Source: Thalia democratica (taxonomy: Eukaryota). From it: a DNA stretch of 64,000 nucleotides. Positions 1-64,000 of the stretch are shown piece by piece. A program made the translations under genes and the position numbers. The notes beneath the pieces are model-generated. The model was not told the origin of the DNA and did not search any database. It was given only the letters and a program-made list of their open reading frames with translations. The stretch covers positions 30,752,001 through 30,816,000 of the forward strand of contig OZ241834.1 of the NCBI GenBank assembly GCA_965202585.1. The letters run 5' to 3'. How positions within the stretch are numbered: the first letter of the stretch is position 1; the number at the start of each line of letters is the position of its first letter.

Positions 1-1159
1 TACCACAGTTGCCAGAATAGTTTTAACCAGATTAAAGCCACACGTATTTAAAATACAAATACAAGTTCAAAAGTTCTGGCAACTCTTGAGTCAACACTAA
101 GTAAACCACTGTTGAAGAGCGGTTTAACACATTGTTTATTAAACTAGTCATTAAAATATAAAAGAAGTTCGATTTTTATGCATTTTTTACTGTAAAATAA
201 TATATCAATTATCAAGCCCGCAAAGCAAAAACATTTTGCCTTGAACGTAGTTTTCAGCTTAAAAGTATTTGTACAAGACTATTGTTGTTTTAAAACTAAA
301 ACTTTTTTAAAACAAACACTTAATAAATACTCTTAATTTAATTTTCAGCGTTTGGTAGTGCAACTAAATGTTTATTTCTTACAAAGATTTTCTTTAAAGT
401 TTTAAAGCATACAATAGTTTTCAATTAAGACAAAGTTGTTTTATAAATAGTCCTGCCAGATAAGAAAATTAAGCAGCTAACTACAAAGGTTGCTCAGAAA
501 GCAAGCTACTCAAAATTACTAGCTGCAGAAACTTTATTTTACGATCATAACCTAACAACTCGAATGTTAGAATAATTTGTAAATACCCTTATATAACCTA
601 AGTGCAGTTTTATCTTAAGTTTCGGTTTGTTTATAAAGTTTGTTGTGCTTAAAGTTAAAGTTTCTTAGATTGTTATATGTTTTAAATATTTTGTATTCTC
701 AAATAGTTATAATTCGATTTTTTTTAATTGGACAAAGTAATTTAATCACTTTAACTTATTGAAATTAACTAAACTTTTAAAACAAAGTAAAGAGCAAACT
801 AATTCTTTGATATATAGACAGCTTCAAACTAAAGTAGCTTATCATAAGAAATTAATTAAAACTAAGTTTGCTTTAAAACAAAAACTTTAGTTTAAAAAAA
901 CATTAGAACTCACTGTTCTTTTATTTTAAAATAATGAAGAGAGCTGTAATATAAAATTTTCATAGCTTAGTAGATATTTTAGTTTAAACTACTTTTATAG
1001 CTTTAAAAAAACAAAGTTTACTAAGTTTTTGCTTGACTTTACGTATATAATTCAAAAAGAAAAAACAAAAGTCTTATAATATAAGGATTATTTGAATAAT
1101 AAGTTGAATAACGCGTTTTTACAGTTTTTTATTTCTTTTTTTATGAATGTAATAGTTTT

Positions 1160-1352
1160 TTTATTTAATCCGCGGTTCCAGCAATGTATAACAGGAATTT
1201 AAAAGCGTCATATGATTTCAACAAAACCAAGCTTGTGGAAATTTTAAATAGTAAATTAGGTTTTCAAGTAAAAATTTTTCTATGCAGTTAATTCAACCAC
1301 TAATTCGAATTTTACATAACAAAAAATCATATGATTTTTTTAAACCGAACAT
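1160..1352 (+). repeat. Old dispersed repeat/duplication, copy a
   Basis: Collinear blocks shared with 3238-3434 (CCGCGGTTC/CTGCGGTTC; AACCACTAATTC..TTTTACATAA..ATCATATGAT; AAACCGAA). Confidence 0.6.
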
Positions 1353-2570
1353 ACTTGGAAGGTTTAAAAAAAAAAAAATTTTTATGCTTGATAAAAAAAC
1401 TATTTATAAAATTTAACTAATTAGAACTAATAATAAAAAACTTATTTAAATTTTTAAATCTCTATGAATATCTAGTTGAAAGTTTTGAATTGTTATATAG
1501 ATCTAAAACAAAGCACAAAATAATATAACAAAAAAGTTAAGTTTATTTTGTTATATAACTAAGCTTAAATTCATCTGAAGCATTAATATATAAAATAAAA
1601 CTTTTAATTTTGAAATAAAAAATTCACTTGCAATTCAAAAAAAAATCATTGCAGCTAATTAAAAAAATGTATTGTGCTGTGTATATATAAATAGTAATTT
1701 AAAGTTTTATCATTACCAACGTGGTATTATTACCAACCAGTCATATTTACTCATATATATAATTTTAACTTAGCATTCTATTTAAAATCAATTCCATTTA
1801 AAAATAATATTTTGAACTATTCATATTTATAGTTTAAATTTAATAACAAAATAAATGTGTTCGTTTAGCTCAAAGTTTTATTAAAATAGGAAAGTAGGTG
1901 TATTTACACATACCTACATAGTACAAACCTAGAAAAAAAAGTCCTTCGGTATATTTAAATTGTTAAGGTAGCTAAATAACAAAGTTTTTTATACCGTTTA
2001 AATTTAGTAATTACTTATATTTTAGTGTATTTTGACGATGATTATCAAAAAGTGAAAAAATTGAAGATTTTTTCTAAAGAAAGTTTTTAATGAAAAAGAA
2101 AGAATTTAAATTTATTAATTAACTTATATTTTTCGGCGTTGCAATGGTCATTTGTTGAAAAGCGTATTTGTTGAAGAGCGTATTTGAATTTTTAATTACA
2201 AAAAATTTACGATACAATCTAATACCACAAACCTAAAATGACAGTTATAAGCTGTTTATTAGAATACTTCTTCTTACTATGTAATAATTCTAAAAACTTC
2301 ACATAAAATAAGAACACTTATTGTAACAAAACTATAAAACCGAGTTGTTTTACACCAAGTACATATTATTTTTTATTTACACTTATCTTTGAACAACAAC
2401 TTTCAAAAGCCTAACAGCAAATTTTGCGTTTTTATTTATAGTCTTTTACTACATCTTTAATATAAAGTACAGTTTTTTAGTAATTGATAAACACATTAAA
2501 TTTAGAAAACTAGTAGTTTGTTGCTTAAGTTTTCAGCTAAAACTAAATTGTTTAAATAAACATATATATA

Positions 2571-2690
2571 GTTTATTGAACGACAAAAAAGACGCTCAAA
2601 ATATTTTTGGTCCTAAGACCTGGTGCACGAAAAAACCTTTCGGTTATCGAGTCGCACACCACGGATACCTTTTTACGTCTTGCCCAGAAC
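2571..2690 (-). repeat. Dispersed structured ~120-bp element, copy 1 (SINE-like or SL/snRNA-like)
   Basis: Closely similar to copies at 5944-6062 and 17685-17807; the minus strand folds with G-U pairs and a GAAA tetraloop. Confidence 0.8.
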
Positions 2691-3237
2691 AAATAAAAAT
2701 TTAAAATAATTTCCAGGACACATAAAAAAAAACGTTTGTATGTAACCGTCTAAATTTCAAAAAAAAATTGACAGGAAGTGACTGCATATTTAAAGCAAAA
2801 TTATTTAATATAACATTTTATAGAACCGAGTTGAAATTTCAATAGGTAAACAAAATATTTGTTACATAAAAGTAAAACCACATACCCATATAACTTTTAA
2901 AGAAAGAACCTAGCGAAATAAATCTTTTAAAGACTAGTTGATTTTTAAACAAAATCTTTAGTTTAAATCTATAAAAGTAGAGTGAAAAAGTACATTAGGT
3001 GATGTTTATTTTTAAATCATTCAAAAAATTGAATTGTCAATTATATTGCAAGTTATAATAATTTTATGTGCTACTTAAATAAGAATTTTATTATACAAAA
3101 TTTACTTGATTTGTTAATCATTTTTTATATATAAACCAAAAACTAAAATAATTTTTCTAATTTTTAACGGTTTATTGTAAAAAAAAAAGCTGTATAACGT
3201 GATTTTACAACACTTGTTTTTTTACGTAAGTAATTTT

Positions 3238-3434
3238 TTTTAGATTTAGTCTGCGGTTCTAAATATTAAGTACGGAATTTGAAAACATCATGTGGCTCGA
3301 TCGAAACTGAGGTTTTGGGGAACATTAAACATTAAATGTCATTATTAAATTATAAAATATGTTCCGTTCAACTATTTAACCACTAATTCAATTTTTACAT
3401 AAGAAACATCATATGATATAGCGAAAACCGAAAC
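3238..3434 (+). repeat. Old dispersed repeat/duplication, copy b
   Basis: See copy a; a further shared block ACTTGCA.TTCAA....AATCATTGCAG lies near 1626 and 3577. Confidence 0.6.
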
Positions 3435-5943
3435 TATCTAATAAATTATTATATCAAAGTTTCAATTTGTTATCAATAAGCCAAAAAAAAAGTAATGGAA
3501 AAATGGTTTGTTATTTTATTAAAATTATACTCAGTTCTTAATTAAACTTTTGTGAAATTTTTAACATATAATTTCTACTTGCATTTCAACAATGAATCAT
3601 TGCAGTTTAATTAGCAAAAGCATTATTTATTTTCTTTTAATGTTTTACTTCTAGACTAAGAGTTTATTTTAATTTTATATGATCATAAAACAAATTTTCA
3701 AGTTATTTAAGTTTAAAGTTTAATGTTGTTAACGATATAAATTTATTGATTAAGATAAAAACTTTATAAATTTGTCAAAAACACGTGTATACAACAAACA
3801 TACGTGCTCACATAGTGAGAACTGCATTTAGCAAAAAAGTTCTTTGATGTAGTTGCATTATTGCAGCAGCTAAACAACAAAATAAAAACCATAAGACATT
3901 AGTGAAGTTACATTAAGCATTTAGCAATATTTTTAATATCCTTTTGTTGTGCTGATCAAAAGATAGCAAAACCCCAAATTTTTTTCTTGTTTTAGGATTT
4001 TACAAAATAACATTAATTTTTTTTCTGTTGATCTAAAAACTAAAACTCGAATGATAAAAATTGGTAAAAGAAATTTAAACTGAAAATTTCAAACAGTTTT
4101 TTAACTTTATTTGTACAACTTACTAAGCAAATTTTAAAATTTCAAAGTGTATTTTGATTATTACCGTTTAGAAAATAAGCTAAATAAACTGCTGCTACAA
4201 TTTTTTTTCATTGTCACTTTTTCAAAAAGTAACACATTTTATAAAAAAGTAACAGCTTGGTTATCAAGTTTTCTTGTTTAGAGAGTATAACTTTGATGTC
4301 CTATAACTTATATAAACAGTACTTATTTTAGAAATATAAAAAATATATATAGCTAATATAGCTTGTTAAAATATAGCTTCTTATCGACCGAAATTACATA
4401 AATTTCCGCTTTAAATAAACTACTAATAGCTTATCATTTTGCAAGCAGAAACAAAAAATAATCTTGTACAGCAGAAACAATTTTTTACATAAGTACTAAT
4501 TTGTGTGCTGTTTTCTAAAAAGAAGAAAACAAAGTATTTAAAACTTATATTCAAAGATTCTTTAAATATAATTTTGAAGACAATTTTTTTAAACTTATTA
4601 AAACACTTTAATAAATCTGCAAGGTTGACAAAGCTTTGCAAAAACTTAAATCAGTTAATAAATAAAAAAATATATTTTATAATTAATAAGAAATGGTACT
4701 AACTATAAAATTTACAGTTAAATTTTTAAATCTTTTTTTTCTACTAACCAGTTTTGACGCGTCATGACGTTATAAAGTTGAGGAAAATTATAACAACTTA
4801 ATGTTTTTTTTATTTTTAGCACTTACCAACTTACGTATGAATTTTTTATTATTAAAAATTTCATTAGTATTTTAATTAGTAGGTTTTACTCCGTAGTTTC
4901 TATCTTTTTATCACGCGTCGCCCATACTACTTACTAAATATTTATAATATATACGTATATATATGTACTTAGTATTTAAAATAATATTTACATTTCTATT
5001 ATTTGATTTTATTTGTGGATTAAACATAGGTTTACACCAATATTTTTATAAACACAAAACACTTATCAATGTTTCACATTATAGTAATATTTTTACAACT
5101 TAAAAGACATTGTTTAAAAGTTTTAAAACTCAAAAATAAGTTTGATAGTATAAATTAAAAAATAATAATTTTTTTTCTTCAATAAATTATAAAAATTATG
5201 TTTTCATTTAAACTTTTAGGTTTTAATGCTTTAATTCTAACCATAGAATTTTATCAAAATAATTGTTATCAAAAAAGAGTTTTTTTTATTAATACCATAA
5301 AAGTAAAAAAGTAACAATTAGCTATTTAACTACTATATGTTTTTTATTAAGTCAGTAGTAATTTTGTTCATATTCATTTAAAAAATTAACATTTTCTGTT
5401 TAATTTTTTACTTGAATATTGATAACCCTGATATTTTAGGCTATGAATTAAATTAAAGTTATAAGTACAATTAAAATTTAATAAAAAGTTTTACATTTTA
5501 AATTCTTAGTTTTTATTTGTTACATTAAACTTAAAAAAAAACATTTTACATAATTTTCATTAAATAGTTTAAGAATTATTATAATATCAATTAACTTCTG
5601 TCCAGTATTACGATTATTCTTAGCTATTTTTAGTAAAAAAAAGGCTTTTTATTACAAATACATTTACATAAAAAATCTAAATTTTTTATAGTTATGTTCT
5701 TATAATTATGCTTATTATAGTTATCTCTGCGTTATTAATGACAATTATAAATAAATCAGTTATATACTACACATACTTCTTATATAAAAAGCTTGATACA
5801 TAAACTTATTGTACATTTAATAAGATAATTATAAACCTTAAAAGCATATAAAGTTTAGTTTTGCTTTTGGGATCTTTTAGTGAGTATTAAAGTATAAATC
5901 TACTACGACAGTATTCGGAGATATTACCATGAAACATTATAGT

Positions 5944-6062
5944 GTATATTGAACGAAAAAAAAACGCTCAAAATGTTTGGTCCTAGGACCTGGTACACTA
6001 AAAAACTTTTCGGTTATCGAGTCGCACACCACTTAGATACCTTTTAACATCTTGTCCAGGAT
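5944..6062 (-). repeat. Dispersed structured element, copy 2 (more decayed)
   Basis: Same core TTTCGGTTATCGAGTCGCACACCAC on the + strand; two stem mismatches. Confidence 0.8.
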
Positions 6063-7057
6063 TGTAAATATTAAGCAAAAGTATTTTTTAAAATTTCCTA
6101 AAGAGTTAACTTCGTATAAACGAATATTTAAACAGTATCGTTTTAAACTTTAAATCTAAAAGTAAACTTCGTTTTGAGCACATGAATTCTAATTAAAAAA
6201 CATTGTATAGCTACACGCTTCTAAAACTGAAATTTTTTGAGGGAATTTTATCCTATTAATTCATTGCGTCTTCTCTTGGGTATTCTTAGTATTGTGCTGG
6301 CATTCTGAAACTGTTTTCTGATTGCAGTGATCCTGAGAACACTACTATATTTAATAGAGTACAAACATTAACAAGTAAAATTTATTATATGAATTAAAAA
6401 CTATTACAAAATGAATGACATTGAAAACTGCAAAGTTGTAAGCTTTCAAAACATGTAGAAATAATACTAGCAATGCAGTTATAAGCTATATTTGGTTGAT
6501 TAAAACCTTTTAAAACAGTTGTAAAAAGGTTGTATATGTAAATAAACAATAAAAAACTTTACGAGCATTGAGTGTAAATTAATAAAATGCTTAATAAATT
6601 AATTTTGCGAACAGGTAAGTATATTTTTTCATTCAATTAAAGCTAAGTGATTTATTACAAGGCGATAATAATAAACCTAAATGTCTTCAAAATTCTTTTA
6701 TAGCTCTTAAAGTGGATTATTTAAATTTGTAAAGCAAATGTCCAAGGTTTGATTTACAACCTTAAACGTGTTAGAAGTTTAAATTGAATTCGGCATTTAT
6801 TTAATACGGAATTTTATCACCAATTCAAACAACAAAATTCCGACAAAACAAACAAAATGTCCACTAATATGTTTGCAATTAATAAACAATGTTTACAAAG
6901 CGAGCTTTATGTAGATAATAAAATTGTTTTCGCTAACCAAAATTAGTGTCACTGTCACGCTAATGATTAATTGATTTCGTTAATAATTAAACTTACCGTA
7001 AAAAATTAAAGTTGTTTTTTTTCGAGTAGTAGCAAATGTTGTAGTATAAACGACAAA

Positions 7058-10000
7058 ATGGTGAAATACAATTTCAATCTTTTTGTTTTAATAACTTTAG
7101 TTTTGGTTTATATAAGTAAAGCAAGAGTTATTTACGAAGGGTTAGTTACTTAGTTGACAAAACTAAGTTATAACTTAAGGAACCTTTTTTACCTATGAAA
7201 ATGTTGATATTCAACACAATATACTACATTTTTGTACATTTTTAACAAACGTAATTATGTATGAATTTAAAAATTCTTTTGCATAATGAAATAATTTATA
7301 TTAAGCGCATAATATATTAAACTACCATATTTATACAAAATAATATTTTTGAGATTTGGAAGAAAGATTTTATCGATTTAGACATTAAAAGTTATGTAGG
7401 GTTCGTAAAAAAAGTATTTATTTTCAAAATATTAAAATGATTGTTTGTTTTAAGCTTAAAAAAATTATTACTAAAATTTACACCTTTAAATGTTAATTTT
7501 AATGTTGTTTAATAAATTTTAGAAGTCAAGTTTGGAAGTTGACACCAAAAAACGAAGATGAGTTAAATGTACTTAAAGAGTTTGTCAAAATCAATGATCC
7601 ATTTGTAAGTTTTAATTAACTGTGTAGACCTTACTTAAAAAGCGTGAAGTTATAGTTGTTTTTAATGAAGCTTTGTCAAAATAATACAAACTAAAGGCTA
7701 GAAGTTTTGAGTGTATATATCAAAAAAAGTTGCACTTACTATCAATATATACTTTATTTTTTAGAGAAAAAATTAAGTTTTGCTACTTTTAAAAGTCATT
7801 AGTAAATTAACTTTAAAACCTTGTATAATAAAAAACTCAAGCTACAACTAAATGTTTTTTTTCACAACATTTGGTTGTTAGTTTTCATCACAAACAGCTA
7901 ATTCAATCCTTGTTAGATAATTTTTTAAGTGTAAACATGATGTCAGATAAAATTTAAATTGTAGTTTTTTTATTATTATTAATAAACTTCTCAGATAGAT
8001 GTTTGGCAACCTTCGAGCGTCATCGGCCGCTCCTCAGACATCCTGATATCTTCGGACAAGCTATCAACATTCAGGGATGAACTCTCCGGAAAGCTGGAAG
8101 ACTTGAGGGTGATGATCCCCAACGTGCAGGGACTGGTCGAAGATCAGCAGGCAGAGATGAGGAGGCAGGAGAGAGTGGAGCTGAGAGATCTAAACGATTT
8201 CAATTATTCAAGATACCACACTCCTGAAGAGGTATTAGTTGTTTTTCTTGAAACAGAAAATATGTGCATTTGAGTCTAATAACTTTCTGGATTTACAAAA
8301 ACGATGTTGTTATACTTAAAACTTCAAACTTTTATGATTTTACGCAAAGTTTTCTAATCTAGTTTGTTTTGACTGGACATTTAGATAATTCTTTAATTAC
8401 AATGTTACCATGATTCAATATTTTGTCTGAAGTTTTTTTTCTACAAAGTTTTAAGTTGTTTATATTAGTAAAAATTTTCAAATTTATGCTATACTATTTA
8501 AACAAGGTTTTATAAAAAAAATCAAAAGTCGACTCTTACTGACATGAATTTATGGTATTTTTATTTACAATATTTGACTGTCACAATAACTTTGTAAAAT
8601 ATACTGAAGGTTAATGAATTTTTTGACAAATTTGTTTACTTTAGATTTATTTTTATTACCACAACAAAAACTCTGCATTGCTTTTGCTTTGCAAAATACT
8701 GTTTAATGGTGAAAATGTTTAATGTTTTTGACTAACTGAAGTTTTATACAAATATCGTTAATTTTAATTGATTTGTAAGGGTAACTAGTATTGTAGGGTA
8801 GCTATCAAAATTGCACGAGGGTAGAAAATTGCACGAAGATACTTTTGCACAACGACACTTTTGCACGAGGGGATAAAAATGCAAAATTGCGTTTAGTAAC
8901 CTCGTGCAATTTAGAGCCGTTTCCAGTATTGTATTAAAGGGATGAAAGATATTGCATTTTACACAAATTATTGAGCGTAAGAAATAAAGGTTAAAGTTCA
9001 GTTTAAATCAGGGTTTCCAAAAAAGGGCCATATCAGAAATTAATAGGGCCATAAGCTGCTAAGGGGCCATGATGCCATTATTTGAATCTAACACTAGATA
9101 TTTTAGAATTGATGATGAAGAGCAAAAAAAGGTTCTTTAAAAAAAAAGCGTATTTAAGGTTAGTTTTTTGAGAAGTCCTGTCGGAAGGGGCCATAGCTAT
9201 TTTATTTCTTTAAATAAGGCCTTATGAAAAAAAAAGTTTTGAAAACCCTGGTTTAAATAGTGGCTTGATATAACCAAAAATTATAAGTTCATATTGTGAA
9301 AAATATACATACTGAGTATAAACTGTATTGTCCTAGAAAAAATACATTTAAGAGTTTTGCAATTTTACACACTTTTACAGATACAAGAATGGATGGACTT
9401 GGTTACAGAGGCGTTCTCACCGGTGGTCACCCAGTTTCAGGTGGGCACCACTTACGAGGGCAGGAAAATAAACGCGCTGAAGGTGCAGACGGACCCGAGC
9501 GTAAGCAAGAGAGCCATATACGTTGACGGACTCACGCACGCCCGAGAGTGGATCACCGCTGCATCTATCTTGTACGCTTTCGCTCAGGTAAACTAAATAA
9601 AGGCTAAACCATAAAATGCATTTTAATGAAATAATTTTTGCTCAGGCAAATCGAAAATTATTATATGACCTTTTAATTGACTAAGTGATACATCACCTTT
9701 TTGTTCATTTTGTTTTTAGTTTATTGTTCTTCAAAACTGATAGTATATTTTTAATAGTCTGATTTGTTATGTTTCAAATAGTTTTCATTTAGTTTGATGT
9801 AGTTCTAAACTTCTATAAAACAAAAATTAATACTTACTAATTTAAAACTGATTTTTTTAATTTTAAAACTTCTTTATTTTTTAAGATACTGACTGACCCG
9901 GACCTAGCGTACATGGCCGATACCGTGGACTGGTACATCGTCCCGATGGTCAACATTGACGGTTACGCGCACACTTTTACCGGAGGAATTGTTAGTTTTT

Positions 10001-11593
10001 CTATTCAAATAAGTATATATGTGTTATTTAACGTAATTGATATATTAGGAGGAACGTTTGTGGAGGAAAACGAGAAGCAAAGGGGTGAACTTGGAGGCAG
10101 GCAGCACTTGTCAGGGAGTTGACCCAAACAGAAACTGGAATTACCACTGGGCAGGTAACAATGTTTGATACTCATACTAGTTAAGTTAAAAAGAATAAAA
10201 TATAAAATAGGAAACGTTTTAGATTTGTGCTTAGTATCTACTCTCCTTAACTAAAGGTCTTAAATATTTCATAAATGTAGTAGAAAAAAGCGAAATTCTA
10301 AGAAGTTACTAAACAGACTAAAGGAGTTATTAGAAAAAAAAAGTTTTGAAAATCAACTGTCGAATATTTTTGTTAAACTTTCAAAATCATACTAAAAACA
10401 AATAGAATCACTGATAAGTTTTTTATTATTTCAAATTGCACAGAAGTTCTACTTAGGATAAACTAGAAACACATCGTTTAATTAAACTTCAATTTTATCT
10501 TCGTTACAACAACTGCAACGTGTGAAAAATAAACGTAACTCAAACTTAAAGTCCCCAATAGTACTAAATATAACCTTTTAAATAATTATTCAGAGGTCGG
10601 AGCGTCTCCCTTCCCGTGCGACCTGACGTACCACGGACCAGTGGCCTTTTCCGAGTCCTGCACCCGCCACCTGTCCTACTTCATAGAAGCCAACAGTGAC
10701 GTCATAGACACGGTCATCACCGTCCACTCGTACGGCCAGTACCTCCTCTACCCGTACAACTTCGACCTGGTGACCGTGCCGGCGAACCAGGCCCTGCACG
10801 TGAGTTGAAGCAACTATCGTAAAAGGCAGAAAGTTTGCTTTTTGAACGTTTTTATGGGCTGTTTTTGTTATTGTAAAGGCTAAATATGCCTTTTAGAGTT
10901 GAAACTGTTGTAATGTGTTTTAGTAAAATACCAAACTTTCGTAAAATTTTTTTTTTCTAGACTGCTTTCATTTAAATTAAGGCTAAACACATCTCGTTTA
11001 TGTATACTAAAATGTATAAGTTTAGTTGTTAAATGTTTTTTTAAAGGACCAACTCGGACAAGACATGTATGACGCAATAAAGGCTTTGTACGGAACCGAG
11101 TTCACTTTTGGTCAAGGCGGTCAAACTATATGTAAGTTTTAATTGACCAGTAGACTACAAAAAATATTTGCTTGTCTTTGAAGTGTTCTAATTAGCTTAT
11201 AAATATATTTTTTTATACCACATCTATGAACTATTGTTTTAAAACAGTTGAAATTTACGAGTTTTCAAAGCAGCATAAAACTGTGAACTAAAACTTCTTT
11301 TAATTTTTAAAACCAAAAAAAGTAGTTCAAAATCAACTTTTTTAAATTACAAAAATTTTTGTGTCGTTAATAATTTTCGGTTTTATTATTAATCAACAGA
11401 CGAGTGCAGCGGAGTGACCGCGGACTGGACGGCCGGGGTGGCAGGAATTCCAATCAACTGGACCATCGAGCTCAGAGATCTGGGCCAGTACGGTTTTCTC
11501 CTCCCAGAAGACCAAATAGTGCCCTCTGGCGATGAGTTTTTGGCCGCTCTAAAAGTTTCCGTCGCTCACTACCAAACTTCTGTGAATAAATAA
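7058..11593 (+). CDS. M14A zinc metallocarboxypeptidase (procarboxypeptidase A/B-like), 9 exons, 434 aa, signal peptide + activation peptide + catalytic domain
   Basis: Manually joined GT-AG exons 7058-7140, 7523-7604, 7995-8231, 9381-9587, 9886-9990, 10049-10154, 10594-10799, 11047-11131, 11400-11593 (1305 nt, phases consistent, ends TAA). Hydrophobic N-terminus MVKYNFNLFVLITLVLVYISKA; pro-region RVIYEGSQVWKLTPKN; zinc ligands HARE (H69/E72) and HSY (H196); WRKTR (R127), PNRN (N144/R145), Y248, TIELRD (E270), GFLLP. Confidence 0.95.
8808..8912. repeat. Short inverted-repeat element with internal TTGCAC(G)A repeats (MITE remnant)
   Basis: 13-bp IR AAATTGCACGAGG / CCTCGTGCAATTT enclosing three further TTGCAC copies; no TSD verified. 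Confidence 0.5.
9009..9250. mobile_element. hAT-family MITE (Buster/Charlie-like) in carboxypeptidase intron 3
   Basis: TIRs CAGGGTTTCCA / TGAAAACCCTG; perfect 8-bp TSD GTTTAAAT on both sides (NNNTANNN pattern); internal GGGCCAT subterminal repeats; 242 bp, non-coding. Confidence 0.9.
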
Positions 11594-11683
11594 TATTTTT
11601 CTGATTGTTTTTGATAAACTCGTACTTTTTCGAGCTTTTTGTAATAAAGTATTTTCTGAAAATTTACTGCTGTTTTAAATAAA
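11585..11683 (+). promoter_or_regulatory. Candidate polyadenylation signals of the carboxypeptidase gene
   Basis: AATAAA at 11585-11590 (overlapping the last codons), 11643-11648 and 11678-11683. The background is AT-rich, so specificity is low. Confidence 0.4.
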
Positions 11684-12247
11684 TCAAGTTTTGCATAGAT
11701 TTTGAAATACAACAAGATATATATTTGTTTGATATATGTCTTAAATAATAACTCTTAGAAAGTTTAATTTGTCTAACAGCTTAACTAAAGATCTTATTTA
11801 GTTTTTTAAAAGAAAATAATGAAGTGTGTAGTTTTCAATGACTTCAGTAGTAAAAACAGCAAAACTCAAAAATATTAAGAATATTTATAAATAAGGACTG
11901 TAGGATGACTTACAGAATTTATCATCTGTTTAAAATCTTTGTAAAAAAAGTTGCTAGTGGGCAAAAGTGTTTGAAAAAAAGAATGACCTTTGTATCAAAA
12001 ACTAAATCAATCTTGTTAATATTTGGACATTGTGAGTAGTTTTTGGTTATAAACAGTAGCAGTGTTTTAAACAAACCAAAGAACCTTAAAGTTTTAAAAA
12101 GCTGTTCATAGTAGATCACTAAAAACAAGACTTTGTGCACATGAGGTAATTTAAAAAATTTAAAATCTATTTATCAATGATTCATAAACGATTGAATACC
12201 TATTTTCTACTATGTTTATAAAACAAGCTCAAGTTAAATACAGTGAA

Positions 12248-12253
12248 TTTTAT
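12248..12253 (-). promoter_or_regulatory. Candidate polyadenylation signal of the dynein gene
   Basis: AATAAA on the minus strand about 170 nt after the TGA stop. Confidence 0.35.
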
Positions 12254-12423
12254 TGTGTTTGCAAAGTACGTATGATAAGATTAAGTTTTACACAGTAAAT
12301 AAAATGACAGTAAAATTTTCACAGTAAAAATATTGAAGACACACTGTAAATATGTTAATTTTCACAGTAATTTGAAGTTAAACACAGCAAATATTTCAAA
12401 GTTACAAAACAGATTGAATATTA

Positions 12424-15400
12424 TCAATCGTCAAGTTGGCAGAGGGCCGCCACCCCTCTGTTAATCCAGTGACTTTGACGCTTTTTACTGGGCAATTCAA
12501 TCATCATCACAAAATTTGTCGAGTGGCCTGAAATGTATTGTAACATTGTTATAAAGTGCTGATAATATAAATAATACAAATTAATATATATTCTTATCTA
12601 AGCATAACATACATAGTGAAGATAGCAAAATTATGAAAACTTTTTAAAATTGTTTAAATAATATATCTTCAACCCCTAAAACATACTCCAACTTTATAAG
12701 AACAGTTCAAAGTTTAACCCAATATAATAAAAAACGCATTCTTCTTTTTTAGATAAAATAAATATTCTCGAACTGGTAATATTAGTATGCTACTTTTAAA
12801 ACTAAAAATAAACATTACATAGTAAAATTTGGAGTAAACTAAAAATTCTAAAAGTTAAAAAAAGAAAAGGTTAATAAAAATTATTCACCGTATTTAAAAA
12901 AAAATCAAATCTAATACTGTTAGGCAAAAAAAAACAATTATAAATAAAAAAGTTACCAGTGGTTGACAGGGTTCCCCTGCGAGCGCTGGTCTTGTACACG
13001 GGACACGTGTAAGTCTTCCTCTCCTTGAAGTCCTTCTTCACGCCCGGCTGCAGCCACAAGATGGGCAGCTGCTCGAACAGGATCTTGGGGTGCGACTCGG
13101 CCACCTCGTTCGTGTCCTGGCACCATCTGGCGCCCTCTATGAACAGACCCTTCACGTACACCCCTGTATTATTTGTTTGTGTAGTTTTTGTTTTTAATGT
13201 AAAATGTTTAAAAGCAGTTTTGTGTGATTAAATTGCTAAAAGGTTAAAAAAAATTAAAATAAAACTAAATTTTAAGCATTATTAAAACATAAAGCAAAGT
13301 TTTTGCATAGATAAAAAAAATTAAGTTTCGTAAAAAACAAGCGTATTTAAAAAGTTACTACTCATTATAATTTAATCAATTAATTTAAGCTTTTCAAACT
13401 AATAGTATCAGAGTTAAACTTTTTAAACTTTTTATATATTTTTTTTATTTTATATACTACGAGTTGGTGATAAAACACTTTATCTAGCTAAAATAAAAAC
13501 TAAAAAAAAATGTCTAATTGCTATAATATATAGAAGAATTAGCTTTTTTGATAGTTGTTTGCGTTGTGTTTTAGTTTAACAGCTTTTCTATAAAACAAAG
13601 CTTTTGGTTAATTATAATTCTAAAAAAAATTAACAATTTTGTCGCATTGAAAAATTTAAATGATTAAATAAGGTTTTAACCATCTTCGGGTTTATTATAA
13701 ATTCCACTTTCAGAATTGCAAAGAACTTCAAATTCAAAACCGACATGGTCTATTGGTATCGTGTATCTGTTAAAAATTAAATTTATAAAGTTTGTTTAAT
13801 AATATTGGTTAATTAAAACTAAGTAATTTAATTTTTTTTTAATTTATATATTATATATAAATTAGATTGGTTGTTTTTAATGCATTAACTTGGATCTGAT
13901 TTTAATAACAATTAATTAGAAATAATAGTTATAAGTTAGCAAATATAAAGAAAAAATTTTAGTTTATGCAAAATAACATTTGTTACTTCTAATTTTGAGA
14001 TAGCACAAGTTAGTTAGTAACGAAATGGGATAAAAATAGATTTCAGAAAAAGTTATTAAAAAAACATTCCTTGTGTTTGAACAATATTCCAACAGTAAGT
14101 GTACAAGTAATTCCTTTGTTTTAACTCAACTAACTTTCTGGAGTAATTTTGAGTGGCGCCGGTCAAAAACGACTGAGTGAAATAAAATCCTGAAATCCAG
14201 AAAACATTGGGAGTTCCTTCTTTGATCCATTTGTTGAAAAACTGCAGGCGAGCTAGCAAGTCTGTTGCAAATATTATGAAGTATTATATATAATAAACTT
14301 ACTTATGCAACAATACACATACTTTCAAAAAAATAAATAACAGGTCAAATTATAATTTACTTAAAGTTTTTAGCAATACCATTTTGTAAAATATAAGTAT
14401 TGAGTAAAATTAAAGAAGTTAATTTCCAAAAAGGTTTACATAATTGTTTTTCAATTGTAAACAAACTCAAGACTACTAAAAAACTTTGCTTTTTTTATTT
14501 GAAAGTTTGTTTTGCACATACGCTTGCCATATACGTTTAACAAACCCTCACTGACAAACCAATTAAAACGTTTTACCGGCGATGTAGCCACCCAGCGGCT
14601 TGAGGCTCGGGTAGGATTTTGCGGCCCACATGTTGGGAACCTTGCCGGTGAGCATGGAGTTGAAGACCTCCTCCAGCTCGGAGTTCATCACCACCAGCCC
14701 CTTGATGGCTTTGCGGAGTGACTGGAGCGAGCTTCGTATCACCACGGTAAGCCGGTTGAACCTGATCAGCTCCTGTCTGTTTTGTTAAATATTATTGATT
14801 GTTTATTATTGTTTGCTGGTACTTGGAGAAAGGTTATCAAAACTGTAAAATAAATGGTTGAAATTAAACGAAAGGTACTTAAAGTTTACTACAAGTCGAC
14901 TTATGCGTTATATTTATTTTCTAATTATTTTGAATTAGGTTTTTATTGTACAATACAAATAGCTTTTTCTATAATTGAAAGATACTTTTAGTTTTATTAC
15001 AAGCTAATATTAAACAACAGTATAAAAGTTTCATAAGACAAATGAAAATACACAAAGAAAAGTTTTTACTCATAAGTGAAGCATATTGAGTATTGAATAC
15101 TTTACAAAAAATAATATAAAAAAATGAGCTTGAATAGTGATTTGTTTATAAAAGCTTGGTAATTCGTTCCTATTTGAAATTAAAATGAAAGATGGGATTT
15201 TTAAAAAAGTTATTAAAAAAAAATATAATACATATGTAGTAAATACCTTAGAACGGTGTTCATGGATTCGGTGTAGATAACCGGATATTTCGTCATCACC
15301 TCTTCCAGGTCGAAATCAGCAGGAAGTTTTTCCAGGATGTCTCCCGCCAAATCGTCGATGACCTCCTCCGCCGACTTGCCCCCTCCGCCCTGTTGCCGCG

Positions 15401-18400
15401 GCAACGTGAGGAGGACCCCGTCGAACAGCTCGTGGGTTTCCTTGTTGTCCTTGGTGATGTCCGCGTTCTCATGCAGACCGAAAACCTGCATAAATTTTTT
15501 ATTAAAAATGCTTTATTAATTATTAAATGATAATTAAAAAAAAATTCTGCTTATGTTTCATATAAAACATGGGTTTTAAAATTTATTCATTTTAACAAGC
15601 GTTTAAAATTATCTAAAACCAAATAATCCTTAAGCTATTTTTAATTTTTTTTCCCAACACAAAAAACTTCAGATACTGTACTTTAAATTTTATAAAGTTA
15701 TTAGTTGCATGTACCCAAAGTTACAAAATCATTCTTTCATATAGTATTACATTTAAGACTGATTTTTAAATAGCTTTTACATTAAAAGTGTTTAGTTTTT
15801 TTTTAACCTCTGGATGAGGTATGAGAGGAAGGTCTTTGATGTAATCAACAAAATTTTGCCATTCTCCCCACTCCGGAACAAAATAGTTACCACTAGGTGA
15901 CAGCAAATACGTTTCTTCATCTACCAGCTGGTGCTTGTAAAACTGAAAAATAGTTAGGTTCAATACAATATAGTTTTACTAAATACTATACTTAAAACTG
16001 AAAAATACTAAACATAGTAAAAATTTATTTGAATTTTTTTAACAACTCCTGTTAATAAACTAATAAGAAAATTTAAACGAATAATATTTTAAATAGACAT
16101 AAACAAAGTTTTGAAGTTGATTTAAACTTGTTGTCGCATTTCGACTTTTATTTGTAAATTTCAAAATTAACAAATCAAAACTGTAATAAGCAAAAAAAAA
16201 CAGTTCCGTGAACAGAAATTTATTTATTTAAGAAACAAAACTTAAACTTTATAAAAATCATACACAATTCATAACACTTATATACATATATATAGATAAA
16301 CAAAAGAAACTTGATTTAGTAGTGAATTGAGGAGCCTTCTGTCCTTATCATCGGTGACTCTTCCTCCGTAATTGCACTCTCCCGTCAGATACGTCAGCGC
16401 TTCGTACGGTACCTCGTCGTACTCATTCAAAAACATCTGTTTTTTGTGTGTTAGCTTGTAAATAACTCGAAAAAAATTAAAAAATAAAGCTAAAATTTGG
16501 TATATTACAGACGTTTTTGGTAATTTTAATACTTTGCTTAAGTTTCTACTGGACCAACACATCTTTGATTATTGGAAATTTAAAAACTAATTCCAACTTG
16601 CAAGTGTATAGTAAACTTTTACAAAAGTCATAATTTTACCGTAAATGAAAACATACTTGCAACTGCCGCATGCTGATGCGAAGATCTGATTCGTTGAACT
16701 CGTAGGCGATGTTCCATCCGAGCGCGCCAAATTTCCTTCTCTCTTGCACCATCGCGTGGAAGAAACACAAACCGAACAACATTTTCTGCCAAGCCTGTCA
16801 AGTTGATGGAAAGATATTAAAAGCTTATACGCGGTTGTTCGTTTATGGGAAAAGTTGTTGCACTTGCTTAAAAACATTATTACATTTAATTCTTTACTCT
16901 TGCATCAAAATTTTAATTTTAGAAAACACAATTGTTTATTAAAAACCCTAATCTCGCTTTAATCTCGATAAATAAAATTATCTTCTTAGAATAAAAAGTT
17001 TCACAAATACTTTTGGTTTATTGCAGTCGTTAAAAAATTCAGGGTTGGATATCGGATCACTGACGTAAGATCTCAATAAATTTGCTCGCAGACCTTTCGG
17101 TGGTTCATTGGTCATTTTCACTCCGTTCTATATTACGTTAAAAATAAAATAATATTGTTTATAATTATCAAAATGAAAGAGTCCTTTTTTTCAAATCAAT
17201 ATATTGAACACAAATTAAAACACTTTTTTTTTTAATAGTTGTAACCTAAAAACTGCTTTAAATAATTAAAATTTGCAATCGTTTAAATGAAGGCTATATT
17301 GGTTTAAAATTGTCCTTATTAATAAAAAGTTTATTAAATTAAAATAAAACTAGTATTTGAAAAATATGCAGCTTAAAATCCATCATTCCTAATCAAAACC
17401 ATCATACCTGCAAAATAGAGACAGGGAACTTGTCAGAGGGGTAACTGGTCAACCACAATCTGAAATCATCGTGAACCTTACCTGCAACAATTGTCTCCTC
17501 ACAAATCTTCGAAAGGGTCGGCATCCAACTCGTTGCTAAGTGACAATTTTGAAGCACCACCCAACTACCCTGTTTGATTGTTTAACGAAATTAAAGCTGA
17601 TTAGTTTTTAGCAGGATAAAAATTTTTTTAGGTTAAAATGAGTAAACATTATGTTTATCATTCTACATCTTGAACATAGTAATAGTTTATTGAACAGCAT
17701 AAAAAAAGACGCTCAAAAATATTTAGTCTAAGGACCTGGTGCACGAAGAACCTTTCGGTTATCGAGTCGCACACCACTTGGATACCTTTTAATGTATTGT
17801 CCAAGACAGTAAAAGCAGTTGCAATTTATTTCAAAGTAATAATAAACAAACTGACGTTTACAAGTTGCTTACATTTAATTTTAAATACCAATAACAAAGA
17901 AACTGACATTAACAACGGCGTCATCGATCATCTTACACGCGATTGGACCCTGACCCTGACCGAGTGAAATCGTTCCTATTTTGTTTCCACCGAATCCCTT
18001 GTCTTCCGCGAACTTCAACAGGCCTGAACGTATTTTTTTTGTAAAAAATCTAATAATGTATTTAAAAAATATTGTTGTACAAATCTCAAACTTAAATTAC
18101 TAAATACTTTTTTTTTTACAGCGTAACAATTTATGCAATTATAAACGAAACAACTTAAAAAACGTAAAAGACCAAAAAAAAATTCAGTTAGTTTTCAAAA
18201 AAGTACTAGAGTTACAAAAAAATACAACTCTTACATCTGCTAATAAAAATCCTATAAACGCAGATCTAAAAAAAACGAGAAATTTACAGAACAATCAAAT
18301 GAAAAGTACCGGCGGTGGGATCGGCTCCGGGAGAGAGGATGAATATCAGGGGAACGATCGAAGTTGAGTCGTCGTAAGACCCCTGAAGGTCGAAGGTGGG

Positions 18401-21400
18401 CGGCTCGATGAACGGCTGGCCCATGTGGTCCACGATGTACTGCTGGACGGAAGGGACGACTTTGTCCGGACGCAGGCACCTCACCACCACCATGCGGTCC
18501 AAACCCGACAAAAGTTCGAACTCGCCCGGAAACCTGGAAAGTTTTCAGTTTTTTTTAAAATCACTATCACCAATATATCACTTCAAGTTTATCTAAAAGG
18601 AATTTGTTGTAATAGCTAGTCTTTCAAGCTTATAAATAATACTTTTTTTATAATAGATCGTGTTTTTTTAGTATTTAGAATTTATATAAAAGTTTTTACT
18701 TCTAATACTAATTTAACTAATAAAGCCTCAAAACAAATTTTTGTAAAAAAAAAAACACTTATGTGTCTAGCTTATATCAAATATCTTAACTTTTTACAAC
18801 TGATCAATTGATGTCTCTTAATACTAATAAGCTTTCAAAACACACCAAGCTACTTTTAAACACATTAGCTTTTATTTATAATGAAAAAGAAACATTAACT
18901 GAAACAATAATTTAAAAACTTTTACTAAAAACTTACTTTTCCTCGTGGGGGGTGGCAGAATCGTACACGGCCCGCCACGACCTTATCTCTTCCTCGAAAT
19001 TTTCCCTGAAACCCTGCAGGCCGGGCAGCTGCGACGCCCTCACCACCTCCGACCACGCTTTGTCGGCCAGCCACGAGGGGGCGGGGTTGGGGTGAGGGTT
19101 GTCAAGGGCGACGCCTCCCGTCAGAAAAAATCTCCATGCAGCGTCGTCGACATTTCCTGTAAGAAAATATTTTGCTAAATACTTAAAATAGAGTGATATT
19201 AAAATAAATTTTAATTACTCAACTCTGTATTTTTATAAAAATGAACCAAGATTATTTTAACGTACTTGATTGTTTATTTAAAAATAGTATTTAAATAGCT
19301 TAACTTTGTTGTATAATTTAAAATTATTTTGTACTAAGTATAAAACAGTTGTTATATTGTATATATTATTTACAATATTTTACTGTAAAATGCATTTATC
19401 GATAATCTAAACTTAATATATTTTATTATCAAAACCTTTGTTAGATTGCAAAGCAATGGTGAGTACAAATGAGAAGAGAAGTTTGTCTTTTTCGAACAGT
19501 GATCTGCACACATTCTTGTAAATGCTGTCTGTGAAGTGCCTGTTCAAATTTGCTATTCTTTCTTCGAGATTAGAAGAACCTTCGCTGTTTCTTATCGACT
19601 GTTTTATTGACAGTTATTACAAATCAGCACATAAAAGTGGTTCAGAAAAGTTCAAAGTTATCTGAAAAGTACTAATAATAAAAAAACTATTAATAACTAT
19701 GTTTTAATCATTTATGATACTTTAAGATTAAACAAGTATTTAAGAAGAGTTTTCTTATTTTTATACAAAAAAAGACAAAAAAAAAGAAGATTTGTCTCAT
19801 TCCTTCAAGCGAGCAACAAACGCACGTTGAGGTAGAGGTTGATGAACCAGGCGAGGGAGTACTGGTACATGGGCTCGATGTTGGCCAGGTCGCTCACGCA
19901 GAAGAAGATGACGGTGGAGTGGACCGCCACCGGCTTGTACCCGATCCGCGTCTCGTCGATCACCTTCTCCGTCTCGCTGGCCACCTGCTGCTTGGCGGTG
20001 ATCTCCTCGGAGAGCACTTTCGACGAGGAGAGGATCTCGATGGCCGTCTCGTCCTCCAGGATGTTTCCGTCCGAAGATAGAACCTGATTGGTTGATTTTT
20101 TGCTAAACACTGATAGTAAAAATCGTAATTTTAATTTTTCTGGACTTTTATGTAATGTAGAAAATAATTTTATTAAAAACCACGAAGGTTGCATCTATTA
20201 GTTTATTAATAATATGAAAAATAATAATTTTAGTTTTATGAAAAATAAATTGAAACTAAATTACATCAAACCACTCATTAGTAGCTTTTTGTTAGGTTTA
20301 AAGTCTTCAGGTTATGATTACTAGCTCAAAAAACTCCAAACCAAATTATACCAAACACTAGTTTAAAAACCAGATTTATATTTTGAACTAATAACAAGTA
20401 AGTTATATACCATCAGAATTTTGTCTTCGATGTTTTGCAACTGGCGTTTGTTTTCGGCGCTTTCCAAAATCAACTCGTTCTTTTTAACTTCGAGCTCGGG
20501 TTTTTCTTTGGCGGCCACAATGCTCAGAAGCTGGTCTTGCAGTCCAAGCGGAGTTATCATGAAGTTGACCAGGCACACCTGGAAGTTATCGGTAAGTTAT
20601 TTAAGTATGAAACATAAAACATTAAATTATGAGAGTCTACTAATTTAACACTTTGCTTAAAATATAATTATATAAGACTAATTTTTATTTTGAAATATAA
20701 AAAAAGAAAAAAAAATTGTAAATATAAAACGATTAATTAAACTATAGGCTTAAACAAATGTTTTTTTTTTGTTGACTTTTGAAAACTAATAATTGATAAA
20801 AATTTGTTGTCTAAAAAAATAAAATTCTTTCTGAAACTTATAAAGCTGTTACCTTGACGGACACTTCGGGGAGGTAGTGGGGGTTCCTGAGACCGGTGGT
20901 CATGTAGAACCTGAAATCTTGCGAGTACTCGACGCTGGAGTCGCCCAACATCATGTACTCAACGCCCTGCTGCTTGTACGTCTGCTTCAACAAAACCGAA
21001 TCCAGTATCGCGTCTATCTCTTCGCCTGCAAAACGTTTTCAAGTAGCGTTAGTCTTGTTCTGATGTGAATAAAGATTGCATAAAAGATCTAAAAATCTAA
21101 ATTTGTTATTTGTTACTTTAAAAACATTGAACATTAACTTTAAAATTGTTAGTTTTTAAACTCAACTAATAACGAAATTTCGACACAAAAAAAAAGTTAG
21201 GTTACTTTTTTATTCTTAAAGTTTTCATTTTTTTAATAAAAATACACATTGATGGCTTGGCTGTTATTTCTAAATTCAGCCGATAGTAGAAACACTCGAC
21301 TTAACAAACTCACGTACCCAAGTTTTCGAGCAACACAGGGTGACCGTACTGTATGGCGCTTTCCAGGGTTCTGACGTAGTTGGCGTCGGAAAGCTTTATG

Positions 21401-24400
21401 ACGTACAGCTTGTTGTCGGCCTCCATGTTTTTCACCCACTTGTTTATCTGGCCCTGCGGATCGATCATCAGCGGCCATCTCCGCGAGTTCTTCGTGATTA
21501 TTCCTGAATTACGAAAGTGTTGGTTTAAATCTTGCCAAAAATTTCCACAAGATACGGGTTGAAAATTACTGAAAAGTTTTAAAAACCTGGTGTTGTTAGA
21601 CAGCTAAAATAACCTTTCAACTAGCCAGTTATAAAAGAAAGCCAAACGTAAGTTTTATTTATCGTTTTGCATAAAAGCGTAGACACTTCTTGATAAAAAC
21701 TTTTCAGACATCTATAATTTAAACCCAACTTATATTGTATTACAACATTCTATTTTTTTATTTAATCTCCAAACCGTTGTCAATGGAGAAGCCGTCCACC
21801 GGCAGCCCCGCGATCTGCCAGTCCCTGATCTGCACCGGGTCGCCCAGCACGTTGGACAGCTGGAAGGTGCCGGAGCAGGGGATTTCCATGTTTTGCAAGC
21901 TTTCGTGCCACTTGGCCACGCAAGAGTGGCGGAAGTCGACGGTGAAGGGGCCGAGGTAGGCGACGGTGCCCGAGGACAGGAGGACGTCGCCGGTCAGGTT
22001 GACGAGGGAGAAGCCCAGCCTCTCCGCCGATTCCGTCCATCTGTGGGTTGTACGATACTTATGTTTTAAGGTTTCAAAGAAGCGTTTTACAATCTTTCAA
22101 TCAAAATTAAATTCGATTAACAATTACTGCTTGATATTTAATATGAAACAAAGTACTACGAGTTAAAATTGATCTTTTTTTAGTAACTAGGAGCTGTTTA
22201 AAACAAGCTTAGAAAAACAAGCAACATTATTGTTTTTAAACAAACTATAATACATACTAAAAACAAAAAATACAAAAAACAAAGTCTTCACCTTGTTTTT
22301 TCACCACCTAGACCAGTGATCAGCTGCTCAGCTCTGATCAACTTCATCTTGCACTGCTCAATCTTGTTCTCCAGGTCTATTTTGTCCTGATTCATTTTGT
22401 CGAACTCGGCTTGCAACGCAGCAACTTTGTCCAAAACCTGCCACAAACATTGCACACTATTTACATTTGAACATTTTTATAAAATCAATCTCATTTTAAG
22501 CCCATTTCAAATAGTTGCGCATAAATAAAGATAAGTATATAATAGCAGTTTTTAAAAAAATAAAATTTTCTTAATATTAATGTAGTTTTGGGTAGTTTTA
22601 ATAATTAAGGTCGCTAAAACAGTTAAATGAAACACTACGCTTTACTCCAACTGTAAAACCATTGATAACTCAGAATATTTTACCAAGTCTTCTTAAAACA
22701 CCAACCTCTTTGAGTTGCGCTCTTTTTTCATTGAGCATGGCCATGTTGGCCGCGTACTCTTCCTCCGCTTTGGCCAGCTTTATCTGCTTGGGCGCCACCA
22801 CTTTTGCCACTTTGTCGTAAATATCCATCGCGCGCACCCACTTGCACAGACCTTTGTGAAAAATCAACACATAAATATTTAGTATAAATAGATTTTGTTT
22901 TGAAATTAAAAAAATCACAACACAGGTACTAAAGCTTCTTTGAAAAAACATCTAAGCCAGTTATAAGGCCACTTCAATGCACTTGAAGAAAATTTAAACC
23001 ACCAAAACAATCTACAAAACGACAAAAAAAGCTTGGCAAACAAACGAAATTACCTTCGCAGGCGGAGGAGACGTTTTTGATGATGTTGGGGTTGAACTCG
23101 GGGTTGGACACGTACGTCTTCCGGATCTCGTTGATTATCCTCGGCGGGATGTTGTCCTTGTCGTAGTCCTTGAGCGAGTCCAGAAACTTCATGTCGTTCA
23201 GCATTTTTTTGCTCGGACCCCAGAAATCAGCGATCATTTTACCTGCGAAGTTGTTTGGTTGACTTTAATTTAAAGAAGTGTTTTAGTTTAGTTTGAAGCG
23301 ACTATGGTTTGTAAGTATGCATATTAAAAAGTGGTATTTCTAACCTAATAAAAAAGTTTACTATTTATACATAGCTTAAAATGACATTCTTTCCAGTTCA
23401 AAAAAGTTTGATTACTTAAATCTTATCAAAAGTTTACGAAAACTATGTTCCACACCTAAGAGTGTTAGTTATGGCCTAAAACAAAAAATACTTACTTTCT
23501 TCCCACATAAGCTTTTGAAACAACTGAAATAAAAAACGCTATGAAGCTACAAAATCAAACCTGAGCCTGACGGGTCGGGCTTTCTTTCAGGTTTAATTCC
23601 CTTCATGATGCAAATGGATTCAAGCACGAGCTTGACTGCCGGCGGGGGATTCGTCATTGATTTCACCATCGTTATATCCTGCGTAAAATATCAAATAAGT
23701 AAACTTTACAAACCAAAATACTTCAAACTGATATTGACTGCTAGTTGTGGACTAAAAAAATTACTTGAACTTTCCACTTAACCCACTGAAACAATGAAAC
23801 ACTTATCATCAAAATTGCAAACAAAACAAACAGATACTGAAACGTACAGCGGGCTTCAGAGTGTTGAGCGCGTCGATTGCGGCCTCCAGAGCGGGAATGG
23901 CCTCGGCGAGATCGGCCTCGCACTCGTCCTTGATCGATTGAGCCTCGGTTGCTGCCGCGTTGGCCACCGCCTCGTCCGCCGCCACTATCTGTTCGTTAGC
24001 AGGGAGATTAACTAACTTATGATTTGAAATTCCAAGAAAATTGTTCTCGTGCACACTTGGAAACACTAGTTTGGAGATATCTACCGCACGGCAGATCTTA
24101 CCTCTTTTTTGGCTTCAACTTCAACCGAGTCGCGCTCAATTTTTATCATAATCTGATCGACTTCCGCTGATGTCTTCACCAGTTCCGGCTGCAAATCCCT
24201 CAGTTCTTTTTGCATCACGGCGACCTACAACAAGTAGAATGAATTTATATAGATGACAAAGTAATAAAACTGCAATACTTGCTTGTTTAATGACATTAAA
24301 AACCTTTGTATCTTTTCACAGTCAATCAATTATGATTAGTAACAAACTAACAAGTTATGTACTCAAACACAATCAGAAAAATGATTCCTAACTTTGTTGC

Positions 24401-27400
24401 TTAGTTTGAAAATATTTACTTTTATATCATTATTATACTTATTTATATTACTTATTTATATTACTAGTTCACCTGCTGGCTAGCAAACTGCAGTTTTTCC
24501 AGCCCGTTCAAGTATCGGTTTTGCAGCCCCTTCACCTCATTACGCTTCTCTTCCAGCAAGTTTTTAAACGTCAGTATGAGTTCCAAGTACGAAGTGGGGG
24601 TTACGTACGTCTTCCGCCTCAGCGAGTTCCAAAATTTGTCCGACAGGTGGCGCACGCTGCACGTAAATTTAAAGTGCAATGTCTTTTTAGTATAACATGC
24701 ATTTAGTTTCAACTAGCTTTTTGAGGATTGATTGTAATGGATTTGGAGTTTTAAAAGTAATGGGGCATAGGAAGGGATATATAACTTTTTTCACAATTTG
24801 ATCTTATTTTATAGAGTTTTAACTAAGCTACGAGATGTTATTTACAAATTTAAAAAATTCAATACATTTTTTTGAGATATAAAAGATCAAAGTTGGAGGT
24901 TTCTTTTGAGAAGCGCGAATTAAAACCGCGAAAAAAGACTACTTCACTAAAAATCTACCTTCTCCTACGTTTTTTGAGATAAATACCTCAACAAACGTAG
25001 GAGAAGGTAGATTTTTAGTGATTTCTATCTATATGCCGTTTTAGTTTACGCTTCCCATAAGGAACCTATTGTAGCCTCCGACTTAGACCGGCTATATCTC
25101 AAAATTATTTGAGTTTAAAAAATCTGTAAAAAGTAGTGATGTACCGGACTCACTATCCGGGTCCGGCCGGATATTGCCATTTTTGTCTGATATCCGGATC
25201 CGGCCGGATTCTAATTTGAAAAAAAAGTCCGGATCCGGTTCCGGCCGGATTCTAATTTGAAAAAAAAGTCCGGGTCCGGTTCCGGCCGGATTCTAATTAA
25301 AAAAAAAAGTCCGGATCCGGATCTAGTTAGTAAAAAAGAGCATACTGAAAAGTATTTTTTAAAAAACAAACCCTGAGTAAATTAATAAGAGTCATTTTCG
25401 TCAGTTAAAATTAAACACCTACCGTGATTGGCTCATTTTGTACACGTGACTAATTTACATTTGTTTACATTTAAACTATGAAATAAACATTTCATGAAAT
25501 AAAACTCTTTACATATGTTGTAAAATTGAAAACTTTGAAATGAACACTTGCATTTTTTATTGTTTAAAGTTGAGCTCAGAGAATATTTAGAGTTAAAACG
25601 GTTAAATGTACGAGCAAATGAGAATCATATGACGAAATATTTGAAACTAAATACTGATGCAACAAAACATCAGAACATGACAGGCAGTTTATATGTAAGC
25701 AGTTAGTTAGTTTGGTGTGTAGCTTGAAGCAACAAAATATCTTGAACGTTTTTGTGAATGCTTATTGTAAGTAGTGTTTTGTTTTAAAAGTGAATATTTC
25801 AACAGGTGTTTAATTGTTTAAATATTTAAGCCAGGTTTATAGTTTAATAGTTTATTAAAAGTTTTACAGTTTCATGTCTACTAAAAGTTTTATTTAATTT
25901 TTAGTTTTTTGTTTTAAGTCATTTGATATAGATTTAAATAGCTTCCAGTTTTTAAAGTGTTACCAAAGTAATTAATAATTTTGTATATGCTAGTATTTCT
26001 TGTTGTGTTTTATATAAAAGATTCATCACTCAAAACTGTCGTGTCTGATTATAGAAAGTAGTCTCAGTTAGAATTTAGTATTTGTTAGATATTTATTAAA
26101 TAAGGTAGGATTTAATTATGATGGGTAGTACTGATAAGTTAAGTGTACCACAATCAGTCCACAACTTTACTACCAAATTGTCAACCTTTGCTAGCTGTTC
26201 TACTGATTATTAGATTATAGTATTTTTTTCAGTTTTTAAAAACCTCATTCTGACTCAGGCTTGTTTATACTCACTCTAGCTAGTTTTATTGACTTAAACA
26301 GTAGAAACCCTGCTAGTTTGAAAATTTTTGGGAATTTTAGAAAATCTTGGACTGCCTCAGGCTAGTTTAGTTTTATATAAAAACTCAGGCTAGTTTTCTT
26401 TTAGATTTTGAATAAGTTTGAGCTGATCCAGTTTTCAATATTTTGTAACTTTCTAGTGTATTTTGTTCAAGAACTTGATTTCAGATTTTTAATTGTAAAT
26501 AACACCTAAATTTGTAAACCTTGTGGCTAGCTGTTCTACTTATTATTAGATTAAAGTTCTTTTTTTTTCAGTTTTTAAAAACCTCATTCTGACTCAGGCT
26601 AGTTTATTCTAGTGATGTACCGGATTCACTATCCGGGTCCGGCCGGATATTGCCATTTTTGTCTGATATCCGGATCCGGCCGGATTATAATTTGAAAAAT
26701 AAGTCCGGATCCGGTTCCGGCCGGACTCTAGTTTGAAAAAAAAGTCCGGGTCCGGTTCCGGCCGGATTTTAATTTAAAAAAAAAGTCCGGATCCGGTTCC
26801 GGCCGGATTCTAATTTGAAAAAAAAGTCCGGATCCGGATCCGGCCGGACCCGAAATTGTGGGTCCGGTACATCACTAGTAAAAAGCAACTTGTAGCTTAG
26901 TTAGAACTAAATAAAATAAGACTAAATTATGAAAAAGGCGATTTCTCCCCCTATGCTTTTTGTTAAAAATATAAAATAAAATCAATCTCATCTTAAAAGT
27001 TTTTAATTGTACTACAAAACATAATATTTTTTACACCTCTCATGGAAGTTCTTGCACATTTGCACGCATTTCTGCCTGATATCGTCTTCGAGGTCAACAT
27101 CAGCGAGAAATCTGTGAGCCACAATCTCCAACGCGTCCTCTGGCCACGCCTGTTGTGTGATTTTTTTTAAATAAAAATAAAAGTGTTTCCAAGTTCTGTC
27201 TGGCCACGCCTGTAACGTGTACATACTAACATAAAATAGTAAGAGTATTAAAATACTTTCTTTTCGTCATTCTTGTCAGAAAAATGTCATGAGATGTTTT
27301 AAACCAGTCTATATAAATAAAAAGATTAAAACTAAAGTATGAAAGTCTTCCAATTGATTTCGCTTGAGAAATAAATAAAAATTTATTTTAAATTGTTTTT

Positions 27401-30400
27401 TTTTTAAGTTAAAAACTACTAGTTCAACCAACTTGGAACCAGTCGATGGTGCAGCAGTTGATCAGCGACGGGAACATCCTCAGTCTCGTTCTCAGGGAAT
27501 CCCCTATGGGGCTCATCGCCAGGACGACGTGCAGGTTCGCCTTGACCCTCTCGATGAAGTAGTTGTACATGGCAACCGGGTTTCCCTCGATCTTGCGGCC
27601 CGTTTTCTTCGCTATCGCCATCATCTTGTCCATCAGCTCGACTGGCGAAAAATATTATTTTAAAACGAATTCAAAGAAGTTTTTTTCAAATAATTTTTTT
27701 ATATATTACTGATATAAACTTATTTTAAGCAAACAAAGAAGGACTTTATATTAGATAACATACGTAAACAAAAAAAAATCGTAAACATCCATAATATATG
27801 TAATAACCATCCATTCGGTGTAGAACTTGTAGAGAGAGTTTTTTAACTGACACAATTTTTTTAAAAACTAGAAAGAGAAAAAAAAAAACTTAAAGTTAAC
27901 AAACCTTTCTCATCGGCTGGGAACAGGTTGGGGATGTCTGCGGTGTTGAGGATCATGTTGATGTCTTCCACGAAGCTTTCCTCCTTGATCTGCTGGTCGC
28001 TGAACAGAAACACGAGGGGATTACCCTGTGCCGCCTTCTTCATCATCGTCCTGATGTCTTCCCGCCAATCAGCGAACGAGTAAGACCTTTGAAAAAAAGA
28101 ACGTTTGTTAGTAATAAATTAGATGTATAAAAGTTTAAAAAAAGTTTTATTAAAATTTATATCTACATTTTTATATAAAATGGTCCATAAAACTTTTAAT
28201 AAAACATAGTTTGGTATGGATTAGCTCACTGTAAACATGACATTACAAATTATTAAATTTTTAAGTGTTACTTTTCAATAATAAAGTATTTCAATATATT
28301 TATAACTTCATTCTAAACAAACCTTGTCAGTTCCACGGTGTAGATGTCGTAGTCGGCCATGAAAGCGGCCAACCTCGTGACCGACTTCCTGCCGCTGCCC
28401 CCCACTCCGATCAGCAACAGGTGGCCGTTGTCCTGCTTGAGGACCCTCGCTACCCTCGACACGTGCTCGATGGCGAACTTGAACATCACCAGCGACATCG
28501 GCGTCTTTGATACCTGAATGTTAAGTTGTATGAGAATGGTAACTTGGTTTAAGTTGTGTATTGAGACACAAAACTTAAATTGAGTAGCGAATGTACATCT
28601 CTTCTTGTATAAAATTGTAGAGACTAGTCACTAATATAAATATATTTTTGGCTATTTGAACAGATTTTTTGATTCGGACTAATTTTTCTCCTTAATAAAA
28701 GACCAAGTTTAAAATTGAAAGTGTTTTATTGAAGATTAAAAGTATACTACTAATCTAAACTATTACAACTACTTAAATTGTAGTAAACCAGCTAGGTTCT
28801 CAGATATTACATATTAGATTTACATTTTGCATAAAAGTTATCTAACCTGATTGTATTCTTCCAGATAGTGCTCCATCATATCTGTTAATTCTTTGAAATC
28901 TGCAATTTCATCGTAAACCTGAGCTTCTTGATCCATGTAATTTCCGAAAAATAAGTTTCTTATGTCGTCATCCTGAATATTACATGTTGTTTAAGAACAA
29001 ATTTATTTGAAAACCAATTCGGTCATCGATTGACTTTGAAATAAAAAATGATATACAGTTTCGAAAAAGAGTAATAGTTTCTAACTACTTTTGGAAATTT
29101 AAGTTTTTCTACAAATCTAAAAACAGAATACTCTTAATATTCTTAAAATGTAATAAAATATTTTTACTGACAACAAGTTGTTTTCCGGTGACGCATCTTG
29201 CACATATCTTGTCCATACTTTGTTTGAAATAGTCAGTACAACACTCCTTCACTATTCTGAAGTAGGCCTGCCTGTCTTCATCGTCTATCAGGCGATCGTA
29301 AAACACCCTGTTTTATAATTACTGTTGATCTAAGCTCTGGTTTTTTTATACGTTTTTAATAAATTATTTATTTTTAATTTACACCATAAAATTTTGTCTT
29401 TTTTATTTTTTATTTGGTCAAAATATATATTAAATTGAACTTAATAATTTACATAGTTCTCTAACATTTCATCTAAACTGGTCCTAAGATTTTTCAATTT
29501 AAACTAAGTTATAATACTCAATAAAACTATAAACTTTCAAGAAAGCAGTAAACAATGGTCAGTGAACTTTCTAATACAAACTGTTCCTCCAACCTGTACA
29601 CTTCGTGCACCCAAAGCCTGATGAACTTGTCGGAGGTTTCCATCCTGTTGCCAGGCACCAGGAGTATTCCCCTGATGACCCTGGCGAAGTCCCTCAGGTT
29701 GAACACGTAGTGGGACTTGGTGGGGGTGGGCAGGAAGGTTTCCATGGTCCTGTTGTAAACTCCCATCGTCGCCTGCACCATCGCCCTACCTACGTTGGAG
29801 TGAGAAGTTTTCAGTTAGCAGATTTAACTCGGTTTTAATGATGTATTTAAACTTTAATTTCAAGGTGACATGCTAAGATCATGATTCTGAGTTTTAATCA
29901 CAATAATAGAAAAAGCTGCTTCAGTATACTAAACTTTAATCAACTCATGCTTTCTTGATTCATTTACATATTTTTTTCATGATGTTATATACAAGTTTGT
30001 ACCACTAAAGAAAAAATTAACTCTGTTCGAGTATAAACATTTCATGAGTCTTAAACTTAGAAAGTTGTATTTACAGCAATCAGTTTTATTTTTTTGAAAA
30101 CTGTCATTATCTATCATTTCAAATCAGATAGATTTGTAAGTAAAACTTGATTAAATTAACTACATTAACATCTTACTTGCTCTCTGAATACCGGCATCGT
30201 AGCCCGATGCGTACTGCCAATCCACGATGGACTGGAATATTTTGGTGATGGTGTCCTGCGAGAAGTTGTCGATCGATATCACGTTCAAATGGCGCGTCAT
30301 CCGATCCGTGATGCTGTTTCTACCGCCGCCAGGGGGACCCATTGCGCTGTAAACAGTTTTAATAGTGCTATAAACCATGGTTGTTAAAAAAAAATGTTTG

Positions 30401-33400
30401 AAATAATTACCAAAGTTAATATAATAATACAAACAACGTTTTACAAAAATCTACTATAAATAAAATGTATAAAATGTTATGAGTTCTAAAAAACTTTAAA
30501 CAAAAAATGCTGTTCTATATTAAAAAAAAATATATATAAAAAATTACAAAATGTATCAATCTCAAATCACTATTTTAATCCGTTTTATTTCGAACACCTT
30601 TTTTTTGATTATGTAGATAAAGCATAGTTTATCAAACGATAAAATATTAAATTATATATAAAACTAACGATATGAAGAGAACATCGGTAAGGTTGATTTT
30701 AGAGCTATCTTTCTTGTCGTACACGAATCCGTGGTCGAGCCAAGTTCTCAACAGCTCGATGGGAGGTTGCGCTCCATATATCTGATATCGTTTTTATAAA
30801 TTACCTTTTAAATACATTACAACATAGTTTTTAGTCTGAAACCGCTATGAGGCAAAGAGTAAAGGTGTTTAGAGAAAATTAAACTTTATTTTATGAAATA
30901 AAACTTCATTAGATTAGATCTATTTGTAACCTTTTAAAGAAAAAAACTAGTGAGGTGTTTAATTTGCAAGTTTTCAACCTAAAAATAACTATAACTAAAC
31001 AGACTACTAAAAGAATAACATATATATATATATAGTTTTTCTTGAAGCAGTTCATGGTTTCTTACAACCAAAATAAAAAAACGTAAGAAAAACAAATAAA
31101 ATAAAAAAAGTAACAAGCCAAAAACAAACTTCTTTCTGGGGCATGTTGAGGTCGTCAACGAATAGGACGCACTTTTTGTTCACCGGCGGTCCGTACAAGC
31201 CACGTCTTCTGCGGTCCAGCTTGGACATTATTATGTCCTGGGTCTGGCCGGCGGATGTCCTGGCGCTGAAGTTGATGTTGTTCTGCACGAACTTCTCCTT
31301 ATCGAGACGGAGCAGGTAGTCGTTCGTTATCGCAGATTTTCCGGTTCCTTACAAAGATAATACGTTTCGGTTTATATTAAGTAAAAAATATTCTTAATGT
31401 AGTTAAATGTTTTTTTTTTACTCCAGGTTTTCTGAATTTCTTCCAGAATTTTGAAAGTACACGTTTTTGGGTCTATTTGTAGTTTAAAATTAAGTTCAAG
31501 TTAAAAAACAGTTTTAAACAGTATAACAACATTGAAAAGATACTGTAAACCTACTTTAAAAGTGTTTTTCTACTACAAAAAAAAATTGATTATGACAAAA
31601 CACAATAATTTTTTTGATACATTTTTTGTGTAAAATCGAAATTTCACTACTTAGTATGTAAAAAAAATTAAATTCAAGGTTTTTCTAGGTTACTTAGTGA
31701 TTTTTGTCGAAAATTCCAGGTTTTTACTGTTTTTTTTTTTTTAATTTTCCCAAACTGCAGGTTTTTCCAGGATTCCAGGTTTTTTGGCAACCCTGTTTTA
31801 AGTTACAGGTAGCTTTACTGAAAATATTTCAAATTAGTTGACGAGTATTAACCTTAAAAGCTTAAAGTATATATTTTTTCTAAAATCTACTTAATCATTA
31901 GAACGGTGTAGGTTAGTTTTATGTCAAATGTATTGTAAAAGAATCAAAAACTAAACCTAAAATCTCCTTGTTATGTAAATGTAAAGTAAATCATGGCTAG
32001 ATTATAATTGATAGACTTTTATATTTAGCATGGAAAAAAGTGAGTACAAATTAAACTTAATCTAATACACAGTTTAAAGTATCATGAGATCAAGTTATTT
32101 GTATTGAATGACGATTGGAACTACCTGTTGGGCCGCAGAACAGGACAGGCACACCAGACTTAATGAAATGGTCAAGAAAGTAGCTCTGTTGGGCCGTGTT
32201 CATTGTAGTTATTATTATTTCGCTTACCTAAATAAAAAGATGAAGTAATAAAAAGATCCAATAAGTTTTTATAGAGCGTAAAATTTTTATGAGTAATTTT
32301 ATAATTGGAATTATTTTATTTTTTTAATACTCGTTTTAAAAATGTTATTTTAAAGTTTTGTTTACATGAGTAAAATATGGTATGTTTCATTACTACTTAC
32401 TTTAGCGTCTTCGGCTATAGCAACATCGCTGTTTTGGTAATAATTCATCCAATTTTCCCATCCACCGTTGGATCGTTTGCGGAAGAAAAAGTCGTATACA
32501 GATCCTTCATAATAACATTGTTATTAATTACATGCAAAATGGGAAACTATCTTATCTAAAATACTATAACCTGATAAAACAAACAGTTATTGTTCTTTAT
32601 GAAACATGCTTTAGAACAAATACAAAAAACTTTAAAATAAATCCGCAACTAAAAAGTCTTAAAGCAGCTAAAACTAAACCAAAGAAAACAAATAATTTGT
32701 TATTTAATTACTTTAAAAAATCTTGGAAACAACAAACCCACCTTTTTCAGGGAAGCAGTGCTGTTTCGAGAGTTTGGAAGACTTCGGCTTGGGATATTTG
32801 TTCTCCTGACCTGAAATGAGCGATCTGAAGAACAAATCGAACTTTTTTCTGCTCTCTCCGTCAATAGTGGCGCCTAGTGACCAAACTACGCTGAACAACA
32901 TTATTCCTTGCAGCCACAACGAAATCTGAAAAATTATAAGATGACTATTTTAACAAGATGTAATTAAGGTAGTAAATAGTAACCTTTAAGTATTCATAGT
33001 TATATAAAAACAACATTGAAAACTACCGCTTAAAAACGGTTAAATTTTTCCGAGTTAGTAAAAATTGTTAGAAATTTTTTAGTGTACGATACGTGCCTAC
33101 GAAGTTATAAAAATAGCACTTTTTAGTTAAAACACACACAAGTTATTTCATTAATTTGTATTAATACGTTAAACTCATCTGAACCTGCTGGTGAGTCATG
33201 GAGTTTTCGCTCTCTTCCGCCAGATCGCCCGAAGACCTGATCTCCGTCAGCAAGCTGTCGAACAACCTGATCAGCATCACTGTCAGGTGCAGCTCCGATG
33301 ATTTCAACTGTGCGTTGAAAAATGATTTAAAAAAACTGCAGAAAAAAAAAGTGTACCGAGTAGAACTTAAAGCACAAATTCAAATTTATTCATTTGGTAC

Positions 33401-36400
33401 TTGAATGTTTTTATTTGTAATTAAATTTCAACATTGTTACTTTGTCACAAAAAATGCAAAAAAAATCTTATGTTTTGTTTTACTGAAAAACGCAAAAAAA
33501 AATTCTTGTAAATCAATACGTTTTAACAGATTCATAAACAAATGTAAATCAAAACTGACTATATATTTGCAGTTGTGCCTGATAAACTCAAAGCAAGGAT
33601 TGAGGAGCCATTCGAACATGTCACTCAGCATGGTTCTATGCTCTTCGTCGATGTTAGACGGCAACGTGTTTATGTATGAATCCTGTGTGTGATGTTTTAG
33701 TAAAATAAACATAACCAAAATGATGAAAGCTTAATAAAACTTAATATACAAATATACTAAAAACATAAAACTTGAAGAAATGCTTTTTCTTTTTTTTTTT
33801 TGTGCTCATAACACCAGTTTATTCAACTGCGAAATAAAATAAAGCTTAATGCTTATGAAGCTAAAAATGTTGTTGAAACTCATTTTAAGTTTGTTCAACT
33901 TTAAAAAAAAAAATCACAATGCAAATTTAACATCGACCTTGAAAGGAGCCCAGCCAAGCTCTCCGGGTTCGATGTAGATCATACCACATCTGGACACGGT
34001 GGCGGGCGAAGCTTGCTCCAAATCGGCAGGCTCGAATATCAAGCTCATCTGTGAGTTAGTGAAGTTTATTCTTAAGCTAACACTTTGCTTTTTAAACATA
34101 CCGCAAGTTTGATTAGGTTTGAGGGAAGAATGTGTTAGTTGTACACTTTACTGTTAAAACTAGTTAAATATTTCAATAACATAAAGGAAAAAACTTCACA
34201 AAATTAACTAAATTTTGAATTGTTTTTGAATAAGAGCCTTATAAAATTAATTTTCTTCGTTAAAAGTAGCTTCAATATTATAGTTCTTAAAAACCAAATT
34301 ATTACAAAAAATAAATACGTTCACGATAAAAAAAATAATTAAAATCAAGTTTTATCTGTAAAAAACAAACAACATGCAAAAATACAAAGTCATTCTATGA
34401 AGTTTAAAATACCAAAGAAAACCAACAAAAGTTCTGGTAATTATTTAAAAAGTGAACATACCTTGTTGCTCATTTGTATGATTTCTCCGCTCATGAGACA
34501 CAGTTTTTTGTTGTCATCCAATACAGTGTTCATGTTTTCAATCCAAACCGCGTCTACCGGACCATCGAACAACAGCCACTGACTGTAAGATAACATAGTT
34601 TGAACAAAGAGAACTTAACAATAAAATAAACACATATACGTTGTGTTATTATATAAAAAAGACTGATTATCAATTTAAGAAGTTCACACACTTATTTAAA
34701 AAGAACAAGATTATAAAAACCAAAAAGTTAATTTAAAAAGCGTTTCTATGCTAAGAAGAAGAACAGAAAAGGTGCATATTCTACAAGGAACAAATCTAGA
34801 GGTGTAAATTACACCAAGACATAATTCTTTATACGAGAAATTACTACAGCAGCTTTTATATCTTCAGTAAAGCTTTACTGATATTTTTTCATTAAACCAC
34901 AACCTTATCCAATCAAAACTTCTCACCGGTGAGGGGAGTCAGTAGATGCCTGTTTTCTGTACAATATGGGCAGCACGCCGTCTGACCACTCGTGCGAGAC
35001 GGGATCGAAGCTTCCGTACAGCTGGAACATGGACACCGACTTCGGGTTGATTATGTTGAAGTCCACGCCCAAAACCTCGTCCAAAGCCTTGCTGTTGTAC
35101 AAGTCCGTGAGCGTTTGCGCTAGACACTGGAGAAATGATTATGTGGTTAAATACAGTACGTAAAAAGATAGAATGTCCAGTTTATATGTGTAGCGTGAAA
35201 AAATAAAAAACATTTCAAGATAATAGTACGGTAGTCTAAAAAACACTTTATTTTGAAATAACCAGATCTCTAGTTATACATTGAATTTGGTTTGAAGCAT
35301 ATAGTTTAACAAATAAACATAATTATTTGTAACAACCTGGTACGCAGTGGTTTTCCCGCCAAGTGGGTCGCCAACAATCATGAAACCGTGACGAACCAGC
35401 ATCATTTCGTAGACCTTTATTATTTTTAAAGTGTGGTTAATATTACAAAATACTCATTACTATGGTATGTAGGTTGTGAACAAAAATATTGCTAAAACAT
35501 CGAAGATCATTGCTATTATAAAACTTATTATATAGAAAAAAACAATCTTTTTTCATTAGTGTTTTCAAGAAGTTCAATGTAAATATTAGTTATCAATGCA
35601 CAAACTTGCGTAATTTTTGTGATGACGAAATCAGTAGCCTGCAAGTTTTTACTCTTTAGGACTTTTTTGAGCGCAGTGTACAAAACTTCGTAGTCAGGTT
35701 TCGGCAGCTCAACTCCCGGAAAGAGGTCAGAAATTATACCTGTATTTATTTAAAATTAAATTCAAAAAAGAAAAGAAAAACAGTTTTTATTGCAATAGTT
35801 CATTGCAAGTAAGAGTAGATAAAAAAGCTAGCTTAAAAACTTCAGACGTCTTCTCAAACTTTCAACAACAAATCTATCTGACCGTTAAACAAAGGCACGT
35901 CTTGTGAGAGGAATTTAGCCAGATTGACGTCCATGATCGCTCGCAACATCAGGATGCTCTCGTTTTCATCGGGATACTTCAGTTTCAAGTTTCCCGCCGC
36001 CGTCAGCACCGACTTCACCGCTCTCATACCTTCAAGTTAGATTAAAGTTTTCTTTTTTGAACGCTAAACTTTGCACTGCAGCCGGCTAATATATGCAATG
36101 AAAGTTCTTAATAAACTTTCAGCAACTAAAACATTAATTGAAGTCAATTTTATGGAAACCGGAAAACAGAGATAGAAAACTGAAGGGTTATGCTTTACAC
36201 TTGCTTGTAGTAAATTACACGATTGCAACCAACCATATATTTTACCAGTAACATCTGCATAAAAATTATACACTAGCACGTACCGTAATCGTAATGGTGT
36301 TGTGAGGACAGTTGCTCCGAGCACAACCTGTAAGTGGCAACGATCTTCTGCGCCAGACTCCTCGCATCAACGAACCCCATGGAGTACAGAGATATTTCTC

Positions 36401-39400
36401 CTATCATGCCGTAATCTGGTACCATCATCGCCACAGCTCGGAACAGTGTCTATTACGTAGTTAACAATTTTGCAAGGCATGTACAAAAAAAATTATAGTA
36501 TTAGTAAAACTAAAACTAATAAACAATAATATTTTACCCTTAACTGAAGTATTACAGAGTAGAGTGGACAAGAACTCAAACTGGCATTTGTATTAGGTAA
36601 TAATTTTTAGTGTTCAGTGTTTATGAAAAGAAAAATAAATATGGTTTATAATGCTTTAGATTTTTCAAGTTTTAAAGTAAAGTTAGACGGAATATTTTTT
36701 TACTATCTAAAACTTAAAAACTCAAATTTGCTTATCGAATCTTGAAATCAAAATGAATAAAACTAAAATGTAGAGTTAGTTCATCACACACATACTTAAA
36801 ATTGAATATAAGTTTTGAAATTTACAATACAAAATAAACTTTTAAATTCAATAAAGTTACTACTTTAATTTCTTACATAGTTTTTTAAAATACTTAGTAT
36901 AAGTCTCACACATACAGTACGGCAAAAATTACTTCTGTTCAAGATTACAACAAAAAACAGTCATCTATATAGTTTTTAACCTTGAGATTGTCAGGGAGCT
37001 CGGTCCTTCCCGCGTAACCCGGGTTCATGGTGATGAAGGTGGCGCAGGTCCACTGGAGGCTGATGTAAGACCCCTCGAAGGTGAAGTGGGTCAACCGGGC
37101 GGCCACCGCGTTCTGAATGGACAGTATCTGCTGCGCCACCACCGACAACACTTCTATCTGTTCGGTCGAGTAATTTTTTGTTACAACACTATAGCAGGCA
37201 CTTTGTAGACAGGCAGTAGTGTATATACAGAGTATAAGCTTTTGTCATTAAAAGTTTAGATAAAGCTAATCATTTCTAAAACCAAGCTGAGCTTAGAGGA
37301 AACATTTAAAAGTAATCGAACTAGTAGTGGTTAATAGTACTTAAGTAAACATAAACTAAACCAGTGGTCGGCACGGTGTACACTGGTGCACACTAGTGTA
37401 CACGAAACTTTTTTTGGGGTGCACGAAACTTTTAGGGTACACAAAAGTCATTTAGGGGTGCACGAAATTTTGTGATTACACAAAACTTTACTTTTTGTCT
37501 TATTATTATTATATTTATTTAGTTTAAGCAACATACTTAAATATTTAAGTTAAATCCAGCCCTGGTGTTTAGTTTAGCTTTTAGTTTATTGGCCATTTTA
37601 CTCTCATGATCTATTTTGGTATTAAAAATCACATATCAGTCTTTATATCAACATTGAGGCTGCAGTTTGCATCTGAAAGAATAGAGAGAATGCTCGAAGA
37701 TCTTTTAACTTCAGTTGACTGATGTGGAGGAAGCTTTCATCAAGCTACGACCATGATTATATTTAAAAGGTTAGTATTTATTTACTTATAGTATTAGTAG
37801 ATTACAATATTTTTCTTAGTGAAGAAGTTCCTTTTATAAATTATTAATATTACCTACTTTTAAAACTAAACAATAATTTCTATTAGAATATTCACATGAT
37901 AATTATATTATTAGTTCAATAATGATGAAAATTTAGAGATAATTTTTATACTTACAGGAAAATAAAAGAATTTATGTTCAATAAAAAAATAGTTAAATTA
38001 AGATAAAAATAGTTAAAGTATATTAATAATTCTCTCTAAATAGATGCATAACAGTAGTAAAGAACAAGTTTTAAGTAACAGCTTTAAGTTTTGAATAACA
38101 CAAGTTAAGTAAATATTATACCTTTAAATTTATTTTTATATTTAATTAATTAACCTATCTATAATTGAATAGTGCATATAAAATTTAAAGAAACTATAGG
38201 CTTAAATTGACATTGAGTTACTACACACTGAGGATAGTTTGAATTTTATAAATGTTTTTGAAAATCTCAGGATGGCTAAAACTTTTCTTTTTTTTTTGTA
38301 AATCTCAGGCTAGCTAGGTATGCTTTTTATTAAACTACTTGTTACTTAAATTTATTGACTTTGAAAGTTGAAAAATTTATTCTCTTAATTATTTTATTTA
38401 CTAGCTATTTTGATCTGTTGGTTTAACAAAATATGTTGTATCTGTTGTATGATTGAAGGTTGCTCAGCCTAAGTAATTTTTATATTAGAAATAAAGTCTT
38501 ATTAGGCATGTTTTTTTCTTGCAAAAGGTAGTCTAGTTTTGGTACTTGTGTAGAATTTTTGAATACATTTATGATTTTTTTTTTGAAGTATGAAAAATAT
38601 ATTTAGTCATTTATCAAAATATTACTTATACTGCTACTTTTGAGCTTTGGCTTTCTCTTTTCTTTATTAAACTCAAGATGACCAAGGCTAGTTTTATTGT
38701 AACTAATACAGAGTCCTACACTTAGTGCAACTCAGGACGGTATAAATATTTTACAATTCCCAGAATAATTTGCTTTTTGAATCTTGTTCTAATATTGTTT
38801 ATTTCATTAAATGAAATTTCTTTGTTGTAGTTTTAACATTTTTTTAAAATTCCAATTTTGATGATTAACTTGAGTTGTTTTTTAAACTTTATTTATATTG
38901 AATATTTATATATGATGTTTTTAAAAAATTTCAAAGTTAAAGAGTCAGGATAGTTTTTTAACTCGAAGAGTAACAACAGTGCTAATGCTTGTTCTTAAAT
39001 TTATGAAATATATTAAGCAGTAACTTTAATATTTTTATTAGAAGAGTTATAGTATGTGTTTTTAAGATGTAAATCTTTCTTTATGCTTAACAAACATTAA
39101 AAAAAAGACTAAAAAATTTTGTTTAGTATTTTTATAATTTATAATTTTATAATAAGAACTAAAAATTTATTATTTGTGAAATGTTAAGCTAGTTTTTTCT
39201 GTTTTAGTTGTGCTTATTTGGATATAGTTTTATTTTTTGAAAATTTCAAAATATTGTACAGTTCCTCAGTTGTTTTACTTTATTTAAATATTTTGAAAGA
39301 AAACACACTGTTAATTGATATCTTTTTCAGTATTTTTATTATGTGAATGCAAAACTATAGACAGTTTAAAAGTTTTATGATACTTTATCAAAACTCAAAC

Positions 39401-42400
39401 TAGTAAGGATTTAAAAAAATACCCATTTTAGGTTAGAATGTTTTTCCTGAGCTTGAGTCTGGTTTTGATTTTTGATTAACAACCCTTTTTGCTTTAAATT
39501 TATAGTTTAGAATTGTATATTTGTTATAAATTTGATATTTCAGGTAATCAACAAGTTTGCCACTTAATCAGAATAATCCTGGATACTTTAAAATTTTGAA
39601 AATCTCAGTATGACATAATATAACTTGGAACATTTTAAATTTCTTTTTTAAACCCAGGCTGACTCAAGGTAGTTATTTTTATCTCAGTATAGTTTTAAGA
39701 TTTCAGGCATTTTTTTTCTACATTTTGAATGAGACACAGTTAATTTAGTCCCAATAATTAATTTTGTAATTTTAGTATTTTTTGCTGAAGATATTTGTTT
39801 TTCTTGCCTTTGAAAATAAAATAAAAAAAATGAAAAAAACCTAGATGACTACAGTTCAGTTTAAAAGTCATTCAGGACAGTCTTGATCTGTCAAATCAGT
39901 TTTAACCAAAAGGATTATAATCCTGTAAAACTAATTTAACAGTATGTACATTAAATGTTTGACATAATAAAAAATGTTTTTTGTTTCAAAGATAAGCAAC
40001 CCTGGTCTTAAAATATTTAAATTCTTATTTTTTTGCAAATTATTGATTGTCCTTTTAACTTTTTTTTTGCATATTACATCTTTTACTTACTAAAAATCTG
40101 ATTTTAAATATAACTTCTTTTATTAAACTAAGCTAAAATAAAAATTAACACAATAATAATTTTAAATATTTACAGTAAGATATCAAATTTACTGTATATT
40201 ACTTATTTTAAACCAAATATTTTACTTATGGTGGTTTTTTATATTTTTTATAGAAATAAAATGTTTTATAAGTTTAATCAGGACAATTTTTTTAAAGCTA
40301 TAAAGTATTTTTTTAATATTGATTAAACTAGATTAGAAATCAGTAATGACATTAGTTTTTTGATAAACTTTTTACACACTCAAACTTCTTTGGATAACTA
40401 TTATGTTATTTTAAAGGTCGGAAAACTTTGGCAAAGTAACTTTTAAAAAGATACTTATGCTGAGACATTATACCTCAATTGAAGAACTTACTTGACAAAA
40501 GGAACCACAACCCAGTAGCAGTTCTAATAAACAGCTCATTATGGTTAGATAGTTTAAGAATAATAGGTCTCTCGGTATTTTAGTCTCTTAATTACACTAA
40601 AAAAAATAAAAGTCAATGTCTCTTCTACTAATGTTGTTACATTTTTAAATTTTACAAAAATGATTTATTCATTTTTATAAGTGCTTAATAACTTTTGAGA
40701 AAAATCTAATTATTGTTATGTTAACTTTTATTAATTTTCATTAATTTAATTGTTTTTTTTAAATCATTATCATTTTAATTAGTTTAAAAAATTACTTGTT
40801 TTTATTAGTAACAGCTTTTTTTTGCTTTTTTTTTTTTTTTGAACGTTGTAGTTTTATTTTCTTTATGTTATAGCTCATTTTTATTCTTACTTATTTTAGT
40901 AAGTTAAATAGTAGAATCCAAATTCTTAAACATACTTTTCAAAACTTAAATATATATAAGTCTTGTTTTTTTAAGACATGTAAAAGATTAAATTATTGAT
41001 AAGTTTTAAATTTAAAAACCTTTCAGGTTAAAACTTTACCTTTTAACGTAAAGTTCAATATAGATTTTATGTGTGTATGATGTTAGATACTGTTATATAA
41101 TTTTTTGTTTGTTGATATTTTAGTTTATAAAAAATAGTTAATGTATTAAATTTTAATAGTCTCATTTTAAAAAGTTTTTTGTTTTAGAGTTTGAATTTTA
41201 ACTGTTAAGTTTTTTTAAATAATTTTTAGCTCATTATAAATTTGATTAAAGTTGGGTATGCAACTCGATGACCGAGAGGTCTTTTTGTGTATCCAAGTCC
41301 TTCAACCAAAAATAACTTTTGGGCATATAAACCTCATTAAGACCTGAATTATTACTAGGCATTAACTTTAAAACCTAAATTTTAGGTTTATTCAGACTCG
41401 TGCTAGCAACAAGACCAACAAAGACAGTTCCAGGTCAACAAAACGGATTTAGCTGTGATATGATTTTTTATGTTTTTTTTCGTTACTTTTTCGTTACTTT
41501 TTGGTGTAATTTTTGTTTTCGCTATTTTTTCGTGGCAATGCATTTGTTAAACACATATAGTAATCGCTTAATAAAAAATCATTAAGTAAAGTTAACTAAA
41601 TAATTAAAATTACCATGCAATAAAAAGTACCAAGACTGCTGATTGTTAATTTGGATTGTGGTAATCTAGTTAGTATTTTAGACTTGGGGGATACAAGTAA
41701 AATATTGTTGTAAAAATTAGATCATTGATATAAGTTTATTAAAATGGATAGGGTAAAGTGGTCAATTTTAAGTTAGCGTGTAAAATTAACTGGGTGTTCT
41801 CGAATTATTAGTAAATAAATCGATTGAAAGTATTTACATATTCTTCAACACTAGCGGCGCTAAAGAGTGAAAATTGGGGTGCACCGAATTTTAATTTTGT
41901 GATTAAGGGTTCACGAATTCAAATTAGCGTGCCGACCACTGAACTAAACTACAGTTAAGATGTTTCTAAGAATACAACTATTGATTCAAAAGCCCATCAT
42001 TAACGCTTGGTTGTTCGAAACATTCAAGCATGATGGTTCATAACTTCAGCTGCAACTGAACAAAAGTCGTAACCTCTATTCTGTTGAACTCGTCGAAGCA
42101 GGCCCACGCGCCGCACGAAGCCAGTCCCTTGAAGAACTTTCCCATGGCCTTGTAGTCGAGGCCGTCGGAGCAGTTGAAGACGACGCACTGCTTCGCCAGC
42201 GCCTTCGCCAGATCCTTGGTCGTCTCGGTTTTTCCGGTACCCGCGGGTCCTTCGGGCGCTCCGCCCAGGTTCAACTTCAACGCTCCCATCAACGTTCTGA
42301 GGTTTTAATGTAAAATGATGTTTAAAAGTTTAACTGGTAGAGTAAAATAAGTTAAGACTAAAATTCACAATTACATTACCTGAAACTTTAGTGTGATATA

Positions 42401-45400
42401 AAAGAAAGATTAGTGAGATAGTTAAGTTTTGATAACTTCTTGTTAATATTATGGAAATTAATAAGTTCAACAAAGCATTTTGAGTAAAAAAATATAAACT
42501 TTTGTTATGATTACAATACTTTTATGAAAATTTATAAAAAAGAACACCTAATATAGCCATGAAACTTTAGCTATCCACAGACTATAACCAAAAGAGTTTA
42601 TTTAGTATAAGCTCAACTATAACGGCCGTATTTCAAAATACCACTTTCAATTTAAATAAAAGATATATACTGTGATAAATAAAATTGATAAATTTCAACC
42701 CACACAACATATATTCATATAACCATATCTAAATACCTAAGTGAAATGCCTTTTAAAAATTTAACTTTTTATTTTTTTGAAACTAACCGGTAACACCTAT
42801 CCGTCAGCGGGGTGATGACCAGTCTGGGGGAGTTCCCCAGGTACTCGTACCCGTACAAGTAGTCGGTGGTGATCATCTGCACGCGGATCTGCCCGCCCTG
42901 CCGGTAGTACCTCAGCTGGGAGATCCAGTTGAAGTCGAGGCAGTCGGAGATGCCCAGGTTCACCAGTTCCGCTATGACGTCTCGCGCTGTTCGTTTTGTT
43001 TGGTGAATTTTGTTTGGTGTTAAACAACTTACTTTGTCTTAAATTTTGTGATACATACAAAATAAACACGGTTTACAAATCTAGTTTTTAATTTATAATT
43101 AAAATCAAAAACGGTAAAAAATTTATTTAATTAATATAAATGAGGTTAACTAATTATATAAACTTCTTTAAACAAAATCAAAATTTGGATTTTTTGTGAT
43201 TAGTAAAACAAAAGTATTAATAACTAACCATGGACATCAAGCACAGTAAGGGCACCAAGTGTAACTCTGGCTCCCTTGTCCAATTTTCCTCTGACCAAAT
43301 CCACAATGTCGTTTATCTGGTCGTTCAGTTGACCGAGATAATCCTTAAAAATTAGAGACATTTTTGAAAAGAGATATATTTATAAGTATCACAAATTATT
43401 TTAAAATACTTTTTATAAACTGTAACATTCGTAATTAATAATTGTTTTCAAAAAAATAGAATTTGTATTGAACCAGTACATATCGCTGAAAAACTGTCTT
43501 AAAAATATATTTCTGCGTTTGTCTTCACAACTCAGTATTAACACATACATAACTATAGTTTGTCTTAAACTATACGTGCTAAAATAGTATAAAAAATTAC
43601 AACAAGATTAATTGAATAGTTTAAAACTTTAAAGAACAATATCCATATGACAACTGACAGCAAGCTTGTTTTTGGTGATGGCTTCTTCCACCTCGCAGGT
43701 CCAGTAGTACTGGGACACGACCAGAATGATCTGGCCCGCCCACTCGAGCACCCACTTTTTGCGGTGGTTCTCCGCGTAGGACAGCAGCGATTTCATCACT
43801 ATGCTCTTCAGGCTGTCCAACATCGCCGTTTCCACCTGAGACAACCACTTTTCTACCATTCCCTGAAAATTTATGATGACTACTTTGGCTTTTACGTTGA
43901 TTTTTACTTACGACGTGTTTAAACTATACAAGCTAGTGTTGGTTCATCCATAGTATCATTAGTTCAAATAGATTGTTATTATAACTGGAACATTTTTTAA
44001 TTACTAAATTGTTAGTAGATTTAATTATCAGTAAAAGTTAAAACAAACTCAACTTATACAAGTCCAAAGTAATTATAACTGTATAAATCCAGAAACTAAC
44101 TTTATAAAAAAACTCATAAAACTTATTTATAAAACCTTTTTTGTGTTACTACTTGGGTTATTTTAACTAAAAATTGTTTTTAACTAGTTATAATTGACCA
44201 GAACAAGCAAAGAAGAAAGTAAAAGAAAAGATCAAAATATTTCACACAAGTTTACATTTAATCTCACGAACATTGGCTTTCTGCGGGTACAGCTTGTACA
44301 TGAAGGGGACCGTCTCGTCTTCCGCGCTCGTCATCCCGGTGATCTCCATCATGTCGGTGAACTGCAGCCTGTTGATCCCTTCGAAGCACTTCTTCAGGTG
44401 AGGCTGCACCCTCAGCGGGTCCTTCGTTTCGGACAAGATCTCAAGCAACTCGTCGTTTGAAAGGAAGAAGAACCTGCGTTGTTTGTAAGCTGTATTGTAT
44501 TAAACTTGTTATTTCATAAAAGTGTTTTTTTAAAGGTTACATAAAAGTAATACAAAAGTTTATACAAAAGTATACAATTCTGCGAGGGTTGTAAAGGGTA
44601 GCAACATAATGCTTTTAGCAAGATAGTTTAGCGCAAAAATATCAATGTTTAAAAAAAAAGTTGTAAAATGGAACGTTTAAAAATAAAACTCATAAACTTT
44701 AACAGCTGCTAAGCAAACACCGCTGCCAATTAATTAAGAAGCTAGTTTAACTTATTTACATTTTGAGTAAAATTAGTTTGTGCTTATGAATATTTTTCAA
44801 ATAAACTATTCAACTTGCTTGTCTTAAATATATGTTTTGGTCGAGAAAAAGTGTTTGAGGGTACAAATAAAGTAAAACAGTTAAAAAATTATACCAGCTA
44901 AAAAATTTAAAATTTGTTGTAATAGCAAAACAAAAATTATAGAAATTAATAGAAACTAATGACAACAGTAACACCAACACACAAACCTGGGAAAGAAAAC
45001 TCTTTTCTTTTCCAAGTACGCGTTGAGACCTCTTTGAATTTCGTCGAGAAGTTCGTTGGCTTCTTGCAACCTTCCCAACATGTTGTTCTGTGCCGTTGCT
45101 TGCAGCACTTTCGTTTGTTTCGCCTAAATTTATATTTTTTAAATAAACTTGTGAGAACCGCATTTTCTATCAGAATCTTAATATTTTTCTAGGGACATTT
45201 GTCTTATTTTTTTTAATAATAATAAGTTTTAAATTTCAAATGTGAGAAATGTAATTTAAAATAGTTTGGTCACTAACAAATCAATCTATGTTTTGAGACA
45301 AATTGTTTTTATTTTGTATAGGACTATGATTTTAACAACTTTTTTTCTAATTAAAGACTTAACAAATTATAAACGTACTATAAACGACACATCTAATATA

Positions 45401-48400
45401 AACAAACAACTCACAGCTTGGGTCATGATGTCTTTCCAGTACCCGTCGACGATTCCGAACTTCCTTCCTTCTTCCGGCATCTGAGCGAGGATGTCGGCCG
45501 AACTGAATATGGGTTCCAGGTACATCCAGGTGGCCTGACACTTGAGCCACTGGTCGAATATGTCCTGCATCATCGTCAGCTTCGATTCCCACTCCTGTAC
45601 AAGCAAGATGTAAACAGTTTTTTATATCACATAAGCATTAAGTTTTGTTTAGAGCGGATATCAGTGTTTATTTTGAGCTATTCGTTGACTTTTTTTTTTA
45701 ATGTAAACTTGCTTCCTTTGTATTTTAATTTTTATTTTCAGACTTAAAAGTTATGTTAAATATAAATATGTATATATATTTTTTAATTATTATTATCACT
45801 AATAGTGCATAATAATTTACTATAAGTAAGTAATTTAAGTTTAAAGTATTTTTTTAGATCTTTACAAACAGCTCTTCTGTACCATATTACGAAAAATAAG
45901 TTTAGTAAAAATATGGTTAATAACACTTACTTTTTTTTATTAAAAAATTGTTTTTGTAAAGCTGTAATATCTTGTTTTTATTATACCGATTGATAATGAA
46001 AGTTTTATTCTATCTTTTTATTTTTTTAAGTAAGTAATAACATCAGTCTTTTGAAAATATATAGAAAGTTTTATACCTGTACAGAAATATCTAATGGTAT
46101 TTTACTTATATACAAAAAATAATTTAAAACTTTAAAATAGTTTTAAAAGGAATTTTAAAATATGTACTTTTTTAAAGAACAGTAGTTTTAGACTGGAAAA
46201 AATTAAATTTACTATTAATTACTAATTTTTTATATAATTTTTATTTGGCTATTACTTATACAAACTAATGAAAGTTAGATATTTAGTATTCCTATTTTCT
46301 TAAGCTTTTTTGACAATATTTAAGCACTTGTTTTCTACACTTTTTTACCTTTGCTTCGTTTTCAATGGGTCCGATATACGGAGAGTTTTTCATCGTCAGA
46401 CATTTTATCACGTGATCATCAAGCAGCTCCATGATTTCATCAACAGAAGACAGGATGTGGATATCCTGATTGGATTAACAATACGTAAATGTCTTTATAC
46501 GATTTTCTCTTTTTGCTTTTTCTGTTCTGAACCTGCTTATACTAAAGATCTGCTGCTGGTAACGACTTTTCTGCTTTTTTCTTTCTAATCTTTGTTTTGT
46601 TTTAGTCTTTTATTCTGTGTCTTTTCATCTAAGAATTAGCTTTTTATGAACTTTAAAATTCTGAGTATAAGAAAGAAACTCAATTATGTACGTCATTTCT
46701 AGGGTCTTTTTCTATCTAGCGATTACATAACTTTCCTGTTTTTTCATCTAAGTACTAACATGTTTTTCTTACCCAGAGTTCTAGAAACTAAGTCTTAGAT
46801 ACTAAATTTAATTACAACTAAGCTGAACTAACTGTTATCTCGTCAAGGTAAGGGCTTATGTAAGGTGATCCCTTCATAACTAAAACTTTCAACTTGTGAT
46901 CGTCTATCAGTATCTGAGTCTCATCTATTGACCCTAATATTTTGATACCCTGACAAAAAAATAATCTGTTTAGTCTTCTTTATTACTTTTATAAACTAGA
47001 TTATCTTTTAACATCAACTGCTTATGTAGTGATATGAGCTGACTATAAAACGTTATCAAACATTAATCTCAAAAAATAGCAATACAGGCTCATAGACTAT
47101 AAACTAGCTATTTGTTAAGTTATCAAACTTATACATTCCACTGACTGTTTCTAACTTTATAGTTGACTGAACTAAAACTGAACTAAGCTCAAAAACATTA
47201 GAAACATTTTAAGTAAATTTAGTTTGTTAAAATAAGTTTAATAATACAACTATAAGTTTTATAGTTCATGCAATAAACGCAAGCATTAAAGTTATTTAAT
47301 TTTAATGCACATAATTCAACTACAAAAACTACATGTTGTATACCCAAACAAGTATGAATAAACTAAAGTACACTAGACTATTGGTTTTTTGAAACAAATA
47401 CATTTAAATGTAAATATTCTTTAAATTACTCTATAGATAAAAATAACAACAAAATTCTTTGATTTTTCATATGAAAAATAGAAAACAATCTTTAAAAAAC
47501 ATGTAGGTAAAAACAAACTCCTTAAATAAATATAACAACATTTTTTATAGTCAAAAATAAGTTTAATATTAAAATAATGAGAAATAAAATATAAGACAAG
47601 TGAAGTTTCGTTTATATAAACAATCTACTTTTTATAAACTGAAAACACTAAATAATACTTTTAAAAACTTTTATTCAAAAAAAATTTTAACAACATTCAG
47701 CGAAAAAAACTTTATTGCACTCTTATACTCTTACTTAAGTATTTTTTCAACAGTGATTAGCGAAAGCTATATTCAAGCACTAAATTTTTCCTACACAGCT
47801 CAACATTAACTAGTTTTAAAACACAAAAAATAATTAACACACACTAGTTTTAACTTAGGTGAAAAAAAAGCTGAGACAACACAACACATGCATTTTTTAT
47901 ATGTTAAACACTAGTTTTTATTGTTAACCGAGAAAACATTGCTACGTAACTACGTATTTACGTAATAAACTCAAAACTAGTGTATATTTTTAAAGATTGC
48001 AAAGCATTATTAAATTAAAAAAATTATACAAGACAGTTTGGAGTGTAACACGAATTACAATCGAGTCAAAGCCATAACACTTTTAGAATATTTTCATAAA
48101 ACTTAGGTGAAAAAAATATTTCAAACTACGTTATGGTCAAACAGTGGCAACCCTGTTTTATTTTACTGATCAGTAAGAACGAATTAGACTTAGCTTTTAT
48201 TAACTAGTTTTTATTTGCTTTTTTATTTGTTTTTTGATTACTTAGCTGTTGGAATTATTAAGAAAAGCATTATTTTAAAAATAAAACAATATTCGGGAAA
48301 GTTTTAAAAGTATGGAGGGTATTTTTTCTTAGAAACTAAATAACTTTAACTCCTTTGATGAAGAAGCAAAAAATAATGAATGGTGTCAAGACCCATGAAG

Positions 48401-51400
48401 TTAAAAAGTTCTAAATGAGACTAAATGAGTTCCTATATGAATCATGTTATGATGCACACTTAAATATCTCACACTATTTTCTCCGTACGGGTTCAGCTCG
48501 ATATTCATGTCCTCCCATTCCGAGTACATCTTCTTTAATCTGTGGTCCAGAGACCACTCTTTGCTGGCCTTAGCCCCAATATTGCCTATTCTGAGGTTAA
48601 TTTTTGATATGAACTTCTTAATTTTAAGATTAAATAACAATAAAATATCTCTCTACAAGCTAAATGTATGGAAATTTCTGTAAGTTTACTTTGTTCAAGT
48701 AAACCATAACAATTGTATGCAATGATATATGAAACTTGTAAAGACTTTAAATGTGCTTCTAAATGACATGACTTAAATGTGAACAAGTGTCTACAGATTG
48801 CTAAACTAATTTCTTTTTGTAGAAAGTAGTGAGTGAGAATTTACCCTTACTCAGGTAAACTCTAAATATTTTTTAACAATTTTAAACAAATGTTTTTGAT
48901 GGCAATCAACCGAAATTTAAACTCAAAAATCAACAAAGTTTAATTACAAACAACAACAGTATGGTGAAGAAATTATTTGTAAAGTTAATAGGACTAGCAG
49001 ATTGATATAAAAATGTCGTTATGCACAAACAACAACGTCATTAAGCAAAGCAAATAAGTTTGTCATGCTAAAAAAATTACTTAATTTTTGAAAAAGAGTA
49101 TTCTATACTAGATTCAATTGACTTTTTTTCAAGTTATTAGAACTAGTAAGTATCTTTATTTTCAAATTTCTTGATATTTCTCTAAAATGTTTAAATACAT
49201 TAACCATAATAAGCAGTGATTTCCAAACTTTTTTTTCAAAAGTGTTTACATTCAACAATTAAGAAAAAACTATGTGGTACTAGATTAGCTAGCAATCATT
49301 TAAATTTGACTTTTAGTTAATTCAACCGGTACAAAATATACTATAACTTAACCGCAAATAGATTTTTTAATTTTCTAAAATAAAATTTATATCTAAATCA
49401 ATTACCAAAAAAAAATTATAAGCACTAAAAAAACAAAAATACAATCTTAAAATACGCACGTGTACCGACTTTGAGAACCACTGCTACAAAACAAAACATG
49501 CAAATAAAAACACAAAATAAACAAATGAAAACAAATGATTCTTATTTTACCGAGTCGCGATACTGGGTGAGTATGAGCTCCACATCCGCCCACTCCTGCT
49601 TCATCTTGGAAAGTCCCTTCTCCAAACTGTACTCCTTGCCGGCTCTCACGCTCAGCTCCTCCAACCTTCACGTGATGACAAGCATGAAAATGAGGGCATG
49701 CAACGAGTCGGTGGTAATTTTGATTAAAAGCTAAAGGCGCGCTATATTTTGAATTTTTATCAACTAGTCCGAATTTTAAAAGTTGTCATAAAAAACTAGT
49801 TTTAGTCTTAAGAAAATATATTTAAAGTAAAATAGTTAAACATGAATAAACAAATGTGATCAGATGAAACTGTAGTCTGAAAAGATAAGTACTTAATGAA
49901 AAACAGCTTAATGAATTCAAGATGAAGGTGAACTATTTAACTTGTAATTCTACAATGAGTTTAGATGAAGCTTTGTAAAAAGAAAGTAAAGTAACAAAAA
50001 CAATCGCAAAAATTTTGTTCAGCAAACAAACTTGGTGACGTATTTTCCCAATCCAAATTCCAGCATGTGCCACAATGAGGAGTCTTCATCGGGTCTCACG
50101 TCGAATCCGACCAAATCACTTATCTTTTTTATTTTAGTTTATGTAGCATTAAAATTTCATACTTTATAGTTTTTCAACAGTTTATTTAGTCCTTTATAAA
50201 AGCTTTTGAAAATTTAAATCTTTTAAATCATATGCCAAAACACATAAAAAAAACATATATTCTTAGGTATTCGTAACAAAAACTATAGCAAACTAATAAT
50301 GTCCTAATAAATTAAAGAGTTAACATAAATATATCTAATGTACCTTTCAAAAAAACTAACACGTAAAACTTAAGTTTTTTATAATTTAGCAAATATAGAT
50401 TTTTAAACTAATAAAAGTTGTCATAAACCATAAAAATAAAGAATGACTAAATTTAAGAGCGCCTGTTGAAAAGTATTAATCCTTTATGATATCAAATTTA
50501 ATATATTCTTATTTAGTTTTCTCACCTATATTTAGACTGACAATCACGATAAAAACTAGACTAGACATAGAAAAAACATAATTTACAAAATACATATCTT
50601 TTTTTTACTTTTTCACAAATTCGGTTTACATTTATCAACAACCTGAACCTCAAACGCAATCGACCAATTTAAACAGTTTTTACTTTAATCAAACAAACAA
50701 CAAAACACCGACCTCGTCCCAGTGGCGATCCTTGATCCCCGGGTTGCAGATGGTGATCAATACGGGCAGGTTCACCTTGAACTTATCGATCTTGTTCTTC
50801 ACTCCCTCGGCGATCCTCCTGGGAGCCGGCTGGTCGCTGAACGTCTTGGACATCTTGTACGCCGCCCTCCACATGGCCTGCAGGTCGTCCGTGATCGTCT
50901 CGGGCGTCAGCTGCTGGAACGGGCCTGGGAAAGTTTTTTTTTTATTTGCTTTGTTTTTAAATGCTTTTTTCTTTACAAAAAGTATGCTCATAAGAGAAAT
51001 AGCAGTAAAATAAAAGTAGTTGCGAACAGTAATTTAAAACGTGGCGTATTTTGCATATTGTTATTTACATTTTAAAATATACAATGCCGTCATTCAAAGC
51101 TGTAACTTTGCAAAACAATAACAGGAATAAAGCTTAATGGTTTGAATAATATACGAGTATCTAAATCCAGTAAAATAAAGTTTAATTTTAATCTTCAAGT
51201 AGTCCAAGTCTGCTACTTCAAACAAAAGTTAACAAAGTTTTAGCATTAGTTAAACAGCAACCGACCGTTCAACCACAGTTCATGGGAGTTATGCCACTTG
51301 AGAGCGGTGGTCCACAACGTCTCATAAGGCTCCTTCTGCTTGAAAAGAACTTGCAGCAACGGAAACTGGGTTTTTTCGCCAAACTCCAACAGCTCTTCAT

Positions 51401-54400
51401 CCGTGTTGATAGCCTGTAAAAGATCAACAAACTTTTCAGCAATTGAAACTTTATTTAGGTAGCATTTTTTTGAAACTTATGATAGTAACAGAAGCTGAAC
51501 CTTAATATCCTTTTATCTTCATGTACTTTTACATTGAAATTACTTAATAACTTTTGCTTTTATGTCAAACGAAGAGGTAATTACAAATAACAACACTATG
51601 CTAACATTTGTTACATAAATCATAAATTTTACTTATTAATTTTAGAAGCGAAAAATATTTGATTGTTTTTTTTTTATATACCGAAATAACAATAAAAAAT
51701 AAATTAACAAATACTGTACACTAATCCCATAAATTCAAGTTGAAAACTTTAACTGTTTGGTTAAACAAAAAAACTTGCATATGACCTCAACTTCGCTAGC
51801 AGCATCGTCCAAGTTCAACGTGATCTCGGTCAACTTCTCCACGTTCCTCTGCATCTCGTCCGCGCTCGCCAGATCCTTCTTCTTGAAACTTTCTATCTCC
51901 TTCTGGTACTTCTTCAGCTTCTCTTCCAACGCTTTTATTCTTTAAATATATTCTTATTGATGTTATTTCAATTTTAGGCTAAGCAAAAGCTTCTTAATGT
52001 AACAAAGCTCAAGTTTTTTTTGACGATCACAAACAGCACTTTTCTAACATTACAATAATATTAATAAATAAAAAGTATATGTTATATCAATTTGAAGTGT
52101 TTCATTTATTTTTAAAGCTTTTTCTTTACTTTAAAAAAGAAAAATTATATGTTAAACAGATTTGTAATGTTTCTTTTCAATTTTAGTTTATAAAAAATAA
52201 TTTTTATTTTATTATCAAGATAAAATATTATACTGGGCACTTAGCAGCTTTAAAATATTATCTAAATATTTGAAGTTATAAGTAGAATTTAAATAGGAAC
52301 AACCTAATTAAATTGAATATTGTAACTGTAGTTTAAACACAAAATTTTTTTATTACTTTTTGAACAACTTGGTTTCTTCAGTTTCTCTCTTGTTAGTAAG
52401 CCGGGTTGTGTTGACTTCAAACACGTTTATTATTTGCTGCGGCCAGTTGAACACATTGTTGTTCAGTTTGATATCCTCGCCTGTACGATAGAAAAAGACT
52501 ACTACACAGTTTATGACTTTATAAACTATGAGTACTAAAACTTATGTTTTAAAGGTCAGGTGAAAATACTATAGTGAATAAAAAAAAATTATTACTGAAA
52601 AGTCTTCACAAAAAGTAAAAAAAAACTTACAAGTTTAATAAACCTGCAAAAACGACGATTAAATAAAATTTAATTTTTAATGGCACAAACAAAATAAATC
52701 TATTGAAAAATAGAGCATTTTATGTAATATTATATACATTAATCATAAAAAATCTACTTCTTCATTGCGTTTAAACTCGTCTAGCATTTGAACATAAACT
52801 TACAAGAATATTTATCTTTTATGTAAGTTTTTTAAACTGCCAAAAACAAGTAGAAAACTGCACTGCAGTTAGAACCATCAACTTCAGAAACAAACCACCA
52901 AACAACATTGAAACGTACGTGGCAGTGTGGCGTAGTCGAGTAGAAAGAAGAGCGTTATTGAAGCGTGGGTGACCTCGTCTTTCAGCTGGTATATTGTCTT
53001 CTCCTCGCACACTCGCATGTAGGATATCACGTCCATCAGCTGGGCTGTGGATTCTATAAGCTGGGAAATTTTGTCAGCCATCGACTCGTACCGGTGGCAA
53101 ATGCTGCAGTTGATATTAAAACTATCGATAATGATGTGTAAACAACCCGGGTTTAATTGAGTTTGGTGCTGGTAATTAATTTTAAGCATAGATTTTAAAG
53201 CTAGGATGTAAATTTTATCGAAAGAATGTTTTGGGTATTTTAAGAAGTGAATAATTTTTAAATAATTAAGTACACTAGCTATTTTAATTTTTTGTTGCTT
53301 TTTAAATTATTTTGCTTAACTTTACACCTTATTTAAAGTTATAACAAAAATTAAAACCAAATGTAGTAATAATTGTATACTAAAACACACAAAAGAAAAC
53401 AAAAATATTGTAAAAAACGATTAAGAGTAGCTAACTGCTTTAAGCAAGCAATTTTTAAACAAAACAGTTCAATCAGTACCTAAATAATATAAAAAAAATA
53501 TCTAATCTCTAAAAATTATATTAATCAAACTATTCTAAAAGATATTCATGAAACTTTAATGAAATAATAGTCACCAAATTACTGACTCTTTGTTGACTTT
53601 TCTGTTGACGGTCAGCTGATGCTGGATGAGGATGTCTTTGAGATGCTGGACTCTCGACACGAAGTCGTTGTTCATCTCCGAACAGTCCAAAGTGAAGAAG
53701 CTCATCGGTGCAATTATCTTGAAGTCGATGCAACACTGCTTTCTATCCTGAAAAAGTTGTTAAAAATTTTAGGAAATCAGAAGATTCCAACTAGATCAAA
53801 GGTTTCACACACCAACAAAAGTATTTAAATTTAAAAATTATAAAAGTACCAAAAGCTTCGATTTAAGTTTTTTATTTCAGATATTTGTTTCGTGGTTTCT
53901 ATCTATCGTGAAACTTTGAGTAAAACTGAAAAATAACATTTTATCTTTTGCATTATACAAACTTTCCCTACATAGGTGAAATTAACTTCTAGATTTTTAA
54001 ACAGAGAAAAAAATTGCATTAACCTTAACACTTCTATGAAATTAGTTATTTTCTCCAACAAACATACACACGTCAAGTTTCAAACCTCGTACAACTTGAG
54101 CCTCTTGACGTAGTCTTGGAGGCAGTGGTCGCCGTCAATGAACTTATTGGCTTCCAGTTCTGCGTCCCCGTTCAACAAGTCTTCGTACTTCTCATAAACC
54201 AGCTTCAGATATCTGCAAGAAGATTTATGCAGTTCAGTAAACTTTAGAAAGTATCGAAGAGTGACAAGCCTTGAAGTTTAAAATAGCAGCTGATATGATG
54301 GTTAATTTAACGCAGTAAGTTTTTAAATCAGCGATTCTTAACCTGGGGTAAATTTAACCCTAGGAATAAATTCTCTGTTTAAGGGGGTAAATTTTCTGCC

Positions 54401-57400
54401 AATCAAAAAAATACAAAAACAGTTATTTGTAATAATTTAAATATATAACAAAAAAAAAAAAGATTTTTTATAGTAACTTGCTGGTTTTAACTTACAAACC
54501 TACAACAGAAGTTATTTGTCACTTTCGTTTAAATTTCTTTTTTGCTTGTTAATATATATACACTATTATTGTGGGTAAATTTGCTAAAAACCTCCCATAA
54601 AAGAGTAAAATGTGAAAAAAAAAGTTACTTTATAAATTAAATAAAAAACTGAAGGGTTTATACTTTTACTTTTTCGACTTTAATATAAGGTAGCCCATGA
54701 TGCTGTTGCTTTTATAAAATTGAAACTCAATCGTTTGAAACAGCAGTTTTTAAGTTTAAAAGCTTAAGTTTTTTATATAATTTATAAAATTAAAATTCAA
54801 CAGTTTCAAACAGCAGTTTTTAAGTTTAAAAGCTTAAGTTTTTTATATAATTTATAAAAGTCAAACAACTTACTGCTGCGGCCCGTTGGAATTTTGGCTG
54901 ATGATGTTGAGCGTCCACCCGATGGCGTTAGAGATCAAGTGTTCGTTCGACTGCACGCTTTTTAAGTACAGCTGGGAATTTTTCATTTCCCGGAAAATTT
55001 CGCACTCAACCTGTTTTGTGATAATGATGGTATAAGTTATATTTTCATTCAGTTACAGCACGTTTCATTTTTATTTATAAGTCATAAGTTTTTAACTAGC
55101 GTGCACTTTTTTGAACAAACAAGCTATCAATAGAGGTGTGTTTATACTTAATATGCCAACAAGTTTAAAACTTCCAAAAACAACAAAACAATAACAAACA
55201 ACCCTGGGATTGTTAACTAGCGTGCGCTCTTGTAATTAAACTAGCCACCTAAAGGGACTATGAAAACTGAACTGATAAATTTGAAACTTTCAAAATCAAA
55301 CAAAAAGTAACCCTGGGAATGTTGCGGCCGACGGATATGATGTGCTCGAAGCAGCTGAGCATGATCTGCTGGCAGTCGTGGAAGGTGGGAGAGAAGCAGG
55401 GCTGGTCGTCGTGAGTGAGCAGTTTTATGAGGAAGACGGAGGGCATGCACCAGTTCAAGCAATCGTAACTGCCTTTCAAGTCGTTACCGCGCTAAAATGA
55501 AAGCTATAGCATTTTAAAACTGTTAGTGTTACTTTTGTGAATCTATGAGTTTAGTTAAGACTTGTAAAAATAATTCAATTCGAAAAAATACACAGTACAT
55601 CAAAAATATTATATAAACTAACTAATACTAAGGTAAATAGTATTTTTTAAAATATATATTAAGATTTTTGCCAAAAGTGTTTTAGATAACTTTTTATTTA
55701 GAGTAATTATGTTTTTTGCTTGAACCAAATGAGTTGTTGAGAATTAAACCGTTAGTTGCAAACATAACTACTTCCTTCTGAAAGTATTTTCTACATTTAT
55801 GTTGGTTTAAAAGTAACAAATCGTAAAAGTAACTATTATATTTTAACTTTTTATGAAGCTAACTAACTGTACAATTTTCATAAATAAATAATTAATATTT
55901 GTGACTATGAATTTTTGTAAAGTACTTATTTGAATAATAGAACTAAGTTTTGTAACTTTAGTAACTAATTTTAACAGTACAAGTATAAAGTTAGAAATAT
56001 AATACAATCTTGATAACTTTCACAACTAAATAATATTCAATTAAGAATTAGTGTTGATGCTAGAAAATAAAAAATAACATGATAACAACCTCATGGATTT
56101 CTAGGAACTGAATGAAATCTTTTATTGTGTTTGTGATCAACGTGCGCAGTTGGTTGGACATCAAAGTCGCCGCACAAGAAAAAAACGCCTCAATCTGTAG
56201 GATTAGAAATTTTTAATTTTACACATTAACTTATTTACATCAATTTAAATTTTAACATATATCAACAAAATAATATTAAATTGACCAAAAAAATATTTTC
56301 TTAATATATGTAGATGGAGAAATAACAGTAAATGTTACAGCATTTATTTTGACACTTACGAGCATCAACGTGTCGTTCGGCGATTTCGGCACAAAATCTT
56401 TCCACTCGGCAGAATTCTGCTTGAATATTTCTGAAGCTGCCGGGATCCATTCGTCTATGAGGACGCTCTTCATGTTCAGACACGACTTCTCTATCTTTAT
56501 TTTTTAATCAACTTTTTAGTAACCGCATAAATATTTTTATTGAAATCAAAGTATTATCTATTTTTATAACTTGGTCACTAAGCTAATTTGATAAGGATAA
56601 TATAATTGACGGCTTAAAATGTTCTACGTAACACACACAAGCAAGACCACAAAAATATATTAGAGCTCTAAAAAAGCAATGACATATAGAAAAGTTTTTG
56701 TTATTTTTTTAAACAACCAGGCATATTTTTTCAAAACCATGTTATTACAGTTAAAAATCAATTTAAAAATTCAAAATTCAGTTATTGTACTTTTTATTAA
56801 TCAGCTGTAATAATTAAAACTCATAACAACTATAAAGCAAAAAACTTTACATAAACAAACTGTACTCTTAATATGAAAAAACAATTAACTAATAAAAAAG
56901 TTTTTTTTGTAGTTTACTTGTTTTTATTTTTATCAATTCTAAGTATTCAAAAGAAATAAGGTTAAAAAATCTGAATAATTGCTTATTTGTTTCCTCTTTT
57001 AAAATGTTGAAAAAAATCGGAAAGTATTGAAAAGTAAAACTTATCTAACTTGAACTTCAAACTTCTTGGGATGAACAGGAAGGTTTCCTGAGTGGCTCAG
57101 ATGATCAAAATCAACACATCTGAGTGAAGCGAACCTGAATAGTTGACAATCATGTTTATAGCTGTAATTTTTAATAGCAAGTCTTTTGTAAATTTTACAG
57201 AGTCTTTACGAAAGGTTACTTTGCATTGTTGTTAATTTATTAAAACAATACTTTTTATCAAGCCGTTTTGTTATAGTTGGTACACCAAGTATAGTATACA
57301 AAAGTACTTATAAGTGTTATTTTATTTCAATAAAATTTAAAATAAAATGACTACATCTGAAAACTTCAAACAATTCAAACAAATAACTACAAAAATTACT

Positions 57401-60400
57401 TTATTTAGAATATGTTGATAAGTTATTAAATTATACTTTTAATTTATAGTCCTTACAAACAAAACAAATTTTCCTTTAACTAGCTAAAAAACAGATGACT
57501 ACAAAACTAAACCATAAAAATAAAAAATCAAAAACGACAAAATTTAAATAAAAGTATTTTTACAAGTTGCAAGTTAATACTTTATAAAACATTTTGTTCA
57601 CTTAACTAAGCATAAATTTATACAACACTTTTCTAAATAGTACGAATCTGTTTCATGCCACAAACTAATCAATTATTTGTTTATGCGTGTTTTACACTCA
57701 ACACACTTTTCGTGCCACAGGTTCTGCAGTTGGTGCAGCACGTTGTTGGTTGTGAACAGGAACTGCTTGCAGCTCAGTCTGGCGTCTGCGAAATCGTGTT
57801 TCCATGGCACCGGCGCCCGGATGACGCGGTGGGGATGTTTTTGGGGCACGGATTCGATGTTCAACCTCGTTCGCTCCCCCTCATCCTGAAGGATGTAGTC
57901 AACTGAAAAAATAAATTAATAACTATAAAAAAACCTGGTTAACTTCAACCATACTACGTAAGGTTGTTATTATTTAACATAAGCTAAACTGTAAGCTTAT
58001 TTTCAAAAAAATAAAGTTGTTTTTTTCGGTGTTTTTTTTTAGTTTCTATTTAGTTAAAACAATAAATTTATTTTATTTTAATTACATTCAGTTGCTGATC
58101 GTGTTTGTTCACATGTTCAGCAAAAACAACTAGTTATAACTCTATTGTCTAAAATAAGTTAAAAGCTAAGTCATTTTTGTAGGTATAGCTAATATAAATT
58201 ACTAGTACTTAAATTATAATACTAATTGATAAGAAGTAAAACTATGTGCACAGTTGTTATCAGTTTAGTCTAATTTTATTTTATATATAGGTTTTATTTT
58301 GAAATTTAAAATAGAAGAAAATTAAAAAATATTATAAATAGTCAAAAGTTTTACAAAAGATAAAAGCTAATAAATAACTGTTCAACAAAAAGCAAACTAG
58401 TAAAATATAAAGAAATCATGAATCATTAAATAACTAGACTATTAAGTGCATATTAAAAATTACAAGGTCAAAACTCAAAGTAAGCAAAGTTCATTTAAAA
58501 CGGCTTAAAATTGTTTTCAAATACATAACATCAAGTTTTTAACTGTGATTTTTATTTCGTTAACACAATAAACACAAATATTTCGAGCAACTATTCACCC
58601 ACCCACACCCTGCCTGTAGCTGTAAGTGTAGTTTTCAAAGAACTCGTCGTGAAGCCTCTTAATGGAACTTTTCAGTTTCGGATCTTGCAGCAGGGAAGCG
58701 CTCAGGTGGCTCTCAATTCGCTCTTTTTCGCCCTCTGGCGGAGGAGCAATTTCCCCTAAATCAAAACCCTTCTCAACGTAGTAGTTGTATCTCTATATAA
58801 AAGATTACTTTTAATTGTTTTATTTCTAATTATAACCTAAAGTTTTTAAGTTTTATAATTATAAAAATTTATTTATTATATGACTTGTATAAAAACGAAA
58901 TTGTGCGAACTTTTTTTTGAAAATGATCATTGTACTATTGATCATCATAAGTAAAGAGTATTATAAATCGTAGACAAATACGATTTCAAAATAAAATACT
59001 TTAGATAGATGGAAAATAAATTTTTGAAAGAATAAATATAAAATACTTTAGATGATTTACCTCTATATTAATCTTATTTTGTATATTTATTTATTATTTT
59101 TTACTGTACATATATTTCGCCTTGAAACTGCTTAATTCTTATATTTTAGCTTTAAACAAAAATAATAAATAATTTGTTATTTGACTTATAAAATAAAATA
59201 ATATTTTTGAAACCATTTAAATGTTAAGGGCATAGGGGAAGTCCAGCACTTTTTTAAAAAAATTAACAATGGCTTTTATTTCAAAGCTTTTATTTCAAAG
59301 CTTTGACTTTGAAAACTATAAGATACTATTTATAGAACAAAAAAATCAATTAACTTTTGAAATATAACAAGTTTGTAAAATATTTGTGATACAACCATAT
59401 AGAATCAAAAGTTTTTAAGGCGGATTTTCTAGGAATTTCAAAAATTTACTAAAAATATATCTCTTCCTTCATTTTTGAGCAATTTAATTCAAACTTTCAG
59501 AAAATGTACTTTTTAGTATTACAAACAACTTGTAAGAAGCAAATTTTTGAAAAAAGCCTTAAAAATAATTATGATCAAAATTTGTTTTTTCTTATTTTTT
59601 GTTTTTTTTTTTGTAAATTATTTTTAGAAAAATTAAAATAATTGTATCTGTATCTTGCAAGTTGTATAAAATTTATTAAAAATTACTATCAAGATTTTTT
59701 TAAACAATTGCTCAAAAACTGAAGGAGGAGATAGATTTTTATTAAAATAGTCTATATTCGCCCTTTTACTTTGCACCTACCATAAAGAACTTTTAGAATC
59801 TTCTAACTTTGATTGCTTATATCTCAAAAGTAACTTTGAGTTTTAACAAACGGTAGAAAGTAAGAAGTAGCTTATCTAACTGAGTAAAAAAATAAGACTA
59901 AACTTGAAAAAAAAACTGTGTACTCCCCTATGACCTTAAACTATTGCTTAAGTATTTATTTAAACAAACTACTGTACTTTTATAAACCTACTTTTAATTT
60001 TGAACAGGAAACAAGTTTTATTCTCAAAGACACACTTCAACATTTATTTAATATTTTTTATTAGATAATGTGTATAAATCCATACCTCAGTGTCTCTTTT
60101 AGTAGGTTCTTGCTGCTGTGAAGCCTTTTCAATTTCCAGCATGATGCTTATTTGTTCAGACGGTGAGAGAGGAGGTTCCTCGTCAACAACTAGCTTCTTC
60201 ATTATCGAAGTGGTGGATCTTTTGCTTCTGGACGAACCTAACGTTGACAGCTTGCCACTGAATCTGAAAAAAAAATCATGCTAATTGGTTTAGAAAAAAA
60301 TGTTATAACAAAAAAGAACTTGGTGTGCTGTGTCACTTCTTTATAAAAAGTCATAACTTTAGCTTTAGATCTTTTAAAAAAAAATTGCAAATAAAATATT

Positions 60401-62068
60401 AGAGTTTTTAAAGGTAAAACATGTTTTTGTAGTAAATAAAAGTAACCTTTGAAATCTTTTAAGTTTTGGACTTAGATTATATATTAAATTACAACTTAAA
60501 ATATACTCAAAAAAAGAAAAACTTGTACACAACACAAAGTTGTTAAGTGATTACATTAATATGAATATAAATTTGAATTACTTTGAAGACTGTTGCCTTC
60601 TTTTGCCAGACTTAGCTCTTGCTCTTTTTTCTTTGATGGCGTTAACTGAATAAATAAAAAGTTTTAGCACACAGCATATATGTTTTACTATATATAACAA
60701 GATTCTCACTTTCGTCCAATCGCTGCTTAGACAAGGAAGGCTTGACATACTTGGGTTTAATTCTAAGTGGCTTTGCTTTAGGTCTGAAAATTTACATGGT
60801 TTTGTTTGTTATACATTTTTAACTGACTAAAGGAATTCTAGAATAATACTAAACCGTTTGTAATACACACAGCTTGTCATTTGAACGAAAAAATTTAATT
60901 TTAACAATAAAAATACAAATTAAGTTAGATTTGTTTTTCTAAATAAACAATTAAATACAGAATTAAAAAACTATTAGCACTATATTAGTCAAAAACTTGG
61001 TATTAGCAAAAACTTTTTAGAAAGTTTTTTTAATATTAGATTTGTAGCTAAATATTTTAAAGAGATCGTATTAGATTTTAAAATTATTAGATAAAAAATC
61101 ACACCAGTTATAATAAGATTTAAAATACTAGACAATTGATTTTAAATTAAATAAATTTTGCATATCTAATTATGTACAGTTACAAAGTACTAAACAAGTA
61201 TCAAAAATCAAATGGGTGCAGTAAAGTATATAAACAAAATACTACAATTGAAGTAAAGTCAATAAGTTTTTCAAATATTTTTACTGTAAGAGTAAAAAAT
61301 GACACATTCAAATTTTATATGTCTTTTCAACACTCAGTGTACTAATTTTAAAAAATATATTTTTTTTAAGAATCAAAAAATGTTTATGCAAATATTTTAA
61401 AAAATATTAGATTTAGTTATTGACACTCTAAAACAGCTAAATGACTGTAAACAATATTTTATATCAGAAGCTATATAAAGCAATCTAAAATAAAATAAAC
61501 CAAATTTACAAAAAAAATATAAGATTTTACTTATAAAACTTTTGAAATATAATGGGTTTATAGAGCGGCTTTTCAACATACCTTCTCTTGTACAACTCTT
61601 TTAGAGTTATGTCAGCAACCTGGGGGGTAATTGTGTTGGCAATTCGTTCTGAAGCAAACCTGTGGTGTCTCTTTTCCTTGTACGGGGAAAGGTAAGTCCA
61701 ATTCTTTTGCATAACAGGAGGATGATTGTTGTTGTTTTTAACAACCTAAAAAAAACAGTTTTTAAATAACAGCTTACACATTGTACAACTTAAAATTTCT
61801 ATTTTTTACTGAAACAGTTATAAAACTGTACTAAAGGACTAGAGAAAGGACCAGTATTTTTAATTCTAAATGACATAACTTTTATTTGAAAATAAAACAT
61901 TTCTTATATCAAATACGCTGAAAGTAGTGATAATTTCATATAAGCACTATTAGAAAAAGTATTATCAAACAGTGAGCAAACCTTGTATAAAGAAGTTTCC
62001 TTTTCATTTTGAGGAATTTTGGGCAGTGGGCGGATTTGACTACTGCTTTGGGCAGGACTTATAAGTCC
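12424..62068 (-). CDS. DNAH3: Axonemal inner-arm dynein heavy chain, DNAH3-like; multi-exon, 5' start exon not identified
   Basis: Exons in transcript order: 61982-62068, 61582-61745, 60710-60783, 60582-60645, 60086-60263, 58603-58792, 57707-57902, 57050-57134, 56360-56494, 56090-56194, 55312-55491, 54874-55010, 54086-54212, 53587-53747, 52919-53103, 52357-52480, 51786-51939, 51266-51413, 50713-50924, 50032-50123, [49551-49665 or 48473-48590], [46833-46949 or 46349-46465], 45415-45594, 44987-45123, 44272-44473, 43659-43862, 43229-43343, 42788-42986, 42074-42296, 36981-37157, 36284-36449, 35883-36029, 35606-35739, 35337-35414, 34927-35126, 34462-34582, 33938-34048, 33560-33682, 33185-33307, 32742-32925, 32401-32504, 32125-32227, 31130-31347, 30669-30781, 30177-30346, 29594-29789, 29172-29307, 28847-28972, 28323-28513, 27905-28086, 27433-27641, 27037-27149, 24473-24656, 24102-24224, 23848-23988, 23561-23678, 23054-23242, 22706-22851, 22292-22437, 21775-22040, 21318-21503, 20853-21025, 20411-20578, 19826-20083, 19436-19598, 18937-19156, 18310-18533, 17908-18023, 17408-17569, 17011-17127, 16657-16794, 16311-16436, 15808-15942, 15247-15485, 14577-14776, 14135-14261, 13681-13766, 12957-13163, 12424-12527. 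Sum 12177 nt (divisible by 3), ends ...[18 protein letters not shown]. The DNAH3 call rests on recalled subfamily signatures ([11 protein letters not shown], GDPxGGKT in AAA2, HWINRGVA C-terminus, N-terminal [16 protein letters not shown]); it needs a phylogeny against DNAH7/12 to confirm. Confidence 0.9.
17685..17807 (-). repeat. Dispersed structured element, copy 3, inside a dynein intron and sense to the gene
   Basis: Same core sequence; best-formed stems. Confidence 0.8.
22292..24224 (-). CDS. Dynein stalk coiled coil and microtubule-binding domain exons
   Basis: [73 protein letters not shown] are typical stalk/MTBD motifs. Confidence 0.9.
25196..25320. repeat. ~41-bp tandem repeat array (CCGGCCGGATTCTAATTTGAAAAAAAAGTCCGGATCCGGTT), about 3 units
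   Basis: Directly visible subterminal array of the hAT-like element. Confidence 0.85.
26672..26850. repeat. ~41-bp tandem repeat array, about 4 units, same unit as 25196-25320
   Basis: Directly visible; lies inside the inner 268-bp TIR-bounded unit. Confidence 0.85.
28323..35414 (-). CDS. Dynein AAA2-AAA4 module exons
   Basis: AAA2 P-loop GDPLGGKT (35337-35414); AAA3 P-loop GPT/GTGKS split across intron 31348-32124; AAA4 P-loop GVGGSGRK (28323-28513). Confidence 0.9.
31421..31795. mobile_element. hAT-type right-end remnant
   Basis: Ends TTGGCAACCCTG with multiple CCAGGTTTT subterminal repeats; no matching left TIR or TSD found. Confidence 0.5.
36981..42296 (-). CDS. Dynein AAA1 catalytic module exons (split by a 4.9-kb intron)
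   Basis: Walker A GPAGTGKT and Walker B CFDEFNR in exon 42074-42296; [19 protein letters not shown] in exon 36981-37157. Confidence 0.95.
37362..41941. mobile_element. 4.58-kb non-autonomous hAT (Buster-like) element filling most of the AAA1 intron
   Basis: 14-bp TIRs CAGTGGTCGGCACG / CGTGCCGACCACTG; perfect 8-bp TSD AACTAAAC (TA at positions 4-5); subterminal GGGTGCAC/GGTACAC repeats at both ends; no transposase ORF visible. Confidence 0.92.
41254..41325 (+). repeat. Dispersed structured element, copy 4 (divergent, partial, inside the Buster-like element)
   Basis: GGGTATGCAA-CTCGAT-GACC-GAGA-GGTC-TTT-TTGTGTATCC followed by AAGTCCTTCAACCAAAAATAACTTTTGGGC aligns with the consensus of copies 1-3. 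Confidence 0.65.
46349..46465 (-). CDS. Alternative dynein exon 22b (candidate mutually exclusive exon)
   Basis: CAG acceptor, phase 0/0, [45 protein letters not shown] donor; 117 nt; 20/39 identical to exon 22a. Confidence 0.9.
46833..46949 (-). CDS. Alternative dynein exon 22a (candidate mutually exclusive exon; not in the ORF track)
   Basis: TTTTTTTGTCAG acceptor, phase 0/0, [45 protein letters not shown] donor; 117 nt. Confidence 0.85.
47842..48155. mobile_element. hAT-type right-end remnant between the two alternative exon clusters
   Basis: TGGCAACCCTG at 48145-48155; repeated AACTTAGGTGAAAAAAA (near 47852 and 48099); no left TIR. Confidence 0.4.
48473..48590 (-). CDS. Alternative dynein exon 21b (candidate mutually exclusive exon)
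   Basis: CAG acceptor, phase 2 start, [39 protein letters not shown], phase 0 end, GTGAGA donor; 118 nt; 13/38 identical to exon 21a. Confidence 0.85.
49214..49483. mobile_element. Possible degenerate Charlie-like hAT MITE between exons 21a and 21b
   Basis: CAGTGATTTCCAAAC at 49214 and TTGAGAACCACTG ending 49483 resemble Charlie termini; no TSD match. Confidence 0.3.
49551..49665 (-). CDS. Alternative dynein exon 21a (candidate mutually exclusive exon)
   Basis: AAG acceptor, phase 2 start, [38 protein letters not shown], phase 0 end, GTAAAA donor; 115 nt. Confidence 0.9.
54329..54695. mobile_element. Degenerate Charlie-like hAT remnant
   Basis: Left end CAGCGATTCTTAACCTGGGG preceded by TTTTAAAT; right end eroded. 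Confidence 0.35.
54738..54859. repeat. Perfect 52-bp direct duplication (period 70) just inside an intron donor
   Basis: AAACAGCAGTTTTTAAGTTTAAAAGCTTAAGTTTTTTATATAATTTATAAAA at 54738-54789 and 54808-54859. Confidence 0.85.
59228..59935. mobile_element. 708-bp foldback MITE with TTAA target duplication and GG...CC termini (Kolobok-like)
   Basis: TTAA at 59224-59227 and 59936-59939; TIRs GGGCATAGGGGAAGT / reverse complement GGTCATAGGGGAGT; internal arms complementary (e.g. ATATATCTCTTCCTTCATTTTTGAGCAATT near 59457 vs AATTGCTCAAAAACTGAAGGAGGAGATAGAT near 59706). TTAA TSD with RR..YY termini is established for Kolobok; the assignment itself is inference. Confidence 0.75.
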
Positions 62069-63426
62069 CTGTGAACAAAATATTTTTTTTTGTACAAACC
62101 AATAACAAAATTAAGTAAAAAATATATAACTGTTCAAAATATAGTTTTAATTGTTTGCTAATAAAAGATCCTAGTAAAGTAACTTCACTGGAATATAAAT
62201 AAAAACAAATTATAATAACATTCAATATATAATATACATGTTACACCGAGTTTCTGTTACTTTTATTGCCTTCAGCGCCGTTAAGTTTTATTGAATTTTA
62301 TTGATTTACTAACTGATGGTTAATGTTTTATTTTTGTTCAGAATGGATTACATAAAAACAAAATTAATGTTCTTGCAGTACAAATTGAATAGTTTAGGTG
62401 GCCTCATTTACATTGTGACGTAATTATTAGTTGTAAAAATGTATTTTTTTCGTTAGTTAACAACCGTAAATTTTGATTTAGTTATCTTTCCTATTAACTT
62501 AAGTTGTTTGTTTATATTATATTTTGTTGTGTAATTTAGCTTACTTATTTATTTTAGACTTAATAATTACAAATATCATATAATTTTATAACAGTCGGAT
62601 TTAATGTTAAGTATTTCACCTATTAATAACTATTATCTGTAGAATATATCTTATTTTAATGAAAACATATATACACCTAATTTATTCTATGCTTCTATTC
62701 TCTCATTACAGTAATTATTTTTTTATTTTTTTACAGAACCCAGTTGAAGTGTGTTGATTCGTTGACACACAGAAACATATGTTGGTAGAATAAAGGAAGA
62801 TTACTGTATAATTTGTAAAAAATATATATATTTATTTATATAAAATTTAAATAAGTCCTTAAATACTCTGGTACAATGCTAAGCATTTTAAATTTTAAGT
62901 TTTTTTAATAACAATTTAAGTGACTGTTGTGTAGGCATTTGAAACTAATAAATAAACTATTGAAAACTTTATTCTTTAAGTATGAAAAACAAAAAATTAG
63001 ATTAGCTTAAAGTTTCAAATTGTTTTCTAATTTGCAAATAAATTAAAAACTACCTTTATGTTTTCCATTTTTGTATATTATAACCAAGAAAAATTTAATT
63101 CATTATATCTTTTAAAGCTGAAAAAATTTAAAAAATGTAAGTTATCAAACAAATTTAGTTATCCGATCCAACATTTTTCTACCATTTTAAAAGCTTTGCA
63201 CACCAAATTACTAGAAAATAACTTGTGTGTACACTGGATTATAAAAGTATAAATTAATTGCAAAAACACAATTTATTCATGTTTTGGGTGTCTATACAAA
63301 TAATGTGTTAAGAATTGCTATTTTATAGAAAAAATTATTATTAAAGAAAAATAAATCAACTAATAAACATTTTTTCAGTCTGAGAGTTGTTTTATGCAAG
63401 GTAAAATATTTTATTTGCACTCAATA

Positions 63427-63742
63427 GAACAATTCCTAAAAAGTTAAAGTTAAATGCTTTAAAAATGAAGGAGGAGATAGACTTTAAATACTTTTTATTT
63501 TTGAGAAAACTGACCTTGAAAAGTTTCTATTCTTATTTCTTATTTATAATATTTTTTATTTGTATTTGTGTTGATCACTGGGTTTAAATCTTATAACATT
63601 CAACTCAGAGAGTATGATTATGTCTCTAAATTTAATTGATTATTTTTTGTTTTTTTTAAGTGCCTTATAGTATCTACTATAAGCTTTCGAATTAGTCTTA
63701 ATATTAACTATTGAAAAAATAAAGTTGGACCCCCTTATGGTC
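63427..63742. mobile_element. Partial (right-half) copy of the same foldback family
   Basis: AAAAATGAAGGAGGAGATAGA near 63461 matches the 59228-59935 interior; ends CCCCCTTATGGTC followed by TTAA. Confidence 0.55.
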
Positions 63743-64000
63743 TTAATCATTTACATTGTTTTTGTTTATTTAACTTCCTTTAATTAATAAAATAAAAATT
63801 GCAAAAACTTTTAAATTCCACTCATTTTTGACATTTAATATGTATTTTACAAGGGAGGGTAACCTCAAATAGTGTGTACTTTGTGCATCACTACTGTATA
63901 TACTTTGAAAAACTTCTTACTTAAGAATTCAAGTATCGTACTTTGTATATCTATTAAAAATTATTAGACTGCATGCAGCTGTAGCTTCTTAGTTACGAAG

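What the first reader, a model, noticed from the sequence alone, without database searches (positions are those of the whole stretch)
17685..17807. Dispersed ~120-nt element with spliced-leader/snRNA-like architecture
Seen on the minus strand of three copies (2571-2690, 5944-6062, 17685-17807), in order: a ~20-nt segment CYTGGRCAAKAYRTWAAAAG; an invariant AAG|GTATC donor-like junction that pairs back to the 5' end (CTTGGA/TCCAAG in copy 3); a 10-bp stem with tandem G-U pairs capped by AACC-GAAA-GGTT; a small GGTC/GACC hairpin; an Sm-site-like ATTTT(T)GAG; and a final GAGCG/CGTTC hairpin with a U-rich loop. Established: SL RNAs are ~100-130 nt with the donor in stem-loop 1 and an Sm site between later stem-loops. 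Competing reading: four copies in 64 kb suggests a SINE, and the 5' CTTGGGCAAG-like motif and 3' TCAATAAA resemble CORE-type/L2-tailed SINEs. Either an SL/snRNA-derived retroposon or a dispersed SL gene family would be notable.
Basis: partly seen in the sequence, partly recalled or inferred. Interest (0 to 1): 0.7.

Follow-up and report, generated by a model that had tools for sequence, protein, structure and literature searches.

The report
Headless LINE-tail retroposon, not spliced leader
This 120-base repeat is very likely not a spliced-leader RNA but a short jumping element, in likely thousands of copies, whose last 90 bases match the tail of a reverse-transcriptase-coding jumping gene of the same genome that likely copied it; it is odd mainly in lacking the promoter-bearing small-RNA head that such elements normally carry.

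Summary
The three copies are real, but the spliced-leader (SL)/snRNA reading fails. The 3' ~92 nt are the 3' terminus of a decayed CR1-group LINE family of the same genome. The window copy is 82/92 identical to one LINE tail. 26 of 30 LINE 3'UTR hits end in this tail. Both sets are equally diverged (7.6% vs 7.8%). The stem, GAAA hairpin, 'Sm site' and AATAAA are inherited from the LINE. The host's real SL gene, with the exact Ciona 16-nt leader, lies in the rDNA unit. It left 980 fused genomic relicts, whereas the putative leader left 0 of 20. The 28-30-nt head has no tRNA, 5S or Rfam match and no shared upstream flank. An internal T7-9 run argues against Pol III. Verdict: a SINE-like, LINE-tailed retroposon without a small-RNA head. 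How its sharp 5' end is set is unresolved; cDNA fold-back at a 5' palindrome is my best guess. The scan had no earlier look-alike. More surprising, in passing: full-length LINEs here start with the SL, and many SL relicts carry a hammerhead core.

The parts
17685..17807 (-). Full copy 3 of the ~120-nt retroposon, sense orientation in a dynein (DNAH3-like) intron; short AT tail continues to about 17681
   Evidence: 7.6% from the family majority
17778..17807 (-). Head (30 nt here, 28 in the other main subfamily): 9-11-nt palindrome at the 5' end, then a segment that can pair with the tail's TTTTGAGCGTC stretch; holds the donor-like AG|GT (17786/17785); origin unknown
   Evidence: 582 exact 28-nt head matches in the genome; not significantly LINE-like, shuffle p 0.67; weakly complementary to tail positions 85-112, p 0.033
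17685..17777 (-). LINE-derived tail (93 nt), homologous to the 3' terminus of CR1-group LINE family E (also, more distantly, families C and B)
   Evidence: 75-82 identical of 90-93 aligned positions against 6 LINE-E tails
17737..17776 (-). 10-bp stem with tandem G-U pairs and inner GNRA-capped hairpin; likely the reverse-transcriptase recognition structure
   Evidence: the G-U pairs are mostly A-U pairs in the LINE-E tails; A-U/G-C swap at the hairpin base across LINE families
17712..17720 (-). 'Sm-site-like' ATTTTTGAG; inherited LINE-tail sequence, paired with the head in near-consensus copies
2571..2690 (-). Full copy 1 (short-head subfamily), outside the dynein gene
   Evidence: 5.1% from majority
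5944..6062 (-). Full copy 2, more decayed, outside the dynein gene
   Evidence: 9.5% from majority
40846..41331 (+).
   Evidence: 70% identity over 543 nt, E 2e-60
17570..17907 (-). Host intron (338 nt) that contains copy 3; spliced out whole
   Evidence: one contig of run X8 joins across it, ends CT..AC

Best explanation
The element is a dispersed, non-coding repeat made of a 28-30-nt head and the last ~92 nt of a CR1-group LINE of the same genome, and it likely spread by borrowing that LINE's reverse transcriptase. Shown: tail homology, equal divergence, a fixed 5' end, unrelated flanks, a short variable AT tail, no small-RNA head. Inferred from established LINE/SINE biology: the LINE protein binds the tail stem-loop in trans and primes reverse transcription at a nick in AT-rich DNA, leaving short or no target duplications. 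Inferred and weaker (about 0.35-0.4 among the options for this one step): copies are transcribed passively by Pol II inside host introns, UTRs and read-through RNA. On this reading the 5' end is fixed because the cDNA folds back on the 5' palindrome and leaves the template there. The family is probably inactive now.
For: Tail: 26 of 30 hits to a LINE 3'UTR query end in an element-like tail, and 24 of the 30 have ORF2 matches within the locus (in one of them, L270, the match is on the opposite strand). Window copy 3 is 82/92 identical to the L273 tail. ORF2 of related families carries endonuclease and RT domains. Median divergence is 7.6% for 55 element copies and 7.8% for 23 LINE-E tails. Structure is kept between LINE tails and element: 90.9% of cells paired, one A-U/G-C swap in 10 vs 10 rows, 0 of 500 shuffles reach the covariation score (related rows inflate this). 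3' ends run into TATA/(AAT)n. No upstream conservation in 101 independent copies, and loose ends at the 5' junction agree only 0.42-0.44 in 126 and 125 contigs of runs X5 and X7. No tRNA or Rfam hit; no exact A or B box; internal T7-9 run. For fold-back: T at -1 in 65 of 101 copies vs 40% background; perfect palindromic arms of 3 nt or more in 8 of 101 vs 2.6 expected, one of 13 nt; two more of 9 nt with one mismatch. The RNA contigs listed mostly carry the element inside longer records (76% of laid X8 contigs run on unlike).
Against: No intact family-E LINE among 14 loci extended upstream, so mobilisation by it is not shown. No clear target duplication: 5 of 61 copies have a 5-bp repeat at one offset vs 0.6 expected, one of 210 combinations tried. 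RNAalifold on 55 copies gave no consensus structure. LINE-E plus element alone show no two-sided change and do not exceed shuffles. The head's origin is unexplained, and most copies have no fold-back arm. All RNA runs were contigs, which cannot show starts or a discrete RNA. No Dfam/Repbase search was possible.
Confidence: 0.85

Rival explanations
1. Same LINE-tailed retroposon, but its 5' end is a true RNA end: a few master loci are transcribed from a flanking promoter, or the head is a minimal internal promoter or a self-cleaving site. This competes only with the fold-back step.
For: Very sharp 5' end: G1 in 92 and T2 in 98 of 101 headed copies. Only 38 genome-wide matches of the core with a non-standard upstream, most of them still with a head. 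SINEU is a precedent for flank-driven transcription (PMC4494074, passages).
Against: Several subfamilies share the same 5' end with unrelated flanks, which needs several masters. No shared upstream element. No ribozyme hit in Rfam. By inspection, an HDV-like fit fails and the possible 7-bp 5' helix is broken in three subfamilies.
Confidence: 0.4
2. A dispersed SL RNA gene family, or an SL/snRNA-derived retroposon, donating a 22-nt leader.
For: 22 nt ending in AG then GT, a U-rich motif and three hairpins in ~120 nt. The host does appear to have SL trans-splicing.
Against: The real SL gene is different and lies in the rDNA/U2/U5/5S unit. It has 980 non-donor genomic relicts vs 3 in the control, while 20 of 20 'leader + non-GT' hits are mutated element copies. 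A subfamily lacks the donor. The 'Sm site' is LINE tail and is paired in near-consensus copies. No promoter conservation. The intron is spliced out past the donor (one contig).
Confidence: 0.03
3. A 5'-deleted descendant of a tRNA-headed CORE-type SINE with an L2-like tail.
For: The head resembles the reverse complement of a 21-mer reported from Ciona (PMC7986045, passage), and a CORE motif as I recall it (not tested against a CORE consensus).
Against: 0 matches of a CORE-like 19-nt pattern. No copy with a shared upstream extension. G at -2 in only 1 of 101 copies.
Confidence: 0.07
4. A DNA-level element (MITE or non-autonomous Helentron type) that arose from a LINE tail and uses the head/tail inverted match and the terminal palindrome as ends.
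For: Head weakly complementary to tail positions 85-112 (p 0.033); terminal palindrome; few target duplications.
Against: The helices rely on G-U pairs and fold on one strand only. The 3' end coincides with the LINE's own end and has a variable simple-repeat tail. No fixed target duplication and no fixed target dinucleotide.
Confidence: 0.06

Closest known systems
SINE/LINE pairs with a shared, stringently recognised 3' tail (e.g. eel UnaSINE1/UnaL2 as I recall; concept and UnaL2 in PMC3747384, passages)
   Same: Short, non-coding, high-copy; 3' tail with a stem-loop shared with a LINE of the same genome; simple-repeat end.
   Different: No tRNA/5S/7SL head, no exact A/B boxes, an internal T run that would stop Pol III; about 75% of the element is LINE tail.
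Bipartite non-autonomous LINEs (RIME, NARTc, Bov-A, RTESINE, R2-derived; PMC5786205, passages and section 23)
   Same: LINE-derived, no small-RNA head, probably Pol II RNA.
   Different: The head is not the LINE 5' end: the one full-length family-E-like copy, and copies of four other families, start with the host SL. The paper lists ORF-less bipartite forms only for RTE, Ingi, Vingi and R2, not the CR1 group.
SINEU and Sadhu, retroposons without a recognisable internal promoter (PMC4494074, passages)
   Same: Open question of transcription; internal oligo-T argues against Pol III; flank-driven transcription proposed.
   Different: No snRNA-derived head, no target preference seen, no 5' extensions shared among copies.
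SL RNAs (Ciona 16-nt leader, 46-nt RNA; Hydra; nematode; PMC7986045, passages)
   Same: Superficial layout only: AG|GT near the 5' end, U-rich motif, hairpins.
   Different: The host's own SL gene is elsewhere and unrelated; features are not conserved as in a functional gene family.

Membership tests
SL RNA | Leader present on 5' ends of unrelated mRNAs | not testable with these tools
   Only contigs were available; a 22-nt match is probably too short to be laid.
SL RNA | Proxy: leader found in the genome fused to non-self sequence (retrocopies) | tested here: not met
   0 of 20; positive control with the real SL: 980 matches, and none of the 30 read continues as the SL gene.
SL RNA | Conserved GT donor after the leader | tested here: not met
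   53 of 100 intact in a biased set; AAACTGT subfamily 11 of 100.
SL RNA / Sm snRNA | Single-stranded Sm site | tested here: inconclusive
   Paired in predicted folds of L012, L016 and copy 1, partly free in copy 3; motif also ends the LINEs; Sm binding not testable.
SL RNA / Sm snRNA | Conserved upstream promoter, gene-like conservation | tested here: not met
   No upstream conservation; median 7.6% divergence, CpG sites twice as variable.
Classical SINE | 3' tail shared with a partner LINE | tested here: met
Classical SINE | Short, non-coding, dispersed, high copy, fixed structure | tested here: met
   582 exact head matches; 4903 first-look candidates; 13 headed copies in at most 1.04 Mb fetched for other reasons.
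Classical SINE | tRNA, 5S or 7SL head with internal Pol III promoter | tested here: not met
   internal T7-9 run.
Classical SINE | Target-site duplication or simple-repeat tail from target-primed reverse transcription | tested here: inconclusive
   Short AT tail present; 5-bp duplication in only 5 of 61.
Bipartite non-autonomous LINE | 5' part equals the LINE's 5' end | tested here: not met
   One full-length E-like copy of 14 extended starts with the SL (15 of 16), not the head; one copy only.
CORE-SINE | CORE domain behind a tRNA head | tested here: inconclusive
   Pattern search 0 hits; no CORE consensus was available for alignment.
MITE / Helentron-associated element | Strand-symmetric terminal or subterminal inverted repeats and a fixed target | tested here: not met
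   Strand-asymmetric fold; no fixed target.
Self-cleaving ribozyme (HDV-like, hammerhead, twister, pistol, hatchet) | Match to the family's core | tested here: not met
   No Rfam hit at gathering score or at E up to 10; cleavage itself not testable.

The most novel reading that the evidence does not exclude
A promoterless, headless retroposon strategy. In a genome whose LINEs have shed their promoters and get their 5' ends by SL trans-splicing of read-through RNA, a bare LINE tail became a ~10,000-copy family by gaining an 11-nt palindrome (or an unknown self-processing fold) that fixes its 5' end without a promoter, a small-RNA head or a leader.
Probability: 0.3. Interest if true: 0.7.

Novelty: new variant of a known kind. 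Interest (0 to 1): 0.42.

Why it matters
As an SL candidate it is a false lead, and a warning: CR1-group LINE tails can mimic SL/snRNA layout. As a retroposon it bears on an open question stated in the SINE literature, how elements without an internal Pol III promoter are transcribed and bounded. At 120 nt it is a minimal test substrate. The work also exposed a larger pattern in this genome: LINEs of five families and many hammerhead-bearing mini-elements begin with the host's spliced leader. If this holds in RNA, trans-splicing would be doing for these elements what 5' ribozymes or internal promoters do elsewhere.

Tried and rejected
Rfam at gathering score and at E up to 10, and ARAGORN: nothing relevant. 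Chaetognath SL pattern: 0 hits. Host placement by protein: dynein, EF1a with a tree, and HSD17B12 gave no named close relative and no tunicate among the best named hits. The tunicate assignment therefore rests on the Ciona-identical SL alone. First read-laying on the EF1a/HSD17B12 locus confirmed spliced contigs but showed no 5' leader of any kind; repeats filled the loose-end table. Second laying showed no empty allele: both listed haplotype contigs of X5 and of X7 carry the 5' junction. Summed contig depth over the element (about 10,000-20,000 times the flank) is not used as a copy number. Solo-LTR/TRIM rejected for lack of a fixed 4-6-bp duplication. A 'young subfamily' pattern gave only the 3 copies already held. 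Families A and D LINE tails do not match the element model; A shares only the last word CAATAAACT. HDV, twister, pistol, hatchet and hammerhead resemblances were considered by eye from recalled consensus motifs and rejected. SL spliced onto the element rejected: AG at -2/-1 in 3 of 101, TAA at -3..-1 in 4 of 101. Near-duplicate flanks were dropped before counts: 9 loci plus 4 of 65 rows, and the same rule. Earlier scan notes did not bear on the finding. No supplements were read; repeat libraries in the supplements of the salp genome papers might already hold this family.

Full report
Observation. The three minus-strand copies are at the stated places. Rfam and ARAGORN find nothing relevant. 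Most of the window is an axonemal dynein heavy-chain gene on the minus strand. Copy 3 lies in its intron 17570-17907, which one contig of run X8 splices out whole. Copies 1 and 2 lie beyond the dynein 3' end, upstream of a plus-strand carboxypeptidase. The partial 'fourth copy' is the end of a truncated LINE 3'UTR.

It is a genome-wide repeat. A DNA search gave 4903 first-look candidates in 802 Mb, and the exact 28-nt head matches 582 times. Thirteen headed copies turned up in at most 1.04 Mb of loci fetched for other reasons, so about 10,000 copies is my rough inference. Copies start sharply (G1 92, T2 98 of 101) and have unrelated AT-rich flanks. They end in CAATAAAC plus a short TATA/(AAT)n run. 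Median divergence from the majority is 7.6% in 55 aligned copies, with CpG sites twice as variable. Several subfamilies exist. Target duplications are mostly absent: 5 of 61 at one offset vs 0.6 expected, one of 210 combinations.

It is not the spliced leader. The host's 15.5-kb rDNA repeat holds 18S, 5.8S, 28S, U2, U5 and two 5S genes. Between U5 and 5S it has a gene with the exact 16-nt Ciona leader, as printed in PMC7986045 (passage), followed by GTAAGT. This suggests a tunicate host. Protein searches neither confirmed nor excluded that. The 16-nt leader occurs 980 times without its own donor continuation, against 3 in the control, and none of the 30 loci read continues as the SL gene. The same test on the element's putative 22-nt leader gave 20 hits, all mutated element copies. 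The donor is absent from a whole subfamily (11 of 100 copies). The donor's pairing to the 5' end depends on a change present in a minority of copies. In near-consensus copies both donor and 'Sm site' are predicted to lie in one long helix. A direct test on mRNA 5' ends was not possible, because all runs were contigs.

It is a LINE tail. I surveyed reverse-transcriptase hits (30 loci plus 40 stretches, of 150 listed). The element model matched the 3' termini of two LINE families, B and C. ORF2 of both has endonuclease and RT domains, and the family C ORF1 has an FP-type domain. Placing them in the CR1 group (L2/Crack-like) is my reading from recalled features, not a tree. Copies with a non-standard head led to a closer family E. 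Of 30 best hits to its 3'UTR, 26 end in the element's tail (one of the 26, L278, is an element copy inside the UTR). Window copy 3 is 75-82 identical of 90-93 positions to six such tails. E tails are as diverged as the element, 7.8% in 23 tails. The stem's tandem G-U pairs are mostly A-U pairs in family E. Across families the hairpin base swaps A-U for G-C in 10 vs 10 rows. Against over-reading: RNAalifold found no consensus on 55 decayed copies, and E plus element alone show no two-sided change. No intact E copy was found among 14 extended loci. One chimera joins the head to a family-B tail (L157).

The head. Its 28-30 nt are not significantly like the LINE sequence upstream of the tail (p 0.67) and are weakly complementary to tail positions 85-112 (p 0.033). 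It has no exact A or B box, and an internal T7-9 run argues against Pol III, the same argument as made for SINEU (PMC4494074, passages). A CORE-like pattern has no match. It is not the LINE's 5' end (one copy). It begins with a palindrome. T at -1 is enriched (65 of 101 vs 40%), and fold-back arms of 3 nt or more occur in 8 of 101 copies vs 2.6 expected, one 13 nt long.

Mechanism. Shown: composition, homology, equal age, boundaries. Established by analogy (PMC3747384, passages): LINEs of the stringent type recognise a 3' stem-loop, and SINEs borrow it. Inferred: family E, or a close relative, mobilised the element in trans. Least sure: passive Pol II transcription with the 5' end set by cDNA fold-back. 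A promoter-defined or cleaved RNA end is about equally open.

Comparison and novelty. It works like a SINE with a partner LINE but fails the small-RNA-head test. It is not a bipartite LINE either; PMC5786205 (section 23) lists ORF-less ones only for RTE, Ingi, Vingi and R2. I found no description of this family, of SL-headed tunicate LINEs, or of SL-hammerhead elements in ten full-text searches, read as listings. Dfam, Repbase and most subscription journals were not searchable. SL on about 30% of Hydra transposon transcripts is published (PMC12220107, passage). Salp genomes are reported as LINE-rich with few annotated SINEs (PMC10686999, passages). Other papers seen as passages only: PMC11067881, PMC12460157, PMC2566580, PMC5240408, and PMC2481426 (also its section 12). 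No supplements were read.

Verdict. Real feature; SL/snRNA reading not supported; a headless, LINE-tailed retroposon, a new variant of a known kind. Interest 0.42. The SL-headed LINEs and SL-hammerhead minis deserve their own follow-up.

Noticed in passing
L152, L154, L155, L165 (family A); L161, L162, L209, L216 (B2); L160 (C); L220 (D); L301 (E-like); also L234, L242: Full-length LINE copies begin with 11-16 nt of the host's Ciona-type spliced leader, mostly followed by G, and reach the ORF1 ATG within about 10-45 nt; upstream flanks are unrelated. Ten of 11 copies that reach the ORF1 start show it (L202 does not; two further rows were not 5' ends). This suggests promoterless LINEs whose read-through RNA is trans-spliced, with the relict leader's AG reused as acceptor. 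Not shown in RNA.
   Followed up: partly
L227, L228, L233, L235, L238, L240, L241, L243-L245, L247, L250, L251, L254: 14 of the first 30 SL relicts on C1 are followed within 10-16 nt by a minimal hammerhead core (CUGANGA-stem-GAAA), in ~95-nt elements of at least three families, often with an inverted copy upstream; Penelope pseudo-LTR or retrozyme-like by recall. Rfam gave Hammerhead_HH9 below its cut-off for 1 of 8 loci scanned. Some loci are local duplicates.
   Followed up: partly
L085-L086 (G000:C258), SL gene at L086:2557-2580: One 15.5-kb tandem unit holds 18S-5.8S-28S, U2, U5, the SL gene and two 5S genes. The SL gene has the exact Ciona leader but not the Ciona Sm motif AGCTTTGG behind it.
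   Followed up: partly
L157, minus strand, about position 2380: Chimera of the element's head with a family-B LINE tail: tail exchange.
   Followed up: no
L057-L059 (G000:C9:24.2-24.4 Mb): Three clustered EF1-alpha paralogues, two of them divergent; HSD17B12-like gene divergently placed next to the conserved one.
   Followed up: no
window 7986-11590 (+) and 12427 onward (-): A zinc carboxypeptidase gene lies tail to tail with the DNAH3-like dynein gene.
   Followed up: no
window 24765-26956, 54711-54865, 59401-63533, 1011-1335/3095-3417: Other local direct and inverted repeats and small tandem units, not examined.
   Followed up: no
L163, L164, L217-L219 (family D) and L150: A poly(A)-tailed LINE family with open ORFs and a different structured tail; one RT hit of a different, probably restriction-endonuclease type.
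   Followed up: no

Follow-up and report, generated by a model that had tools for sequence, protein, structure and literature searches.

Why would a dynein heavy chain gene carry two versions of the same small exon one after the other, and would both of them be used? We address this question for a locus of Thalia democratica (assembly GCA_965202585.1, contig OZ241834.1), within a stretch of 64,000 nucleotides (positions 30,752,001 to 30,816,000 of the contig) that we call the window and whose own numbering is used throughout. A preliminary description had drawn attention to two neighbouring pairs of exons in this window, 21a/21b (pair 1) and 22a/22b, and had proposed that the members of the second pair are mutually exclusive. 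Here we ask what kind of gene carries exons 22a and 22b, how old the two copies are, whether the more divergent one still looks like a working exon, and how they are likely to be combined in the mRNA. The features under discussion are listed in Table 1.

Table 1. Exons and intron features at the 22a/22b locus, in the order of transcription (window coordinates)
Feature	Position	Strand	Properties	Pfam DHC_N2 positions	Score
Exon 21a (pair 1)	49551..49665	(-)		133-169	31.3 bits
Exon 21b (pair 1)	48473..48590	(-)		133-168	26.5 bits
Exon 22a	46833..46949	(-)	upstream, more divergent copy; 117 nt, 39 codons, phase 0/0	171-207	21.4 bits
Intron 22a-22b	46466..46832	(-)	367 nt
Conserved purine-rich block in intron	46506..46574	(-)	41-109 nt upstream of the 22b acceptor
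Exon 22b	46349..46465	(-)	downstream, more canonical copy; 117 nt, 39 codons, phase 0/0	171-207	33.2 bits
Exon 23	45415..45594	(-)	next constitutive exon; ends IMTQA	209-268	E 6e-24

The host gene and its dynein type

The host gene lies on the minus strand and extends over at least about 12.9-50.9 kb of the window. Across this span we found 39 exon-sized matches, in order, to a full-length axonemal dynein (P0137, a homologue labelled DNAH7 by its source). The P-loop GPAGTGKT is encoded by an exon at about 42041-42304, and five exons of the gene match the Pfam linker model DHC_N2 (403 positions), so that a linker domain followed by AAA+ modules is laid out on one long gene.

The best solved match of exon 23 is human DNAH3 (8j07_g3 residues 1068-1127, E 9e-27). 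This exon scores higher against DNAH3 (94.9 bits) than against DNAH7 (81.7 bits) and DNAH12 (69.3 bits), and DNAH1, DNAH6, the outer-arm dyneins and the cytoplasmic dyneins come after these. A profile of exon 22 matches DNAH7, DNAH12 and DNAH3 at the corresponding places, with DNAH7 and DNAH12 slightly above DNAH3. The gene is a DNAH3/7/12-type inner-arm dynein heavy chain and probably DNAH3-like, with the choice of DNAH3 over DNAH7 and DNAH12 based on one 60-residue exon (exon 23). To our knowledge, human DNAH3 has no alternative exon at the place of exon 22. In the human protein, as seen in the 96-nm axonemal repeat (PDB 8j07 chain g3), the equivalent of exon 22 comprises approximately residues 1030-1066.

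Two copies of one exon with intact borders

The preliminary description had claimed a duplicated pair of 117-nt exons in phase 0/0, and the translation, the exon borders, the identity of 20 residues out of 39 and the shared residue pattern as it was written all bear this out. The phases follow from the surroundings of the pair: no codon is split at the ends of the preceding exons, and exon 23 opens with GAG TGG (45594). AG acceptors and GT donors are present on both copies, and both donors are U2-type. The 22a acceptor (AG at 46950-46951) has a T-rich tract before it and the border tttttgtcag/GG, and the donor, GTTAGT from position 46832, follows the exon at ACA/gttagt. For 22b, the acceptor AG lies at 46466-46467 (border atccaatcag/GA) and the donor, GTAAAA, starts from 46348 (border AAG/gtaaaa).

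At the protein level the copies differ at 19 of the 39 residues. They match each other with an E-value of 3e-9 in a tblastn search of the whole window in six frames, and tblastn of both exons against the whole window revealed no third copy of exon 22. Their DNA is 51% identical, and the third codon positions differ at 26 of 39. Exon 22a had been reported as absent from the list of open reading frames, and it is indeed missing there because it is without an in-frame start codon; it lies inside a stop-free stretch of 53 codons, which would arise by chance with a probability of about 0.009 at the local G+C content of about 27%. The exon order 21a-21b-22a-22b, likewise described before, is correct.

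Age of the duplication and the state of the more divergent copy

Comparing the two copies with each other gave pS 0.97 and pN 0.36. Synonymous sites are thus saturated, so the duplication is old, and we conclude from the sequence comparison that the pair genuinely goes back to the tandem duplication of one exon. What has such a long time left of each copy? We defined a family-conserved set of 30 positions that are at least 70% conserved among 146 aligned homologues from a library-wide profile search. Exon 22b keeps 20 of these 30 positions and exon 22a keeps 17, and the two subsets are partly complementary: G1, Q12 and G27 are kept by 22a alone, while S6, I11, L15, T24, E35 and K39 are kept by 22b alone. 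The unusual residues L23 and Y30 are common to both copies. A copy drifting freely since so old a duplication would not be expected to leave this pattern of kept positions.

Could 22a still be a silent relic, spliced in rarely or not any more, with 22b as the only exon used? The greater divergence of 22a is in keeping with this possibility. Its match to DHC_N2 is the weaker of the two (Table 1), nearly all homologues are closer to 22b than to 22a, and threonine at position 11 and lysine at position 19 of 22a replace conserved hydrophobic residues, at positions where about 88% of the homologues are hydrophobic. The GC3 value of 22a (0.42) is also the lowest among all 39 matched exons, that of 22b being 0.47; however, we do not read low GC3 as evidence that an exon is little used, given that constant exons at 0.44 and 0.48 exist. 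Several features of the exon itself do not agree with a relic. Despite the saturation of synonymous sites, 22a has acquired neither a stop codon nor a frameshift, and it retains the exact length, the phase and both splice sites in addition to more than half of the conserved positions.

Further evidence on this point comes from a related species, which is known from marine metagenome contigs (Tara Oceans and others; L006, L009 and L010). In all three, the protein encoded by 22b is identical to that of T. democratica, and all 8 changes in the 117 nt are synonymous, with no replacement among them (P about 3e-6), a pattern that clearly points to purifying selection on 22b. Exon 23, compared in the same way, has 11 synonymous and 0 replacement changes. 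For 22a, the comparison covers the last 18 nt of the exon and the donor, since this is where contigs L009 and L010 start. These 18 nt encode YLDEIT and carry one synonymous change, and the donor region that follows (gttagttcagcttag) is identical to that of T. democratica, with the intron diverging directly after it. A single change in the 33 nt of exon end and donor has a chance of about 1e-4 at the neutral divergence of about 30% seen in the adjoining intron. The end of exon 22a and its donor thus appear to be under constraint, which would be difficult to reconcile with an exon that splicing always skips.

A 22a-type exon also occurs in another organism, which again speaks against a relic. 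Contig L008, assembled from a metagenome and belonging to a G+C-richer organism, contains an exon of 117 nt with borders as in 22a. The encoded segment shares with 22a the rare residues I15 and Y34 and the loss of T24, and it groups with 22a, with weak support (SH-aLRT 87), in a tree built from 39 columns, a number too small for dating the duplication. A search for relatives of 22a with a 41-residue protein query gave no candidate, scans of JGI metagenomes with the open stretches of 22a and 22b gave nothing, and a 22a-like exon (P0013) used as a query matched only itself. On balance, both 22a and 22b look functional, the support for 22a being thinner than that for 22b, and we consider it unlikely that 22a is a silent relic.

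Position in the linker and probable mutually exclusive use

If both copies are functional, how are they combined? The two pairs lie about one third of the way into the linker model (DHC_N2 positions 133-207 of 403) and not at its very start. Within this region, 22a and 22b occupy the same profile positions, and the exons on either side occupy 133-169 and 209-268, so only one copy of exon 22 fits into a normal dynein. The alignment with the full-length homologue P0137 gives the same picture, its residues 319-356 aligning to both 22a and 22b and the alignment continuing from residue 359 onward in exon 23. We infer exclusive use because both copies align to the same family columns, where the segment occurs once. 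Reasoning of this kind, based on how the family aligns, is already in print for a dynein heavy chain (PMC3228551). Considering the evidence as a whole, we think it likely, with a good measure of doubt, that 22a and 22b are mutually exclusive, with one of them in each mRNA.

The main competing arrangement is the joint inclusion of 22a and 22b in all or many transcripts, giving a 39-residue tandem repeat in the linker, or a variant of this in which 22a is an optional cassette before a constitutive 22b. Such transcripts would keep the reading frame, as each exon has 117 nt, the splice sites on the 367-nt intron are ordinary, and nothing was found that would stop splicing from 22a to 22b. However, the flanking exons leave no gap on the profile for a second copy. 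We also screened the 150 best homologues for proteins in which the exon-22 segment occurs twice, and no genuine protein tandem repeat of the segment was present among them. The segment was seen twice in 3 of the 150, namely, a scorpion protein model, a low-complexity protein and one metagenomic genomic ORF. In the scorpion protein a long stretch is repeated exactly, which suggests an artefact of assembly or annotation.

The structure of the segment is also at odds with joint inclusion. An AlphaFold model of a homologous fragment (P0190; mean pLDDT 83) superimposes on the linkers of solved axonemal dyneins at 2.1 Å over 93 columns. In this model, exon 22 accounts for a helix at exon positions 1-25, then a turn of three residues and, at its end, the opening 11 residues of a long helix, which runs on into exon 23, so that the junction between exons 22 and 23 falls inside a continuous helix. 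A second copy of exon 22 would break this helix, because the last 11 residues of the exon start the helix that exon 23 continues. We regard joint inclusion, whether regular or optional, as improbable. A search for a protein fragment spanning exons 22 and 23, which covered proteins of up to 147 residues, returned 298 exon-23 hits, the near-identical one being a genomic ORF with intron read-through; for the close relative, all that came back were genomic ORFs.

There is next to no chance that the pair is an artefact of assembly or duplication, as the DNA of the copies is only half identical, the end of 22a, the intron and 22b follow one another in the same way in three independent metagenome assemblies, and 3 sequencing runs (none recorded as RNA) contain 58-88% of the sampled words of the locus.

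We return to mutually exclusive use and propose the following. An old tandem duplication of one exon in a DNAH3-like inner-arm dynein gene gave rise to 22a and 22b, and each mRNA would most likely carry either 22a or 22b. Each exon encodes the same piece of the linker, which is the lever of the motor, i.e., the helix, the turn and the start of the long helix. The positions at which the copies differ, several of them otherwise strongly conserved, would then produce two dynein variants, which might serve, for example, different ciliated tissues or sperm.

Possible mechanisms of exclusion

How could the cell prevent the two exons from being joined? Known mechanisms in some classic clusters are a distant branch point, which leads to a steric block, and competing RNA pairing. 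The preliminary description had pointed out that joint inclusion stays in frame, which is correct given the length of 117 nt for each exon, and the same holds for joint skipping. Nonsense-mediated decay cannot remove the products of double inclusion or double skipping, because the frame is kept in both.

Steric exclusion had been discounted on the grounds that a spacer of 367 nt is too long for it, and we agree that a steric block is unlikely. In an arrangement of the alpha-tropomyosin type the block depends on a distant branch point, whereas the branch point of 22b must be close to its acceptor: AG dinucleotides confine it to approximately 28 nt before the acceptor, and the related species has a perfect CTAAC in this zone. 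The proximal branch point, together with the length of the spacer, makes a tropomyosin-like steric block unlikely.

Complementary docking and selector sequences in the introns had been suggested as another means of exclusion, and this suggestion was not supported. The only long-range helix that was predicted, by RNAalifold between the 22a donor and the inside of 22b, is no better than those of dinucleotide shuffles (-12.1 versus a shuffle mean of -14.5 kcal/mol), and we rejected it. Over positions 45800-49700, a region with four introns, inverted repeats were AT-rich, imperfect and chance-like only. In all, we found no enforcing mechanism for exclusivity among steric exclusion, spliceosome type, frame shift with nonsense-mediated decay and RNA pairing.

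The introns contain one element that may be relevant to regulation. The 367-nt intron can be aligned with that of the related species from end to end, its identity being about 70-84%. In the flanks of 22b the identity to the related species is 65-84%, and the flanks of one compared constant exon are at random level. We do not rely on this higher conservation as a sign that splicing is regulated, since the contrast is with a single comparator at a neutral divergence of about 30%. Only a perfect run of 30 nt stands out in the comparison of the introns flanking 22b. This run, identical in the related species, is contained in the purine-rich block upstream of the 22b acceptor (Table 1), and as a 30-mer it occurs once in the window (46506-46535). 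We consider the block a candidate splicing-control element.

A possible coupling with the upstream pair

Does the choice between 22a and 22b depend on the choice made in pair 1, or might the two pairs combine freely into up to four linker isoforms, as had also been proposed? The outer exons, 21a and 22b, are the more canonical members of their pairs by DHC_N2 score, and the inner exons, 21b and 22a, are the more divergent ones (Table 1). These scores would fit a coupled choice of 21a+22b versus 21b+22a. In its fullest form, the idea would be that two adjacent exclusive clusters recode a linker stretch of approximately 77 residues, that the coupled combinations yield tissue-specific motors (for example, for feeding cilia versus sperm flagella), and that the purine-rich block upstream of 22b acts as the switch. 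We think that this scenario as a whole is unlikely and offer it as a speculation.

Implications and comparison with known systems

In animals, the diversity of axonemal dyneins usually comes from duplicated genes. The present inner-arm dynein gene may instead yield its variants through the exchange of a helix-turn-helix segment of the lever. If this is true, nature would provide a pair of linker variants, or a quartet together with pair 1, with which to ask how the power stroke or docking depends on this part of the lever. There is also a practical consequence for annotation, as gene models should carry 22a or 22b, and neither both exons nor only the copy that bears an open reading frame.

Mutually exclusive exons that arose from tandem exon duplication are a well-known class, and exons 2 and 3 of alpha-tropomyosin are a classic pair. 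The muscle myosin heavy chain of arthropods contains mutually exclusive exon clusters from tandem duplication (cited in PMC3228551). The present locus resembles myosin and tropomyosin in that neighbouring clusters of duplicated exons recode a structural element of a motor or filament protein, with length and phase kept. It differs from them in the kind of evidence, as exclusive use was shown by cDNA in myosin and tropomyosin and is deduced from the genomic sequence for the present pair.

Among dyneins, alternative splicing within the motor domain has been noted for some heavy chain genes (Kollmar 2016, PMC5100056), and a mutually exclusive exon has been reported in the cytoplasmic dynein heavy chain SmDHC1 of Schistosoma mansoni (Pillmann et al. 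2011, PMC3228551). In the literature that we found by searching, an exclusive exon pair in the linker of an axonemal dynein is not described, and the present gene, if our reading is true, would be an axonemal addition to the small number of dynein genes for which mutually exclusive exons have been reported. SmDHC1 is a cytoplasmic dynein 1, whereas the present gene is of the axonemal inner-arm, DNAH3-like type. The exons also differ in their position, in the N-terminal third of the linker here and mid-gene in SmDHC1, and in their phase, the present exons being in phase 0/0 and that of SmDHC1 having split codons; moreover, the present gene, unlike SmDHC1, has a second pair directly upstream. 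In other respects the two cases are alike: in both, tandem homologous exons have equal length, the reading frame and the splice sites are conserved, and exclusivity is argued from an alignment of the family.

Sequence context of the duplicated exons in the dynein gene

Third-position composition is uneven along the gene. On the minus strand of window 12900-50930, the G+C content at third codon positions (GC3) of the dynein exons ranges from 0.42 to 0.94, with a mean of 0.73 and a standard deviation of 0.14, and the introns contain about 24-29% G+C. A few exons lie far below the rest in GC3, among them 22a and 22b, the two members of exon pair 2, and two further exons (see the table). Open stretches lying in two of its introns encode a nearly identical peptide, which suggests a dispersed repeat or the remnant of a mobile element.

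A small exon precedes pair 1 (21a and 21b). It seems to stop at a weak donor (CAA/gtttgt) in phase 2; an exon ending in this phase requires the first base of both 21a and 21b to complete a split codon. Going by this apparent donor, pair 1 seems to be of phase 2/0, unlike pair 2.

Introns around 22b gave 65-84% alignment with the related species, whereas similarity to the contig of that species (L012) was at random level in the introns flanking constant exon 23. This contrast comes from one comparator and may reflect only local indel turnover.

Coordinates of features in the window and in metagenome contigs
Feature	Position	Strand	Remark
Small exon	50029-50118	minus	31-residue translation; between constant exon 50712-50930 and 21a
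Low-GC3 exon	~19443-19598	minus	
Low-GC3 exon	~14134-14271	minus	
Intronic open stretch	25095-25381	minus	
Intronic open stretch	26612-26871	minus	
Introns flanking exon 23 (45415-45594)	45595-45755, 45300-45414		
Tandem exon-22 copies	L007:381-638		ENA metagenome contig
Tandem exon-22 copies	L011:100-357		ENA metagenome contig

Exon-22 copies in other organisms

The exon-22/23 region occurs twice within a long exact internal repeat of the Centruroides sculpturatus protein XP_023219532.1 ('dynein heavy chain 3, axonemal-like'). The repeat is most likely a duplication arising from assembly or annotation rather than a case of alternative exons.

Another organism carries two tandem 117-nt copies of the exon-22 segment, found on contigs L007 and L011 and translated as GINILGGMDDLQILLDDQLIKCQALRASPYLDAFAESFK and GINILSQIDEIQILLDDHILKCVTMRGSIYLKYIEKRFK. 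Two stored proteins (P0001 and P0151) have Gln where the DNA of these contigs has TAG; therefore, the gene caller of their source decoded TAG as Gln and ran on across two 3' splice sites (tatag/GG and ttttag/GG). The Gln residues appear to be an artefact that arose when genes were called in eukaryotic DNA, rather than a sign of an altered genetic code.

At position 22 both copies have a Cys, as does 22b; this residue is absent from all 146 other homologues aligned over the 39-residue segment. In the tree of the same columns the two copies are each other's partner, and hence this exon duplication may be independent. The gt...ag spacer between them is only 24 nt long, which would block copy-to-copy splicing in most animals and would be a normal intron in an organism with tiny introns.

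Follow-up and report, generated by a model that had tools for sequence, protein, structure and literature searches.

Two adjacent pairs of duplicated linker exons, the first a candidate mutually exclusive pair, in a DNAH3-type axonemal dynein heavy chain gene of the salp Thalia democratica

The window analysed here is the whole 64,000-nt stretch of Thalia democratica contig OZ241834.1 (assembly GCA_965202585.1) from position 30,752,001 to 30,816,000, and coordinates below are those of the window unless another locus is named. Dynein-like exons run along its minus strand from ~58.8 kb down to ~12.4 kb and include the AAA1 P-loop exon (GPAGTGKT) at 42041-42304. The exons are GC-rich at third codon positions, and the introns contain ~24% GC (0.245). 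Two kinds of repeat also occur in the window. A 41-nt tandem unit (ATCCGGTTCCGGCCGGATTC...) is present in a dynein intron at 25095-25381 and 26607-26900, in 3.1 and 4.4 copies; its two blocks have longer near-identical flanks and form a GC-rich repeat within AT-rich intron. A dispersed element at 2576-2749, 5940-6087 and 17661-17868, one copy of which lies within a dynein intron, retains among its copies a conserved stretch with an 11-residue translation.

The gene is a DNAH3 orthologue, as judged from the best matches of its tail, linker and AAA-ring exons. The tail exon matches solely the two DNAH3-type chains among solved structures, human DNAH3 (8j07_g3) and 9fqr_Xx. A constitutive linker exon (PFQQL...DRHWDE, 50924-50713, minus strand, 70 full codons, Pfam DHC_N2 positions 32-97) has its best PDB match at human DNAH3 893-958, with E 1e-20 versus 1e-13 for DNAH7, and scores 76-78 bits against DNAH3-type chains versus 54 against DNAH7. 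For the AAA exon the scores are 111-115 bits against DNAH3-type chains, versus 97 for DNAH12 and 85-93 for DNAH7. UniRef names a DHC_N2 protein of this kind "linker domain-containing protein". Chain Xx of PDB 9fqr (4069 residues) is titled 'putative malate dehydrogenase 1B' and behaves as a DNAH3 heavy chain in every search; other chain titles of that entry are also odd, and the titles look shifted.

Two exons downstream of this linker exon the gene carries a first pair of tandem homologous exons on the minus strand, exon A (49665-49551, 115 nt) and exon B (48590-48473, 118 nt), separated by an intron of 960 nt. Exon A has acceptor ...gtgaAG|G and donor TCG|GTaaaa; exon B has acceptor ...cctcAG|A and donor AGT|GTgaga. 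The constitutive exon directly upstream (50123-50032, minus strand, donor CAA|GTttgt), whose counterpart is present in every locus compared below, leaves a codon split after its second base (..ACC AA|gt); whichever copy follows, A or B, supplies the third base and makes the codon lysine (AAG or AAA). Both copies are free of stops and finish in phase 0, and their lengths differ by 3 nt with identical reading phase. The peptides are identical at 13 of 38 residues; their global BLOSUM62 score of 71 exceeds the 12.4 +/- 5.2 of shuffled sequences (z 11.4) and was reached by none of 5000 shuffles, and blastp gives E 9e-6. Windows of 39 open codons make up 2.7-3.8% of the local intron sequence. In a self-comparison of all minus-strand open segments, A/B and the second pair described below were the only duplicated dynein exons of the gene.

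Splicing in silico sets the constraint on their use. Joining A to B produces a stop 7 codons into B, and skipping both produces a stop after 5 codons when the reading continues into exon a of the second pair, or after 19 when it continues into exon b. Since inclusion of both or of neither shifts the frame and brings an early stop, each mRNA for the full protein requires one copy. The earlier note on this DNA had described the same coordinates, lengths, AG/GT ends, phases, absence of stops and 13/38 identity, all of which were reproduced exactly, and its claim that a full-length protein needs exactly one of the two exons is upheld by these stops. A and B adjoin one another as internal exons of one gene, on one strand and with canonical splice sites; they are alike in length and phase, homologous, encode the same protein segment and exclude one another by frame. 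On these sequence properties they form a well-supported candidate pair of mutually exclusive exons.

Other means of enforcing exclusivity were sought in the surrounding introns. With an intron of 960 nt between the copies, steric hindrance is an unlikely cause. No U12-type donors occur at the cluster, and no selector or docking RNA element for it was found in the introns of the window. Inverted repeats in these AT-rich introns are at chance level; the best pairs 26 nt (73% complementary) of exon b with the end of the intron preceding A, and owes its match to a CACGTG palindrome. No intron elements common to the salp and the related organism described below were found.

The second pair follows directly. 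Exons a (46949-46833) and b (46465-46349), also on the minus strand, are each 117 nt and both cover DHC_N2 positions 171-207. Their peptides are identical at 18 of 39 residues (z 16.6). All four combinations of A or B with a or b stay in frame in silico, and since 117 is a multiple of three the frame does not force a choice between a and b. The next constitutive exon (EWESKL...IMTQA, 45594-45415, minus strand) is preceded by an intron at ..EAK|EWE... Third-position GC (GC3) is 0.82 in A, 0.64 in B, 0.41 in a and 0.49 in b. The idea that A and b are GC-rich and enclose two decaying AT-rich copies, B and a, was considered and dropped, since b is not GC-rich.

A and B align to the same residues of human DNAH3, 992-1027, and both occupy positions 133-169 of the 403 of DHC_N2. 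This places them within the linker, roughly a third of the way along, and not at the junction of neck and linker where the earlier note had put them. P0122, a homologous spliced fragment, was modelled with AlphaFold together with 12 relatives (pLDDT 87.5). In this model the A/B exon accounts for the greater part of a long helix plus strand one of a beta-hairpin, and the a/b exon for strand two, a helix and the beginning of a further long one. The exon ends fall within secondary-structure elements, as those of mutually exclusive exons typically do (PMC5740500).

When the linker exon upstream was used in an exhaustive search, mostly single-exon genomic fragments were recovered, and the surrounding DNA was examined for nine of them. 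L004, L005, L008 and L009 are ENA and JGI metagenome contigs of one organism, called here the L004-type organism, and this organism has the same four exons: A' and B' (115 nt each) followed by a' and b' (117 nt each), in the order of the salp, all with AG/GT ends and with the phases of the salp. The two species also have in common the intron at ..EAK|EWE.. after b, which is absent from the other loci. In L002, L006, L007, L012 and L014 the a/b-type exon extends to ..WLK. An intron after ..WLK is present in those same five loci and absent in the salp (45415-45594) and in L004 (15885 onward); the change of intron position common to the two species accompanies the a/b duplication. The closest plankton relative, represented by the P0003 contigs from Tara Oceans, has contigs that end before the A/B position. 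When metagenomes were scanned with a B/B' profile, the L004-type organism was recovered again; the only other matches were two dynein genes without introns, on different contigs.

In a tree from 957 constitutive-exon columns the window and L005 form a clade at 100/100, joined by a path of ~1.05 changes per site. The branch of the salp gene is 0.79 versus 0.26 for its L005 orthologue, so that the salp gene has evolved ~3x faster. Exon trees pair copies across the species: b with b' (99/90), a with a' (89/73) and B with B' (86/75 and 89/84), with 94/91 for concatenated A+b. A clade of a' with b' within their own species is rejected (p 0.0105). Pairing of A with A' is compatible with the exon-tree data, which give it no resolving support.

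Synonymous divergence (dS) between the salp and the L004-type organism is saturated, so codon positions were contrasted in place of dN/dS. For B, identity between the species is 0.71 at codon positions 1+2 versus 0.34 at position 3 (p 0.00018); for a it is 0.71 versus 0.33 (p 0.00013). The contrast for B and a pooled has p 8e-8, and A and b show the same pattern. Together with the invariant residues described below, the pairing of copies across species and the conservation of codon positions 1+2 over position 3 show that both copies of both pairs have been under protein-level purifying selection since before the split between the salp and the L004-type organism. The long-term selection that the earlier note had proposed gains support from these third-position substitutions and from L004-type orthologues with intact splice sites and phases. 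B as a long-dead relic is incompatible with the pairing of exons across species and with the conservation by codon position. Polymorphism among the four L004-type contigs (10 of 6381 intron bases differ, none in exons) has no power here.

The individual copies retain what the family conserves. B has 5/5 residues that are invariant in a 13-sequence dynein alignment (A, K, E, M, W), and exon a has 4/4 of the invariant residues of its exon, one of which, a glutamine, b has lost. The GC3 of B, 0.64, exceeds the intron GC of 0.245 (p 2e-7). One alternative is that B is mainly a poison exon, in which inclusion of A+B would lower dynein output through nonsense-mediated decay. The stop 7 codons into B in an A+B transcript fits such a role, as does the frequent finding of joint-inclusion reads for frame-incompatible pairs (PMC5740500). 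A poison exon has no need, however, of a 39-codon open frame, invariant residues and a coding pattern conserved between species, and the same role is inapplicable to the in-frame pair a/b; we consider it very unlikely.

Still less probable, to the point of being hardly credible, is that B and a are an unspliced fragment of a paralogous dynein in the intron between A and b, in the layout A [B a] b, or resemble dynein exons by chance. B and a do adjoin one another between A and b, and the best PDB match of B is a Chlamydomonas inner-arm chain rather than DNAH3. The short exons A, B, a and b, however, do not discriminate between DNAH3, DNAH7 and DNAH12, and nothing points positively to a paralogue. 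Layout, phases and splice sites are kept in L004, with substitutions of coding type, and similarities of z 11.4 and 16.6 argue against chance. Sequencing runs X1-X3, which match exon B or a 9-kb stretch, also contain introns and are therefore DNA; they contain 5/8 of the sampled exon B words, which counts against this reading, although the source sample of the window may be among them.

Records of exon B as expressed sequence were sought in several ways. Two marine metatranscriptomes contain next to none of the query words from exon B and from the 9-kb stretch. The open frame around B had no match in protein databases. For the upstream exon the sole match there was a same-species metagenome contig of 596 bp. 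The matches of the upstream-exon and representative searches included no spliced salp product. In the exon trees the longest terminal branches in the salp are those of B (1.9-2.5) and a (1.74); A and b have branches of 0.7-0.9, with 0.7-0.8 for A. B also differs from the usual motifs, with YGENS for YRDT and DH for EK. The long branch and motif departures of B could reflect relaxed constraint; since the whole salp gene has evolved ~3x faster than its sister, the branches of B and a are partly explained.

A reading that builds on these records would have the cluster functional in the ancestor and in the L004-type organism, with B, and perhaps a, un- or rarely used in the salp, B being a young pseudo-exon under relaxed constraint. 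The long terminal branches agree with it, as do the loss from B of the near-universal EK and RD(T) and its gain of one codon, GC3 values for B (0.64) and a (0.41) below the 0.82 of A, and the lack of B from protein databases and from the RNA runs listed. Against this, the frames of B and a are both open, for which the joint chance from intron composition is ~7e-4; the splice sites are intact and all invariant residues kept; the GC3 of B is far above intron GC; the acceleration extends to the entire salp gene (0.79 versus 0.26); and the invariant glutamine was lost in b and not in a. We think this outcome unlikely, and we infer instead that B is spliced into salp mRNA.

Among the remaining loci one A/B-type exon only was found in L002, L003 (the bivalve Dreissena polymorpha), L006, L007, L012 and L013. 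L014 has two intact A/B-type exons, at 11316-11433 (118 nt) and 12104-12218 (115 nt), with AG/GT ends and frame-incompatible, and a single a/b-type exon. In the species tree L014 clusters with the set that contains Dreissena, away from the salp, and a common origin of the A/B duplications of L014 and the salp is rejected by that tree (p-AU 0.027); the exon tree, of 38 columns, does not resolve the question. The duplication in L014 is thus probably independent of that in the salp, going by the placement of these sequences. In each species the divergent copy has an extra residue at the hairpin turn, YGENS in the salp and YREGD in L014, versus YRDT.

Two further features were noted in the introns of these genes. 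An intron of L012 contains, at 15311-16863, a minisatellite with an 80-nt unit in 19.4 copies (95% matches); each unit repeats the final 30 nt of the dynein exon that precedes the array (..MQDILDAWLK), together with the GTAAGA donor of that exon. At 13367-18382 of L013 a 1671-residue open frame of a Pao/BEL-type retrotransposon (protease, reverse transcriptase, integrase) lies antisense to the orthologous dynein gene, within one of its introns.

No description of a mutually exclusive cluster in DNAH3 orthologues or in a dynein linker was found in the open-access literature. Mutually exclusive exons are a known class with explicit prediction criteria (PMC3228551, PMC5740500), and the salp cluster, as a candidate, agrees with all of those that are judged from genomic sequence. 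Some dynein genes have mutually exclusive forms (Kollmar, PMC5100056). In cytoplasmic DHC1 of Schistosoma mansoni a mutually exclusive exon has been reported (Pillmann et al. 2011, PMC3228551; also Kollmar 2016, PMC5100056); as in the salp, tandem homologous exons of similar length with split codons at their ends lie in a dynein heavy chain gene, and were predicted from length, phase, splice sites and homology. Unlike that cytoplasmic chain, the salp gene is an axonemal inner-arm DNAH3 orthologue, and it has two adjacent linker clusters, a length difference of 3 nt and conservation over two deeply diverged species.

The arthropod muscle myosin gene Mhc (cited in PMC3228551) likewise has several clusters in one motor gene, in which alternative homologous exons replace structural modules and are thought to tune mechanochemistry per cell type (PMC3228551). 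It belongs to another motor family, and its exons have been validated by RNA and function, whereas those of the salp are known from genomic DNA. Hatje et al. 2017 (PMC5740500) describe frame-incompatible pairs linked to nonsense-mediated decay in which, as in A/B, joint inclusion or skipping shifts the frame and the ends of the encoded peptide lie inside secondary-structure elements; the human cases were validated by splice-junction reads, and the salp differs also in that its pair a/b is not frame-protected.

The best explanation, which as a whole we hold to be reasonably probable, is that the salp gene for this DNAH3-type inner-arm heavy chain uses A and B as mutually exclusive alternatives. 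The pair would go back to a single linker exon that was duplicated in tandem in an ancestor common to the salp and the L004/L005 organism. Each mRNA would carry exactly one of the two copies, and transcripts with both or neither would presumably be cleared by nonsense-mediated decay. The exchanged pieces would be most of the long linker helix with the first hairpin strand (A/B) and the second strand with the next helix (a/b), so that one gene could encode up to four versions of a linker module of ~77 residues. The A/B pair probably yields two motor versions. The likely purpose would be tuning of the lever arm for different cilia or flagella, comparable with the alternative exons of insect muscle myosin. 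The linker is the lever arm of the dynein motor, and it is in this respect that we suggest an analogy of the salp linker exons with Mhc. The isoforms would presumably differ in function; tissue specificity, such as the sperm versus cilia variants suggested in the earlier note, is hypothetical.

A wider proposal, which we put forward tentatively and regard as doubtful, is that the DNAH3 linker module (~77 residues, helix/beta-hairpin/helix) is a recurrently evolved tuning point of inner-arm dyneins. It would combine a tunicate-side 2x2 set, in which each pair is modelled as encoding one strand of the same hairpin, with co-adaptation of B and a and with the independent duplication of L014. Within that set the two copies that evolve fast in the salp, B and a, may have co-adapted and be used in combination. 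If this proposal is right, one gene would give rise to mechanically distinct inner-arm motors for different cilia or for sperm.

The pair also bears on annotation, since a gene predictor will choose one copy, or fuse the two and disrupt the frame. The combinations of A or B with a or b offer a natural minimal set of linker variants suited to comparisons of motility or structure. The waveform of cilia is shaped by inner-arm dyneins, which in animals are usually diversified through gene duplication; here a single DNAH3 orthologue appears to have been diversified by exchange of a defined piece of the linker. The deep retention of the exons, with a probably independent duplication elsewhere, points to the hairpin module as a functionally tunable part of the linker.
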